35,839 nucleotides of DNA. It comes from Synergistaceae bacterium (lineage in GTDB: Bacteria > Synergistota > Synergistia > Synergistales > Aminobacteriaceae). The translations under genes were made by a program, and so were the position numbers. Where the stretch lies: assembly GCA_017447325.1 (NCBI GenBank), contig JAFSNU010000128.1, positions 1 to 35,839 on the forward strand, given 5' to 3'. The notes under the pieces are model-generated. The model was given only the letters and a program-made list of their open reading frames with translations. It searched no databases and was not told the DNA's origin. Shown here one piece after another: positions 1 to 35,839 of this stretch; the first letter of the stretch is position 1; the number at the start of each line of letters is the position of its first letter.

Positions 1-9
1 GGGAAGAGC

Positions 10-1866
10 GTGACTGTACCAGCTAACTACGCATCGGCGCGAAAAAATCTTGAGAAGTTTTTTGCTTTAAGCCCGGCAGCGATTGATCTTTGCGAGTTCA
101 TGTATCTTATGCAAACGAACTCAAAATTGAGAGAATATTTTGATATATCCCTTAAAATATGGGATAGGGATAAAAAAGATATTCTAGCTTATATTCTCGA
201 TATGAACTCCTCAACGCTGGAACTGGAGGCCTCTGAGCTCAACGTATGCGGAATAACTGAACACATGTGCTGGGAATTTTATTCTAATAAGCTCCTCAGC
301 AGTATGGTCATCTCTCTTTGGGAGGCTACGGGTGCTGACAACATCGATAGATTCTTTTACTCGCCGCTGGAAGGCAATATCCTGCCACTCGAGAAATTCC
401 GTGTTTCAGAAGAGGATTTACGTTACGTCAAGGGGCTTTTAACTTCTAAAAGTGATACTCCTGTTCATATTTTACTTTATGGACCTCCAGGCACGGGTAA
501 GACAACTTTTGCCCGTAGTCTTGCACATGACTTAAAAATTAGGGCATGGAATATTAACAGCGGAGAAAACGACGATGATAGGAACCGCCGTGCAGCTCTC
601 ATCGCCGGTTTGAATATTGCCTGCAAAAAGACTAACGGCTTCGTCTTAGTGGACGAGGCGGAGCGTTTACTGGACACAAGCTGGCACGGCGGAAGTTTTG
701 AGAAAGACAAAGCATGGTTAAACTCTTTATTGGAAAAACCGAAAAATCATGTTATCTGGATTGTAAATCACGCCAGCCATATAGACTCCGCCGTACTGCG
801 TCGCTTCTCATTCAGTGTTAAATTTAATACACTGAACAAACAGGAACGTCATGACATGTGGGAGGACATCATTGACAGACATAATGCAAAAAAGTATTTT
901 ACCGAACCCCAAATAGAAACTCTTGCAGAGAGGCCTAATATATCGGCTGCTGTTATGGAAAAAGCGGTAACTCAGGCAAAAGAACTTGGATACAAGAGCA
1001 AGGAATTTTTACCAGCTGTAGAATGTTCTCTGAACGCTTATTCCGCTCTTGTTAGCCCCATAGAAATAACAAGTAGAACAAAAAGAACTAAAAATACAAT
1101 AAAAACTGAAGCGGCTCAGAATTTTACTCTTGATGGAATTACTGTTGAAGAGTCGATAAGCGACTTGATAGCGCGTTTTCGCCGAGCTGATGAGGTCATG
1201 CGAAACGATAAGCGTAAACTTACCGGAGGCTGCGCTTCATTATTATTCTATGGACCTCCTGGTACAGGAAAGACAGCTTTGGCCAGATATATTGCTCAAG
1301 AACTGGGGCGTAATTGTATAATTCAGCGAGCCAGCGACCTGCTTAGCTGTTATGTAGGCGACACTGAAAAGAAGATTGCTTCAGCCTTTAGCAGGGTAGA
1401 GGAGGAAAATTCCCTGCTTATTATTGACGAAGTAGATTCGTTTTTGTTCTCTCGGAAAATGGCTCAACGTTCCTGGGAGGTTAGCATGGTAAATGAATTT
1501 TTAACAAGGCTTGAAGAGTGCCGGTCATTCTGTATCTGCACAACTAATCGTTTTGAGGATCTGAATGATGCAGCGCTTCGAAGGTTTTCCTACAAAGTGG
1601 CCTTTAAATATGCCCAGCCATCTCAACTTATGGCTTTATATAACGCGTTGCTCTCGCCGTTGTGCGAAGCTCCTTTGCCTGCGGATCTTGAAAAGGAGCT
1701 TAAAAGCTTCTCACATTTGACGCCCGGCGATTTTCGTACTGTATGTACTCAATACGGTTCTCTATTTTCAGATGAGCCATATGTACAACACGATACGTTT
1801 ATCTCAGCGTTACGAAAGGAAGAGGGCCTAAAATCGGGCTTCCTGAGCCGAACAGCCGGATTTTAA
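10..1866 (+). CDS. Tandem AAA+ ATPase with two P-loop modules; possibly 5'-partial
   Basis: Two Walker A motifs (LLYGPPGTGKTTFA and LFYGPPGTGKTALA), each followed by a Walker B (VLVDEAERL and LIIDEVDSF) and an LRRF sensor/arginine motif. The frame is open back to base 1, so the GTG at 10 may not be the true start. TAA stop. Confidence 0.85.
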   Translation: MTVPANYASARKNLEKFFALSPAAIDLCEFMYLMQTNSKLREYFDISLKIWDRDKKDILAYILDMNSSTLELEASELNVCGITEHMCWEFYSNKLLSSMVISLWEATGADNIDRFFYSPLEGNILPLEKFRVSEEDLRYVKGLLTSKSDTPVHILLYGPPGTGKTTFARSLAHDLKIRAWNINSGENDDDRNRRAALIAGLNIACKKTNGFVLVDEAERLLDTSWHGGSFEKDKAWLNSLLEKPKNHVIWIVNHASHIDSAVLRRFSFSVKFNTLNKQERHDMWEDIIDRHNAKKYFTEPQIETLAERPNISAAVMEKAVTQAKELGYKSKEFLPAVECSLNAYSALVSPIEITSRTKRTKNTIKTEAAQNFTLDGITVEESISDLIARFRRADEVMRNDKRKLTGGCASLLFYGPPGTGKTALARYIAQELGRNCIIQRASDLLSCYVGDTEKKIASAFSRVEEENSLLIIDEVDSFLFSRKMAQRSWEVSMVNEFLTRLEECRSFCICTTNRFEDLNDAALRRFSYKVAFKYAQPSQLMALYNALLSPLCEAPLPADLEKELKSFSHLTPGDFRTVCTQYGSLFSDEPYVQHDTFISALRKEEGLKSGFLSRTAGF

Positions 1867-2170
1867 TCTGTGTTACTATCACACTTAATTTATTTACTTT
1901 TATGAACTTTATATATTTATATATAATATATAAGTGATTATATAAGGCTATAGAGGTCACGGGACAATCAGAGCGGAATATAATAGTCGTGATATACGGC
2001 TTTTATATTTCGCCTAAGGTTTATAACAAGGAGTGAGCGGTGAGATTTTTGCTGGAACGCGTGAATATGCGCGGCGAGGTCATGTAAAATGTTTCTATAA
2101 TAAGCTGGCGATCGCCTAATTATGGAACTTTAACCGTTAATCATGATTAAAAAACAGGAGGAAGAATATT

Positions 2171-3019
2171 ATGAATACTCGGGAAAAATTGATAGCTGTA
2201 TTTCAGGACACTCAGAAATTTTACGCGGAAAATAAAATCCTTATTGATGCCGTGAAGTATGGAAAGGAATATACCGCGCTTTATGAAACAGATGATTACT
2301 CTCCTTTACCGCAGTCGTCCGGAGAGCGAGATGGAGAAATTCAGGTTATTAAAGCCAGAAGTTTTGAGGCGGCCATATCCGCACATAAGAGTTTTCCGCA
2401 AAAGAAGATTGCCGTACTTAATTTTGCCAGTGCAACACACCCCGGCGGCGGCGTAAAGCATGGCAGCAGAGCTCAGGAGGAAAGCCTGTGCCGATGCTCG
2501 ACGTTATTCCCTACTATAGACAGAAAATGGCTTTGGGAGAAATATTATAATGTCAATCGAAGCCGTAATGATTGCCGCTACTCTGATGCCTGTATTTATT
2601 CCCCGGGCGTTATCATCTGCAAGACTGATGAATATATCCCAAAGAGAATGGAGCCAGAGGATTTTGTGACGGTTGACGTTATTACCTGCGCGGCGCCAAA
2701 TCTTAGACATGAACCTCTTAACTGGCGTAACTCTGAGACCGGGAAATTAGTGAGAATGAATCCGGGGCAGCTTTACGATCTGCACGTGAAGAGGGTAAAG
2801 CATATTCTGAATGTAGCGGCATCGAACGACGTTGATATTTTAATTCTTGGTGCTTTCGGATGCGGAGCCTTCAAGAACGATCCTTATACTGTCGCGAAAG
2901 CCCATCGTACCGCCCTTGATGAGTATAAAAACAAGTTCGACCGAATTTTATTTGCAATTTATTGCCGAGATTATGAAACGGAGAATTTTAAGGCTTTTAG
3001 TCAGTTTTTTAGTAAATAG
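2171..3019 (+). CDS. PARG-type macrodomain protein (TIGR02452/DUF2263-like); putative (poly)ADP-ribose glycohydrolase
   Basis: NFASATHPGGGVKHGSRAQEESLCRCS matches the PARG signature GGG-X6-8-QEE. A second conserved block is ILGAFGCGAFKNDP. SD AGGAGG lies upstream of the ATG. Confidence 0.8.
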   Translation: MNTREKLIAVFQDTQKFYAENKILIDAVKYGKEYTALYETDDYSPLPQSSGERDGEIQVIKARSFEAAISAHKSFPQKKIAVLNFASATHPGGGVKHGSRAQEESLCRCSTLFPTIDRKWLWEKYYNVNRSRNDCRYSDACIYSPGVIICKTDEYIPKRMEPEDFVTVDVITCAAPNLRHEPLNWRNSETGKLVRMNPGQLYDLHVKRVKHILNVAASNDVDILILGAFGCGAFKNDPYTVAKAHRTALDEYKNKFDRILFAIYCRDYETENFKAFSQFFSK

Positions 3020-3060
3020 TGCGGATACAGATATAAAACCATTTAAGGAGGAATAATAAA

Positions 3061-3837
3061 TTGAACGAGTCTGGAAATTTTATTGTTATAGGATTAGGTG
3101 ACATGGGATGCACTGCTTTGAGTTCAATGCTGGAGCATAGCGTTACCGATTTCAAGTTTGTCGCGGTGAATAATCCTGCTAATGGACTTTCTGAGCTTCA
3201 AAATAACGTCAAGATATGGAAAGCGGAAATGCTTATTTTCGTTGCCGGAATTGAATATTACGCAGAAAATGGAATTATTCATAATTTTATTCGATCTATT
3301 CATGACAACGATATTTTGACGTTAGGGCTTGCCTTTTCCTCTTGCAGTTCACAAGGCGAAGACAACGCCAGAGCATACCTTGACGCGCTTATAACCTTTG
3401 ATAGTACCGATGGGGCAGTACAATGCGTCCAATGTATAGCAAACCTTCTTTTGACTGAGCGAGGAAATAATATCTTTAATGCTGGAATAATTATTATGGA
3501 CTTAGCGGACATCAGAGCCGTTCTGTCTAACGCTGGGACTGCTGTATTTGGAACAGGATATGCCAAAGGAGCCGACAGAATGAGACAGGCCGCAAAAAAA
3601 GCTATTCAATCCACCTTTATAGCGGATTCTCTAAAAAATTTTAATAGAATTCTTATTAATATCACTGCGGGCAGTGATGCCACTCTCGCAGAGATGATTC
3701 CAGCCTTAAAATTTCTCGAAACATTAGCAGCGCCTGACACAAATATTATATGGAATAATGTATTTGCAAAAGAAATTAGGGAAAGCGTTCGAGTGTCAAT
3801 TATCGCGGCAAAGAAAGATGAGCAAGATAGAGTTTAA
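3061..3837 (+). CDS. Truncated, degenerate FtsZ/tubulin-family paralogue; nucleotide-binding motifs lost
   Basis: The C-terminal half aligns by eye to FtsZ: IMDLADIRAVLSNAGTAVFGTGYAKGADRMRQAAKKAIQS, ILINITAGSDATL, PDTNIIW and VRVSIIAA correspond to NVDFADVRTVMSEMGYAMMGSG...RAEEAAEMAISSPLL, VLVNITAG, ATVVIG and LRVTVVATG. T1 GGGGGNA is replaced by GDMGCTA. The T4 GGGTGTG position reads GIEYYAENG, and the T3 region is absent. TTG start sits 9 nt after AAGGAGG and 41 nt after the PARG-like stop. Confidence 0.65.
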   Translation: MNESGNFIVIGLGDMGCTALSSMLEHSVTDFKFVAVNNPANGLSELQNNVKIWKAEMLIFVAGIEYYAENGIIHNFIRSIHDNDILTLGLAFSSCSSQGEDNARAYLDALITFDSTDGAVQCVQCIANLLLTERGNNIFNAGIIIMDLADIRAVLSNAGTAVFGTGYAKGADRMRQAAKKAIQSTFIADSLKNFNRILINITAGSDATLAEMIPALKFLETLAAPDTNIIWNNVFAKEIRESVRVSIIAAKKDEQDRV

Positions 3838-4278
3838 GTCATGAGCTTCGAGTGCGAAAATATATTTAAAACTAACAGCGAGGGATCGTAAGAACTCCTA
3901 CAGTATAACGTTCGTCGAGGCAGTGATACAAGGGGAGACTCCGGCTCTGGTCACAGAATATATTAAGAAATGGGCTGACGTGGACAGCACTGATCGCAGG
4001 CGGGGCGTTGTTCTTATCCCCGCGCTGCGACTTCGCATCGCAATATTGCTATAGAGAAGAGTAAAAGTAAAACTCATCAGAAATATAGGCGTTCAAAACT
4101 GGATAGTATTTTCAGCACATAGGGAATATTGAGTTTGAGGTTAGAAGCTGTGGATCAAAATGCAAATTATTCATAAAAAACTTTGGCAAAACTCCTTTAT
4201 AAATTAATTAAATTATTATAATTACTTTTAATAATTTAAATTTTTAAATTTCTATATTTCTATTAAATAATATTTTTT

Positions 4279-4701
4279 CTAAAAATTGTCTCTTGTTTCG
4301 TACATAGTAACTGCTTCTTTCGCTTTAAGCAAAAGATCGGGAGCGAGCTCTGATGAGTCCGCCCCTCTCTCAAACAGCAGTTTGATGATAGGCGCTTCAC
4401 GTTCGAGTTCGTCAGAAGATACTGCATACATAAGCGCAGTCCAGCCTTCGCTGTCCTTTGCGTTCACGTCAGCCCCGCAGTCCAATAAGGCATTTACGAC
4501 ATCGAAAACGTTTGAGCGTAACAACGTCATATTCTTAAACTCCTTATCATCAATTAAACCCAAAATAGACAACAAAATTTCTAATTCTACTATGTCGCCT
4601 GACGCTGCCAACATCAAAAGGGTTGTTCCATCGTCACTTTTTGCCGTGTTGACATCTATATTGCGGCTCTTGAAAAATTCCACAATTTCATCTTTTGTCA
4701 T
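4279..4701 (-). CDS. Ankyrin-repeat protein
   Basis: Ankyrin consensus blocks GTTLLMLAASGD, LLDCGADVNAKDSEGWTALMYAV and LLFERGADS. It is the lone minus-strand gene in this block. Confidence 0.8.
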   Translation of the reverse strand: MTKDEIVEFFKSRNIDVNTAKSDDGTTLLMLAASGDIVELEILLSILGLIDDKEFKNMTLLRSNVFDVVNALLDCGADVNAKDSEGWTALMYAVSSDELEREAPIIKLLFERGADSSELAPDLLLKAKEAVTMYETRDNF

Positions 4702-4965
4702 TCTTTATTGCACCTCTCTGTCATAGCCTGTTCAATAATATAATCTTTACTATTTTACAGCAGCCCGTACTTATGCATGGTATTTTCTACCCTAAAATTA
4801 TATTCTTCATCGTTAGTATCGCTTGAGTTCCTCTATATCAATATTAAAGTTGACTAAAATTGTATTATTTGTTAAAATAATTTTAATTATAGAAATACTA
4901 TTAGTAATAATTATCTCCTAGAATAGGGTTAATAAATAAGCTTATGGGGATGAAAGGAGCTAGAC

Positions 4966-6222
4966 TTGATGACAGACTGGGCTACACTGAACAAGGACGA
5001 GAACAAGGAGCTTTTGAAGCTATTCAACGATATTACTTGCGGCGAAAGCAGCACGTGTGCGCCGATTTTGCGAGAGGCTATTTTAAATCCCAATAAAGGG
5101 AGCATTTCCCGTTTAAGCTTAACAAGAACAGGCAAAAAATTTGAAGCTTTTCACAATGGATGTTGGGACTTTGTACATTATCAGCGCAAGCTATATAATT
5201 TTGATGCAAATGAGTTTAAAAGTGAAGGCTTCGTTATTGGCAGCCCTTGGCATGGGGATGTCCTGGAAGCACCCATTCTCTTCTTGAGTTCAAATCCGGC
5301 GATTACCCCTTATTGTCTTTTCCCGCGCTGGCATCCGGATAAAGATCCCCAAAAAGATAGCTTCTCTCTTGGCGGGACTTTAGGCAAAGTCGAACTGAAT
5401 TGTAAAGACGACGATGGTGATACTATTAGAAAATATAAAAATTCTATTTCGCAAGAAGATATTTATGACTTTTTCACGAATCGTTTTCAAGAGTCTCCGT
5501 CATTTATAGACCATGATGGCAAAGGCACAGCAGTCTTTAGCGTATGGGTTAGAGATGACAACAATCCTGCAAACTTCGTAAGAAGAAATGATGCTGTCAG
5601 CTATTGGCGAGGTATGCGCGATGTTATGCGCCTTTTATTGAATGGAGTTAAAGGAAATACTGTACCTTTCCAAGAAGATGAGTTGTGTGCTTTAATGCGG
5701 CCGGTTCTGAGTGCTGAGTTTGTGCCTTTTGGTTCGATGAACGAATATGGGCTAAATGATGAATTGATGAGTTATTACTGGGAAAATTTTGCATGGCCGC
5801 TTTTAAAAAATTGTGGCGCGAAGATTATTTTTTTGGTAGGCAAGTACGTCAGGGAAGCTTTTTTGAAGGCTGTACTTCAGGAGAAATATAAGAAGAAAGA
5901 TGATGATGATGATCCACTAAACTTAAACGGTAAAGTTTTGGATGTTGACGATTTTATTGCAAAAATTGAAAAAAATAAAAATAATAAAATTGTCAACGGA
6001 TATAAAGATTGGCTTAAAAATCACTGCATAGTCTTCATCAATAACCTCGGAGGGCGGGCACCAAAAAATTATGAGGCTGCTGTCGAATCATTGAGGACGA
6101 TGAACGATCCAATTATACAGGCAGCCTTACAGGGAGCTCGGGATCAGTACAAAAAAGCCTTAGAGGAAGCTAAAAAACGCAAAGAAGCCGAGACACAAAA
6201 ATCTAATAAGACCGAAAATTAA
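4966..6222 (+). CDS. Hypothetical 418-aa protein with a Lys/Glu-rich C-terminal tail; weak UDG-superfamily-like motifs
   Basis: Long ORF with an AAAGGAG SD and a hairpin terminator directly downstream. APILFLSSNPAITP resembles the MUG/UDG motif hhhhG(I/L)NPG. The late block IVFINNLGGRAP might correspond to UDG motif B. The fold assignment is speculative. Confidence 0.6.
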   Translation: MMTDWATLNKDENKELLKLFNDITCGESSTCAPILREAILNPNKGSISRLSLTRTGKKFEAFHNGCWDFVHYQRKLYNFDANEFKSEGFVIGSPWHGDVLEAPILFLSSNPAITPYCLFPRWHPDKDPQKDSFSLGGTLGKVELNCKDDDGDTIRKYKNSISQEDIYDFFTNRFQESPSFIDHDGKGTAVFSVWVRDDNNPANFVRRNDAVSYWRGMRDVMRLLLNGVKGNTVPFQEDELCALMRPVLSAEFVPFGSMNEYGLNDELMSYYWENFAWPLLKNCGAKIIFLVGKYVREAFLKAVLQEKYKKKDDDDDPLNLNGKVLDVDDFIAKIEKNKNNKIVNGYKDWLKNHCIVFINNLGGRAPKNYEAAVESLRTMNDPIIQAALQGARDQYKKALEEAKKRKEAETQKSNKTEN

Positions 6223-6228
6223 ATCTCA

Positions 6229-6254
6229 GGGGGAGTAAAATCCCCCGTTATTTT
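6229..6254 (+). terminator. Rho-independent terminator after the 4966-6222 gene
   Basis: GGGGGA (6229-6234) pairs with TCCCCC (6241-6246) around a 6-nt loop, followed by GTTATTTTG. Confidence 0.6.
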
Positions 6255-6300
6255 GAAAATCATTTACCCACTCTATATAATACTGATATTTATATATAAT
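6253..6300 (+). promoter_or_regulatory. Sigma70-like promoter(s) for the 6333 gene
   Basis: TTGAAA (6253-6258), a 17-nt spacer, then TATAAT (6276-6281). A second TATAAT is at 6295-6300. The start codon is at 6333. Confidence 0.45.
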
Positions 6301-6332
6301 ATAAATACAGATCACGAAAGGAGACAATTATC

Positions 6333-7043
6333 ATGGACGATAAGGCCGTATTAGAAAAATTTCTGAATTTTAATTTGGACTCAGCCGAAAACGTTTTGGC
6401 CGAGTTTGCCCGTCTGGATAATGCCAGGTATCAAGGCAGCACACACCCGTTGGAGAGTTTTGTTTATATCCCCGGCAGCAGGGAAGATCGGGTTTTACTG
6501 GTTGCACATGCTGATACAGTTTTTGGCAATCAGGGCAAGCATAAGATTATATTTGAGGACGGAAAATATAAAAGCGGCGAGCCTGACGTTGGCATAGGAG
6601 CGGACGACAGAGCCGGCTGCGCTATACTTTATCTGCTTAAAGATATGGGACACTCGCTTCTAATTACAAACGGCGAGGAACTTCACTGCCTCGGCTCTTA
6701 TGCAATTAAAGATTTCTATCCTGAATTATATGCTGAACTAAACGAGCACCAGTATATTATCCAGTTTGACCGGCAGAGAAGCCATGATTATAAAGTCTAT
6801 AACATTCCAGTAAGTTTGGAATTTAAGAATTTTATCGAGAAAAACACTGGCTACAGCGAACCGGACAAACGCTCCAATACAGATATTACTGTTCTGTGCA
6901 ACAAGATATGCGGCGTTAATCTGAGCATTGGCTATTATAGAGAGCATAAGCATGATGAATATCTTGTCTATGATGAGTGGAAACATACTCTTGATATAGC
7001 CAGAAAGATGCTCGAGGGCAAGCAGCCGAAATTTCCCTTGTAG
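6333..7043 (+). CDS. Compact M28/M42/M20-like Zn metallopeptidase-fold protein
   Basis: Metal-ligand pattern in the expected order: LVAHADTVF (HxD), GIGADDRAGCAIL (bridging Asp), NGEELHCLGS (EE) and a late His cluster REHKHDEY. GGAG SD before the ATG. Confidence 0.55.
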   Translation: MDDKAVLEKFLNFNLDSAENVLAEFARLDNARYQGSTHPLESFVYIPGSREDRVLLVAHADTVFGNQGKHKIIFEDGKYKSGEPDVGIGADDRAGCAILYLLKDMGHSLLITNGEELHCLGSYAIKDFYPELYAELNEHQYIIQFDRQRSHDYKVYNIPVSLEFKNFIEKNTGYSEPDKRSNTDITVLCNKICGVNLSIGYYREHKHDEYLVYDEWKHTLDIARKMLEGKQPKFPL

Positions 7044-7190
7044 CTCGATAATTATTAAAAATTAAAATATTATTGTAACTGCTAACGTTATAAGATAAGC
7101 CTCTTTATCTGTGATATAATTAACTACAAAGTTAATTATTATCGCGTTAATTAAGGAGGCTTTATTATATTTATTGGGCGCAGTAGAGAA

Positions 7191-8576
7191 TTGAACGAGC
7201 TACAACGCATGTATGAGCGTGAAGACTTTCAGCTCTTTATTCTTTATGGCCGGAGGCGCGTAGGGAAGACAAGCCTGTTAAAGGAGTTCTGCAATAACAA
7301 GAATTCGCTTTTCTTCTCCGCTGAACTTAACAGCAGCAGGGCAAATCTTGAAAAATTTTCTCAGAGAATCTTTCAGCATTACGGTGATCCTCGAGAAGAG
7401 CCTTTCGTCTCATGGGAGAGTGCGTTTCTCTATATTAATAATAGGCAGATGACAACGCGGCTTGTTCTAGTGATCGACGAATTTCCATATCTTGCGGAAA
7501 GTACTCCATCGCTTTTATCCGAACTTCAAAACGTCATTGACCATCATCTTCAGGAGAGCGGACTGTTTCTTATTCTCTGCGGCAGTTATATGGGATTCAT
7601 GGAGAAAGAAGTTCTTGGATCAAAAAGCCCTTTGTTCGGAAGACGTACAGGACAAATGCACCTGAAACCCTTTGACTACAGGACGAGCGCGGAGTTTATG
7701 GAAGGCTTCAGGATTGAAGAAAAATTCATGCTTTACGGCGCGTTTGGCGGTACTCCAATGTATTTAAGGCAAATCGACAGAGAAAAATCATTTAAAGAAA
7801 ATATCGTCAATTCTTTCCTGTTTCCTACAAGTTATCTTTACGAGGAGCCAGTCTTTCTTCTCCGTGAAGAAGTTCAACAGCCTGGAGTCTATAACTCGAT
7901 TATTGAGGCTATTGCCAGCGGCGCGTCAAAGGCCAGCGAAATTTCCTCCAAAACAGGAGAGGAGACCGCTAAATGCTTGAAATATATTAAGACCCTGCGC
8001 GACCTCGGTATTCTCTATAAAGAAGTTCCATTCGGAGAGAAAGACTCTTCGCGTCGGACGCTGTACGGCATATCAGATTTCCTGTTTCGTTTCTGGTATC
8101 GCTATGTGTTCAGCAACAGGACGCTTCTTGAAACGGACGCTCAGGAAATTGTCTGGCAACGCAAAATCGAGCCTGACTACAGTACTTATATGGGGCTTGT
8201 CTTTGAGCAGATATGCCGTGAATACCTTTTGCATCAGAACAGCGCAGGTAAACTTCCCATACTTTTTACTAAAATAGGACGTTGGTGGGGAACGGACGCA
8301 AAGTCTAAACGGCAGATAGAAATCGACCTGATAGCACAGGACGGAAAGGACACTATTTTCTGCGAGTGCAAGTGGCGGAACGTTCCGGCAGATATAAACA
8401 TGTTCAGGACGCTATGCGACAGAGCAGAGCTATTCATGTCAAATAAGGACGATAAAGGTCATATAGGATTTATAATCTTCTCAAAAAATGGCTTCACAGA
8501 TGACATCCTGAATGAAGCCAAAAGACGGGGAGATTTATTGCTTATTGGCCTTGCGGATCTTTTTAATAATAATTAA
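7191..8576 (+). CDS. Arch_ATPase/ORC-like P-loop ATPase fused to a DUF234-type PD-(D/E)XK nuclease-like C-terminus
   Basis: Walker A ILYGRRRVGKTSLL and Walker B LVIDEFPYL. The C-terminus IGRWWG...IEIDLIAQDG...IFCECKWRN carries a D...ExK nuclease-like motif. TTG start. Confidence 0.8.
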   Translation: MNELQRMYEREDFQLFILYGRRRVGKTSLLKEFCNNKNSLFFSAELNSSRANLEKFSQRIFQHYGDPREEPFVSWESAFLYINNRQMTTRLVLVIDEFPYLAESTPSLLSELQNVIDHHLQESGLFLILCGSYMGFMEKEVLGSKSPLFGRRTGQMHLKPFDYRTSAEFMEGFRIEEKFMLYGAFGGTPMYLRQIDREKSFKENIVNSFLFPTSYLYEEPVFLLREEVQQPGVYNSIIEAIASGASKASEISSKTGEETAKCLKYIKTLRDLGILYKEVPFGEKDSSRRTLYGISDFLFRFWYRYVFSNRTLLETDAQEIVWQRKIEPDYSTYMGLVFEQICREYLLHQNSAGKLPILFTKIGRWWGTDAKSKRQIEIDLIAQDGKDTIFCECKWRNVPADINMFRTLCDRAELFMSNKDDKGHIGFIIFSKNGFTDDILNEAKRRGDLLLIGLADLFNNN

Positions 8577-8623
8577 CTCGTTAATACCCACTTTATTTTT
8601 TCAATGTAAGGTTATATAATATT
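8577..8623 (+). repeat. 47-bp junction/promoter-like repeat, copy 1
   Basis: CTCGTTAATACCCACTTTATTTTTTCAATGTAAGGTTATATAATATT begins immediately after the 8576 stop. It matches copy 2 at 37 of 47 positions without gaps and ends in TATAAT (8615-8620). A partial relative, TTTACCCACTCTATATAATACT, is at 6263-6284. Confidence 0.6.
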
Positions 8624-8915
8624 ATTGTTTTAAGTTAAACAGCGCGCCTTAAGTATATTGACAAATAATATCCGGCAATATTTCAGCGTGAGAGCGCGCG
8701 CCTCTGAAGCTGGAATAGGATATTCATAGAAGGGAATTGTGTCTTATGCGGTCGTCTCAGAAATATTCTGAGATTGCCGTACAAGTTACAATATAAAGGA
8801 GGCAACTAGCTAAACTAACTCCGCATATCTATTGAGCGTGAATATCTGGAAGAGGCTTCAGGAATTATAAAGAAGCCTATGCAAACATTCAGAATTAATC
8901 CAGGAGGATGAATTT

Positions 8916-9833
8916 ATGAATTGGAGCAGTGTTCAGAAATACCGCAAAGATATCGTGAAAGATTTACGTGAAGCGCTCGAAAGAGGCGTAGCACCTTGGC
9001 AGAAACCATGGAGCGAAGTTGAGGACGGAATGCCGCGAAACGCACTTACGGGACATTTCTACAGCGGCAATAACGCTTGCAGGCTTTATTTGAAACAGCA
9101 GCTGATGCACTATACTGATCCCCGATGGCTCACGTACCGCCAGGCGCAAGGGATGAAGAGGGATATAAAAACAAAACTCGGAGAAGTTGGGACGTATATT
9201 TGGGTCTGCGTAGACGCCGATCGCAAGCAATACATACCGCACGTAGTTTTCAATGCCCAACAATTTGATGGTTTAACGTGTTTAAAGCCCTATGTCCCCA
9301 AAGTAGAGAAACGCGCGCCAGTTGAAAAGAGATGTGATAAGGCCGAAAGGATTTTACGTGAATCAGGAGCAAGAATCTTGTACGGAGGCAACAGAGCTTA
9401 TTATTCACCTTTAGACGATTATATAAAGATGCCTATGCTTAGGAGTTTCGACACCTCAGCTGATTATTATGCAACAGTACTTCATGAATTAGCACACTGG
9501 ACAGGACACGAAACCAGACTCAATCGTGATCTTTCCGGCTGTTACGGTACAAAATCATATGCTTTTGAAGAACTTGTTGCTGAAATAAGCTCAATGTTCG
9601 TCTCTGCTGAAACAGGAATAGACCAAACCAAAGAACATTTTGACAACCATGCGTCATATGTAAATTCATGGCTGGAAGTCATCGGTAAAGACGATGAGGT
9701 ATTGTTCGGTGCGGTTGGACTTGCGCATGAGGCAGCGGAGGAAATTTTGAAGCATGAACGTAAACGAGAAAGCAAGAATATTTCAGAAACGTCATATCTT
9801 TTGCGTTATTGGGATCCTTCCAGTATTTTTTAG
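8916..9833 (+). CDS. ardC: ArdC-type antirestriction protein: N-terminal ssDNA-binding domain plus C-terminal HExxH metalloprotease
   Basis: N-terminal APWQKPW motif. C-terminal LHELAHWTGH (HExxH) and YAFEELVAEISSMF. GGAGG SD before the ATG. Confidence 0.85.
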   Translation: MNWSSVQKYRKDIVKDLREALERGVAPWQKPWSEVEDGMPRNALTGHFYSGNNACRLYLKQQLMHYTDPRWLTYRQAQGMKRDIKTKLGEVGTYIWVCVDADRKQYIPHVVFNAQQFDGLTCLKPYVPKVEKRAPVEKRCDKAERILRESGARILYGGNRAYYSPLDDYIKMPMLRSFDTSADYYATVLHELAHWTGHETRLNRDLSGCYGTKSYAFEELVAEISSMFVSAETGIDQTKEHFDNHASYVNSWLEVIGKDDEVLFGAVGLAHEAAEEILKHERKRESKNISETSYLLRYWDPSSIF

Positions 9834-9864
9834 AAAAAATAGTTAAGCCTCCTTTTTTGATTTG

Positions 9865-9907
9865 TACAAGAATCCCTACAGCTAAGGCTCTGGGATTCTT
9901 GTATTTT
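9865..9907 (+). terminator. Rho-independent terminator after ardC
   Basis: Perfect 12-bp stem TACAAGAATCCC (9865-9876) with GGGATTCTTGTA (9892-9903), a 15-nt loop, then TTTT. Confidence 0.7.
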
Positions 9908-10104
9908 ATATGCTCTCCTTTGAACTGAACAGAAAAATTTATAAGCTCAATTATTAATTATTTTTATTGTGTTCCTGTCAGTTGCATCGTTGAGAAATTT
10001 TTCAAAAATTTCATGACATATCGAAGCTTTTTCGCCGCAAGCATAAGAAAATAACGTCACGTAGGATTGAAGCTTCATTTAGAGCTTATTTTAAAATATG
10101 CTGA

Positions 10105-10151
10105 CTCGTTAATACCAATCGTATTTTTTAACTTTAATATTATATAATACT
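10105..10151 (+). repeat. 47-bp junction/promoter-like repeat, copy 2
   Basis: CTCGTTAATACCAATCGTATTTTTTAACTTTAATATTATATAATACT. It is in direct orientation to copy 1 (8577-8623), and the two copies bracket the ardC cassette. Confidence 0.6.
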
Positions 10152-10200
10152 TTCAGAGGTAATGTGACAAAAATAATGGACATAAGAAAGGAGAGCAGTC

Positions 10201-10830
10201 ATGTTAGACAGGTTAGAGATAAGAGGAAAGGTAAACACAGCAATTTTTGCTACTCTAAGGTTGTTGAAGATAAGGCCATAGAACAGATATGCCGCATGTG
10301 CGACTACCCTTGCACCAAGGGCAGGGCTCGAACATACGCATCATGCCCGACGTTCATGCCGGAAAAGGCTGTACATAGGCACAACTATGAGGCTTATCGA
10401 TAAAGCAGTCCAGAACATCATAGGGGTCGATTTAGGATATGGAATCTACACGGTGAATTTAGAGCGTGACAAGATTGATTTTGAGAAGCTGGACGAGGCC
10501 GCTCATGCTGGCGAAAAAGTGTTAATACCAGTCAATATGAAGGATGGTTCTGTACTCGCTATAGGCAGGAGAAATGCTGATTGGAACTATTCTGCGTCAC
10601 ACGGAGCCGGATGCATTATGTCCAGAAGCTCTGCAAAAGAGAAGTTGAGCATGGAGGAATATCGCATGACGATGGAGGGTATTTACACGACCTCTGTCAA
10701 CGAAAGTACGCTGGACGAAGCTCCGATGGCGTATAAATCTCTGGATGATATTATAGACGTAATTTCTTAAACTGTGGATGTAGTTGACGTCATGAAACCT
10801 GTTTATAACTTCAAGGCATCCTATAATAGC
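10201..10830 (+). pseudogene. rtcB: RtcB RNA ligase remnant with frameshifts, an internal deletion and an in-frame TAA
   Basis: RtcB-like blocks are spread over different frames: LEIRGKVNTAIFA; VVEDKAIEQICRMCDYP; MPDVHAGKGCTIGTTM (read across frames); IGVDLGYG. The C-terminal part reads LIPVNMKDGSVLAIGRRNADWNYSASHGAGCIMSR...EGIYTTSV..STLDEAPMAYKSLDDII, then TAA (10768-10770), then TVDVVDVMKPVYNFKA. Total length is roughly half of a normal rtcB. Confidence 0.7.
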
Positions 10831-11167
10831 CATATCGAGCTCAAAGGCAACATATTTACAGCTTCAACTCTGGACACGAATTAGAACTTCATGAGTCAGG
10901 TCTTTGCACATGCATAAAAAGCTCATTGTTGAGACATGCAAATAACTTATAAAAGATTTCCCAGCGAGGTCACAAAAATATAAGCTCTTAGTTTAATGTA
11001 CGTAAATTAATCGGGGTCAGAGAAATGGCTTTATGCGCAGAATTTAGGCGAGGGCACAAAAAGAAGAGCCACCGGTTTAGATTATCATTTCTCAAACTTA
11101 AAATCGTGCGCTACCGTTTTAAATGAATTTTGAGGAAATGTAAATAATTTAACTTCCAAAATTAACA

Positions 11168-11265
11168 GAGTGCATTTAGTGCACTGCATTTTATAACTTT
11201 TAAAGGAATTTTTATTTTTATATTAATTAAAGAAGTTTTAAAATAACAGTGTACTGAGTGCATTT
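11168..11265. promoter_or_regulatory. Operator-like repeats upstream of the recombination module
   Basis: Hairpin/palindrome AGTGCA-TTTAG-TGCACT at 11169-11185. The 10-bp direct repeat GAGTGCATTT occurs at 11168-11177 and 11256-11265, each preceded by TAACAG. They sit in a 650-bp ORF-free AT-rich region. Confidence 0.3.
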
Positions 11266-11424
11266 GTTTATTTTTTCAGATAATGCTCACATTTATTACA
11301 TTTTTATGTATCTTATTTATTAATAAATATATGTACATCGGTCTCAAACTTTGATATAATTATAACTAATTTAAAGAAATTTACTATTTTTATTGATTAT
11401 GACTAGTTTTACAAAGTAAAGAAG

Positions 11425-11637
11425 GTGATGCAGTTTTCTCATGACCGTACAGTCCGAACACAGATATGCTTTATTACGCCAAACCAAGGCTCGAAACTCA
11501 TTAATGGCACGTGGCCAAAAAGTGAAAGGAACAATTCAGGTTTTTATTTACTCATTGAGCCAAACGGAAGTATCTCGGCTATTATTCAACCCATACACGA
11601 TGACTTAAGGACAATGAACAGCCTGATAACTCGTTAG
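11425..11637 (+). CDS. Hypothetical small protein
   Basis: ORF only, with a GAAGGTG SD-like sequence. It is the first gene of a co-directional, tightly spaced block. No recognisable motif. Confidence 0.35.
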   Translation: MMQFSHDRTVRTQICFITPNQGSKLINGTWPKSERNNSGFYLLIEPNGSISAIIQPIHDDLRTMNSLITR

Positions 11638-11639
11638 AT

Positions 11640-11876
11640 ATGCCGGAAGGCTGGATAGAAAGTTTTGATAACATACTTGAGCTGTTAGGAGAGGATTTTG
11701 AGATGTTAATGGAAAATACGATATTTCGTCTTTATAAGCGTTGGCAGACAAAACGGAAATTCCGCCAGCTCGTTGACTTAGATTATAGCAGAGTAAACAA
11801 AATAAACTCTGAAATGGACTTTCCTATCAGTGTTTTCTCAAATAACACAAAGGACATACTCACATTGAAGCGATAA
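11640..11876 (+). CDS. Hypothetical small protein
   Basis: ORF only. It starts 2 nt after the previous stop and ends 2 nt before the exonuclease frame begins. Confidence 0.35.
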   Translation: MPEGWIESFDNILELLGEDFEMLMENTIFRLYKRWQTKRKFRQLVDLDYSRVNKINSEMDFPISVFSNNTKDILTLKR

Positions 11877-11878
11877 CT

Positions 11879-12697
11879 TTGGGGCTTTACAGCAATATCA
11901 GCAATGTGGATTATCATTCTGGTCAAGGGCTATGTTCCAGCCATTTGAAGAGCTTATTACGCTCGCCAATGCAATATAAGAGATCTATTGAAAACCCTTT
12001 TAAGGAAACAGAAGCTATGCGAATGGGAAACGCCGTTCATTGCGCGGTATTAGAATCAGAGAGTTTCAGAGAAATGTATGTTGCGGTTCCCGAAGGAGAT
12101 AAACGTTCCAAGGCAGTCAAAGCGGCATAGGCAGAAATAGATGGAGATGGCAAAATCCCTCTATCTTTAGAGGATTTTAATTCTATACAGGGTATGGCTC
12201 GTTCTATACACGCGCACCCTTTTGCGGGAAGATGGCTTTCTGATGGGATAGCGGAGCAAAGCGGATATTGGATGCAACACGTTGAGGTTGATGAGCTTCA
12301 GACAGATATTCTTTGCAAATGTCGTCCATAGTACATTAAGGAAGCTGGAAGCCACTATGTTATCATCGACCTAAAAACGACAGTAGATGCTAACCTTGGC
12401 TATTTTAGTCATAAAGCATATTGGGATTACCAATATAATATCAGCGCAGCGCATTACCTCACAGGATTGGAAGCTATTCTCGGAAAACGCGCTCAAGGTT
12501 TTGTCTTTATCGTAGTTGAAAAATCCCCTCCTTACGCGGTAAACGCCTTTCAGGCTGGAGAGGATTTTCTTAATGTAGGCAAGGAGATCAACAGGGCATT
12601 ATATAAAACCTTTGCAAAGTGTCAGGCCAATAATGAGTGGCCTTGTTATACGGTAACACGACTGGAATTAAATCTGCCTAAAGGCGTAAGAATTTAG
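11879..12697 (+). pseudogene. Phage-type PD-(D/E)XK exonuclease (YqaJ/Cas4-like family) interrupted by two in-frame TAG codons
   Basis: A single frame runs throughout. It contains N-terminal NVDYHSGQGLCSSHLKSL, then KCRP*YIK...YVIIDLKTT (PD...D/ExK core with TAG at the acidic position), then FVFIVVEKSPPYAV. The TAG codons are at 12128-12130 and 12329-12331. Confidence 0.7.
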
Positions 12698-12708
12698 GAG
12701 GTAATCTT

Positions 12709-13131
12709 ATGAACGCTATTCAAACTATGAATAACAATAATCTGAATATGATGTTCCGCGACCCTGCGGCTGTATCCGCTGCTGAAAGTGCTAAAGCCCG
12801 AATTCAGTCTGCTTATATTGTAGCAATTAATAGACCCAGAAACTACGACAACGCGAGGCTGGAAATCTTAAAAGCATGTAGCAGACCCGAATTTGCTGAG
12901 AAAGCGGAGTATAAGAAGCCGACCGGAGGCGATAAATACATTTACGGGCCATCAATCTGTTTAGCTGAGCTCGCATTGCGCGAGTGTGGCAATATCAGCT
13001 ACGAGAATCAGGTCGTTTTTGATGACGATAATGTACGGCGTATCCGAGTAACCGTCACTGACATTGAGAGTAATGCGACCTTTAGCAAGGAAATTCAACC
13101 AATGGGTTGGGTAAGCATATCAGCGAAGTGA
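12709..13131 (+). CDS. Phage-associated protein, possibly a C-terminally truncated annealase-like partner of the exonuclease
   Basis: GGAGG SD and a position immediately after the exonuclease. The block CSRPEFAEKAEYKKPTGG..IYGPSICLAELALRECGN looks like a conserved phage family that I cannot name. The 140-aa ORF ends in TGA and is followed by ORF-poor sequence. Confidence 0.35.
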   Translation: MNAIQTMNNNNLNMMFRDPAAVSAAESAKARIQSAYIVAINRPRNYDNARLEILKACSRPEFAEKAEYKKPTGGDKYIYGPSICLAELALRECGNISYENQVVFDDDNVRRIRVTVTDIESNATFSKEIQPMGWVSISAK

Positions 13132-13410
13132 CTACCGCTATCATTATTGAATTAGATCAGCAACGTTTTGTTGATAATTTGCTGGCATGCGATCTCGCGC
13201 CGAAATTTGACCTTATACAAACTTGTCTGCGCGAGATGTATGAGAAAAGAAATTGCGGCGTCACTATTAAATAACACGAGGAATATTAAGAACTCATTTA
13301 TGAAATTTGCAAATAATAAGGATATAAAATGAAAAAAGGACGTAGTTTAGCTATGTGAAATCAACAATTAACGCCTCTTGCACTTTGGACTGGACAAGGA
13401 GATGCCTTAG

Positions 13411-13593
13411 ATGCCAAACAAATACCAAATACTGATTACAGAAACATTACAAAATATAGTCATCGTAGAGGCAAATAATGAGAAGAACGCCCTTGCCAGT
13501 GTTGAGAACGAATTGAAAAACTCTGAGTACATATTGAGTTCCGAACATTTTACTGGCGTAAAGTTTCAAGTCATTAATAAGGATGTGATCTGA
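13411..13593 (+). CDS. DpnD/PcfM-like small protein
   Basis: The 60-aa sequence YQILITETLQNIVIVEANNEKNALASVENELKNSEYILSSEHFTGVKFQV fits the DpnD/PcfM pattern. Its position just upstream of a giant MTase-helicase gene is typical of conjugative elements. Confidence 0.55.
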   Translation: MPNKYQILITETLQNIVIVEANNEKNALASVENELKNSEYILSSEHFTGVKFQVINKDVI

Positions 13594-13966
13594 TGGAAAT
13601 TATAAAGAGAACCCCATATGATGTCTGAAACAATGGCAGATCTGAAAACTTCTAAAATTATGCCGGGGCGTTTCGTAGTTACAGGCGAATATCCTGACAC
13701 AGCAAAAGTTCAAAATCAGTATAGTCCGAAGTGGACAAAGGAACGATCTATAAAATAAAACAGAAAGGCTTTCATCAAAAAAAACAATATCTATAATACG
13801 CAGATAAATTTTGATTTCTGGGCAATCGAGGAACACTACAAGGGTACATCAATCAACAAACGTTCCAGACAAAGAAAAGATAATCAACACACGCCGGTTC
13901 AATTAAGTTTTGACTTTGATTCAACAGGAACAACAATCTCTTTCCCAGATTTAAAAATTTAGATAT

Positions 13967-16892
13967 TTGAGAGACAAAAAAGATGAGATAGTCTCAACAA
14001 ATCCAGTTATGTCCGATCATCTTAAAATCAACTATCGAATTATTGACGATAAACTCGGATTTGCCGGAGCGAAGACAAAGTTCTCACGCAATATTGATAT
14101 TATATGCACTCTGAAAACTATCGAGAAAGAGAACAGACTGGCTAATCTTCAAGAACAGGAAATTTTATCGAAGTATGTTGGGTGGGGAGTTTTACCGCAG
14201 GCATTCGATGAGCATAATGAGGTATGGCATCGTGAATATAGCGAGTTAAAAAGAGTTCTGACCAACGAAGAATACAAGGCCGCGCGAAGTTCTACTGTAA
14301 ATGCTCACTATATCTTGCCTACGATTGCTCGAGCCATGTTTGATGCTTTAGAACGTATGGGGTTTTCAAAGGGCAACATTCTTGAACCATCTTGCGGCAA
14401 AGGAAACTTCTTCGGTGTTCTTCATGAGAGTATGAAAAATTCCAAACTATACGGCGTGGAGCTTGACAGTATAACAGGACGGATTGCCAGACAGCTCTAT
14501 CAAACAGCGGATATCGCCATTAAATGATATGAAAATACTCATTTCTACGATAATTGTTTTGACGTCGCGATTGGTAATGTCCCATTTGGGAATTATAAGG
14601 TTGTTGATGCCGAACACAAGTACGACAGGGATAATTTCAGAATACACGATTATTTCTTTGCCAAAACGCTGGACAAGGTACGCCCCGGAGGCATTATCGC
14701 CTTTATCACATCTAAAGTAACTCTTGACAAGTCAAACCACTCTGTCCGCCAATATCTGGCGCATAGAGCTGATTTATTAGGAGCGGTGCGCCTTCCCAGT
14801 GACGCATTTAAGGATAACGCTGGGACGGAAGTAACAACGGATATTATTTTTCTTCAAAAACGGGATTATCTTATAGACGATATTCAACTTGAATGGCTGA
14901 ATATCGCGCCAAACCGTAATGGAATACCTATTAATAACTATTTTGTACATCATCCTGAGATAGTTTTGGGAACGATAATTCAAGAGTCCAAGCTTTATCA
15001 TGGCAACGAAAAAGAGACATTGTGTAAACCTTTTAAGGGAGGCAATCTTGATGAAAAGCTCAGGACAGCATTAGGGCATATACATGGACAGATTACAAAC
15101 AAAGGAATTCAGACAAATGGGACATTGGCAGATACAATTCCAGCCGATTCCAACGTGCGTAACTTCAGTTATACTCTTATAGATGGAAAACTATATTATA
15201 GAGAAAATTCCGTAATGTATACGCCTGATCTTTCAATATCGGATATGGCTCGCGCAAAAGGAATGGTAGAATTAAGAGACTCTTGCCGGTCTGTTATTGA
15301 TGCACAGATCGCAGGAGATGATGACGAGAAGTTACATACTTTTCAAAATCAGCTTAATGATATCTACGATTGTTTTGTCTCCAGTTATGGCCGTGTCAAT
15401 GATGCTGTTAATGCGCGGGCTTTTAATGAGGACAGTTCTTACTACTTGCTATGCGCTCTTGAAAACATGGATGAGAACGGACGCTTTATCGATAAGTCTG
15501 ATATGTTTACTAAGAGGACTATCCGTCAAAGCAAAATTCCAAATTATGTAAATAACGTTCAGGAGGCTTTGTTATTATCAGTCTCAGAAAAAGCCCGTGT
15601 ATATATGTCTTCATTGACCGGAATGACTGAGAAAAAACTGATCCAAAACCTCAAAGGCGAGATATTCAGGCTTCCATCTGACGGCGAAGCAGCCGTATAT
15701 TTAACGGCGGACGAATATTTGTCCGGCAACGTCCGTGAAAAACTGGAGATTGCCCTAATATACGCCGAACAAGAGCCTCAACTTTACGAGAGCAACGTCG
15801 AGGCTCTTGAAAAAGTACAGCCTGTTCCATTAACAGCAACTGATATTGATGCTCGTTTAGGCGCTATATGGATTGTCCCAAAGTACATTCAAGATTTTAT
15901 CTATGAGCTTTTGCAAACGCCTGATTATATCAAACATATAATAGAGGTCAGCTATTCTCAAGTAACTTCTATGTGGAATATATCAGGAAAATCGGTCGAT
16001 TCTGGTAATGTTTTAGCAAACACAACCTATGGTACTTCTGAATATAAACGCTTATAAAATTATCGAAGAAACTTTAAACCTTAAAACGGTAAAAATATTC
16101 AGAAACGAAAAAGACGCTGACGGGAAATATAAGCACGTTCTCGACACAGAGGTCACAGCAATAGCCCAGCAGAAGCAGGATGAGATTAAACAAAAATTCA
16201 GGGAATGGATTTTTGAGGATTCTGATCGGCGGTGTGTGCTTATTGAAGAATATAGTAAGCGTTTCAATTCTACCCGAGCACGGGAGTATGACGGAAGTCA
16301 TCCGCACTTTGAAGCTATTAACCCTGATATTCATCTTAGAGAGCATCAGAAAGACGCTATTGCCAGTATTTTATATGGCGGGAACACTTTACTTGCACAT
16401 GAGGTTGGAGCTGGTAAAACTTACGAGATGGTAGCTGCGGCAATTGAGGGGAAACGTTTATGATTATCTCATAAAAGCCTTTTTGTAGTTTCTAATCATC
16501 TGACAGGGCAGATGGCTGCTGAGACGCTAAAGCTATATCCGGGTGCTAATATCCTTGTCGCCACAAGGAAAGACTTTGAAACCCGTAATCGTAAGAAGTT
16601 CTGTGCGAGGATTGCTACAGGCGATTATGATGCGATTATAATTGGGCATAGTCAATTTGAAAAAATCCCGGTATCAAGGAAACGTCAAGAATGCTTTATT
16701 CAGGAGCAGATTGACGAGATTACAGATGGAATTAAAGAATTACGACGGCCATTTCCTCAAGCGGAAGAACTCAGAGAAAAATCCGCGCGTCTGGCAAGGC
16801 TCAATATCGAGTTAACAATGCCTGAGCAACAAAACGCAGCCTCCAAAACGTCAACGGATAATTCTGATGATGATATGGTCACTACACTTTAA
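13967..16892 (+). pseudogene. Giant conjugative-element N6-adenine DNA methyltransferase/SNF2-type helicase, degraded by 2 in-frame TGA codons, 1 frameshift and a large internal deletion
   Basis: MTase motif I ILEPSCGKGNFFG and motif IV AIGNVPFGNYKV, followed by IHDYFFAKTLDKVRPGGIIAFITSK. Helicase motif I LLAHEVGAGKTYEM. TGA at 14525-14527 and 16461-16463 with the frame otherwise continuous. A frameshift near 16035-16045 separates TTYGTS from NINAYKIIEETLNL. After DAIIIGHSQFEKIP...QIDEITDGIKEL the sequence jumps to a C-terminal-type tail and stops, so the helicase C-domain is missing. The 5' end may also be decayed (13618-13966). Confidence 0.85.
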
Positions 16893-17010
16893 AAACTACA
16901 TCTTGGCTCGAACTGTAAACTTTTAGTCTTTATTTATATCACACATTATATTATCAGCGTCTTGTTTTATAATATAAAAATGCGAGATCTACATAAGGAG
17001 GCTTTATAAC

Positions 17011-17307
17011 ATGGAAAACAAAGAATATGTTGTCCTCATGGAACAGGCTCGAAAGTGTGCTCAACAAGTAGGAAGATTATATATGGATTGGTATAAGGAC
17101 GGTTCCTTTTCCAAAGAACTATCTGAAAAAGAAACCGATTTCCTGAGTGATACCGATTTTCGTGCCGGGCTCGCACCTTGTCTATTCTGGGAGTTCAAAA
17201 GGCTGAAGTTGTGGAACTCAATAGACGATAATAATTGGGATATATCCTGCGACCTAGCAATGAAAAGTGCTTGGTACATATTTCAAGAACTAAAAACTCA
17301 AAAGTAA
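17011..17307 (+). CDS. Hypothetical protein
   Basis: 98-aa ORF with an AAGGAGG SD and an upstream TATAAT-type box. No recognisable motif. Confidence 0.5.
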   Translation: MENKEYVVLMEQARKCAQQVGRLYMDWYKDGSFSKELSEKETDFLSDTDFRAGLAPCLFWEFKRLKLWNSIDDNNWDISCDLAMKSAWYIFQELKTQK

Positions 17308-17353
17308 TAAAAATGTAATATCAATATCATCAGAGGAAGAAGCCGTCAAACGC

Positions 17354-17590
17354 TTATTCCTCTGGACGTTTAGGTTCGGGCAACGGGCCGTTTTCCCTCT
17401 CATAGTTCTTTATTTCGTTCTGAACAGCGCGGATCATGAACGAATTAAACGACTCATCATAGATAGCCGCCAGAATCTTGCCCTTGAGAAAGATTTTCTC
17501 GTCAATACGGACTTGAGTAAATACGGTCTTGCTTTCTTTTACCGCACACCCACGTCCGTTCCTAATTTGTTCCTGCATTCTACATTCCAT
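17354..17590 (-). CDS. Putative ribbon-helix-helix (CopG/Arc-like) DNA-binding protein
   Basis: TVFTQVRIDEKIFLKGKILAAIYDESFNSFMIRAVQNEI fits a beta-strand, helix, helix RHH layout. The true start may be an internal Met. Confidence 0.4.
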   Translation of the reverse strand: MECRMQEQIRNGRGCAVKESKTVFTQVRIDEKIFLKGKILAAIYDESFNSFMIRAVQNEIKNYERENGPLPEPKRPEE

Positions 17591-17686
17591 CCTTTCTTAA
17601 AGTAATTGACAAAAGGTAATATTTCTACTTAAATATTTCCAGTTGTAAAGTAGTTAATAGTAATAATAGGTTAATAAGGTTTTTAT

Positions 17687-18136
17687 ATGTTCAATTCAAG
17701 CAATACGAATGAATATGTTGAGGAGCTTGGAGCTTCGTACCGAATTTGCATGGTTACTGGATTACTTCTTCTTGGAGCTTTTTTCTACTTTACTTTTTTT
17801 GATCCATCGGCGACTGCTATGCACAAAAATGGAACAGGTATCACCTCAACTTTAGTCTGTTTTGCTCCTGCTGTAAGCGGGGCGATGATGTTATCGTCTG
17901 AATCACTGGGAACGTTTCCTGAAACACTTGTGACCGCGGCGTTGATACTTCATCTTCTTTCCATGATCTGGATAACTATTCATGTAGTCAAGAAAGTACC
18001 GGTTCCTCATAACGCGATCGTTCTTATAACACGCGTTTGGATCTTCGCTTCCATCGGGCTTTTGATTCTAGCGATCGTTTTCTTCCTGTTTACCATGTTA
18101 CATAACGGTGGCAGTAACAATGACAGGAGACGGTAA
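17687..18136 (+). CDS. Integral membrane protein (about 4 TM helices)
   Basis: Four long hydrophobic segments and a basic C-terminal tail, DRRR. Confidence 0.55.
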   Translation: MFNSSNTNEYVEELGASYRICMVTGLLLLGAFFYFTFFDPSATAMHKNGTGITSTLVCFAPAVSGAMMLSSESLGTFPETLVTAALILHLLSMIWITIHVVKKVPVPHNAIVLITRVWIFASIGLLILAIVFFLFTMLHNGGSNNDRRR

Positions 18137-18170
18137 ATCTTGTTATTAAAAGGCCGAGCTGCAAGTATTT

Positions 18171-18198
18171 TTGTGTATTAGCTCTTTTTATATATAAT
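18171..18198 (+). promoter_or_regulatory. Sigma70-like promoter for the Sel1-repeat gene
   Basis: TTGTGT (18171-18176), a 16-nt spacer, then TATAAT (18193-18198). GGAGG is at 18206-18210 and the ATG at 18217. Confidence 0.4.
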
Positions 18199-18216
18199 AT
18201 AAATTGGAGGCTCGTC

Positions 18217-18876
18217 ATGGGTAATTTTATTCAGTTCGCAGTTATATTTGTACCTGCAATATTTATTATTTATATTATTATTCAATTTTTCATGCGCCCT
18301 AATTTGAAACAATTATTTGCAGCCGCAGAGCGCAATGACCCTGAAGCTCTATTTCAGTTGTCGCAGTGTTACGCTTCAGGCAACGGAGTAAAACCAGATA
18401 CGCAGAAAATGCTGCAATGCGGTATACGTGCTGCCGAACTCGGTCATCACAAAGCTCAAATAGTACTTGGGCTTATATATAGAGATACAAATGATATACA
18501 GAATGCTGGAAAATGGCTTTGTGAGGCAGCAGAAAAAGAGCTGCACCGTGAAGCTCCTTATAGCGGCGCAATACGAGAGTTCGGGAAACTCTGCTACGAT
18601 TTTGCTAAGAACTACGACGGTAAGATTGACGGGACGTGGCTATTGCAAATTGCTGCATGGCGTTTTAAAGATCCCGAAGCTCAAAACATAGTTGAGCGCA
18701 TAATGGACGAAGATCCATTTATAGTGTTTTCAGTGGGGGTACGGTATCACCTACCAAAAGACTCTGTCGATATATCTAAAATTTCAACTGAAGATATGAT
18801 GCGCGATATGGCAGAGCTCCCTGATGAATATATTACTTCTCCAGAAGATGTTGATGAATTTTTTAAAAATTTATAA
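18217..18876 (+). CDS. Membrane-anchored Sel1-like repeat (SLR/TPR-family) protein
   Basis: N-terminal TM helix FAVIFVPAIFIIYIIIQFF. Sel1-type repeats DPEALFQLSQCYASGNGVKPD and AAELGHHKAQIVLGLIY. Confidence 0.7.
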   Translation: MGNFIQFAVIFVPAIFIIYIIIQFFMRPNLKQLFAAAERNDPEALFQLSQCYASGNGVKPDTQKMLQCGIRAAELGHHKAQIVLGLIYRDTNDIQNAGKWLCEAAEKELHREAPYSGAIREFGKLCYDFAKNYDGKIDGTWLLQIAAWRFKDPEAQNIVERIMDEDPFIVFSVGVRYHLPKDSVDISKISTEDMMRDMAELPDEYITSPEDVDEFFKNL

Positions 18877-18900
18877 TAAAACTAAGGGCGGATAGACACT

Positions 18901-20337
18901 ATGACGGAAATACATAATGATGATGCAACATCGATTATAATCCAGCAACATAAAGATTTGACGGATGCAGAGAAGGAGGCTTACATCAAGCTCTGCAAAC
19001 GTAACATTATCAATCATGTCCAGAGGTCGACAGGTTTTTCCGATATTGACTTTAATAAAGTCGATATTTATACTGAGACCTTTATCTCAGAGGTATATTA
19101 TATAATAGCCATATCTCCAGAGACAGTGAACGTTACAGGACGTTTACCATCTTCCCCCGATCATACTATAGTTGCAGACTCCCAAGAATTCGGAAAAAGC
19201 CTAATTGCTTTAGGTGCAGCTGATTTGCAGAATGAAACATTGAGAAGTCAACTTGAAGAATCACTGCTGAAACATTCCTATGGAGCAATCACGGAACAGG
19301 TAAAAATCTACGAAAATCCTCATGCGTTTCTCTTGCATAACATTTGCCAGAGTTGCGCGGGACATGGAAGCCTGCGATGTGAGCTTTGCGGGGGACGCGG
19401 GGAGTATCAATGCGATAAATGCAAAGGCAGCGGACAGGTAAAATGTCCTTGGTGTCGTTGAACAGGAAGGCATTCTAGTGGAAACATATGTGATGCTTGC
19501 AACGGAAGAGTATACACAACATGCGAAAAATGCCACGGAAGCGGACGACTAACTTGTAATCGTTGCGGGGGCAGCGGCGAACTCCAGTGCACTCATTGTG
19601 ACGGGACGGGTTGGTTCACAACTATAGGCCGTTCTGCTTTAGTTGTTAGTCCTAATTTTTCCACAGTTGCAAGCCAGAGTGCACATGCTTCCTTTCCTGA
19701 CATAATAAGGCGTATTGGCGTCCCCAATTTGTCGAGATATGCCGATGTTTCCTTCTATGACAGCATGACGACACAAGATAATGCGTTACTTGTTCGTTTC
19801 CTTTGTCGTCTGTCTTTTGCCGAAGCGACGGTGAGCATCAAGGGCAAAACAAGCCAATGGTTACTGTCAGGAAAATATGGAACAATTCTCGACGCAGGCG
19901 GTGCGATGGACAACATTCTGGAAGAAACGCTTTCTGATCTGGAAATTAACTACGTTCCTTGGTTAAAACCTTGGGCTGAAGCACGCGCTAAAGTCGCAAA
20001 TTTCATTAGTTTTGACATAAACAGGAAGATTATTGAAAAGAACCTTGAAGAGGACAATCCACAAGCCATACAAAAACTTTTAAACGGCAGCGTGTCGGAT
20101 AAGTACATTTCAGAAACTATTGATAGATTATCAGCTGTGTTCTCGAAAATCAAGGAAAATAATTATGATTTTTTTGCAGTATTTTTTTCTATTTTCCCTA
20201 CTTTTGTAGCTTTCTTACTCCAATCGTTTTACGCCAAACTGTGGCCGCAACATAGGGTTCCGTTCACTATACTTAGCATTTGGAGTGCCATGCTTGTGTG
20301 CTTATCTTATCACTTTCTTTTTAAATGGATGGTATAA
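18901..20337 (+). pseudogene. Protein with eight DnaJ-type CxxCxGxG zinc-finger motifs and a hydrophobic C-terminus, interrupted by one in-frame TGA
   Basis: ORFs 18901-19461 and 19729-20337 share one frame, with a single stop at 19459-19461. The motifs are CQSCAGHG, CELCGGRG, CDKCKGSG, CPWCR*TG, CDACNGRV, CEKCHGSG, CNRCGGSG and CTHCDGTG. The overlapping ORF 20285-20497 may be the original C-terminus after a shift in a T-rich run. Confidence 0.7.
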
Positions 20338-20523
20338 TTCAAAAGAGCGAGAGCTCCTTTTCCGATGGAGCAAGAAAAAGGAACAACTGATGAAAGTTCC
20401 TGATACAGAAAAGACTGTCTTTGAGAGAGTATTTGCTATGACAATATTAGCACCGGGCATCATTTTATATATTTGCTTCTTACTCTATATTCTGTAAAAT
20501 CTGAAGACTAAAAGATTTTTACT

Positions 20524-20552
20524 CCGTAGTTAAAAACTATGGGGTATTTTTT
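20524..20552 (+). terminator. Possible rho-independent terminator
   Basis: CCGTAGTT (20524-20531) pairs with AACTATGG (20535-20542) with one G-U pair, followed by GGTATTTTTT. Confidence 0.4.
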
Positions 20553-20768
20553 ATCTTTAATCAAGGACTATGCCCTTCTTTATTATTATTATCTTGAAAT
20601 AGTTGATCCAGCATAACACTTGTATCTCGATAGCGATCTTCTAAATTGTCCTTGCTGAAAAGATTTAATTATATTTAATAAGTTAAATATATAATATATT
20701 TTATATATTTTTTATTAATTTTTAATGGTTTTATTTATTAAAATATATATATAATATATTTAATTTTT

Positions 20769-21437
20769 TTGTTAATAGACACCGATGCACAATGTAATAG
20801 TACTGGATTTTACGAGGCTAAAACAAAAGGAGAGGCGACTATTTTAGACATATTTTGCGGAGATATGTCGGCCAGCGAGTGCGTTCAGCATACGTGTAAA
20901 GTGGATATTATACCTTCCGATAAATTGCTTGCAGATGCGGAAAATATGGTGAAAGTTGATGAACGTCGATTTACGCACCTGAAACGCTCGTTAAAGTCCG
21001 TTGATAAACTCTATAACTATATCATCATGGACACGCTCCCAGCGATCGGCGTTGCTCTTAAAAATGTTTTAGGCGTAGCTCAATTTGTCATAATTCTTGT
21101 CGAGGAATCAGGTTGTGCTCTTGATGGTCTTATGGATTTTGCAAACGCTCTTGAACTTGCTAAAGATAACAATGACGAGTTGACAGTAGCAGGAATTCTC
21201 ATAGTAAGGGCAAAGGATCGAACAAGAAAATCAAAGAGAATGAGAGAGTTGGCAGATACTATTGCCGAAAAGTTAGGGACAAAACAATTTCAGACGAGAA
21301 TTCGTGAAAGCGTAGTCTTCGCAGAGGCTTTAACTGAATACTATGTACCGCTTTCCGAATATGCACAGAACAGCACGACAAATAAAGACTATAAAGCATT
21401 TGTTGATGAACTCATAGAGGTGATTCGTAATGGCTAA
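20769..21437 (+). pseudogene. parA: ParA/Soj-family partition ATPase lacking the N-terminal Walker A segment
   Basis: Starts at LIDTDAQCNST (the A' motif). Walker B is YIIMDTLPA and the C-terminal half is ParA-like. The roughly 40 aa carrying KGGxGK(T/S) are absent and replaced by pure AT-rich sequence. Confidence 0.7.
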
Positions 21438-21734
21438 AGGGAATTATACGAGTAAAGCGGCTCAGAACGTGGCACAATTCGCAGAAGGAAAATTACAGGA
21501 TACATTATTTATAGCCAAATATGAAAAAAACGCCCTGGGAGGCCTTGTAAGAGCGCATTTCGCAAAATTTCTCTTTCTATACCAGCTGAACTTTACGAGG
21601 GGTTGGAGTTCGGTCCTTTTTTCTTCAAGGGAAACAAGACCGCCTATATTAATAATCTTATTCGCAAGGATTTAGATCGTAACCTTGATAAATACAGGGA
21701 ATTTAAAGCAATGATGATGGAGAATAAAGAATAA
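21430..21734 (+). pseudogene. ParG/RHH-type partition partner with a frameshift at an A7 run
   Basis: MAKGNYTS...AKYEK is in one frame. After AAAAAAA (21524-21530) a second frame reads KRPGRPCKSAFRKISLSIPAELYEGLEFGPFFFKGNKTAYINNLIRKDLDRNL...ENKE and stops at 21732-21734. The ATG overlaps the parA stop. Confidence 0.5.
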
Positions 21735-21812
21735 CAGAGAAATAAATATCTGTTAAAATAAATAGCATAATCTATTGTTTTTAGTTTTCAAGAAAAAGGA
21801 GAAAAGGATCAC

Positions 21813-22088
21813 TTGGACAAAAACATCGCAAAACGCAAAGCAGAATTACGCGAACAATATCCTGATAGTGAGGCAATAGGGAGAGCGACGATTCTGGATT
21901 TAATTAATCACAAAAAATCGGCTGGAGATACACGTCAATATAAAAAAACTATCAAGCCGGATGAAAGGTTGCTTCTGCATGATGTACTCACGGCGAAGGA
22001 CTGGGAAGTTTATAATGGTTATGTCAGGCTGCGCTTGTCTTTCAACATACGTTCAGTCACGGATTTTATCGAATTCTGTATTTCTTAA
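21813..22088 (+). CDS. Hypothetical protein
   Basis: 91-aa ORF with a TTG start after AAAGGAG. No recognisable motif. Confidence 0.4.
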   Translation: MDKNIAKRKAELREQYPDSEAIGRATILDLINHKKSAGDTRQYKKTIKPDERLLLHDVLTAKDWEVYNGYVRLRLSFNIRSVTDFIEFCIS

Positions 22089-22216
22089 ATCCTGCAATAA
22101 TGGGCCTAAGTGCTTAATGTGACAGTACGGATTTAAATTATCAAAATTACAGTAGAAAATGCGAATAACAACTTCTTTTAGTCGAACAAGGACTAAAGAC
22201 TATTTGGTACACCCTC

Positions 22217-22581
22217 GTGTTGGAGCCTTTAAAAGCTATATATCGTTATGACTTTGCCATAGAATTACTGACAAAGCTAAGCGGATTCGATCTTGATCTT
22301 GATGTATTTAGGCCGAACATCACGGAATGCGAAGAAAAAATTAAGGACATGCAGGAAGAAATGATAGTTTTGTATGATATCATACAGGTCTATAAAAAAA
22401 GCAAAGTGAGGATAAAATCGAAATATCGGTCAAAATACCGCGAACACTAAAAGAACTTGGCAACCAGGACTTAGATGAGCTTCAACCTTCGCAGATAGTA
22501 CGCGAAGAATTTAAAGGTTTTATCAACGATGCATCAGGAATTGGCAGTTATATTGTTGATAAGATTTTACAAAGACCGTAG
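22217..22581 (+). pseudogene. Hypothetical gene apparently split by a frameshift at an A7 run
   Basis: ORF 22217-22450 ends in an implausible KSKVRIKSKYRSKYREH tail. After AAAAAAA (22394-22400) the +1 frame reads KQSEDKIEISVKIPRTLKELGNQDLDEL...DKILQRP and stops at 22579-22581. Confidence 0.35.
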
Positions 22582-22761
22582 GTATAACAATTGACAATTA
22601 AAACAAGGACAAACAAATTAGGAAATCTCGAAATGTTATCAATCAGGAGTTAGGGAGAATCAAAAACGCGAGTGAAAACGCTACATCTGATTTGCTTTTT
22701 TTATTATAATATATTTTAAATGGGGCGCAAACTACACGCCCAGCTCAATGTTATTAATAGT

Positions 22762-23271
22762 TTAATGCCGTCCGAACGGAAACTTAATGTACTGCCTCAC
22801 CCTGTTCCGAATAACGGATACAAGCGTCCCAAAGTTTTCTTCGTCATTCATCTCGGCGATTTTAATTGAGCCGTCAAAATCTTCTATTAATACGTCTAAG
22901 CTACAGTTAATCAAATCTTCAATATCCAGCTTAGGATTGTATTCGCTATTTCTTTTAAGACAAACACAGCTATCATTCCTGAGGCGACACCCAAGCCCCC
23001 CAAGCTTTTCACCCAGTGATTTATTTACGTCACACTTTCAGTCGCCCGTAGCAGTCTCCGCACAAAGCAAGCGGTCAAATCCTAACGCTTTAAGCCCCGC
23101 TGTTTCAATCGCTCCGAACGGCACGCCATAACTTTCTTCTTTGATATACAACCCATGCTGTTCTGAGAACTCGCAGAACTTGCTCCTGTCTTCTTCCTTC
23201 AGAATATAACACGGGTCAGTAATAACAACAGCTTCGACATGATACGCTAATCTCGGTGTGCTTTTAAAGAT
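22762..23271 (-). pseudogene. Decayed hypothetical gene with no canonical start and an in-frame TGA
   Basis: The minus-strand frame after AGGAGG reads IFKSTPRLAYHVEAVVITDPCYILKEEDRSKFCEF...ETATGD*KCDVNKSLGEKLGGLGC...DFDGSIKIAEMNDEENFGTLVSVIRNRVRQYIKFPFGRH, ending in TAA. The TGA is at 23038-23040. The only start-like codon after the SD is ATC (23269-23271). Confidence 0.5.
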
Positions 23272-23524
23272 AGAAAAATACCTCCTGAAATTTAATTAGG
23301 TAGATTTTTGAAAGGGTTTTTGTGTGCTGCTCTTTTGAGTATTGATAAATTATACAATAAAAATTTTTATTTATTAAGCTTTGTTTTGTCCCGCAATATT
23401 CTGGCGCAAATAAGCGTTTTTTTGTATTTATTATATGAATGCCTAAGCAATCAAGCGCAATCCTTTTTTATTGCGTACTCTATCTCGGCTGCTGCTAATC
23501 GCTGGGTAATAAGCGTTCCATTTT

Positions 23525-24250
23525 CTATGCTCCGCCGATGTAGCGTGTAAGGAATCTCCTCATGCTGTCCGCCACATTAGGATTATTACCGGCCTCATCT
23601 CGTTTGTACTCGTCTATATTGTAGCATAAAGTCTGCGATATTTCTTCAATGGGTAATTGTGAATACTCCCTAAGCTGCGTTAATGACATTGCGTCAAGTC
23701 TGCTGTTTGGGATAACTCTATCATGCTCTCCGCATTCTATCAGCTTTTGTTTTTGCACGAACTCTTGTACTTTTTCATAGGGGACGTAAACTGCCTTCAT
23801 AACTTCAGGTTCAGCCTTCGGCTCAGGCTTAATCTCGGCCTTGACTATCGGCTTAGGCGCGTCTATTATCTGCGCTTTTTTCGGCTCGTGAGTCGGCTGA
23901 GATTTAATAACTGCGTCGATTATATCAGCCTTCTTCGTCAGCTTACTGCACCCCTTGACGTTGTGCTTGCTTAAAATATCGCACAGTTCTTTGACTGTAA
24001 GCTTGCTCAGCTCATCAGCGTTTGCCGTGTTTGCGTCAACCTCAATCGTAGGCTTGCTCTGCGGTACGGCCATGGTCTCGCCTTTAGCGATTTTCAGTAT
24101 CGCGTCAATAATGTCGGCTTTCTTTGTGAGTTTACTCCGGCCATTGACTTTATAGGAAGTCAAAACTTTCTTCAACTCTGCAACTGTGTGTTTGTTCAGT
24201 GCGTCTTTTGTTAATGATGCGTCGTGAATGTTAATAATGGTGTTAGTTAT
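23525..24250 (-). CDS. Protein with two tandem HeH/SAP (Rho_N-like) motifs and an unknown C-terminal domain
   Basis: Repeated block: TVAELKKVLTSYKVNGRSKLTKKADIIDAILK and TVKELCDILSKHNVKGCSKLTKKADIIDAVIK. The first canonical start (TTG at 24175) truncates repeat 1. The frame is open to ATA (24250) and ATC (24253), which lie 6-9 nt after GGAGG. Confidence 0.6.
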   Translation of the reverse strand: MTNTIINIHDASLTKDALNKHTVAELKKVLTSYKVNGRSKLTKKADIIDAILKIAKGETMAVPQSKPTIEVDANTANADELSKLTVKELCDILSKHNVKGCSKLTKKADIIDAVIKSQPTHEPKKAQIIDAPKPIVKAEIKPEPKAEPEVMKAVYVPYEKVQEFVQKQKLIECGEHDRVIPNSRLDAMSLTQLREYSQLPIEEISQTLCYNIDEYKRDEAGNNPNVADSMRRFLTRYIGGA

Positions 24251-24673
24251 GATAGGATACCTCCAAATGAAATATAAAATTTTGAATGGAAAAACTAAAA
24301 GGGAATTTGCGCTTAGCTATTTTTTGAGCTTATAAATATTGGTGTAACACAAGTTTGAAAATTTATCAAGTCCTTTTAAAAATTTTTCTGCGCTTCTCCT
24401 CGCAACCGCTTTTTTAACTATATATTTATATTATAGCATAAGTTTTTAAATTATTAAGTAAATAATTTTACTGATTAAATTTTTGCCTCGCGGGTGTGCT
24501 GTGTGTTGTGTCGCGTATATAAAAAGTGAAAACTTTTCGGCCAATCCGTTTTTCAACTGTACGCATATATTATAATATAAGTATAAAAATCCGTTAATGC
24601 GTAAATTTATGTATTAATTTTTGCTGTAATTAGTGAGCGTGATCCACGCGCACTCGTATATAAAAATATTATA

Positions 24674-24701
24674 TTGACTTTTATTTTTTTATTTATATAA
24701 T
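24674..24701 (+). promoter_or_regulatory. Sigma70-like promoter for the multi-HTH regulator
   Basis: TTGACT (24674-24679), a 16-nt spacer, then TATAAT (24696-24701). AGGAG SD and ATG at 24755. Confidence 0.5.
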
Positions 24702-24754
24702 ATATACATCTTTTTGAAAGAAAAATCAAGTTGAGAAAAAGGAGACAAATTTTA

Positions 24755-26044
24755 ATGAGCGATAATCAAGAGTTTTATTTAATTAATGCTTTTGCTGATG
24801 CCGTCGGTATCGCTGCCCAGAATTTAAGAAGATTAGACAGGCGCGGGGTTTTTAAGCCTCATCATGTAGATGAAAAAGGTCGCCGTTATTATTCGCGCGA
24901 ACAAATCGCAGAAGTTGAGAAAATAAGAGACAAAATTAATCCGCGCAAAATCACCCCACCTGTTGAACTCCGTGAACGTTTAGGATATGGGCGAAAAGAT
25001 ATAAGCAAAGTTGTCGGCTGCGGGATTGAAAATTATGAAAGAGGAATAACTAATCCTTCGTTAGAATTTATCGAGGATTTAACTAAAATCTATGAAGTCC
25101 CCTTCGCGGAAGTGCAAACTGCTTTTGACGCCGTGCGTAAGCCGTCAACCCGCAAGACGGATTTTGAAAATGCAAAAGCCGAAGTCATGCCTAACAGATG
25201 GGACAAAGAGACAATGACTGAGCCGATGCGTATTCGTAACGAGGCAGGGTTCACGCGTCCGTTTGTCTGCGATTTATTAGATTTAACCGAACACACATTA
25301 TTTGGGTATGAAAAAGGAGATATCCCCGTCACGCTTGAAGTTATCGAGGCGTTGACAAAAATATATGATGTCTCTTTTATAGTTTTGCAAAAGGCCTTTG
25401 ACAGTCTGCGCGATTCGCAAGAGGGCAAGAAAAATTTTAATAATATTATCGCGGTACAAAGTCAAGGCGTGTCAACGCCCGCTGAGCTGCGCTTTCAATC
25501 GAAGTTGACAGCTAATCAAATTAGCGAGGCCTTGGAAATAACGTTGGCTGCATTGACGAGATATGAAAATGGTTCTTGGCCTGTCCCCTTAAAAGTTGCA
25601 GAAGATATGGCAGCTTTATATAACATATCGATTAATGAAATAAGAAAAATATTCGCGCCTCTCAGTAAGATGCCGGAATTAGAAGATGTGAAATATCTTG
25701 ACAGGGTAAGCATTTGGGAGAAGAGCATTACTCAGCCCATGGCTTTACGTCAAAGAATAGGTTTTTCCCGCCAGCAAGTTTATAAATTTATTGGCGTCGG
25801 ACACGCAGCCCTTACGCGTTATGAAAAAGGCGAGAGCGAGATACCTTTAGATGTTGCGGAAGATTTAGCAAAATTATATAATGTTACTATAGATGAGATA
25901 AGAAAAGTTTTCGCGTCTGTCCGTCGGCCTCGTCAACGTAAGCCGAATTTTGATTTATTAACAAATATCCGCCGGAAAGATTTTAAAAAATTAACGGAGG
26001 AGTTTCGGCAAAAATACAAACAAACGACAAACAATGATTTTTAA
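24755..26044 (+). CDS. Multi-HTH DNA-binding protein: an N-terminal MerR-type HTH plus four tandem XRE-like HTH repeats
   Basis: The MerR-like N-terminus is YLINAFADAVGIAAQNLRRLDRRGVFKP...GRRYYSREQI. Four repeats of about 85-90 aa follow the pattern (E/A)LR...G(F/Y)(S/T)R...(L/I)...YE(K/R/N)G...P(S/V/L)...(I/A)E(D/A)L(T/A)K(I/L)Y(E/D/N)V...E(V/I)(Q/R)K(A/V/I)F. The track start (TTG at 24731) is probably too early; the ATG at 24755 follows AGGAG. Confidence 0.75.
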   Translation: MSDNQEFYLINAFADAVGIAAQNLRRLDRRGVFKPHHVDEKGRRYYSREQIAEVEKIRDKINPRKITPPVELRERLGYGRKDISKVVGCGIENYERGITNPSLEFIEDLTKIYEVPFAEVQTAFDAVRKPSTRKTDFENAKAEVMPNRWDKETMTEPMRIRNEAGFTRPFVCDLLDLTEHTLFGYEKGDIPVTLEVIEALTKIYDVSFIVLQKAFDSLRDSQEGKKNFNNIIAVQSQGVSTPAELRFQSKLTANQISEALEITLAALTRYENGSWPVPLKVAEDMAALYNISINEIRKIFAPLSKMPELEDVKYLDRVSIWEKSITQPMALRQRIGFSRQQVYKFIGVGHAALTRYEKGESEIPLDVAEDLAKLYNVTIDEIRKVFASVRRPRQRKPNFDLLTNIRRKDFKKLTEEFRQKYKQTTNNDF

Positions 26045-26207
26045 ATTATATAAAATTATATAAAAGATAAAACCCCGTATGCTTTACTGTAGGCCTAAAA
26101 ATTCTTTAATATTACAAATCCTTTATTATTGGGATTGACAAAATCATTTGGTACCCGTTGGGACCATACCATAGCTTTATAAAATTTAAATTAAAACATA
26201 AAATTAC

Positions 26208-26240
26208 AAAACACCCTGAGAATAGGTGTTTTTATTTTAT
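26208..26240 (+). terminator. Rho-independent terminator candidate
   Basis: AAAACACC (26208-26215) pairs with GGTGTTTT (26225-26232) around a 9-nt loop, followed by a T-rich tail. Confidence 0.5.
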
Positions 26241-26283
26241 AATTTACAAGATTAACGTCATAAAATTTATTTAATTCAACAAA

Positions 26284-26329
26284 AAATTTCCCGCAGAATT
26301 TTAAATTAATAAAATCTTACGGGAAATTT
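26284..26329 (-). terminator. Hairpin downstream of flgI; possible flagellar-operon terminator, bidirectional in form
   Basis: 10-bp stem AAATTTCCCG (26284-26293) with CGGGAAATTT (26320-26329). An A-run lies on one flank and a T-run on the other. The loop is long (26 nt). Confidence 0.4.
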
Positions 26330-26446
26330 TAATTTTCATCACAAGCTCGTGCTTTGTTATTTTTAAATTATTCGGCTTGTATTGTATAAGCGCATTATAA
26401 ACAAAACGAAGCGCGGGATAAAATATAAAAGTTTGTCGCGGCTCTG

Positions 26447-27571
26447 CTACATGTTCACGAGTTCGCCGTGCAGAGCTCCGGCCTGATTAATCGCCTGCAA
26501 GATCTCGATTATATCGCGAGGACTTGCGCCTAATGAGTTAAGCACTCTCACCATGTCGCGCACTGTCGTCGTCGAGGGCATCGCTACCATGCTCGTGCCG
26601 TCCTCTTCTGTGCGAACATCTGTTCTGTGCACGACGGCAGTCTGGCCTTGAGAAAATCCCTCGGGCTGAATGACGTTCGGATCGTCTGCAACTGTAACCG
26701 TCAAATTTCCATGAGCGACTGCAACAGAACTAATTCTAACGTTGCCGCCCATGACGACAGTGCCAGTGCGCTCATTAACTGCAACTTTAGCCGAGCTGTC
26801 AGGCTCTATCTCCAATTTCTCCATGTTCGCAATAAACGCAGTCGGCGCAGCTATGTACTGCCCGGGCAAATTTATATCAACGCGCCCCGCGTCACTCGCC
26901 GTTGCTACAGCTCCGAAACGTCGATTTATTGCGTCGGCAATGCGCTGCGCTGTTGTAAAATCAGGATCGCGTAATAATAAAGCTAATTGTCCGCCCTCCG
27001 CGTATTCCATAGGCACATCACGCTCAACTATTGCTCCGCCCGGGATGCGCCCGTTAGTCGGAATATTTATCGTCCGTGACGCGCCCGCTCCGCCGGCTGT
27101 AAATCCTCCGACTAAGACCGAACCCTGAGCGACTGCGTAAACATTTCCGTCGGCTGCTTTAAGCGGCGACTGCATTAAAGTTCCGCCCTGCAAACTCGAC
27201 GCGTTGCCTATCGAACTAACTCTAACGTCAATAGGCTGGCCGGGCCTCGCGTAAGGCGGCAAGTCAGCAGTCAAAGACACGACCGCTATATTGCGCGTCC
27301 TTACTGAACGAGCATCAAGCGTCACGCCGAAATTACGCATTAAATTTCTCATCATCTGAACGGCCATCTGCGAGTTGTCGCCCGTTCCGTTTAAGCCGGT
27401 GACTAATCCAATTCCAGTAAGCTGGTTATTCCTCGCGCCCTCTATATCAACTATATCTTTAATTCTAACTCTGGGATTAAGCCGCGAATAATTCATGTCC
27501 TGCAAGTTCACAGCCGCGAACGCCTGCGAGCTTATTAAAATTAAAATTAAAACTAAATAAATTTTGCGCAT
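26447..27571 (-). CDS. flgI: Flagellar P-ring protein FlgI
   Basis: Signal peptide, then RIKDIVDIEGARNNQLTGIGLVTGLNGTGD and the C-terminus LNSLGASPRDIIEILQAINQAGALHGELV, both typical of FlgI. Confidence 0.95.
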   Translation of the reverse strand: MRKIYLVLILILISSQAFAAVNLQDMNYSRLNPRVRIKDIVDIEGARNNQLTGIGLVTGLNGTGDNSQMAVQMMRNLMRNFGVTLDARSVRTRNIAVVSLTADLPPYARPGQPIDVRVSSIGNASSLQGGTLMQSPLKAADGNVYAVAQGSVLVGGFTAGGAGASRTINIPTNGRIPGGAIVERDVPMEYAEGGQLALLLRDPDFTTAQRIADAINRRFGAVATASDAGRVDINLPGQYIAAPTAFIANMEKLEIEPDSSAKVAVNERTGTVVMGGNVRISSVAVAHGNLTVTVADDPNVIQPEGFSQGQTAVVHRTDVRTEEDGTSMVAMPSTTTVRDMVRVLNSLGASPRDIIEILQAINQAGALHGELVNM

Positions 27572-27574
27572 GAT

Positions 27575-28147
27575 TTAAAATACCGCCTGCAAAATCTGCG
27601 TCACTACACCGGGCTTTTGAGTTCTTGAGATAGTTCCGCGGCCTTTCACGGCAATTTCAGCGTTGGCTATAAGCGAGCTGTTAATCTGATTATCGCTGTT
27701 CACGTCCTGCGGGCGGATAACGCCTATTAACTGGAACTGCAAAATTTCCTCGCTCGTTCTAATATCGCGCGTGCCTTCGATTACTAAATTTCCGTTGGGC
27801 AGAACTTCAGTCACAAGACAGGCAAGCGTCGCCGTCGCGTGATGCTTGCGCTCTATCGAACCGTCTCCGTCGCTTGTGCTTGAAGTTGACAGGCTAAGAC
27901 TTCTAATAAATTTCAAAATTCCCGTCCCGTCGCTGACTGAATTATTGGAATTTTTAGTCAGCTCCATTGTCGCCTCGTCCTTCGCGTCAGTGCGCTCATT
28001 CACTAATACCGTCACAATATCGCCGACGCGTGACGGCCTTGTGTCGCCGAACCAGTTATTATTGTCGTTCCAAAGCGACGCGGCACTTGCACAGCCCGCG
28101 CCTGCAAACGTCAAAATTAATATTAAGCTCAAAAATTTTTTAGTCAT
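27575..28147 (-). CDS. flgH: Flagellar L-ring lipoprotein FlgH
   Basis: Lipobox FAGAGC, then VGDIVTVLVNERTDA and NGNLVIEGTRDI...LIGVIRPQDV. The stop lies 3 nt before the flgI start. Confidence 0.9.
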   Translation of the reverse strand: MTKKFLSLILILTFAGAGCASAASLWNDNNNWFGDTRPSRVGDIVTVLVNERTDAKDEATMELTKNSNNSVSDGTGILKFIRSLSLSTSSTSDGDGSIERKHHATATLACLVTEVLPNGNLVIEGTRDIRTSEEILQFQLIGVIRPQDVNSDNQINSSLIANAEIAVKGRGTISRTQKPGVVTQILQAVF

Positions 28148-28203
28148 AAATCAATCATCGCCTCCAGAAATAATTTTAAATTAATTTTAAATTTAATTTA
28201 AAT

Positions 28204-29262
28204 TTAATTTATAGCTGCCTCAACAGTATTTTCATTTATTATATACGCTTTAATTATATTTTGCTTGCGGGTGTTGCGGCTGCTTGACGCGACTTTCACG
28301 CTCACCAAATCCCCGGGCTTGCCGTCCTCTGCTAACACTCCCGACGACGTCGCTATTATCCCGCCTAACCTCGCGATAATTTTTACGCGCGTGCCCTTCT
28401 TGATATTATTCGGCCCGGATAATAAAGCAAGCTCGATCGGCTCGCCCTGCTTTATAGCTTTACGCGAAATATTATCTATAACTTCGCTCTCACTCACTGC
28501 GTAAACTCCAGGCTTTGTAATTTTTATACTGCGTCTCATTAAGTCCTGCGGCCTTATGGGCTTGTCTCTGGGTATAGTTCTCGCGGCAACTAAAACGTTT
28601 TGACTCCAAATCATCCTGACGGAAATAGACTTCACGCGGCCTTTATTTTTATAATCGCGAAATTTCAAAGTCGCTGCCGCAGTCCCGGGCGTAATAGTTG
28701 ACGGCTCGACCAAAACGCCGGGCGGAACCGGCATGTTAGAGCTGACTTCAACGCCGCCGTCCCACGCCGCTAAAGATTTTATTAAATTACTTAAATTTAA
28801 ATTATTATTATTAAATTCCGGCTCGCTCTCGGTCTCGTTGCCCTCGTAAGACGGCCGCTCAACAAAAATTTTTGCCGGAGCTTTAAGCTCTATGCGCGTG
28901 TTCTCAAGTCCGCTTGACTTTACAGCATTTAAAATTTGATCGCGCGTTAAAATATATCTTTGCGCCTTAACTTTATTTTTATTATTTATAACTTCAGGCT
29001 TCGCAGATAATATTAAATCGTCAAGCCTTGATTTTATATTAGCGTCGGCCTCGATGTGAGCGATTTCTCCAAGCCTAAACGCGCCGTTCACGTCCTGAAT
29101 ATAAATTATTGACGGGATTTCAATTCTCGCAGTCCGCGCCGCGTGTGCATCAACACAGCATAGCAAGATTAACAGCATAAAAAAATTGCGGAGAGCTGTA
29201 ATTAAACTTCTCCGCTTTAAATTAAATCTTAAAAATTTATTAACGTTTAAGGCCATTGGCAA
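28204..29262 (-). CDS. flgA: Flagellar P-ring assembly chaperone FlgA
   Basis: C-terminal SAF/FlgA block KKGTRVKIIARLGGIIATSSGVLAEDGKPGDLVSVKV and an N-terminal signal-like segment. The start is uncertain, because the 5' end overlaps the flgG stop. Confidence 0.75.
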   Translation of the reverse strand: MPMALNVNKFLRFNLKRRSLITALRNFFMLLILLCCVDAHAARTARIEIPSIIYIQDVNGAFRLGEIAHIEADANIKSRLDDLILSAKPEVINNKNKVKAQRYILTRDQILNAVKSSGLENTRIELKAPAKIFVERPSYEGNETESEPEFNNNNLNLSNLIKSLAAWDGGVEVSSNMPVPPGVLVEPSTITPGTAAATLKFRDYKNKGRVKSISVRMIWSQNVLVAARTIPRDKPIRPQDLMRRSIKITKPGVYAVSESEVIDNISRKAIKQGEPIELALLSGPNNIKKGTRVKIIARLGGIIATSSGVLAEDGKPGDLVSVKVASSSRNTRKQNIIKAYIINENTVEAAIN

Positions 29263-30031
29263 TTCTTAATAAATCATCAGCGGTCTGAATGCCTTTAGAA
29301 TTAGCTTCGTACGCGCGCTGTGCGACTATCATCTCGACCATCTCTTCAACAACCTGAACGTTGGACATTTCAATAACATTCTGCCTAACTTCCGGCATTC
29401 CGTCCGTGCCGGGCTGGGCGACTATCGGCGCACCGCTCGCGTCCGTCTCGACAAACAATCTGTCGCCTACAGCACGCAAGCCCGCAGGATTTATAAATCT
29501 CGCAAGCTCAAGCTGTCCGATCTCCTGCAGTGCTGTCTCGCCCGCTATTCTCACGCTGACAAGTCCCGTGTTAGACAGGCTTATGCTCTCGGCATTATTC
29601 GGCACTGTCATTGCCGGCTCTAATAATAATCCATCTTCGCTCACTATATTCCCGTCGTTGTCAAGCTGCCACGCTCCGGCGCGTGTATAAGCTATCGTTC
29701 CGTCCTGCTGCGTGACTTGAAAATATGCGCCGTCGCCGGTTATAACCCAGTCCAACGGATTGTCAGTGACTTGAAAGTTGCCCTGAACGCCAAAGCTCGG
29801 CGTTGCGATAACGCGAGTTCCAAGTCCGACCTGAATTCCAGTCGGGATTACAGAGTTCGGCTCAACCGGCGCGCCAGGCTCTCTATAAATCTGATACATC
29901 AAGTCCTCAAAGTCCGCGCGGCGCTTTTTATATCCCTGCGTATTAACGTTCGCTAAGTTATGCGACACCACGTCTAAATGCGTTTGCTGCGCTATCATTC
30001 CTGACGCGCTCGTCCAAAGTGAACGCAACAT
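29240..30031 (-). CDS. flgG: Flagellar distal rod protein FlgG
   Basis: MLRSLWTSASGMIAQQTHLDVVSHNLANVNTQGYKKRRADFEDLMYQ and the C-terminus VEEMVEMIVAQRAYEANSK. Confidence 0.9.
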   Translation of the reverse strand: MLRSLWTSASGMIAQQTHLDVVSHNLANVNTQGYKKRRADFEDLMYQIYREPGAPVEPNSVIPTGIQVGLGTRVIATPSFGVQGNFQVTDNPLDWVITGDGAYFQVTQQDGTIAYTRAGAWQLDNDGNIVSEDGLLLEPAMTVPNNAESISLSNTGLVSVRIAGETALQEIGQLELARFINPAGLRAVGDRLFVETDASGAPIVAQPGTDGMPEVRQNVIEMSNVQVVEEMVEMIVAQRAYEANSKGIQTADDLLRIANGLKR

Positions 30032-30065
30032 TTTTATTTAACTCCTCCCATTTATATAGCTTAAA

Positions 30066-30872
30066 TTATCCTCTACTATAAGACGTAACTAAACGGCTTG
30101 TCATATCGTCATGCGTCATTAAAGCTTTGGACGCGCCCTCGTAAGCTCTCTGCGCTTCGATCATGCGCACCATTTCCTCAACTACGCTCACGTTCGACAT
30201 CTCGAGCGCATGTTCAAAAAATCTCGGGTTCGCTATGCCTTCAGCCTCGCCTGATTCTTGAGTTACGGCCAATAAATTTTTGGCGGCTTGTCTCAAGTAA
30301 GTAGGCCGCTCGAAATTAAAAATCTGCAAGTTGCCGACAACATTTCCGTCCGCTATGACTTGGCCGCGCCGATTTATATTAACGCTTCTTGCGTTGCCGA
30401 CTGAAAGACCGCCGCCGTTGCCTTGCAGCTGCATTCCGTTCGGCGTGATTATATTTCCGGCTGCGTCGAGCGTGAAATTTCCTTCCCGTGTGTAATACGT
30501 GTTGCCCTCTTCGTCAGCGACCGCGAAAAATCCCGGGCCGTCGATAGCAACGTCTAACGGATTTTCAGTCGTCTTGACAACGCCGGGTGTCGTGTCCATT
30601 ACGTCTTCAGAATATATATTTGCAAGTGCCATTGTGCCGATAGTCTGCTTGCCGCGCCAGTTCATCGTGAAGGGCGGCGTTGTCATTAATTTTGTCTCGC
30701 CGTCCTCCGAAATTTTCTCTATTCTGTCCATATACGCGCTGAACTCAGCATTGGCCGAGACGCGCTTCTTAAAGCCGGGCGTGTCAACGTTGGCTAAATT
30801 ATTCGCCGTCACGTCAAGATTAGTCTCTTGAACCAGCATCGCCGAACACGCGGCGTAAAGTCCTCTATGCAC
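30066..30872 (-). CDS. flgF: Flagellar proximal rod protein FlgF (FlgG paralogue)
   Basis: N-terminus LDVTANNLANVDTPGFKK and C-terminus SNVSVVEEMVRMIEAQRAYEGASK. Confidence 0.8.
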   Translation of the reverse strand: MHRGLYAACSAMLVQETNLDVTANNLANVDTPGFKKRVSANAEFSAYMDRIEKISEDGETKLMTTPPFTMNWRGKQTIGTMALANIYSEDVMDTTPGVVKTTENPLDVAIDGPGFFAVADEEGNTYYTREGNFTLDAAGNIITPNGMQLQGNGGGLSVGNARSVNINRRGQVIADGNVVGNLQIFNFERPTYLRQAAKNLLAVTQESGEAEGIANPRFFEHALEMSNVSVVEEMVRMIEAQRAYEGASKALMTHDDMTSRLVTSYSRG

Positions 30873-30981
30873 AGTCTCACCCTTTTCTCAATTAATTATA
30901 TTTCTAAAATTTTAAATGCGCTTAATTAAACATACTTCCAAAATATTATTCGGATAAATTTAATTTAAAAATTAAAAATTA

Positions 30982-32028
30982 TTAAAAACTTTTACGGCTG
31001 TTCTTGCGCAAATTCATAATCATGTTGCTGCGGCTCGAGTTCTTTAAATTATCCATTTCAGCAAGAGCCTTGCCCGTGCCTAACGCGACGCAGTCCATCG
31101 GACTTTCAGCCTGGAAGCAGCTGATGCCCGTTTGCTGTGAAATTAAATCTGTCAAGCCGTTTAACAAAGCTCCGCCGCCCGTCAACACAATTCCTCTGTC
31201 GATAATATCAGCCGAAAGCTCCGGCGGAGTCTGCTCTAAAACATTACGCACGCCGTCGATCAAGCTTTGAACCATGTCGCCTAACGCCATATTAATAGCC
31301 GAGCTCGTGACTTCAACCTGACGCGGCAAGCCTGCGACCAAGTCACGCCCTTTCACAGTCATGCGCTTATCATCTTCAAGCGGAATGCACGTGCCGATCA
31401 TGATTTTCAAATTTTCAGCCGTCTGCTCGCCTATCGACAAATTATATTGCCGCCGCAAATATTTCATGATGCTCTCGTCGAATTTATCTCCGCCGATGCG
31501 TAACGAAGTCGATTTGACGACTCCGCCTAAAGATATAACGGCTATGTCAGTAGTGCCGCCGCCGATGTCAACGACCATTTTGCCCCGCGCCTCTTCAACG
31601 TCAAGATTTGCTCCGATTGCCGCCGCCATTGGCTCTTCGATTAAATATGCCTCTTTCGCTCCGACCTCTAATGCCGCCTCTAAGACCGCGCGTCGTTCAA
31701 CGTCAGTTGCGCCTGAAGGCACGCAGATCATCGCCCTGTTTCTAAATAATCTGTTAAGGCCTTTAGTCACCCGCCGCATGAAGTGCTGAAGCATTGCCTT
31801 AGTCATCGAGTAATTTGCGATAACGCCGTCGCGTAACGGTCTGACTGACGTGATAGCTCCCGGGGTTCGTCCGACCATCTTCTTGGCCTCGTCGCCGACT
31901 GCTAAAATTTCTCCGCTGTCCTGATTCACAGCCACGACGGACGGCTCGCGCAGCACAACTCCGTGCTGCTTCTCATATATCAAAACATATGCAGTCCCTA
32001 AGTCGATCCCTATATCCGTTCCAAACAT
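30982..32028 (-). CDS. mreB: Rod-shape-determining actin homologue MreB/Mbl
   Basis: DIGIDLGTAYVLIY, VVDIGGGTTDIAVISLGG and GIVLTGGGALLNGL, which are the actin-fold phosphate and adenosine motifs. Confidence 0.93.
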   Translation of the reverse strand: MFGTDIGIDLGTAYVLIYEKQHGVVLREPSVVAVNQDSGEILAVGDEAKKMVGRTPGAITSVRPLRDGVIANYSMTKAMLQHFMRRVTKGLNRLFRNRAMICVPSGATDVERRAVLEAALEVGAKEAYLIEEPMAAAIGANLDVEEARGKMVVDIGGGTTDIAVISLGGVVKSTSLRIGGDKFDESIMKYLRRQYNLSIGEQTAENLKIMIGTCIPLEDDKRMTVKGRDLVAGLPRQVEVTSSAINMALGDMVQSLIDGVRNVLEQTPPELSADIIDRGIVLTGGGALLNGLTDLISQQTGISCFQAESPMDCVALGTGKALAEMDNLKNSSRSNMIMNLRKNSRKSF

Positions 32029-32123
32029 TACAACATTACAAGCCTTCTTTATAAATTTTAAAATTATAAAATATTTATTTATTATATAATAAATAAACTA
32101 AATTAAACTCTAAACTAAAACAG

Positions 32124-33047
32124 GTGATAAAAATTAAACTAAAAACTTTATTGCCGTCACGGCCTGACGACATGCACAAGGGACAGCGCGGCAAATTATT
32201 AATAATCGGCGGCTACGTGACCGAACAAGAGACGGCTGCTCCGACTCCGTTTCAGGAACGCTTCGGCATTAATACTTTACAAAATTTTGATTTGAATTAC
32301 ATCGGCGCCCCGGCTCTTGCAGCTTTAGGAGCATTAAGAACGGGCGCGGGCGTTGTGACTTTGTTATCTTATCCGGAAGTCTGCGAGGCGTGCGCGGCAA
32401 AATTATTTGAGATAGTTTATTTGCCGTTGAGCGAGCCTGAGAGCTGGGCTAAAGCAGCGTTAAGCAAAGCAGAAGACTATCAAGCAGCAGTGATAGGCCC
32501 GGGGCTTGGAAGGTCTAAAGAGGCCATGTTATTTGCAATAGAGATGTGGCAGAAGTGGCCTAAAAAACTTTTGGTTGACGGCGACGGGCTTTATGCTTTA
32601 AGCGTTGTCCGCGAAAATTTAAAAGCACGTGACGACGCAGTGATAACTCCGCACGAGGGCGAGGCCGCGAGATTATTAAATATAACTTCTCAAGACGTGA
32701 GAGCTAATCGCGCAGAGAGCGTTAAAAAACTTGCGGACATGTTCGGCTGCGCTGTGCTGAAAGGCAATAAAACTTTAGTTGCTAAAGACGGCGAGCTCGA
32801 GCAAATAAATTTCGGCGGAGCTGAGCTGTCAGTCCCGGGTTCGGGCGACGTTTTATCCGGCTGCATCGGCGCATATTTAGCTAACGGCTTGAATAATTTT
32901 GACGCGGCTGTCTTAGGCGTATCTATTCACGGAATGGCCGGAGATATTTTGCGTGAGACTTGCGGCGTTGACGGAGTTTTAGCGAGCGAGATAGCCGATA
33001 ATTTACGGCTTGCAATTAAAAATTTGCGTGATTTAAAAGATGAATAA
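32124..33047 (+). CDS. nnrD: ADP-dependent NAD(P)H-hydrate dehydratase (YjeF C-terminal family)
   Basis: HKGQRGKLLIIGG, GPGLG, ITPHEGEAARLL, VLKGNKTLV and PGSGDVLSGCIGA. GTG start. Confidence 0.85.
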   Translation: MIKIKLKTLLPSRPDDMHKGQRGKLLIIGGYVTEQETAAPTPFQERFGINTLQNFDLNYIGAPALAALGALRTGAGVVTLLSYPEVCEACAAKLFEIVYLPLSEPESWAKAALSKAEDYQAAVIGPGLGRSKEAMLFAIEMWQKWPKKLLVDGDGLYALSVVRENLKARDDAVITPHEGEAARLLNITSQDVRANRAESVKKLADMFGCAVLKGNKTLVAKDGELEQINFGGAELSVPGSGDVLSGCIGAYLANGLNNFDAAVLGVSIHGMAGDILRETCGVDGVLASEIADNLRLAIKNLRDLKDE

Positions 33048-33348
33048 CCGCTATAGACATAAGCCGCGCGTTGACTGGGACAAAGAGATCGAGAAGACCG
33101 AGCGCATTAAACGGCGCGGAATTTTTATGAGCGTCTTGAGCTTCTGCGTTGCGATCGCGTTTATATTTGGAATTAATAAATTTTCAGCTAATAATATTGA
33201 AATTCCCAAGAGCGTTTTGCTCGCGGCGTGCTTTGTCGTGTCGTGCATAATTTTGAGAGCAGTTATTAGGCACAGGGCAAACAAGCGCGATAAAGATTTA
33301 AATAATAATATTAATATTAATAATCAAGATGTTAATTCTGAAATCTAA
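33040..33348 (+). CDS. Small two-TM membrane protein, hypothetical
   Basis: Two hydrophobic helices. It overlaps the nnrD stop by 8 nt and the tsaE start by 20 nt. ORF evidence only. Confidence 0.4.
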   Translation: MNNRYRHKPRVDWDKEIEKTERIKRRGIFMSVLSFCVAIAFIFGINKFSANNIEIPKSVLLAACFVVSCIILRAVIRHRANKRDKDLNNNININNQDVNSEI

Positions 33349-33778
33349 CTCGGAGAGCGAGACGCGGGAGCTTGGATTTAAATTCGCAAGTTTATTAAAG
33401 CCCGGGCTGATTATTTTATTATACGGAGATTTAGGCTCGGGCAAAACTGTATTCACCCGCGGGATATGCGAGGCGTTGGGAGTTATAAACTGCAAAAGTC
33501 CGTCGTTCACGATTATAAACGAGTATAAAGTTAAAAATAATAATTTTATAATTGCCCACGCGGATTTATACAGGCTTAATAATCAGGCTGAAGTTGACGC
33601 GCTTGGCCTTGAAGATTATATTTGCGCGGACGACTGCGTGTTAATCGCCGAGTGGCCGGAGCGGAATAATTTTTGGCCTGAGAAAAATTGTGTTAAAATT
33701 TATTTCACTTCGCTTGACGAGAATAAACGGGAATTAAAGTTTGAGAGCGATTTAAATTTAGATTGCTTAAAAGTTTGA
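33329..33778 (+). CDS. tsaE: tRNA t6A37 biosynthesis ATPase TsaE
   Basis: LYGDLGSGKTVFTRGI P-loop, SPSFTIINEY, HADLYRL and IAEWPE. This is the only core gene in the window ending in TGA. Confidence 0.85.
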   Translation: MLILKSNSESETRELGFKFASLLKPGLIILLYGDLGSGKTVFTRGICEALGVINCKSPSFTIINEYKVKNNNFIIAHADLYRLNNQAEVDALGLEDYICADDCVLIAEWPERNNFWPEKNCVKIYFTSLDENKRELKFESDLNLDCLKV

Positions 33779-33973
33779 GGGCTCGTTCATAAAGCGGCGC
33801 AAAAAATTTGTGACAAGTTATTTTTAAAATTAAATTTATAAATTCTTGCGGCAAAATATTTTATAATAACTTTTTGTAGTTGAAAATGTAGTTGAAAAAC
33901 TTTTAAATTTTAACGTGAAAAGTTTTATTAATGAAATTATTATAAATTATAGCACAAGACAGGAGGGGTTAAT

Positions 33974-34927
33974 TTGATTAGATTAACTAACGTTGAAGAG
34001 TGGGTTAATAACTCGATTAATAACATACGCGGGCAGGTCGGCTCTGACAAAATAGTCTGCGGCTTGTCGGGCGGAGTTGACTCGAGCGTGTCGGCCATGC
34101 TTGTTCATAAGGCAGTGGGCAGTCAGCTTGAATGTATTTTTGTAGATCACGGCTTAATGCGTTTGAACGAGCCCGAGCTTGTCATGAACTCGTATAAAGA
34201 TATGGGCTTGTCGGTAAGGCACGTTGACGCGTCCGAATTATTTTTGAGCGAGTTAAAAGGCGTTACTGATCCCGAGCAGAAGCGGCTCATCATCGGCAAA
34301 TTATTTATAGACGTGTTTCAAGCTGAGGCGAATAAGACCGGCGGAGCTAAATGGCTCTTGCAGGGAACTATATATCCTGACATTATCGAGAGCGGCAAGG
34401 GCTCAGGCTTGGTAAAATCTCATCACAACGTCGGCGGCCTGCCCGAGCATATGGATTTAAAATTACTCGAGCCGCTTAGAGATTTATATAAAGACGAAGT
34501 GCGTGAAGTAGGCAAATTTATTAACATGCCTGAAAGCTTTATTAAACGTCAGCCGTTCCCCGGGCCGGGACTTGGCGTGCGCTGCCTGGGCGAGTTAAAT
34601 AAAACTCGTTTGGACACTTTAAGACAGGCCGACGCAATTTTCAGGGAAGAGCTAAAGGCCGCAGGAATTTATGAAGATATTTGGCAGTCGTTCTGTGTTT
34701 TATTGCCGGTCAAAGCTGTCGGAGTTCATGACGGCAATAGAACTTACGGCGAGGCTGTGGTCTTACGCGCGATACACTCGACGGACGCCATGACAGCCGA
34801 ATGGGTTAAAATTCCGTACGAAGTTTTGGACAAGACGGCCAAGCGCATTTGCAGCGAAGTTAAAGACATTAATAGAGTTGTAATGGACGTTACGTCAAAG
34901 CCGCCGGCAACTATAGAATGGGAATAA
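33974..34927 (+). CDS. guaA: GMP synthase, ATP-pyrophosphatase/dimerisation part only (subunit-B-like, no GATase domain)
   Basis: The VCGLSGGVDSSV PP-loop lies 30 aa from the start. LLQGTIYPDIIES and SHHNVGGLPE follow, and the C-terminus is KPPATIEWE. Upstream there is only a 195-nt AT-rich spacer and tsaE. Confidence 0.9.
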   Translation: MIRLTNVEEWVNNSINNIRGQVGSDKIVCGLSGGVDSSVSAMLVHKAVGSQLECIFVDHGLMRLNEPELVMNSYKDMGLSVRHVDASELFLSELKGVTDPEQKRLIIGKLFIDVFQAEANKTGGAKWLLQGTIYPDIIESGKGSGLVKSHHNVGGLPEHMDLKLLEPLRDLYKDEVREVGKFINMPESFIKRQPFPGPGLGVRCLGELNKTRLDTLRQADAIFREELKAAGIYEDIWQSFCVLLPVKAVGVHDGNRTYGEAVVLRAIHSTDAMTAEWVKIPYEVLDKTAKRICSEVKDINRVVMDVTSKPPATIEWE

Positions 34928-34943
34928 TTTAATAATTAAAATC

Positions 34944-34980
34944 AACAGCGTCAAGAATTTAATTTCAAGACGCTGTTTTA
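34944..34980. terminator. Bidirectional terminator between convergent guaA and dnaA
   Basis: 9-bp stem AACAGCGTC (34944-34952) with GACGCTGTT (34969-34977), flanked by A-rich and T-rich runs. Confidence 0.65.
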
Positions 34981-34982
34981 AT

Positions 34983-35839
34983 TTAATTTAATCTTGATTT
35001 AATAATCTCGATGCTGCGCCTGAGTTCTTGATCTGTATTAATTAATTCAGAAATTTTTCTATGCGCATGAAGCACAGTCGTGTGATCCTTCTTGCCGAAA
35101 GATTTAGCTATATTATTTAAACTTGCATTAATTAATTCACGGCATAAGTACATGGCAATTTGTCTGGCATGAGCAAGTTCTGCCGTGCGGCGTTCGCTTG
35201 ACAAGTCTTCAGGCTCAAGACCGAACTTATCAGCTACAGCCTGTTTAATTAATTCAATGCTGACTGTCCCGACTTCCGGCGCGTCAATCTTCAAAACATC
35301 TCTCAGCCATTCGCTGACTAACTCGACGCTCGGCTCTTCTTTGAAATTATCTATGCACGCTATAACTCTATTCAACGCACCCTCAAGCTCTCGAATATTG
35401 CTCGGCACGTGACGGGCAAGAAAATAAATTATGTCGTCAGAGATCACGCGGCCCTTTAACGTCGCCTTGCGCTGCAAGATCGCAACTCGGGTTTCAAAGT
35501 CAGGACTTTGCACGTCAGTCACAAGCCCTCCGGCGAAGCGGCTTATTAATCGATCTTCTATATTATTAAGCTCTGACGGCTGGCGGTCGGAGCAGATCAC
35601 AACCTGCTTGTTGCCGTCGTAAAGCGTATTAAACGTATGAAAAAATTCCTCTTGGCTCTGCTCTTTGTTGCCCAAGAACTGAATATCATCTATTAATAAA
35701 ATATCTAAATTTCTATAACGTTCTTTAAACTGCGAAGTCTTAGAGAATGCTATAGCATGAACGAACTCGTTTAAAAAATTCTCAGCGCTGATATATAAAA
35801 CTTTAAGCTCAGGGTTGCGCTCTATAGCATAATGACAGA
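34983..35839 (-). CDS. dnaA: Chromosomal replication initiator DnaA; 5' part lies outside the window
   Basis: LLIDDIQFL (Walker B), SDRQPSEL, RFAGGLV and NIRELEGAL. Domain IV reads RQIAMYLCREL...SLNNIAKSFGKKDHTTVLHAHRKI. The frame is open to base 35839. Confidence 0.93.
   Translation of the reverse strand, partial: CHYAIERNPELKVLYISAENFLNEFVHAIAFSKTSQFKERYRNLDILLIDDIQFLGNKEQSQEEFFHTFNTLYDGNKQVVICSDRQPSELNNIEDRLISRFAGGLVTDVQSPDFETRVAILQRKATLKGRVISDDIIYFLARHVPSNIRELEGALNRVIACIDNFKEEPSVELVSEWLRDVLKIDAPEVGTVSIELIKQAVADKFGLEPEDLSSERRTAELAHARQIAMYLCRELINASLNNIAKSFGKKDHTTVLHAHRKISELINTDQELRRSIEIIKSRLN

Follow-up and report, generated by a model that had tools for sequence, protein, structure and literature searches.

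A degenerate FtsZ homologue recurs beside a Cdc48/VAT-like tandem AAA+ ATPase in Synergistota

Introduction

What might connect a tandem AAA+ ATPase, a PARG-type ADP-ribose hydrolase and a shortened relative of FtsZ that are encoded side by side in a Synergistaceae bacterium? The stretch of DNA considered here (the window) is an entire public contig of 35,839 nt, and the FtsZ homologue is borne on a genomic island. An initial annotation had proposed that the hydrolase and the FtsZ homologue, termed FtsZl below, form a hydrolase and decoy pair, or a division-arrest effector with its own reversal enzyme, by analogy with the type VI secretion effector Tre1 and its immunity protein Tri1. It knew of no described system with this combination of genes, and comparison with the literature and with the defence systems in PADLOC likewise found none that joins AAA+, PARG and FtsZl. 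Here we report that the association which recurs in independent genomes, as judged from a neighbourhood survey, is that between the AAA+ ATPase and FtsZl.

Results

Layout of the locus

The three open reading frames (10..1866, 2171..3019 and 3061..3837) all lie on the forward strand, as originally annotated. The AAA+ gene, however, is not intact, because the contig begins within it: the window (1..1866) holds the 3' 621 codons of a 756-aa protein, the deposited product is accordingly a partial one of 621 aa, and the full-length 756-aa form is found on 12 other assemblies. About 135 N-terminal residues, together with a divergently transcribed WYL/WCX regulator, fall beyond the left edge of the window. 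The AAA+ and PARG genes are separated by 304 nt (1867..2170, forward strand; estimated earlier at 300), an AT-rich spacer that contains a weak hairpin (1985-2001) and the Shine-Dalgarno site of the PARG gene, and that may be a transcript boundary, so that the AAA+ gene and the PARG-FtsZl pair may be expressed as separate transcripts. Only 41 nt separate PARG from FtsZl, whose ribosome-binding site AAGGAGG (3046..3052, forward strand) stands 8 nt 5' of a TTG start, and a search of this gap for a terminator-like hairpin found none; the two genes are therefore probably co-transcribed, as had been claimed. Given their probable co-transcription, a local functional link between them is possible in the window element, whose gene features are not a chance pattern.

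The AAA+ ATPase and the PARG-type enzyme

The first gene encodes a type II, classic-clade AAA+ enzyme with two AAA domains (PF00004, E=2.8e-45, two stretches), each bearing the Walker A motif GPPGTGKT, which bears out its description as a double-P-loop protein. The Walker B motifs are VDEAE and IDEVD, and D2 carries a YVG pore-loop motif within SCYVGDTEKK. The solved structures that match it best are those of VAT, Cdc48 and p97; CdvC and, more weakly, spastin are also among the matches. While D2 resembles the anti-phage ATPase IetA (PADLOC, 1.8e-45; NCBIfam, 2.8e-39), membership of that family was rejected: the score is 135 bits where the cutoff demands 510 bits, and the IetS protease is absent.

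The second gene (2171..3019, forward strand) encodes a microbial-type PARG (DUF2263/TIGR02452), an identification that holds: the protein carries HPGGGVKHGSRAQEE, with the GGG-X7-QEE catalytic signature intact, and a GAFGCGAF diphosphate loop, and it exceeds the cutoffs of both PF10021 (122 bits; cutoff, 23.5) and TIGR02452 (172 bits; cutoff, 50). From its sequence, the enzyme looks catalytically intact. The family is very large, with 7482 matches at E<=1e-20 among 8000 candidates scored.

A degenerate FtsZ homologue with a preserved C-terminal subdomain

The third gene (3061..3837, forward strand) encodes a 258-aa protein that is indeed a shortened FtsZ homologue, matching FtsZ_C (E=1.1e-17) and scoring 83.5 bits with TIGR00065, far under the 295-bit cutoff. 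Alignment indicates that the C-terminal subdomain and both T7-loop aspartates (IMDLAD) are retained, while G1 is degenerate (GDMGCT), T2/T3 are deleted, T4 has changed from GGGTGTG to IEYYAEN, T5 and T6 are lost, and both the linker and the C-terminal membrane-tether peptide are missing. Judged by these residues, FtsZl would be a GTPase-dead mimic, unable to bind GTP or to tether to the membrane. The segment around Arg174, the target of Tre1, is also deleted. An 8-residue insertion right before the T7 loop and the replacement of Asn207 (E. coli numbering) could weaken the interface with FtsZ that is proposed below.

The product models as an FtsZ fold, as the initial annotation had anticipated: from a deep alignment, AF2 gave a two-domain structure (pLDDT 86.3, pTM 0.86) that Foldseek matched to solved FtsZ at TM 0.78-0.81, a model biased toward this fold because the alignment consists mostly of real FtsZ sequences; a 3-sequence alignment gave a pLDDT of 38. 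Matches to phage TubZ/PhuZ were much weaker than those to cellular FtsZ (TM 0.46-0.66, identity <=12%). This bears on the idea that FtsZl is a segregation cytoskeleton of the TubZ/PhuZ type for a plasmid or element, to which a ParA-like gene in the window element (20769-21437) might point, as might an FtsZl-ankyrin gene (L091-92) whose neighbour is an integrase gene, ParA following two genes beyond it. Some FtsZl proteins, however, consist of the C-domain only, and dynamic filaments are implausible for a protein without any GTP-binding loops; the lost nucleotide site refutes this idea for practical purposes, leaving it only the slightest probability.

The FtsZl family comprises P0003, P0007, P0008, P0009, P0030 and the genes of loci L037, L071, L073 and L075. 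It is monophyletic and rare, the best match reaching <=108 bits among 1.84 billion representatives. The nearest branch of real FtsZ is a housekeeping type located in a mur-ftsA-ftsZ cluster, and the signature IIWGHVID (IIWGHV) is common to the family and this housekeeping type. At 30-42% identity the family members have intact reading frames and a strongly conserved C-terminal subdomain; two of them are the C-domain-only forms, and several are fused to ankyrin repeats. FtsZl diverges faster than its AAA+ neighbour (~30-40% versus ~45-50% identity), and the window protein itself is identical on 14 contigs.

A recurrent association with AAA+, WYL and nuclease genes

The survey is a small sample of ~10 AAA+ loci and ~12 FtsZl lineages, all metagenome-derived. 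Ten Synergistota loci in it carry a homologue of the AAA+ gene (44-60% identity), and at six of these FtsZl adjoins it: the window element, L071 and L073, together with L037 and L075, which have two copies each, and L070, which has a remnant. Another three of the ten reach a contig edge within 2 kb. Counted by genomic context, the adjacency has at least five independent occurrences. The window element has a neighbouring WYL/WCX regulator, as do L037, L071, L073, L074, L076, L077, L079 and L081, and a PDDEXK_4 nuclease is present in L037, L070, L071 and L073. The same type of nuclease adjoins a divergent short FtsZ-like gene in a distant lineage (L059, L065). The cassette forms a compact islet between housekeeping genes in L071, L073 and L075.

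Several of these partners suggest immunity by a decoy and sensor, in which FtsZl, as a Z-ring protein copy without function, would bait phage or plasmid inhibitors or modifiers of FtsZ, the AAA+ protein would read the bound decoy, PDDEXK_4 or other cargo would execute the response, and WYL would set the level of expression. The nuclease matches the PADLOC candidate PDC-S26 (7.5e-59), WYL regulators count among defence-associated genes, and further genes of defence type are found in the vicinity (PDC-S27 in the window; next to the FtsZl-ankyrin gene of L091, GmrSD, Fic and HipA). Together with the resemblance of D2 to IetA and the islet-like setting, the rapid divergence and repeated ankyrin fusion of FtsZl, which are typical of variable sensor modules, argue in the same direction. 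It is not obvious that a block of division would call for an AAA+ protein or a nuclease, and such partners, like the defence-island neighbours, would be no less at home in a sensor-effector immune system. Against this stand the failure of the AAA+ protein to qualify as IetA, the lack of any PADLOC model that matches FtsZl, and FtsZl genes without any candidate effector (L057, L062, L063, L091, L095), which better suit an autonomous effector. We regard decoy-sensor immunity as an unlikely explanation, though one of real weight.

The PARG gene lies outside the recurrent association

No PARG gene was found at any other FtsZl locus or any other AAA+ locus of the survey, and no FtsZl neighbour at the three closest PARG homologues examined. 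The initial annotation had itself named such non-conservation as grounds for abandoning its hydrolase-decoy pair. At the position of PARG, after the AAA+ gene, L037, L070 and L072 hold an unrelated 195-aa gene, which in L037 and L070 sits between AAA+ and FtsZl. The closest PARG homologue (68%; L082-85) follows a WYL gene with 62% identity, accompanied by a homologue of another protein of the window, the 418-aa product of 4966..6222 (forward strand; 38% identity; L082, L083, L085), which matches no family, and by an ankyrin gene in L082.

The pair proposal, in either of its forms, can draw on the probable co-transcription, on an apparently intact enzyme and on the recorded stand-alone immunity of bacterial PARGs, which by themselves protect against an RNA-ADP-ribosylating toxin (PMC11833690). 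Among the loci surveyed the adjacency is nevertheless unique to the window element, and the Tre1/Tri1 analogy fails twice, in its chemistry and at the residue targeted: the bond that Tri1 cleaves joins ADP-ribose to arginine, while those cleaved by PARG-type enzymes are ribose-ribose or 2'-OH linkages (PMC8120803, PMC11833690), and Arg174 belongs to a segment that FtsZl has lost. Nor was an ADP-ribosyltransferase (ART) gene detected in the window element. We consider the pair very improbable.

Further genes of the window element

An ankyrin-repeat remnant (3845..4051, forward strand) follows FtsZl immediately in a different frame, with 43% identity over 37 aa to an ankyrin protein of L011 (BLASTP, E=1.3e-4), and is probably left over from a fusion of FtsZl with ankyrin or from a pair of such genes; a 140-aa ankyrin-repeat protein is encoded convergently (4279..4701, reverse strand). 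FtsZl is likewise found with an ankyrin gene, or fused to ankyrin, in L011, L037, L071 and L091. Downstream lies an M28-like metallopeptidase gene (6333..7043, forward strand; 236 aa), with HxD, GADD, GEE and H motifs as expected of metal ligands; its product is 65% identical to that of an L011 gene whose start overlaps the FtsZl end by one base.

The element also contains broken genes: besides the ankyrin remnant, DarB-like fragments (13967-16463) and an RtcB fragment. These, the look of two fused modules, and the reduction of FtsZl and PDDEXK_4 to mere remnants in L070 would suit a reading without any functional module, in which the mobile element is degenerate, its accessory genes form a mosaic in decay, FtsZl is a duplicate of FtsZ that is degrading, and the genes around it are incidental. 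This account is improbable, as it sits poorly with the intact frames and conserved C-terminal subdomain of a monophyletic family present at many loci, with the identical protein on 14 contigs, and with the repeated AAA+ adjacency of so rare a gene.

Discussion

The reading that we tentatively favour, at rather less than even confidence, is that these genes represent one form of a mobile cassette of Synergistota that serves in conflict or stress, in which FtsZl poisons host FtsZ, the AAA+ protein remodels, and PARG is a separate, widespread stand-alone add-on. The core would consist of the Cdc48/VAT-like tandem AAA+ ATPase, FtsZl and the WYL/WCX regulator, with PDDEXK_4 and ankyrin modules often added. 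We infer the following mechanism. The WYL regulator would turn the cassette on upon a DNA-damage or invader signal. FtsZl, which appears to keep the T7-loop (bottom) polymerisation face of a host-type FtsZ, could bind the nucleotide face that host FtsZ presents on subunits or at filament ends, and there cap, poison or titrate Z-ring assembly, leading to division arrest or toxicity. The AAA+ protein, a putative unfoldase bearing pore loops, might assemble, reset or extract the FtsZl-FtsZ complex. PARG may derive from another recurrent module, made up of WYL, PARG, the 418-aa protein and ankyrin and merged here with the AAA+/FtsZl module, and would most likely guard against ADP-ribosylating toxins or defences that hit nucleic acids or proteins.

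In the T6SS pair Tre1/Tri1, too, a conflict connects FtsZ with the metabolism of ADP-ribose. Tre1 modifies FtsZ Arg174, and Tri1, which also plugs the toxin, is a DraG-like arginine-ADP-ribose hydrolase (PMC8120803); the window differs in its PARG-type macrodomain, the lack of an ART toxin encoded nearby, the missing Arg174 region of FtsZl and the non-conserved pair. The window PARG is closer to published bacterial-type members (T. curvata PARG, SCO0909, DRB0099), protective or repair enzymes working alone, with which it shares scores above both curated cutoffs and the catalytic signature; its sole distinction is its place between the AAA+ and FtsZl genes.

Truncated FtsZ paralogues of the Hyphomicrobiales are likewise extra FtsZ copies without C-terminal linker and tether peptide. 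Overexpression of such a paralogue, as of Agrobacterium FtsZ1, blocks division, the behaviour proposed for FtsZl, and they are treated as FtsZ GTPase duplications and ancient lineage paralogues (bioRxiv 10.1101/2025.09.29.679267). In contrast, the FtsZl family has lost T2-T6 and sometimes the entire N-domain, and is found in mobile islets with AAA+, WYL and nuclease genes, often fused to ankyrin.

The division inhibitors DidA and AciT are small proteins with no known relation to FtsZ. WYL activators induce them after DNA damage, DriD-didA in Caulobacter (PMC9186387, PMC4211646) and DdaA-aciT in Acinetobacter (PMC13010146), the signal being ssDNA or DNA damage. As in those systems, a WYL regulator here adjoins or controls a predicted division-blocking gene; the candidate inhibitor of the cassette is an FtsZ pseudo-enzyme, the cassette is mobile and the WYL control is putative. 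SulA, MciZ, Kil and CbtA/YeeV, some of them from toxin-antitoxin or prophage genes, cap or sequester FtsZ sub-stoichiometrically, and none is known to be an FtsZ homologue. The outcome proposed for FtsZl is the same, while FtsZl would mimic one longitudinal face homotypically.

Likeness to IetAS (the IetA AAA ATPase with the IetS protease) lies in the best PADLOC and NCBIfam match of D2 and in defence-island-like contexts; the window enzyme is a 756-aa tandem protein with an extra N-domain, and its partners are FtsZl, WYL and PDDEXK_4 in place of the IetS serine protease. Finally, the pairing may recall, by analogy, spastin or katanin with tubulin, Vps4 or CdvC with ESCRT-III, and ClpX with FtsZ, in that a classic-clade AAA+ enzyme with a YVG pore loop stands beside a protein of tubulin/FtsZ fold; next to these remodelers of cytoskeletal polymers, the window protein is of the type II tandem kind and has its nearest relatives in VAT/Cdc48.

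A recurrent AAA+/FtsZl/WYL gene cassette

The tandem AAA+ ATPase gene (window 10..1866, +) encodes two AAA domains, each with a GPPGTGKT and a Walker B motif. The initial annotation placed it first of three intact, co-directional genes, ahead of a PARG gene (2171..3019, +) and the gene for a short FtsZ-like protein (3061..3837, +), here called FtsZl, a name that also covers its relatives. The positions, shared strand and double P-loop stand, but the window is an entire public contig of 35,839 nt whose start cuts the AAA+ gene: the product on deposit is partial, at 621 aa, whereas 12 other assemblies have the gene in full, encoding 756 aa. The protein is of the classic clade. By sequence, VAT/Cdc48/p97 are the solved structures most closely related to it and spastin matches less well; CdvC is its second-ranked NCBIfam match, and D2 carries a YVG pore-loop motif. 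Identity as the IetA of the IetAS anti-phage system was rejected, because the match to the IetA equivalog NF042959 reaches 135.3 bits, short of the 510-bit cutoff, and covers D2 alone (the PADLOC IetA model matches residues 486-742, 1.8e-45), and because no IetS-type serine protease occurs in the window or in the related loci L001, L037 and L068-L081. The sole peptidase is M28-like, a metalloenzyme encoded 4.5 kb downstream.

A genome scan found AAA+ homologues, 53-60% identical over a C-terminal fragment, in MAGs of Fretibacterium and Synergistaceae, of which several carry the label goat, sheep or reindeer; cluster mates of the AAA+ protein, and of one FtsZ-like relative, bear the name Synergistaceae bacterium. 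A viral contig scan with the AAA+ fragment gave no match. Four or five consecutive paralogous tandem AAA+ copies form an array in a Deltaproteobacteria MAG (L080:2197-10510), with two shorter ORFs followed by three full-length ones.

Ten Synergistota loci carry an AAA+ homologue (44-60% identity). FtsZl lies directly downstream of the AAA+ gene in the window element and in L037, L073 and L075, while L070 holds an FtsZl remnant at its AAA+ locus and L071 an 883-aa FtsZl-ankyrin gene two genes from AAA+. The contig edge falls 0.2-1.9 kb from the AAA+ gene in L072, L074 and L068, and FtsZl is clearly missing from L069 only among the ten. A WYL/WCX regulator gene adjoins AAA+ in nine loci, four of which are outside Synergistota and lack FtsZl; in the window element it is divergent and upstream of AAA+ (306 nt apart in L001), followed by DnaB-like, primase-polymerase-like and SSB genes. 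A PDDEXK_4 nuclease gene, matching the PADLOC candidate PDC-S26 (7.5e-59), accompanies the AAA+/FtsZl set in L037, L070, L071 and L073, and in two loci of an AT-rich lineage (L059 and L065) it adjoins a very divergent short FtsZ-like gene. The cassette forms a compact islet with housekeeping genes on either side in L071, L073 (where it has four genes) and L075. Ankyrin genes and an M28-like peptidase gene, 65% identical to that at window 6333-7043, flank FtsZl in L011, the peptidase gene beginning on the last base of FtsZl; in the window, an ankyrin remnant comes directly after FtsZl. Viral contigs with M28-like homologues (31-38% identity, 44-193 kb, five of at least 165 kb) have no FtsZl nearby.

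Gene order thus marks a cassette of AAA+, FtsZl and WYL genes, with or without PDDEXK_4 and ankyrin genes, as real and recurrent within a small sampling, with AAA+ as its anchor and a putative cytoskeletal pseudo-enzyme at its centre. The cassette is apparently new to the literature, where searches turned up no described defence or mobile-element system with an FtsZ-like part except phage TubZ/PhuZ (jumbo-phage papers); the earlier remark that no described system has such a combination is in keeping with this.

In a Pseudomonadota MAG (L077:10752-14126), the AAA+ and WYL genes bracket a 1125-aa protein with RNase H-like and SF1 helicase regions, not FtsZl. Because this gene stands in FtsZl's stead, the locus suggests that the AAA+/WYL pair may carry exchangeable cargo genes.

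FtsZl has a predicted FtsZ fold and no canonical GTP site

The FtsZl ORF (3061..3837, +) rests on an ORF call and an FtsZ_C match (E=1.1e-17). The C-terminal subdomain of FtsZ is present (PF12327, 64.5 bits, cutoff 27) and residues 138-253 match solved FtsZ structures (E about 1e-20), while the N-terminal part matches weakly, over residues 9-51; the whole protein falls below the TIGR00065 equivalog cutoff (83.5 vs 295.2 bits). Alignment with E. coli FtsZ and related housekeeping FtsZs shows that T1 has degenerated to GDMGCT, that the T2/T3 segment is absent by deletion, that IEYYAEN stands in place of the tubulin signature GGGTGTG (T4), and that T5 and T6 are missing. Good conservation starts at helix H7, and the T7 synergy loop (NxDxxD) reads IMDLAD, both Asp being retained and the Asn lost. 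With these changes, FtsZl cannot form a canonical GTP site. The protein ends 6 residues beyond the last strand, so it has neither linker nor FtsA/ZipA-binding peptide, and its gene lies in an accessory island, as opposed to the dcw-type cluster of related housekeeping FtsZ genes.

An AF2 model built on a 79-sequence alignment was confident (pLDDT 86.3, pTM 0.86) and resembled M. tuberculosis, S. aureus and E. coli FtsZ across both domains (Foldseek TM 0.78-0.81, query-normalised), although it is biased because the alignment consists mostly of true FtsZ sequences; a 3-sequence alignment gave an unusable model (pLDDT 38). The product thus models as an FtsZ fold, the outcome that the initial annotation had named as a check, and FtsZl is predicted to adopt the two-domain FtsZ/tubulin fold. 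By score, GTP motifs, tail and context it is not a member of FtsZ, though the fold and C-domain are present. Identity as a TubZ/PhuZ segregation tubulin was rejected, as the protein lacks a nucleotide-binding site; viral tubulin-like (phage TubZ/PhuZ-type) matches reach TM 0.46-0.66 at no more than 12% identity, and none of the PADLOC and PHROG models matches FtsZl.

The FtsZl family and its origin

Searched exhaustively with HMMER, a set of 1.84 billion representative proteins yielded no FtsZl relative above 108 bits. Similarly degenerate proteins from this search are P0003, P0007, P0008, P0009 and P0030, and metagenome and genome loci add further members in L037 (two copies), L071, L073 and L075 (two copies). 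No family member has a G-box. Most retain T7 as NLDFED, most have a motif, IIWGHVID, and most lack the T6-H7 segment. P0003 and the first copy in L075 consist of the C-domain only. Ankyrin repeats are fused to three members (P0009/P0275, the 427-aa L037 protein and the 883-aa L071 protein), and stand-alone FtsZl genes occur.

Certain full-length FtsZs whose motifs are intact also have IIWGHVID; one sits in a murC-murB-ftsA-ftsZ cluster, and several share a metagenome assembly with a Fretibacterium MAG. All ten degenerate members placed in a neighbour-joining C-domain tree group together as a single clade, whose closest real-FtsZ branch is that of these IIWGHVID housekeeping FtsZs, which are also favoured by raw score, by a small margin (97 vs 89 bits). 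These observations are consistent with derivation of FtsZl from a Synergistota-type FtsZ.

A word-indexed protein search with the FtsZl sequence or the family alignment recovered only its own cluster and P0007, the word index being too insensitive for this family. A plasmid collection gave no DNA match, and its tblastn matches were set aside as ordinary ftsZ genes. Scanning viral contigs with the family alignment produced one match, a 425-aa ORF that is a putative ordinary ftsZ.

Short FtsZ-like proteins of a second and very divergent family, 242-270 aa long, were seen in L054-L065 (for example L059:4102-4836 and L057:7691-8440). These lack a G-box, have 'NLDIEDV' at T7 and are missed by Pfam. 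In the AT-rich lineage, their genes lie in an islet that has cysK on one side and the rib operon on the other, partnered by PDDEXK_4 (L059, L065) or a RelB-type antitoxin gene (L057).

PARG and its own gene setting

The gene at 2171..3019 (+) encodes a microbial-type PARG, as initially annotated: it passes both curated cutoffs (PF10021, 122.3 vs 23.5 bits; TIGR02452, 172.1 vs 50), and its translation shows PGGGVKHGSRAQEE, the catalytic GGG-X6-8-QEE signature, together with LGAFGCGAF as the macrodomain diphosphate-binding loop. This signature and loop define the family (PMC11833690). In published work, bacterial PARGs strip ribose-linked ADP-ribose from RNA and are solo protective enzymes (PMC11833690). 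The window protein is a predicted hydrolase and an ordinary member of a very large family (of 8000 scored candidates, 7482 had E<=1e-20). Longer homologues (404-437 aa) were considered as fusions with FtsZ-like domains and rejected, no such fusion being present.

Some close PARG homologues (among P0204, P0207, P0211-P0213, P0222 and P0242) carry an additional domain, either Epsilon-antitoxin (PF08998) or DUF1810 (PF08837), and these fusions hint at toxin-antitoxin-like roles for the family.

The initial annotation offered, as one of three readings, PARG and FtsZl as a protective pair against FtsZ-directed ADP-ribosylation. The FtsZl gene does start 41 nt past the PARG stop with its own AAGGAGG 8 nt before it, and the gap contains no terminator-like hairpin; the two genes are probably co-transcribed in the window element, so a local functional link is possible. 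As conserved neighbours, however, the two do not hold up: PARG is absent from all other AAA+/FtsZl loci surveyed. Nor does the pair resemble the system taken as its model, in which Tre1 modifies FtsZ Arg174 and Tri1 reverses this via a DraG-like domain (PMC8120803). The Tri1 hydrolase is of the DraG/ARH family, whereas the window hydrolase is PARG-type, of differing specificity and with no ARH match; Arg174 lies in the T6-H7 segment, which is deleted from the window FtsZl; and no member of the ART family was found among the window or L001 ORFs, where small or divergent ARTs could escape detection. With hydrolase type, target residue and toxin gene all failing to match, we consider protection of this kind very improbable.

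The closest PARG homologue (68% identity) comes after a WYL gene 62% identical to the window element's regulator and lies beside an ankyrin gene and a homologue of the window's 418-aa protein, with neither AAA+ nor FtsZl near it; two further PARG homologues have unrelated contexts. A 195-aa gene unrelated to PARG takes its post-AAA+ position in L037, L070 and L072, lying between AAA+ and FtsZl in L037 and L070. Because PARG is absent from AAA+/FtsZl loci and its closest homologue is in a WYL/418-aa/ankyrin setting, the window resembles a fusion of two recurrent modules, one made up of AAA+, FtsZl, optionally ankyrin, and WYL, the other of WYL, PARG, the 418-aa protein and ankyrin. Comparison of loci thus marks the PARG-FtsZl pairing as a probable local accident or add-on, and a single locus is insufficient to infer PARG-FtsZ coupling.

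The 418-aa protein (4966-6222, +) has no match among Pfam, NCBIfam, PHROGs and PDB sequences and a weak PADLOC KwaB match (E=0.0016). Its homologue by the WYL-PARG module (L082:2062-3219, -) is 38% identical, and the strongly conserved blocks include GSPWHGDV.EAPILFLSSNP and VPFGS. A divergent PDDEXK_4 was considered and rejected (hhalign probability 0.3%).

The accessory island

The window shows a degenerate island, mobile or accessory, within a chromosome. Its left 26 kb, at about 40% GC, carries ArdC, a DarB-like antirestriction gene that is broken, part of RtcB, and two ATPases, one ParA-like and one of PDC-S27 type, and the matching loci L001-L005 also carry a PcfM-domain gene; the right part has a GC of 45-51% and holds flgI, flgH and flgA. 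Twelve contigs have a record of the window's flgI product, and the longest of these, at 46.5 kb, is the one bearing the island, so the island/flagellar junction is not an assembly chimera. GC climbs from ~0.40 to 0.45-0.51 at about 26000-32000, with the onset of minus-strand flgI, flgH and flgA, and the island-chromosome boundary likely lies there. The window has no tRNA gene marking an integration site, and no integrase was identified among its ORFs up to 29.3 kb.

The ATPase_2/DUF234 protein at 7191-8576 (+) matches the PADLOC candidate PDC-S27 (5.9e-60) and is followed by the ArdC-type antirestriction gene (8916-9833), so that defence and anti-defence genes are adjacent. The RtcB RNA ligase fragment (10387-10770, +; 127 aa) corresponds to the C-terminal quarter (profile positions 314-406 of 426). 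Between 13967 and 16463 (+), DarB-like fragments of 186 aa (3.3e-53) and 423 aa (4.9e-78) match PHROG 10089; these consecutive ORFs cover successive parts of one giant antirestriction family, and the region looks like a broken giant gene. A third, overlapping ORF of 144 aa there has weak helicase-domain matches. Adjoining the island boundary is a 437-aa protein (24731-26044, +) with a MerR-type HTH and three or four Xre-type HTH_3 domains.

Possible mechanisms

In FtsZ filaments, the T7 loop of the C-terminal subdomain enters the nucleotide pocket of the neighbouring subunit, and FtsZl retains that T7-bearing subdomain. A reading that we hold tentatively, as quite possible, is that FtsZl, induced through the WYL regulator, caps or titrates host FtsZ. 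Its retained face would dock onto host FtsZ and, because nothing could add onto its dead face, no further subunit would be accepted; the AAA+ protein would be the loader, resetter or extractor of the FtsZl-FtsZ complex. The existence of stand-alone FtsZl genes argues for a protein that does something by itself, and hence for an effector or modulator more than for a pure sensor. WYL regulators activate division inhibitors upon DNA damage in the DriD-didA (PMC9186387, PMC4211646) and DdaA-aciT (PMC13010146) cases, and Agrobacterium cells are blocked in division when a truncated FtsZ paralogue is over-expressed (bioRxiv 10.1101/2025.09.29.679267). Capping or titration leaves the PDDEXK_4 nuclease unaccounted for.

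The main rival, rather unlikely, is an AAA+/nuclease immune system in which FtsZl baits FtsZ inhibitors encoded by invaders. It would account better for the partner genes and the defence-island context, but leaves the stand-alone copies unexplained. We regard as improbable a further version, in which FtsZl, as a GTPase-dead copy of host FtsZ, is an 'integrated decoy' guarding the Z-ring against invader FtsZ inhibitors or modifiers, and the dedicated Cdc48-like AAA+ recognises and unfolds the bound decoy and so licenses the PD-(D/E)XK nuclease or other cargo (PARG, the M28-like peptidase, ankyrin modules). If true, it would represent a new prokaryotic immune-system class built on cytoskeletal mimicry, so far limited to Synergistota and matched to their FtsZ type.

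Implications and comparison with known systems

If FtsZl acts on FtsZ, as capping or titration would have it, this would be a new way of targeting the Z-ring, no earlier description having a mobile element or defence islet that uses a pseudo-enzyme copy of the division protein itself. Of the known small FtsZ inhibitors (SulA, MciZ, Kil, CbtA), none is, to our knowledge, related to FtsZ. FtsZl would be a natural 'one-faced' FtsZ, with the C-domain-only versions as its minimal form, and such proteins would be useful tools for studies of filament polarity and treadmilling. The recurrence of WYL, AAA+ and PDDEXK_4 genes also offers a candidate partner for PDC-S26 and for the IetA-like ATPase, neither of which is assignable to a characterised system, and 'cell division protein FtsZ' is the wrong label for FtsZl-type genes. 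The FtsZl-1 and FtsZl-2 families of Makarova & Koonin (2010; PMC2875224) differ in context: their partners, a vWA protein, a distinct GTPase and OmpA-family proteins, are absent from every FtsZl locus. The pairing of FtsZl with a Cdc48-like AAA+ protein recalls eukaryotic severing, in which spastin and katanin act on tubulin.

Follow-up and report, generated by a model that had tools for sequence, protein, structure and literature searches.

The window, by which we mean the whole stretch of 35,839 nucleotides analyzed here, comes from a Synergistaceae MAG and carries a gene for a short FtsZ-like protein (FtsZl), which lies outside the dcw cluster, on a mobile island where its neighbors encode an AAA+ ATPase, a PARG, and an ankyrin protein. 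The features are listed by position, with strand and evidence.

1..1866, + strand: tandem AAA+ ATPase, C-terminal 621 of 756 residues, the gene running past the left window edge (Pfam, two AAA domains)
2171..3019, + strand: microbial-type PARG / TIGR02452 macrodomain protein, 42 nt upstream of FtsZl (Pfam, NCBIfam)
3046..3052, + strand: ribosome-binding site AAGGAGG (read straight from the sequence; graded strong)
3061..3837, + strand: FtsZ-like pseudo-GTPase (FtsZl) gene, 258 aa (ORF, Pfam, NCBIfam, AlphaFold, Foldseek)
3091..3117, + strand: degenerate T1 loop, GLGDMGCTA, against GVGGGGxNA in FtsZ (alignments, per-position table)
3205..3231, + strand: junction without S3/T3/H3 (~39 residues missing), reading NVKIWKAEM (alignments, AlphaFold model)
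3247..3273, + strand: former tubulin signature (T4), GIEYYAENG in place of GGGTGTG (alignments, per-position table)
3451..3474, + strand: copy-specific 8-residue insert LTERGNNI between H7 and T7 (unique to the window sequence in the A1 and A3 alignments)
3484..3510, + strand: T7 (synergy) loop, GIIIMDLAD (per-position table, translation)
3535..3810, + strand: FtsZ C-terminal (GTPase-activating) domain, S7–S10 (Pfam match to residues 159–250; PDB alignments)
4279..4701, − strand: ankyrin-repeat protein, 140 aa, convergent with FtsZl (Pfam Ank_2, E 1.4e-14)

FtsZl starts with a TTG codon 8 nt past the ribosome-binding site and consists of the FtsZ fold alone, with no extra domain in its 258 residues according to Pfam and AlphaFold. 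The initial annotation, made by reading the sequence, had described a well-conserved C-terminal domain, and this description is confirmed by a Pfam FtsZ_C match to residues 159–250 (E 1.1e-17) and by alignment of residues 138–253 to FtsZ proteins in the PDB (E 1e-20, ~37% identity); a Pfam Tubulin-domain match was sought in FtsZl and none was found, and the whole-protein TIGR00065 score of 83.5 bits fails the cut-off of 295. Structure prediction and superposition on FtsZ, which that annotation had recommended, yield a complete two-domain FtsZ fold (AlphaFold, pLDDT 87.9), and the whole model matches FtsZ structures over its full length (Foldseek E 7e-21, TMq 0.75–0.81), so the likeness is far above chance and the C-terminal similarity is backed by HMM and structure searches alike. 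Viral tubulin/PhuZ structures match less well (E 1e-9 to 1e-4, TMq 0.5–0.66) than cellular FtsZ.

The nucleotide side of this fold has been dismantled. Alignments and the per-position table agree with the original reading of the T1 glycine box and of the tubulin signature, and the proposed absence of T3 is evident in both alignment and model: ~44 FtsZ residues are replaced by FtsZl residues 52–56, all six T3 columns are gaps, and the AlphaFold model, which has neither S3 nor H3, passes from H2 (39–47) directly to a strand at 57–63. The per-position table adds losses that had escaped mention, namely a shortened T5 and deletion of T6/H6 and of the base-contacting H7 residues. The nucleotide-binding elements are all lost, T1 and T4 by substitution, S3/T3/H3 and T6/H6 by deletion, and T5 by shortening, and the alignment shows no intact nucleotide pocket. 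The chain stops 8 residues past S10, without the linker and C-terminal peptide, just as the reported lack of an FtsA/ZipA-binding tail implied; Synergistaceae FtsZ is longer by ~100 C-terminal residues, ending AYDQPAIFRK. The T7 side, in contrast to the pocket, is kept: FtsZl D147 and D150 align with D209 and D212 of the E. coli protein, so the claim that both Asp residues persist holds, and I145 stands for N207 (I-M-D-L-A-D vs N207-V-D209-F-A-D212), an Asn-to-Ile change that, like the LTERGNNI insert, had gone unremarked. It is well supported that FtsZl is a true FtsZ paralogue, GTPase-dead and tail-less; the data also support the absence of a credible nucleotide pocket, of a receiving (top) polymerization face, and of a membrane-tether tail. 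From these losses, we predict that FtsZl does not bind GTP, hydrolyze it, or polymerize.

FtsZl is not a lone division gene; it belongs to a conserved cassette on a mobile element. The AAA+ fragment in the window is 99.5% identical to residues 136–756 of the full gene in L008, where the element of the window has a WYL gene upstream of, and divergent from, AAA+. Identity to the AAA+ genes that adjoin FtsZ-like genes elsewhere (L002, L004, L007) is ~49%. The PARG gene is unambiguous (Pfam PARG_cat_microb, E 2.7e-35; NCBIfam TIGR02452, 172 bits vs a cut-off of 50), and a PARG is found near FtsZ-like genes also in two other loci (L003, L021); in sister cassettes its slot between the AAA+ and FtsZ-like genes is filled by a 187–219 aa protein without known function, for which searches found no Pfam, PADLOC, or PDB match. 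The ankyrin repeats in the window resemble those fused to FtsZ-like domains elsewhere (L002, L003, L007). Sister cassettes follow the order AAA+, small protein, FtsZ-like, nuclease, with overlapping or close-packed genes, and FtsZ-like, FtsZ-like-ankyrin, and WYL genes can overlap, the first two standing in tandem so that the stop codon of one overlaps the start codon of the next. The nuclease is of the PD-(D/E)XK type (PDDEXK_4 or Cas4-like) and matches the PADLOC candidate PDC-S26 (5.6e-57); neither such a nuclease nor a remnant was found in the window, where PARG occupies the neighboring slot, and a DUF234 protein in the window matches PADLOC PDC-S27. The island has a GC content of 39.6%, vs 45.7% for the core, and carries gene fragments (RtcB, a helicase N-terminus); promoter/terminator and tRNA scans gave nothing informative.

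It is well supported that the cassettes holding FtsZ-like genes are WYL-regulated and lie on mobile or variable islands, and equally that the partners of these genes there are the tandem AAA+ ATPase, PARG or the small protein, the PD-(D/E)XK nuclease, and ankyrin proteins. Members of the AAA+ family are widespread also where no FtsZ-like partner is present, so the linkage may reflect a shared island rather than an obligate partnership, and the nuclease and WYL pair could be an independent neighboring system. The second domain of the AAA+ protein resembles IetA of the IetAS system (PADLOC 1.3e-45; NCBIfam IteA, 135 bits), but the score is far under the IteA cut-off of 510, the protein is a tandem AAA with an extra N-domain, and the window contains no IetS protease. 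As a separate observation, this widespread mobile-element AAA+ ATPase recurrently adjoins WYL regulators and ADP-ribose-removing enzymes.

The relatives of FtsZl comprise ~25 proteins of ~260 aa (about 255–272 aa), plus ankyrin-fused versions. They were found by an exhaustive protein search, a word-indexed single-sequence search having given just one 99% identical copy. FtsZ_C is the sole detectable domain in about a dozen of the ~260-aa proteins, and FtsZl shares the family traits, with the S3/T3/H3 and T6/H6 deletions at the same places and no tail. Genome matches, obtained in a scan that used a narrow alignment and for the most part returned housekeeping FtsZ, come nearly all from rumen Synergistaceae/Fretibacterium. 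The nearest intact relatives are housekeeping FtsZ proteins encoded within murC-murB-ftsA-ftsZ clusters (e.g., P0154), with which FtsZl shares its two-domain fold. In an NJ tree, FtsZ-like proteins and ankyrin fusions are monophyletic (support 80%), FtsZl included, and form the sister group of Synergistaceae FtsZ (union 84%); the two groups have in common the lineage-specific motifs LITKSGFVNLDF.DIKAIL and VIWGHVIDE. Descent of the family from a duplicate of rumen Synergistaceae/Fretibacterium ftsZ is well supported. FtsZl differs from its housekeeping sisters in lacking T1–T6 function, S3/T3/H3, H6, the linker, and the C-terminal peptide, and in residing on a mobile island instead of in a dcw cluster. 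IMG/VR scans with the family profile and the window protein found no relatives, so there is no sign of the family being phage-borne; tblastn against plasmid and phage collections returned ordinary FtsZ C-terminal matches alone and no close relative, PADLOC-DB 2.0 and PHROGs profiles gave 0 matches to the FtsZ-like protein, and a metagenome search for a DNA pattern encoding the FtsZ-like-specific NLDFEDIKAIL recovered two loci, both of known cassette types.

The family is kept by purifying selection, a well-supported conclusion (dN/dS about 0.2; 0.16–0.27 in both halves of the protein, five pairs). Among the 18 other short members, the GTP-contact positions are all lost, and N207 is kept in every one, D209 in 16, and D212 in 17. 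The best-conserved parts, T7, S9, and H10, match the FtsZ of the host lineage (identity 0.73, 0.84, and 0.57, respectively), as against 0.37 for S7, 0.32 for H9, and 0.39 for S10, a pattern that would fit a partner-binding cap or a decoy alike. T7 is degenerate in the ankyrin-fused paralogues, of which 3/7 have D212 and 2/7 have N207; the receiving face is deleted in short and ankyrin-fused paralogues alike. In seven genome-matched pairs, FtsZ-like genes match the FtsZ of their own host not clearly better than those of other hosts.

The copy in the window is the most divergent member of this family, 25–40% identical to the others. In place of the family signature KSGF(V/I)NLDF(E/A)DI it reads NAGIIIMDLADI; in place of (V/I)IWGHVID it reads NIIWNNVFAK, with S9 changed to WNNVFAKE. 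The LTERGNNI insert coincides with the sole low-confidence part of the model (pLDDT 57 at residues 131–140), and the interface elements show no greater identity to host FtsZ than other parts of the protein do. Circulating alleles include D147Y, a frameshift near residue 127, and a nonsense allele (P0173) that ends after T132, within the insert site; one close DNA comparison gave 3 non-synonymous vs 1 synonymous differences, too few alleles for a selection test. The copy is a derived member in which mimicry looks partly eroded; it may be retuned or decaying, and other members may represent the FtsZ-like family better.

FtsZ and tubulin proteins are known as nucleotide-driven polymers. In FtsZ filaments, longitudinal contacts are donated by T7, H8, S9, and H10 and accepted by H1/H2, T3, T5, and the H6–H7 loop, and growth takes place at the end with the exposed T7 loop; the S. 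aureus FtsZ substitution N208L, equivalent to Asn-to-Ile in FtsZl, abolishes assembly, and the T7 face of a free monomer is described as flexible and association-poor (bioRxiv 10.1101/2021.11.29.470395). The same synergy-loop surface is bound by phage T7 Gp0.4, SulA, and MciZ, and the Gp0.4-FtsZ complex is sensed by an immune protein, CapRel-Ebc (PMC13423816).

Against this background, we tentatively favor a model in which the FtsZl family is a non-polymerizing FtsZ mimic, a bait or decoy with which a conflict cassette draws proteins aimed at FtsZ. A family protein would bind no nucleotide, its top face would accept no further subunit because T3, T5, and the H6–H7 loop are gone, and the membrane would be out of reach because there is no C-terminal peptide; with no nucleotide, no top face, and no tether, it could neither enter a Z-ring nor form one. 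The family preserves the T7/synergy-loop face (T7, S9, and H10), the surface contacted by Gp0.4, SulA, and MciZ, and it is this preservation of an inhibitor target that favors a mimic. The cassette would then act in defense or counter-defense, with the AAA+ ATPase, the nuclease, and the ankyrin partners supplying regulation and output. In a more specific form, which we consider doubtful, the family would be the "integrated decoy" bait of a new immune cassette, catching phage proteins aimed at the synergy-loop face and either neutralizing them or signaling to the linked AAA+, PD-(D/E)XK nuclease, and ankyrin proteins. We infer the role of the T7 face solely from its conservation, and in FtsZ generally, too, conservation peaks in T7, S9, and H10, which weakens the mimic reading. 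Also counting against it are the lack of a clear match between FtsZ-like genes and the FtsZ variants of their own hosts; the absence of the family from PADLOC and PHROGs; the lack of a nuclease in the window together with the N207 replacement, the S9 change, and the insert; the D147Y, nonsense, and frameshift alleles; and the 3:1 ratio of non-synonymous to synonymous changes in the one close DNA comparison. A narrower decoy role suggested by the PARG neighbor was rejected: R174 of FtsZ is targeted by ADP-ribosylating Tre1-type toxins (PMC8120803), and the H6–H7 segment with R174 is deleted in FtsZl, which excludes a direct decoy for these toxins.

The main rival, a somewhat unlikely one in our estimation, turns the same face toward FtsZ itself. 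The T7 face of an FtsZ-directed effector would dock on the GTP-bearing top face of host FtsZ, sequestering monomers or capping the nucleotide-exposing, shrinking end, and could also supply D209 and D212 to fire GTP hydrolysis in a GAP-like manner; the resulting perturbation or arrest of division would benefit the element or act as abortive infection. Such an effector would explain why N207, D209, and D212 are near-invariant in proteins that have no nucleotide of their own and why S9 and H10, whose contacts in the lower subunit are T5 and the H6–H7 loop, remain conserved and host-like, and loss of the top face would ensure that nothing adds above it. Division inhibitors are often encoded by mobile elements. 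A precedent exists in ARC3, a protein with an FtsZ-like domain that acts on FtsZ2, whose GTPase it is reported to enhance (PMC12232670), and that is reported to inhibit Z-ring assembly (PMC12232670, bioRxiv 10.1101/2024.01.08.574726). This rival is close to the "cap" of the initial annotation, which had proposed that a subunit able to insert T7 into a neighbor but unable to bind GTP would block further growth. That step fails: because filaments grow at the T7-exposing end, a protein with T7 alone is restricted to the nucleotide-exposing end or to free FtsZ-GTP. The cap-or-decoy proposal thus survives in part, in that FtsZl is a paralogue with its T7 side kept and no pocket, and is weakened by filament-end geometry and by the copy-specific losses in T7 and S9. 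The restricted reach is itself a difficulty for an effector, all the more as the free-monomer T7 face is flexible and associates poorly. Toxicity would demand tight control, the window copy combines the equivalent of the assembly-abolishing N208L with a diverged S9, and the ankyrin-fused paralogues keep D212 and N207 in a minority of cases.

The anomalies of the window copy could instead mean that the family is functional and that this member, freed of the original constraint, is an eroding relic that contributes little or nothing, an explanation we think unlikely. Its divergence, the unique N207I, the insert at T7, the lost WGHVID signature, the disruptive alleles, and the excess of non-synonymous differences all point in this direction, as do the RtcB and helicase fragments around it and the missing nuclease. 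Decay is at odds with an ORF that is intact and identical on at least nine independent contigs, preceded by a strong ribosome-binding site, confidently folded in the model, and accompanied by intact AAA+, PARG, and ankyrin neighbors; the allele sample, moreover, is too small to speak to selection.

Quite improbable, in our view, is a GTP-independent structural subunit, in which the FtsZ fold would be an oligomerization or adaptor module unrelated to host FtsZ or its inhibitors, pairing with the ankyrin-fused paralogue or acting as substrate or adaptor of the AAA+ ATPase. The tandem arrangement of FtsZ-like and FtsZ-like-ankyrin genes, in which stop and start codons overlap, the recurrent AAA+ neighbor, and purifying selection on the pruned N-domain itself would suit this role, and inactive division domains have been proposed as effectors in conflict systems (Kaur et al. 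2020, PMC7159879), but a nucleotide-free partner would leave the retention of N207, D209, and D212 and of the W-G-H that S9 shares with the host unexplained, and short and ankyrin-fused paralogues alike lack the receiving face. A functional division FtsZ or alternative cytomotive GTPase akin to FtsZm, TubZ, or PhuZ shares the fold and is effectively refuted by motifs and structure ranking, with every nucleotide-binding loop lost, no Tubulin-domain match, no tail, a TIGR00065 score far under the cut-off, and a location away from the dcw cluster.

FtsZl has partial counterparts among known systems. Like FtsZl, ARC3 has an FtsZ-derived domain and is not itself a division GTPase, and it acts on genuine FtsZ; unlike FtsZl, it is eukaryotic, belongs to the Min system, and carries a middle domain and a MORN domain. 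The comparison covers the FtsZ fold; FtsZl has no MORN domain. Interface mutants (E. coli L178E; S. aureus N208L, D210N, and D213N) create a one-faced FtsZ that does not propagate filaments, and FtsZl is in effect a natural top-face-null FtsZ resembling these monomeric proteins; they are engineered point mutants and still bind GTP, whereas FtsZl has lost entire loops and also carries a changed T7 Asn. Gp0.4, SulA, MciZ, and CapRel-Ebc make the T7 face a contested surface in phage-host conflict, with FtsZ as an immunity co-sensor; the folds of Gp0.4, SulA, and MciZ are unrelated to that of FtsZl, which would mimic the target, not inhibit it, and we found no link between FtsZl and CapRel. A related published proposal is that inactive MinD/ParA and FtsK domains, and rarely FtsZ/tubulin domains, are effectors or decoys in NTPase-centered conflict systems (Kaur et al. 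2020, PMC7159879); those systems center on MoxR-vWA or GTPases, whereas the partners of FtsZl are a tandem classical AAA+, WYL, PARG or nuclease, and ankyrin proteins, in a Synergistaceae lineage.

The organisms that carry this family are uncultured rumen bacteria, and the FtsZ-like family itself is previously undescribed and unnamed. A naturally selected FtsZ that has shed its nucleotide pocket and receiving face and retained its T7 face is essentially undescribed in bacteria, the nearest precedent being plant ARC3. If members of the family bind FtsZ or FtsZ-targeting proteins, they would offer a natural one-faced FtsZ for probing filament polarity and GTPase activation, and mimicry of cell division proteins would be a currency of the conflicts that hosts wage with phages or mobile elements, an idea lately made concrete by an immune protein that senses the FtsZ-Gp0.4 complex. 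Should the integrated decoy prove true, the cassette would be a bacterial counterpart of decoy-based effector-triggered immunity and would complement the sensing of FtsZ-Gp0.4 by CapRel-Ebc.

The FtsZ-like protein encoded in the window has an FtsZ fold without the nucleotide-binding motifs, the acceptor face, or the tether.

3061-3837, + strand: FtsZ-like ORF, 258 aa, TTG start, AAGGAGG ribosome-binding site 8 nt before the start

Its sole Pfam match is the FtsZ C-terminal domain (residues 159-250, E 1.1e-17), with no Tubulin/GTPase domain found in the Pfam search, and it scores 83 bits against the NCBIfam FtsZ model, whose cut-off is 295. Residues 138-253 align with solved FtsZ structures at ~37% identity (E 1e-20) and residues 9-51 weakly, over the S1-H1-S2 region. 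Alignments with canonical FtsZ, together with a table of single positions numbered as in E. coli, bear out the initial annotation's motif readings: T1 is GLGDMGCTA, the S3/T3/H3 segment is absent, GIEYYAENG occupies the GGGTGTG signature position, linker and C-terminal peptide are missing, and T7 is I-M-D-L-A-D versus N207-V-D209-F-A-D212 in E. coli. The alignments show no intact pocket, and the similarity of the C-terminal domain to that of FtsZ is strongly supported. New to the description are a shortened T5 and the deletion of T6/H6 and the base-contacting H7 residues, both from the table, together with the replacement of the T7 Asn by Ile and an 8-residue insert, LTERGNNI, directly preceding T7 in this copy. 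AlphaFold, given an alignment of 22 sequences, models the protein confidently (pLDDT 87.9, pTM 0.87) in all but that insert, with the elements in the order S1-H1-S2-H2-S4-H4-S5-H5-S6-H7, followed by the C-terminal domain. Superposition, which had been proposed, fits the whole model to FtsZ crystal structures (Foldseek E 7e-21, TMq 0.75-0.81); phage tubulins and PhuZ match far more weakly. Motifs, curated score, tail, and genomic location all fail for membership in FtsZ proper, which we reject; the closest working likeness is ARC3 or an engineered one-faced FtsZ.

A word-indexed search returned a single match, a 99% identical copy, and an exhaustive search added weakly related short proteins and one ankyrin-repeat fusion; the top-scoring match of the latter search, P0002, is 840 aa long and carries two FtsZ modules one after the other, both complete and intact, with a proline-rich linker between them. 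A profile search yielded roughly a dozen proteins, 255-272 aa long, with FtsZ_C as their sole detectable domain and several full-length FtsZ proteins sharing the unusual family motifs LITKSGFVNLDF.DIKAIL and VIWGHVIDE. The latter are housekeeping FtsZ, since one of them, P0154, lies in a murC-murB-ftsA-ftsZ cluster. When one genome per species was scanned, the two motifs proved nearly confined to MAGs of rumen Synergistaceae/Fretibacterium, and cluster annotations make the window's organism a Synergistaceae MAG. Most of the loci with these motifs are dcw-cluster FtsZ, eight hold a short paralogue or an ankyrin fusion, and some genomes carry both kinds. In a neighbor-joining tree (138 C-terminal-half columns, 200 bootstraps), short paralogues and ankyrin-fused N-domains form a single clade (80% support), sister to Synergistaceae FtsZ (99%), with 84% for their union; this sister grouping makes the ftsZ of the host lineage itself the source of the family. 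Scans of IMG/VR found no members, and literature searches and the database names of its proteins yielded no name or description for the family.

The fusions combine a degenerate FtsZ-like N-domain with 200-650 residues of ankyrin repeats, and their genes usually directly follow a short FtsZ-like gene. Their T7 is more degenerate (D212 in 3/7, N207 in 2/7). They are protein P0009 and, in related loci:

L002:10816-13431
L003:8797-11400
L007:7009-8469
L023:6900-9809
L026:10597-13446
L072:25-2739

What the family conserves is the donor face. Across the 18 other short members, all nucleotide-contact positions are lost and T7 is nearly invariant (N207 in 18/18, D209 in 16/18, D212 in 17/18). Compared sequence by sequence with the consensus of Synergistaceae FtsZ, the elements differ in identity:

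S9: 0.84
T7: 0.73
H10: 0.57
S10: 0.39
S7: 0.37
H9: 0.32

High-resolution S. aureus filament structures assign the longitudinal contact to T7, H8, S9, and H10 of the upper subunit and to H1/H2, T3, T5, and the H6-H7 loop of the lower one (bioRxiv 10.1101/2021.11.29.470395); the family thus retains the donor face and, of the four acceptor elements, has deleted three. In five pairs, both halves of the protein give a pairwise dN/dS of 0.16-0.27 (0.65 for one pair), so selection also maintains the pruned N-domain.

The window's left edge cuts the neighboring AAA+ gene, and a longer contig with an identical FtsZ-like gene (L008) reveals the surrounding element: a divergent WYL-WCX regulator upstream of the AAA+ gene, then AAA+, PARG, FtsZ-like, and a convergent ankyrin gene, with an ssDNA-binding protein, a primase-polymerase-like protein, and a DnaB_C protein upstream and a DUF234 ATPase (PADLOC PDC-S27), ArdC, an RtcB fragment, and DpnD/PcfM downstream. 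The island has 39.6% GC versus 45.7% for the flagellar and mreB core, which begins near 26.4 kb; no tRNA gene was found anywhere within the window.

1-1866, +: tandem AAA+ ATPase, 756 aa in full, cut by the left edge
7191-8576, +: ATPase_2 + DUF234 protein, PADLOC single-gene defense candidate PDC-S27 (E 5.9e-60)
8916-9833, +: ArdC-type protein, ArdcN + zincin MPTase-PolyVal
10387-10770, +: RtcB fragment, 127 aa, matching RtcB's last quarter only
16029-16463, +: helicase fragment, 144-aa ORF, weak helicase N-terminal match (ResIII/DEAD)
24731-26044, +: 437-aa protein, MerR-type HTH + 3 or 4 Xre-type HTH domains, where the island meets the core
about 26400-32030, -: core chromosome, flgI, flgH, flgA, flgG, flgF, mreB

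The PDC-S27 match means that the island holds at least one other defense-like gene. ArdC, with DpnD/PcfM further along in L008, suggests a segment resembling the leading region of a conjugative element, and the RtcB and helicase fragments point to decay within the island.

Among sister cassettes, two types recur. Type 1 (L004-L007, L020, L092, L102, L103) runs AAA+, a small unknown protein, FtsZ-like, and a PD-(D/E)XK nuclease, with several overlapping stop/start codons and a WYL gene close by; type 2 (L002, L003, L023, L026, L072) runs FtsZ-like, FtsZ-like-ankyrin fusion, nuclease, and WYL. The window AAA+ ATPase is ~49% identical to its sister-cassette counterparts, the nuclease matches PADLOC candidate PDC-S26 (5.6e-57), and PARG lies near the FtsZ-like gene in the window, L003, and L021. 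In PARG-less cassettes, a protein of 187-219 aa, without a match in Pfam, PADLOC, or PDB, is invariably encoded between AAA+ and FtsZ-like, with a stop/start overlap (L004:6297-6956; L007:4341-4904; L021:70-1309; L103); L021 may hold two copies.

With 533 matches at E<=1e-20, in Synergistaceae, Desulfovibrio, Mailhella, and Oscillospiraceae, the family of the AAA+ ATPase is large, and its members on mobile elements repeatedly adjoin WYL/WCX regulators, ADP-ribosylglycohydrolases, a Macro domain, and nucleases. Judged from window 1-1866 and loci L098, L099, and L101, where the ADP-ribose-removing neighbors are PARG (window), ADP_ribosyl_GH (L099, L101), and Macro (L101), this combination looks like an undescribed conflict module by itself. 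No FtsZ-like gene adjoins the wider relatives in the Desulfovibrio, Mailhella, and Oscillospiraceae loci; the gene is therefore a Synergistaceae-specific part of a broader, variable conflict-type neighborhood.

We infer that the family would act through its T7 face, and we tentatively favor, as one possibility among several, a bait or decoy that mimics the synergy-loop surface of FtsZ. Phage T7 Gp0.4, SulA, and MciZ all bind this surface, and the Gp0.4-FtsZ complex triggers CapRel-Ebc (PMC13423816). An FtsZ look-alike barred from the Z-ring would be a harmless mimic of it, and the nuclease, AAA+, ankyrin, and WYL neighbors would fit an immune or counter-immune cassette. We prefer this reading because a non-toxic mimic needs its polymer-competence features pruned, the contested face excepted. 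A somewhat less likely alternative is that the family binds FtsZ-GTP as a sequesterer, minus-end cap, or GAP-like factor, much as ARC3 acts on chloroplast FtsZ2. Across 7 pairs drawn from the same genomes, FtsZ-like genes were not clearly closer to their own host's FtsZ than to that of other hosts. The initial annotation had the cap block further growth; this does not follow, because FtsZ grows at the T7-exposing end (bioRxiv 10.1101/2021.11.29.470395).

Erosion of the window's particular copy is a serious alternative, if an improbable one. This copy is 25-40% identical to other members, has a T7 Ile unique within the family and WNNVFAK versus WGHVID as its S9 signature, and matches host FtsZ in T7/S9/H10 (0.50/0.30/0.44) no better than overall (0.42). 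The equivalent of its T7 Asn change, S. aureus FtsZ N208L, abolishes assembly (bioRxiv 10.1101/2021.11.29.470395). Its 90% cluster (members P0001, P0175, P0173, P0172, P0179, P0177, and P0176) includes variant alleles from other samples: D147Y, which changes a T7 aspartate, and two disruptions that each break the gene in two, one a stop after T132, within the insert peculiar to this copy, the other a frameshift close to residue 127. The single diverged DNA copy shows 3 non-synonymous and 1 synonymous differences. Decay is harder to square with the intact neighbors and with an ORF that does not vary across at least 9 contigs from different samples. A GTP-independent scaffold role is more doubtful still.

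Kaur et al. 2020 raised inactive cell-division domains in conflict systems, with rare FtsZ/tubulin examples within MoxR-vWA systems (PMC7159879); the present family, cassette, and lineage are all different. The family is of greater interest than the window's individual gene.

Follow-up and report, generated by a model that had tools for sequence, protein, structure and literature searches.

We were interested whether in-frame TGA codons that interrupt several genes at apparent glycine positions in DNA of a Synergistaceae bacterium reflect a genetic code in which TGA is read as glycine, or mutation of glycine codons under the standard code. The stretch of DNA analysed (35,839 nt in all, here called the window) had been the subject of an earlier note, which offered two readings, namely (a) gene decay dominated by G:C→T:A transversions and (b) origin in a donor with TGA=Gly coding, and which favoured the former. 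The interrupted genes lie within 10.1-26 kb, a region that is very probably what is left of a decaying prophage in the chromosome of a Synergistaceae bacterium from the rumen that uses the standard code. Flagellar basal-body genes and dnaA adjoin the remnant, and the host proteins cluster with proteins from Synergistaceae MAGs. Relatives of the element are recognisable prophages, i.e. an intact one on a Logan contig (SRR17284444; L016 hereafter) and an Acinetobacter phage in which an exonuclease VIII gene adjoins a homologue of the annealing protein described below.

An RtcB remnant (10164..10818, plus strand; Pfam RtcB) could be followed by three-frame translation through two shifts of frame (KVVEDKAIEQI, then RIMPDVHAGKGCT, then IGTTM..., each in a different frame). 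The bulk of the protein is deleted, and an in-frame TAA (10768-10770) lies opposite Glu in archaeal RtcB PDB entries (P. horikoshii-type sequence), all of which amount to one distant homologue. A RecE-like exonuclease pseudogene (DUF3799, PD-(D/E)XK; 11879..12697, plus strand), identified by Pfam DUF3799 (E=2e-33) and the RecE structure 3H4R (E=2e-30), contains TAG at 12128 and at 12329. The proposal that the TAG and TAA lesions had been Glu or Asp codons agrees with the Glu at 10768 and with 12329, which is the Asp of RPD in 70/70 homologues, so that two substitutions are required, but fails at 12128, where six other assemblies have TGG (Trp). The latter stop, for which a G→A transition of TGG is responsible, is private to the strain of the window, indicating that decay is still under way. 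A truncated single-strand annealing protein (12709..13131, plus strand) was detected by tblastn with the homologue from the Acinetobacter phage (310 aa, 311 codons) as query; homology extends no further than 13098, and past the deletion junction the frame meets a TGA at 13129 by chance. An RHH-like gene is frameshifted.

All four internal TGAs, at 14525, 16461, 19459 and 23040, were found at glycine positions (Gly in 40/40, 40/40, 5/5 and 2/2 homologues, respectively), as had been suspected from the sequence. Two of them belong to an N6-adenine methylase/SNF2-type helicase pseudogene (13967..16892, plus strand; homologues at 63-67% identity; tblastn of P0001, P0003 and P0007), the closest homologues of which come from Synergistaceae and Clostridia MAGs. 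The TGA at 14525-14527 replaces the Gly of the GFE block (consensus xGFExT) inside one continuous frame, as tblastn of P0001 and P0003 spans 14012 and 14030, respectively, to 16042 in a single frame, and the TGA at 16461-16463 replaces the Gly of KRLGL before SLFVVPNHL. At the DNA level, relatives (n=82) have GGN at 14525 in 80/82 and at 16461 in 82/82 cases and TGA in none, while TGA 14525 is present in all 6 other assemblies covering the site and TGA 16461 is likewise fixed in 6. This pseudogene has further lesions, as its frame shifts by +1 near 16040 and ~630 aa have been deleted internally, the junction lying near 16745. Two Gly→Val replacements named in the earlier note were also recovered on the plus strand, GTT at 14189-14191 in GWGVL (Gly in 34/37 homologues; presumably GGT→GTT) and GTA at 14717-14719 in SKVTLDK (Gly in 33/40; presumably GGA→GTA).

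The third TGA (19459-19461) is the sole stop in the 478-codon frame of a CxxCxGxG protein (18901..20337, plus strand), for which exactly eight units were counted. Unit 4 reads CPWCR-TGA-TG, with the stop at the invariant Gly that is present in 5/5 distant homologues. In unit 5, CDACNGR is indeed followed by GTA (19510-19512) where the other seven repeats and one homologue have Gly, but this column is ambiguous in the other four homologues, in which the unit is one residue shorter. Both the TGA and this GTA occur in all 8 other assemblies. The fourth TGA, for which a GDG motif had seemed plausible, was confirmed, but on the minus strand (23040-23038), in a small ORF (23295..22762; ...ATGD*KCD). 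The homologue P0130 reads TGDGS, and contig L015, from another sample and 99.8% identical, is the same as the window over 1052 nt except for GAA GGA in place of the window's GAC TGA; the outgroup has GAC GGG. The two neighbouring differences, at 23040-23041, may have arisen as one tandem event, in either direction. The same ORF has ATC at 23271-23269 in place of the ATG start of the related prophage.

The GGA/TGA difference was thus seen directly at one site only, in near-identical contigs, and for 14525, 16461 and 19459 the ancestral codon was probably GGA, as judged from the homologues. The assertion that frameshifts and deletions accompany the nonsense codons was borne out in the RtcB, methylase-helicase, annealing-protein and RHH-like genes. 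Compared to intact homologues, these frames are interrupted or truncated, and relaxed constraint is also apparent from the loss of a catalytic Asp and of zinc-finger Gly residues. In the methylase, 6.6% of conserved columns deviate, versus 1.4-5.1% in its eight nearest relatives and 0.9-8.6% in all forty. The prophage is dead, and its interrupted ORFs are pseudogenes.

Code 25, in which TGA is a glycine codon, is reported for Absconditabacteria and Gracilibacteria, and a donor of this kind, with the TGAs inherited as sense codons that now act as stops, would fit perfectly with all four lying at Gly and also with the element's preference for TAA and TAG as stops. The resemblance to these lineages and their phages ends there. 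Elements with code 25 contain in-frame TGA at high density (PMC10746230), whereas in the affected genes only 4 TGA stand against 127 GGN codons (4 of ~131 Gly codons), and 14 further intact non-core ORFs in or beside the element (3,997 codons, 208 of them for Gly) have none. The host is one of the Synergistaceae, the nearest proteins come from Synergistaceae and Clostridia MAGs, and most of the best 80 species-representative GTDB loci belong to Bacillota, one being from Synergistaceae and one from Flexilinea, while Patescibacteria are absent; relatives encode the glycines with GGN, and TGA was found at the two methylase sites in no relative (n=82). The Gly→Val sites would be left unexplained, and the GGA/TGA difference at 23040 arose inside a 99.8%-identical population. 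Furthermore, TGA is in use as a stop. The statement that stops in the window are nearly all TAA or TAG holds for 33/35 tabulated ORFs, the exceptions being host tsaE (33329..33778, plus strand) and the element's own DpnD/PcfM-like gene (13411..13593, plus strand). Both end naturally in TGA, as had been claimed, judging from Pfam coverage (TsaE, residues 7-135 of 149; PF14207, residues 5-50 of 60) and from the relatives in the tsaE cluster with 147-149 aa. In L016, 4/33 genes stop with TGA and none has it internally. Reading (b) is therefore not supported, and a code-25 donor appears extremely improbable.

Decoding of UGA in the present host or element, and with it full expression of the interrupted genes, either by a suppressor tRNA that inserts Gly or by read-through of a programmed kind, might be suggested by the rarity of TGA as a stop (2/35 ORFs) and by a TGA as the only interruption across the 478 codons of the CxxCxGxG gene. 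Yet no in-frame TGA occurs in 2,954 host core-gene codons, 227 of them for Gly, and tsaE stops at TGA at a length equal to that of its relatives. The interrupted genes have other defects as well, i.e. the frameshift and 630-aa deletion in the methylase-helicase, the lost start codon of the 23295 ORF and the Gly→Val replacement in the next unit of the zinc-finger gene, and such decoding is hardly credible. No tRNA genes or Rfam elements were found in the window. Selenocysteine at the UGAs was considered and rejected, as every homologue has Gly there and the window yielded no Rfam match, a downstream SECIS element included. Taken more broadly, the idea that the TGAs are traces of UGA→Gly decoding, from a past host with code 25 or in a Synergistaceae lineage tolerating Gly insertion, is very unlikely; if true, a complete product would still be obtained from the eight-fold zinc-finger gene at least.

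Sequencing or assembly errors might be suspected for a metagenomic assembly, but the same TGAs, the TAA and TAG 12329 recur in 5-8 independent contigs from different samples and pipelines (99.7-99.9% identity), and this explanation has practically no chance of being correct. In all likelihood, the four internal TGAs are single GGA→TGA transversions in a decaying standard-code prophage, with Gly being hit through codon abundance and a bias for GG doublets. Prophage genes freed from selection would gather frameshifts, deletions and point mutations, and each internal TGA would have come from a GGA glycine codon by one G→T step. GGA is the commonest precursor codon of TGA in these genes (52/227), and together with a preference of G:C→T:A changes for GG/CC doublets this can explain why all four TGAs lie at Gly. 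Such a preference makes GGN (Gly) and CCN (Pro) codons the main targets, and a single process would then give Gly→stop (GGA→TGA), Gly→Val (GGN→GTN) and Pro→His (CCN→CAN). Each TGA and each Gly→Val can be explained by one G→T in a GGN codon, the same genes show three Gly→Val and two Pro→His replacements, and conserved Gly codons have undergone seven G→T and two G→C changes but no G→A. In an unbiased set (methylase and exonuclease), 8/9 G:C→T:A changes fall in GG/CC doublets, compared to 38.6% of opportunities (p=0.003), and among polarised SNPs 10/18 do so (34% expected; p=0.047), both being small numbers. Of the G:C→T:A changes deduced for sites of the GGN/CCN type, 11/11 are in GG doublets, whereas the presumed first-position G→T changes at 12329 and 10768 are outside them. 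For transitions the count is 7/11, and the contrast between transversions and transitions gave p=0.09.

Plain coincidence, in which context-free nonsense mutations all started from GGA by luck and codon abundance, draws some strength from GGA being the largest precursor class (P=0.23-0.37 per event) and from the pattern having been spotted post hoc among many possible ones. However, the probability of four out of four is 0.003-0.018 under context-free mutation models, which puts the pattern beyond plain chance, and the accompanying Gly→Val and Pro→His replacements and the excess of G→T at conserved Gly codons also speak against it. We consider coincidence unlikely. With a 2.5-10 fold enhancement at GG the probability rises to 0.05-0.45, so that the GG-doublet bias of G→T accounts for the pattern; as the context-free probability is low, the explanation leans on this bias, which itself comes from small numbers.

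The preference for G→T changes over TGA=Gly coding in reading (a) was therefore right, but G:C→T:A changes do not dominate the decay, and their doublet context had been overlooked in the earlier note. They account for 6/25 single-step changes deduced for conserved columns of the methylase (ancestral states there being the consensus of homologues only 53-67% identical), for 7/23 polarised SNPs in the element and for 18/136 overall (13%), i.e. ~24-30% of the element changes, and G:C→A:T transitions outnumber them in every set. Guanine oxidation (8-oxoG) is expected to prefer GG doublets, and an oxidative cause of the G→T changes may be considered. The changes resemble 8-oxoG-type decay with weak MutY/MutM repair in the single G→T steps behind GGA→TGA, GGN→GTN and CCN→CAN, in lesions accumulating within genes where frameshifts and deletions occur as well, and in the doublet preference, but differ from its signature in that G:C→T:A is not the predominant class (24-30% of element changes, 13% of all SNPs).

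The Gly-to-stop changes described here are ordinary pseudogene decay, with little import beyond annotation, in which the ORFs are to be called standard-code pseudogenes of a dead prophage and not evidence of recoding. They nevertheless call for caution, as in-frame TGA can match conserved Gly perfectly without any departure from the standard code, GGA being common and one G→T from TGA, and G→T favouring GG doublets. If the GG-doublet bias is genome-wide, it would be a modest clue to the mutational environment, or to the capacity for repair, in this uncultured rumen Synergistaceae. How far the copy in the window has decayed can be seen from its comparison with L016. Both have the MerR/4xHTH protein, the Rho_N-domain protein and ArdC in common, and a 171-aa protein of L016 is 62% identical to the product of the 23295 ORF. 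L016 retains integrase, holin, endolysin and ORFs without interruption, whereas the copy in the window has lost its integrase and lysis genes and carries many lesions; the nuclease module of L016 is of the Cas4/PDDEXK type and that of the window of the RecE/DUF3799 type.

Few real coding frames in the window contain a TGA under table 11, namely those with TGA at 14525, 16461, 19459, 23040, 13129, 13591 and 33776. Two of these codons are natural ends, of the DpnD-like gene (13591) and of tsaE (33776; close relatives 147-149 aa long), as the earlier note had read them. TGA 13129 was considered as a fifth case and rejected: the homology of the annealing protein to a 310-aa phage protein stops at 13098 and the TGA, which ends the truncated protein, follows a deletion junction and is therefore not comparable. 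All four internal TGAs lie at glycine positions, so the observation made from the sequence alone was correct. In the methylase-helicase, comparison with the closest homologues by tblastn gave a frame continuous across both 14525 and 16461, and both columns are Gly in 40/40 homologues. On the DNA level, GGN was found in 80/82 (14525) and 82/82 (16461) relatives, and TGA in none. TGA 19459 replaces the first motif Gly in unit 4 (CPWCR-TGA-TG) of the CxxCxGxG protein, a position occupied by Gly in 5/5 homologues, and unit 5 carries GTA at its second motif Gly, both as described before; the eight units were confirmed as real. TGA 23040 belongs to the minus-strand ORF 23295..22762, where it is preceded by ATGD, and a homologue 62% identical to this ORF reads TGDGS with the codons GAC GGG. 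The same stops recur in 5-8 contigs that were assembled independently (99.7-99.9% identity), which excludes assembly errors. The eight-fold CxxCxGxG protein (18901-20337) represents a rare family, with E≤1e-5 for only eight database proteins; the best five relatives (~590-620 aa, 23-28% identity) lack Pfam annotation and have a C-terminal hydrophobic region.

The affected genes are dead regardless of their TGAs. The methylase-helicase shows a +1 frameshift near 16040 and an internal deletion of ~630 aa, joining residue ~777 to ~1409 of its homologue P0007, and deviates in 6.6% of the columns with a conservation of 90% or more, compared with 1.4-5.1% for its eight nearest relatives. The deletion apparently occurred between two short similar stretches, KEL and EEL; its junction (16734-16829) joins ...GIKEL to (E)ELRRPFPQAEELREKSARLA..., with the rest of the helicase removed. 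RtcB is broken up among three frames with most of the protein missing, the ParA-like gene is devoid of a P-loop, the RHH-like gene is frameshifted, and the 23295 ORF has ATC, nine bases after AGGAGG, where the intact related prophage L016 has ATG.

As an alternative to decay, the earlier note had considered a donor that reads TGA as glycine (table 25), but TGA takes the place of only 4 of the ~131 glycine codons of the affected genes. Coding of glycine by TGA in host or element is not supported, as no TGA was detected in the two methylase columns of the relatives, tsaE stops at TGA, and GGA and TGA differ within one population. The last point follows from a contig of another sample (L015), whose 1052 nt match the window at all but two adjacent bases: on the coding strand at 23040-23041 the window reads GAC TGA, L015 (621-623) GAA GGA and the outgroup GAC GGG, indicating that the difference arose inside this population. 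It could reflect G:C to T:A changes that struck the two bases independently or a single tandem substitution of either polarity; the two forms of this CT/AG difference are reverse complements of each other. No in-frame TGA was found in 2,954 host core codons, including 227 Gly codons, or in the 3,997 codons of 14 further intact ORFs that do not belong to the host core, and L016 uses TGA as stop in 4/33 genes with no internal TGA. tRNA and Rfam scans gave no tRNA gene and no Rfam match in the window. Neither did the search for a donor lineage favour such a code, the closest proteins being from Synergistaceae and Clostridia and the best 80 species-representative genomes being mostly Bacillota, with one Synergistaceae, one Flexilinea and zero Patescibacteria. 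Synergistetes go unmentioned in a survey of alternative codes that covered more than 250,000 genomes (PMC8629427). In the window TGA seldom serves as a stop, as already remarked from the near-exclusive TAA and TAG usage: despite a GC content of 40-45% it ends 2/35 tabulated ORFs (tsaE and the DpnD-like gene), with a binomial probability of 0.003-0.02 if 20-25% is expected, and three more host genes just past the window (~3 kb extension) all have TAA stops.

The case is thus one of ordinary pseudogene decay with a plausible if modest context bias. Since the best methylase homologues are distant (63-67% identical; genes of 53-60% GC) and synonymous sites saturated, ancestral codons could be inferred at conserved columns only. 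Single-nucleotide deviations (n=25) were collected from methylase columns at least 90% conserved. They comprised G:C to A:T (9/25), G:C to T:A (6/25), A:T to G:C (5/25), G:C to C:G (2/25) and other classes (3/25). Polarised SNPs among assemblies (n=136) included 52 G:C to A:T, 37 A:T to G:C and 18 G:C to T:A, and those of the element only (n=23) 11 G:C to A:T and 7 G:C to T:A. G:C to T:A changes are therefore numerous, making up roughly 25% of those in the element, but they are not the dominant class. The favoured reading of the earlier note, decay dominated by G:C to T:A, holds in kind, as GGN codons of the decaying genes did undergo G to T changes. It is overstated in degree, G:C to A:T being commoner, and it fails for one of the stops, itself a G to A change. 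This stop, TAG 12128-12130 in the RecE-like exonuclease pseudogene (11879..12697, plus strand), is TGG in each of the six further assemblies that cover the locus, with Trp the commonest residue in the homologue column, and is a Trp to stop transition private to the window's strain; a second stop of this gene in one strain only indicates that decay is continuing within the population. The proposed origin of the TAG and TAA stops from Glu or Asp, which fails here, fits TAG 12329, which stands in place of the Asp in the RPD motif of the RecE-type nuclease (3H4R; Asp in 70/70) and so needed two substitutions, one being a first-position G to T. It also agrees with TAA 10768, opposite Glu in one distant archaeal RtcB homologue, the PDB match, albeit as weak evidence. 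TAA 16890 was dropped as another Glu to stop change, tblastn having assigned the sequence after ~16745 to the far C-terminal part beyond the ~630-aa deletion, and the columns past residue 940 were left out.

Codon supply explains part of the restriction to glycine. Among the codons of these genes that one substitution turns into TGA, GGA is the commonest (52/227), and context-free models put the probability of a GGA origin at 0.23-0.37 for any one TGA and at 0.003-0.018 for 4/4. All 11 G:C to T:A changes inferred in these comparisons fell in a GG doublet on one strand (4 Gly to stop, 3 Gly to Val, 2 Pro to His, 1 Thr to Asn and 1 Met to Ile), while the G to T steps inferred at 12329 and 10768 lie outside GG doublets. 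In the unbiased set, methylase plus exonuclease gathered without reference to the finding, 8/9 were in GG doublets versus 38.6% of opportunities (p=0.003), and for SNPs the values were 10/18 versus 34% (p=0.047). Conserved Gly codons showed 7 G to T, 2 G to C and 0 G to A changes. Transitions were also found in GG doublets (7/11; Fisher p=0.09 versus transversions), and the exonuclease family, used as a second test, offered too few informative changes, its 7 deviations including no G:C to T:A that was clearly a single step. If GG doublets are favoured 2.5-10 fold, the probability of 4/4 TGAs from GGA rises to 0.05-0.45. A modest GG context bias of G:C to T:A is thus a plausible missing piece for the all-glycine pattern, given the small numbers: biased G to T changes on abundant GGA codons would produce TGA at glycine. 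GG doublets are preferred sites of guanine oxidation, and G:C to T:A is the change that 8-oxoG produces; 8-oxoG would fit as a candidate cause.

The region at 10.1-26 kb looks like a degraded prophage; megablast gave no plasmid match for 10-24 kb. L016 and the element share a MerR/4xHTH protein, a Rho_N protein, a 171-aa protein and ArdC. L016 carries a Cas4-type nuclease module and retains integrase, holin and endolysin, all three of which are absent from the window. The shared 437-aa protein (24731-26044; L016 4628-5923) consists of a MerR domain followed by four HTH_3/HTH_31 repeats and adjoins the integrase in L016; the window has lost the integrase, and only ~400 bp lie between the gene and flgI. 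Left of the remnant (10-8576), genes with a defence-island flavour encode an AAA+ protein matching PADLOC IetA (1e-45), a microbial PARG, a 258-aa protein with an FtsZ C-terminal domain as sole domain, two ORFs (418 and 236 aa) without family match, and a DUF234 ATPase matching the candidate system PDC-S27 (6e-60). The window is a metagenomic contig, and matching contigs are from ruminant gut samples. Host genes in its right third are flgI, flgH, flgA, two rod genes, mreB, NAD(P)H-hydrate dehydratase, tsaE, a guaA subunit and dnaA, and named members of the 90%-identity clusters of MreB and TsaE are Synergistaceae MAG proteins. The guaA gene (33974-34927) encodes 317 aa with the ATP-pyrophosphatase and C-terminal part only, with no glutamine amidotransferase domain nearby. 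dnaA (34983-35839) runs past the window end and encodes 460 aa in longer contigs, which places the locus in the dnaA region, presumably close to the origin.
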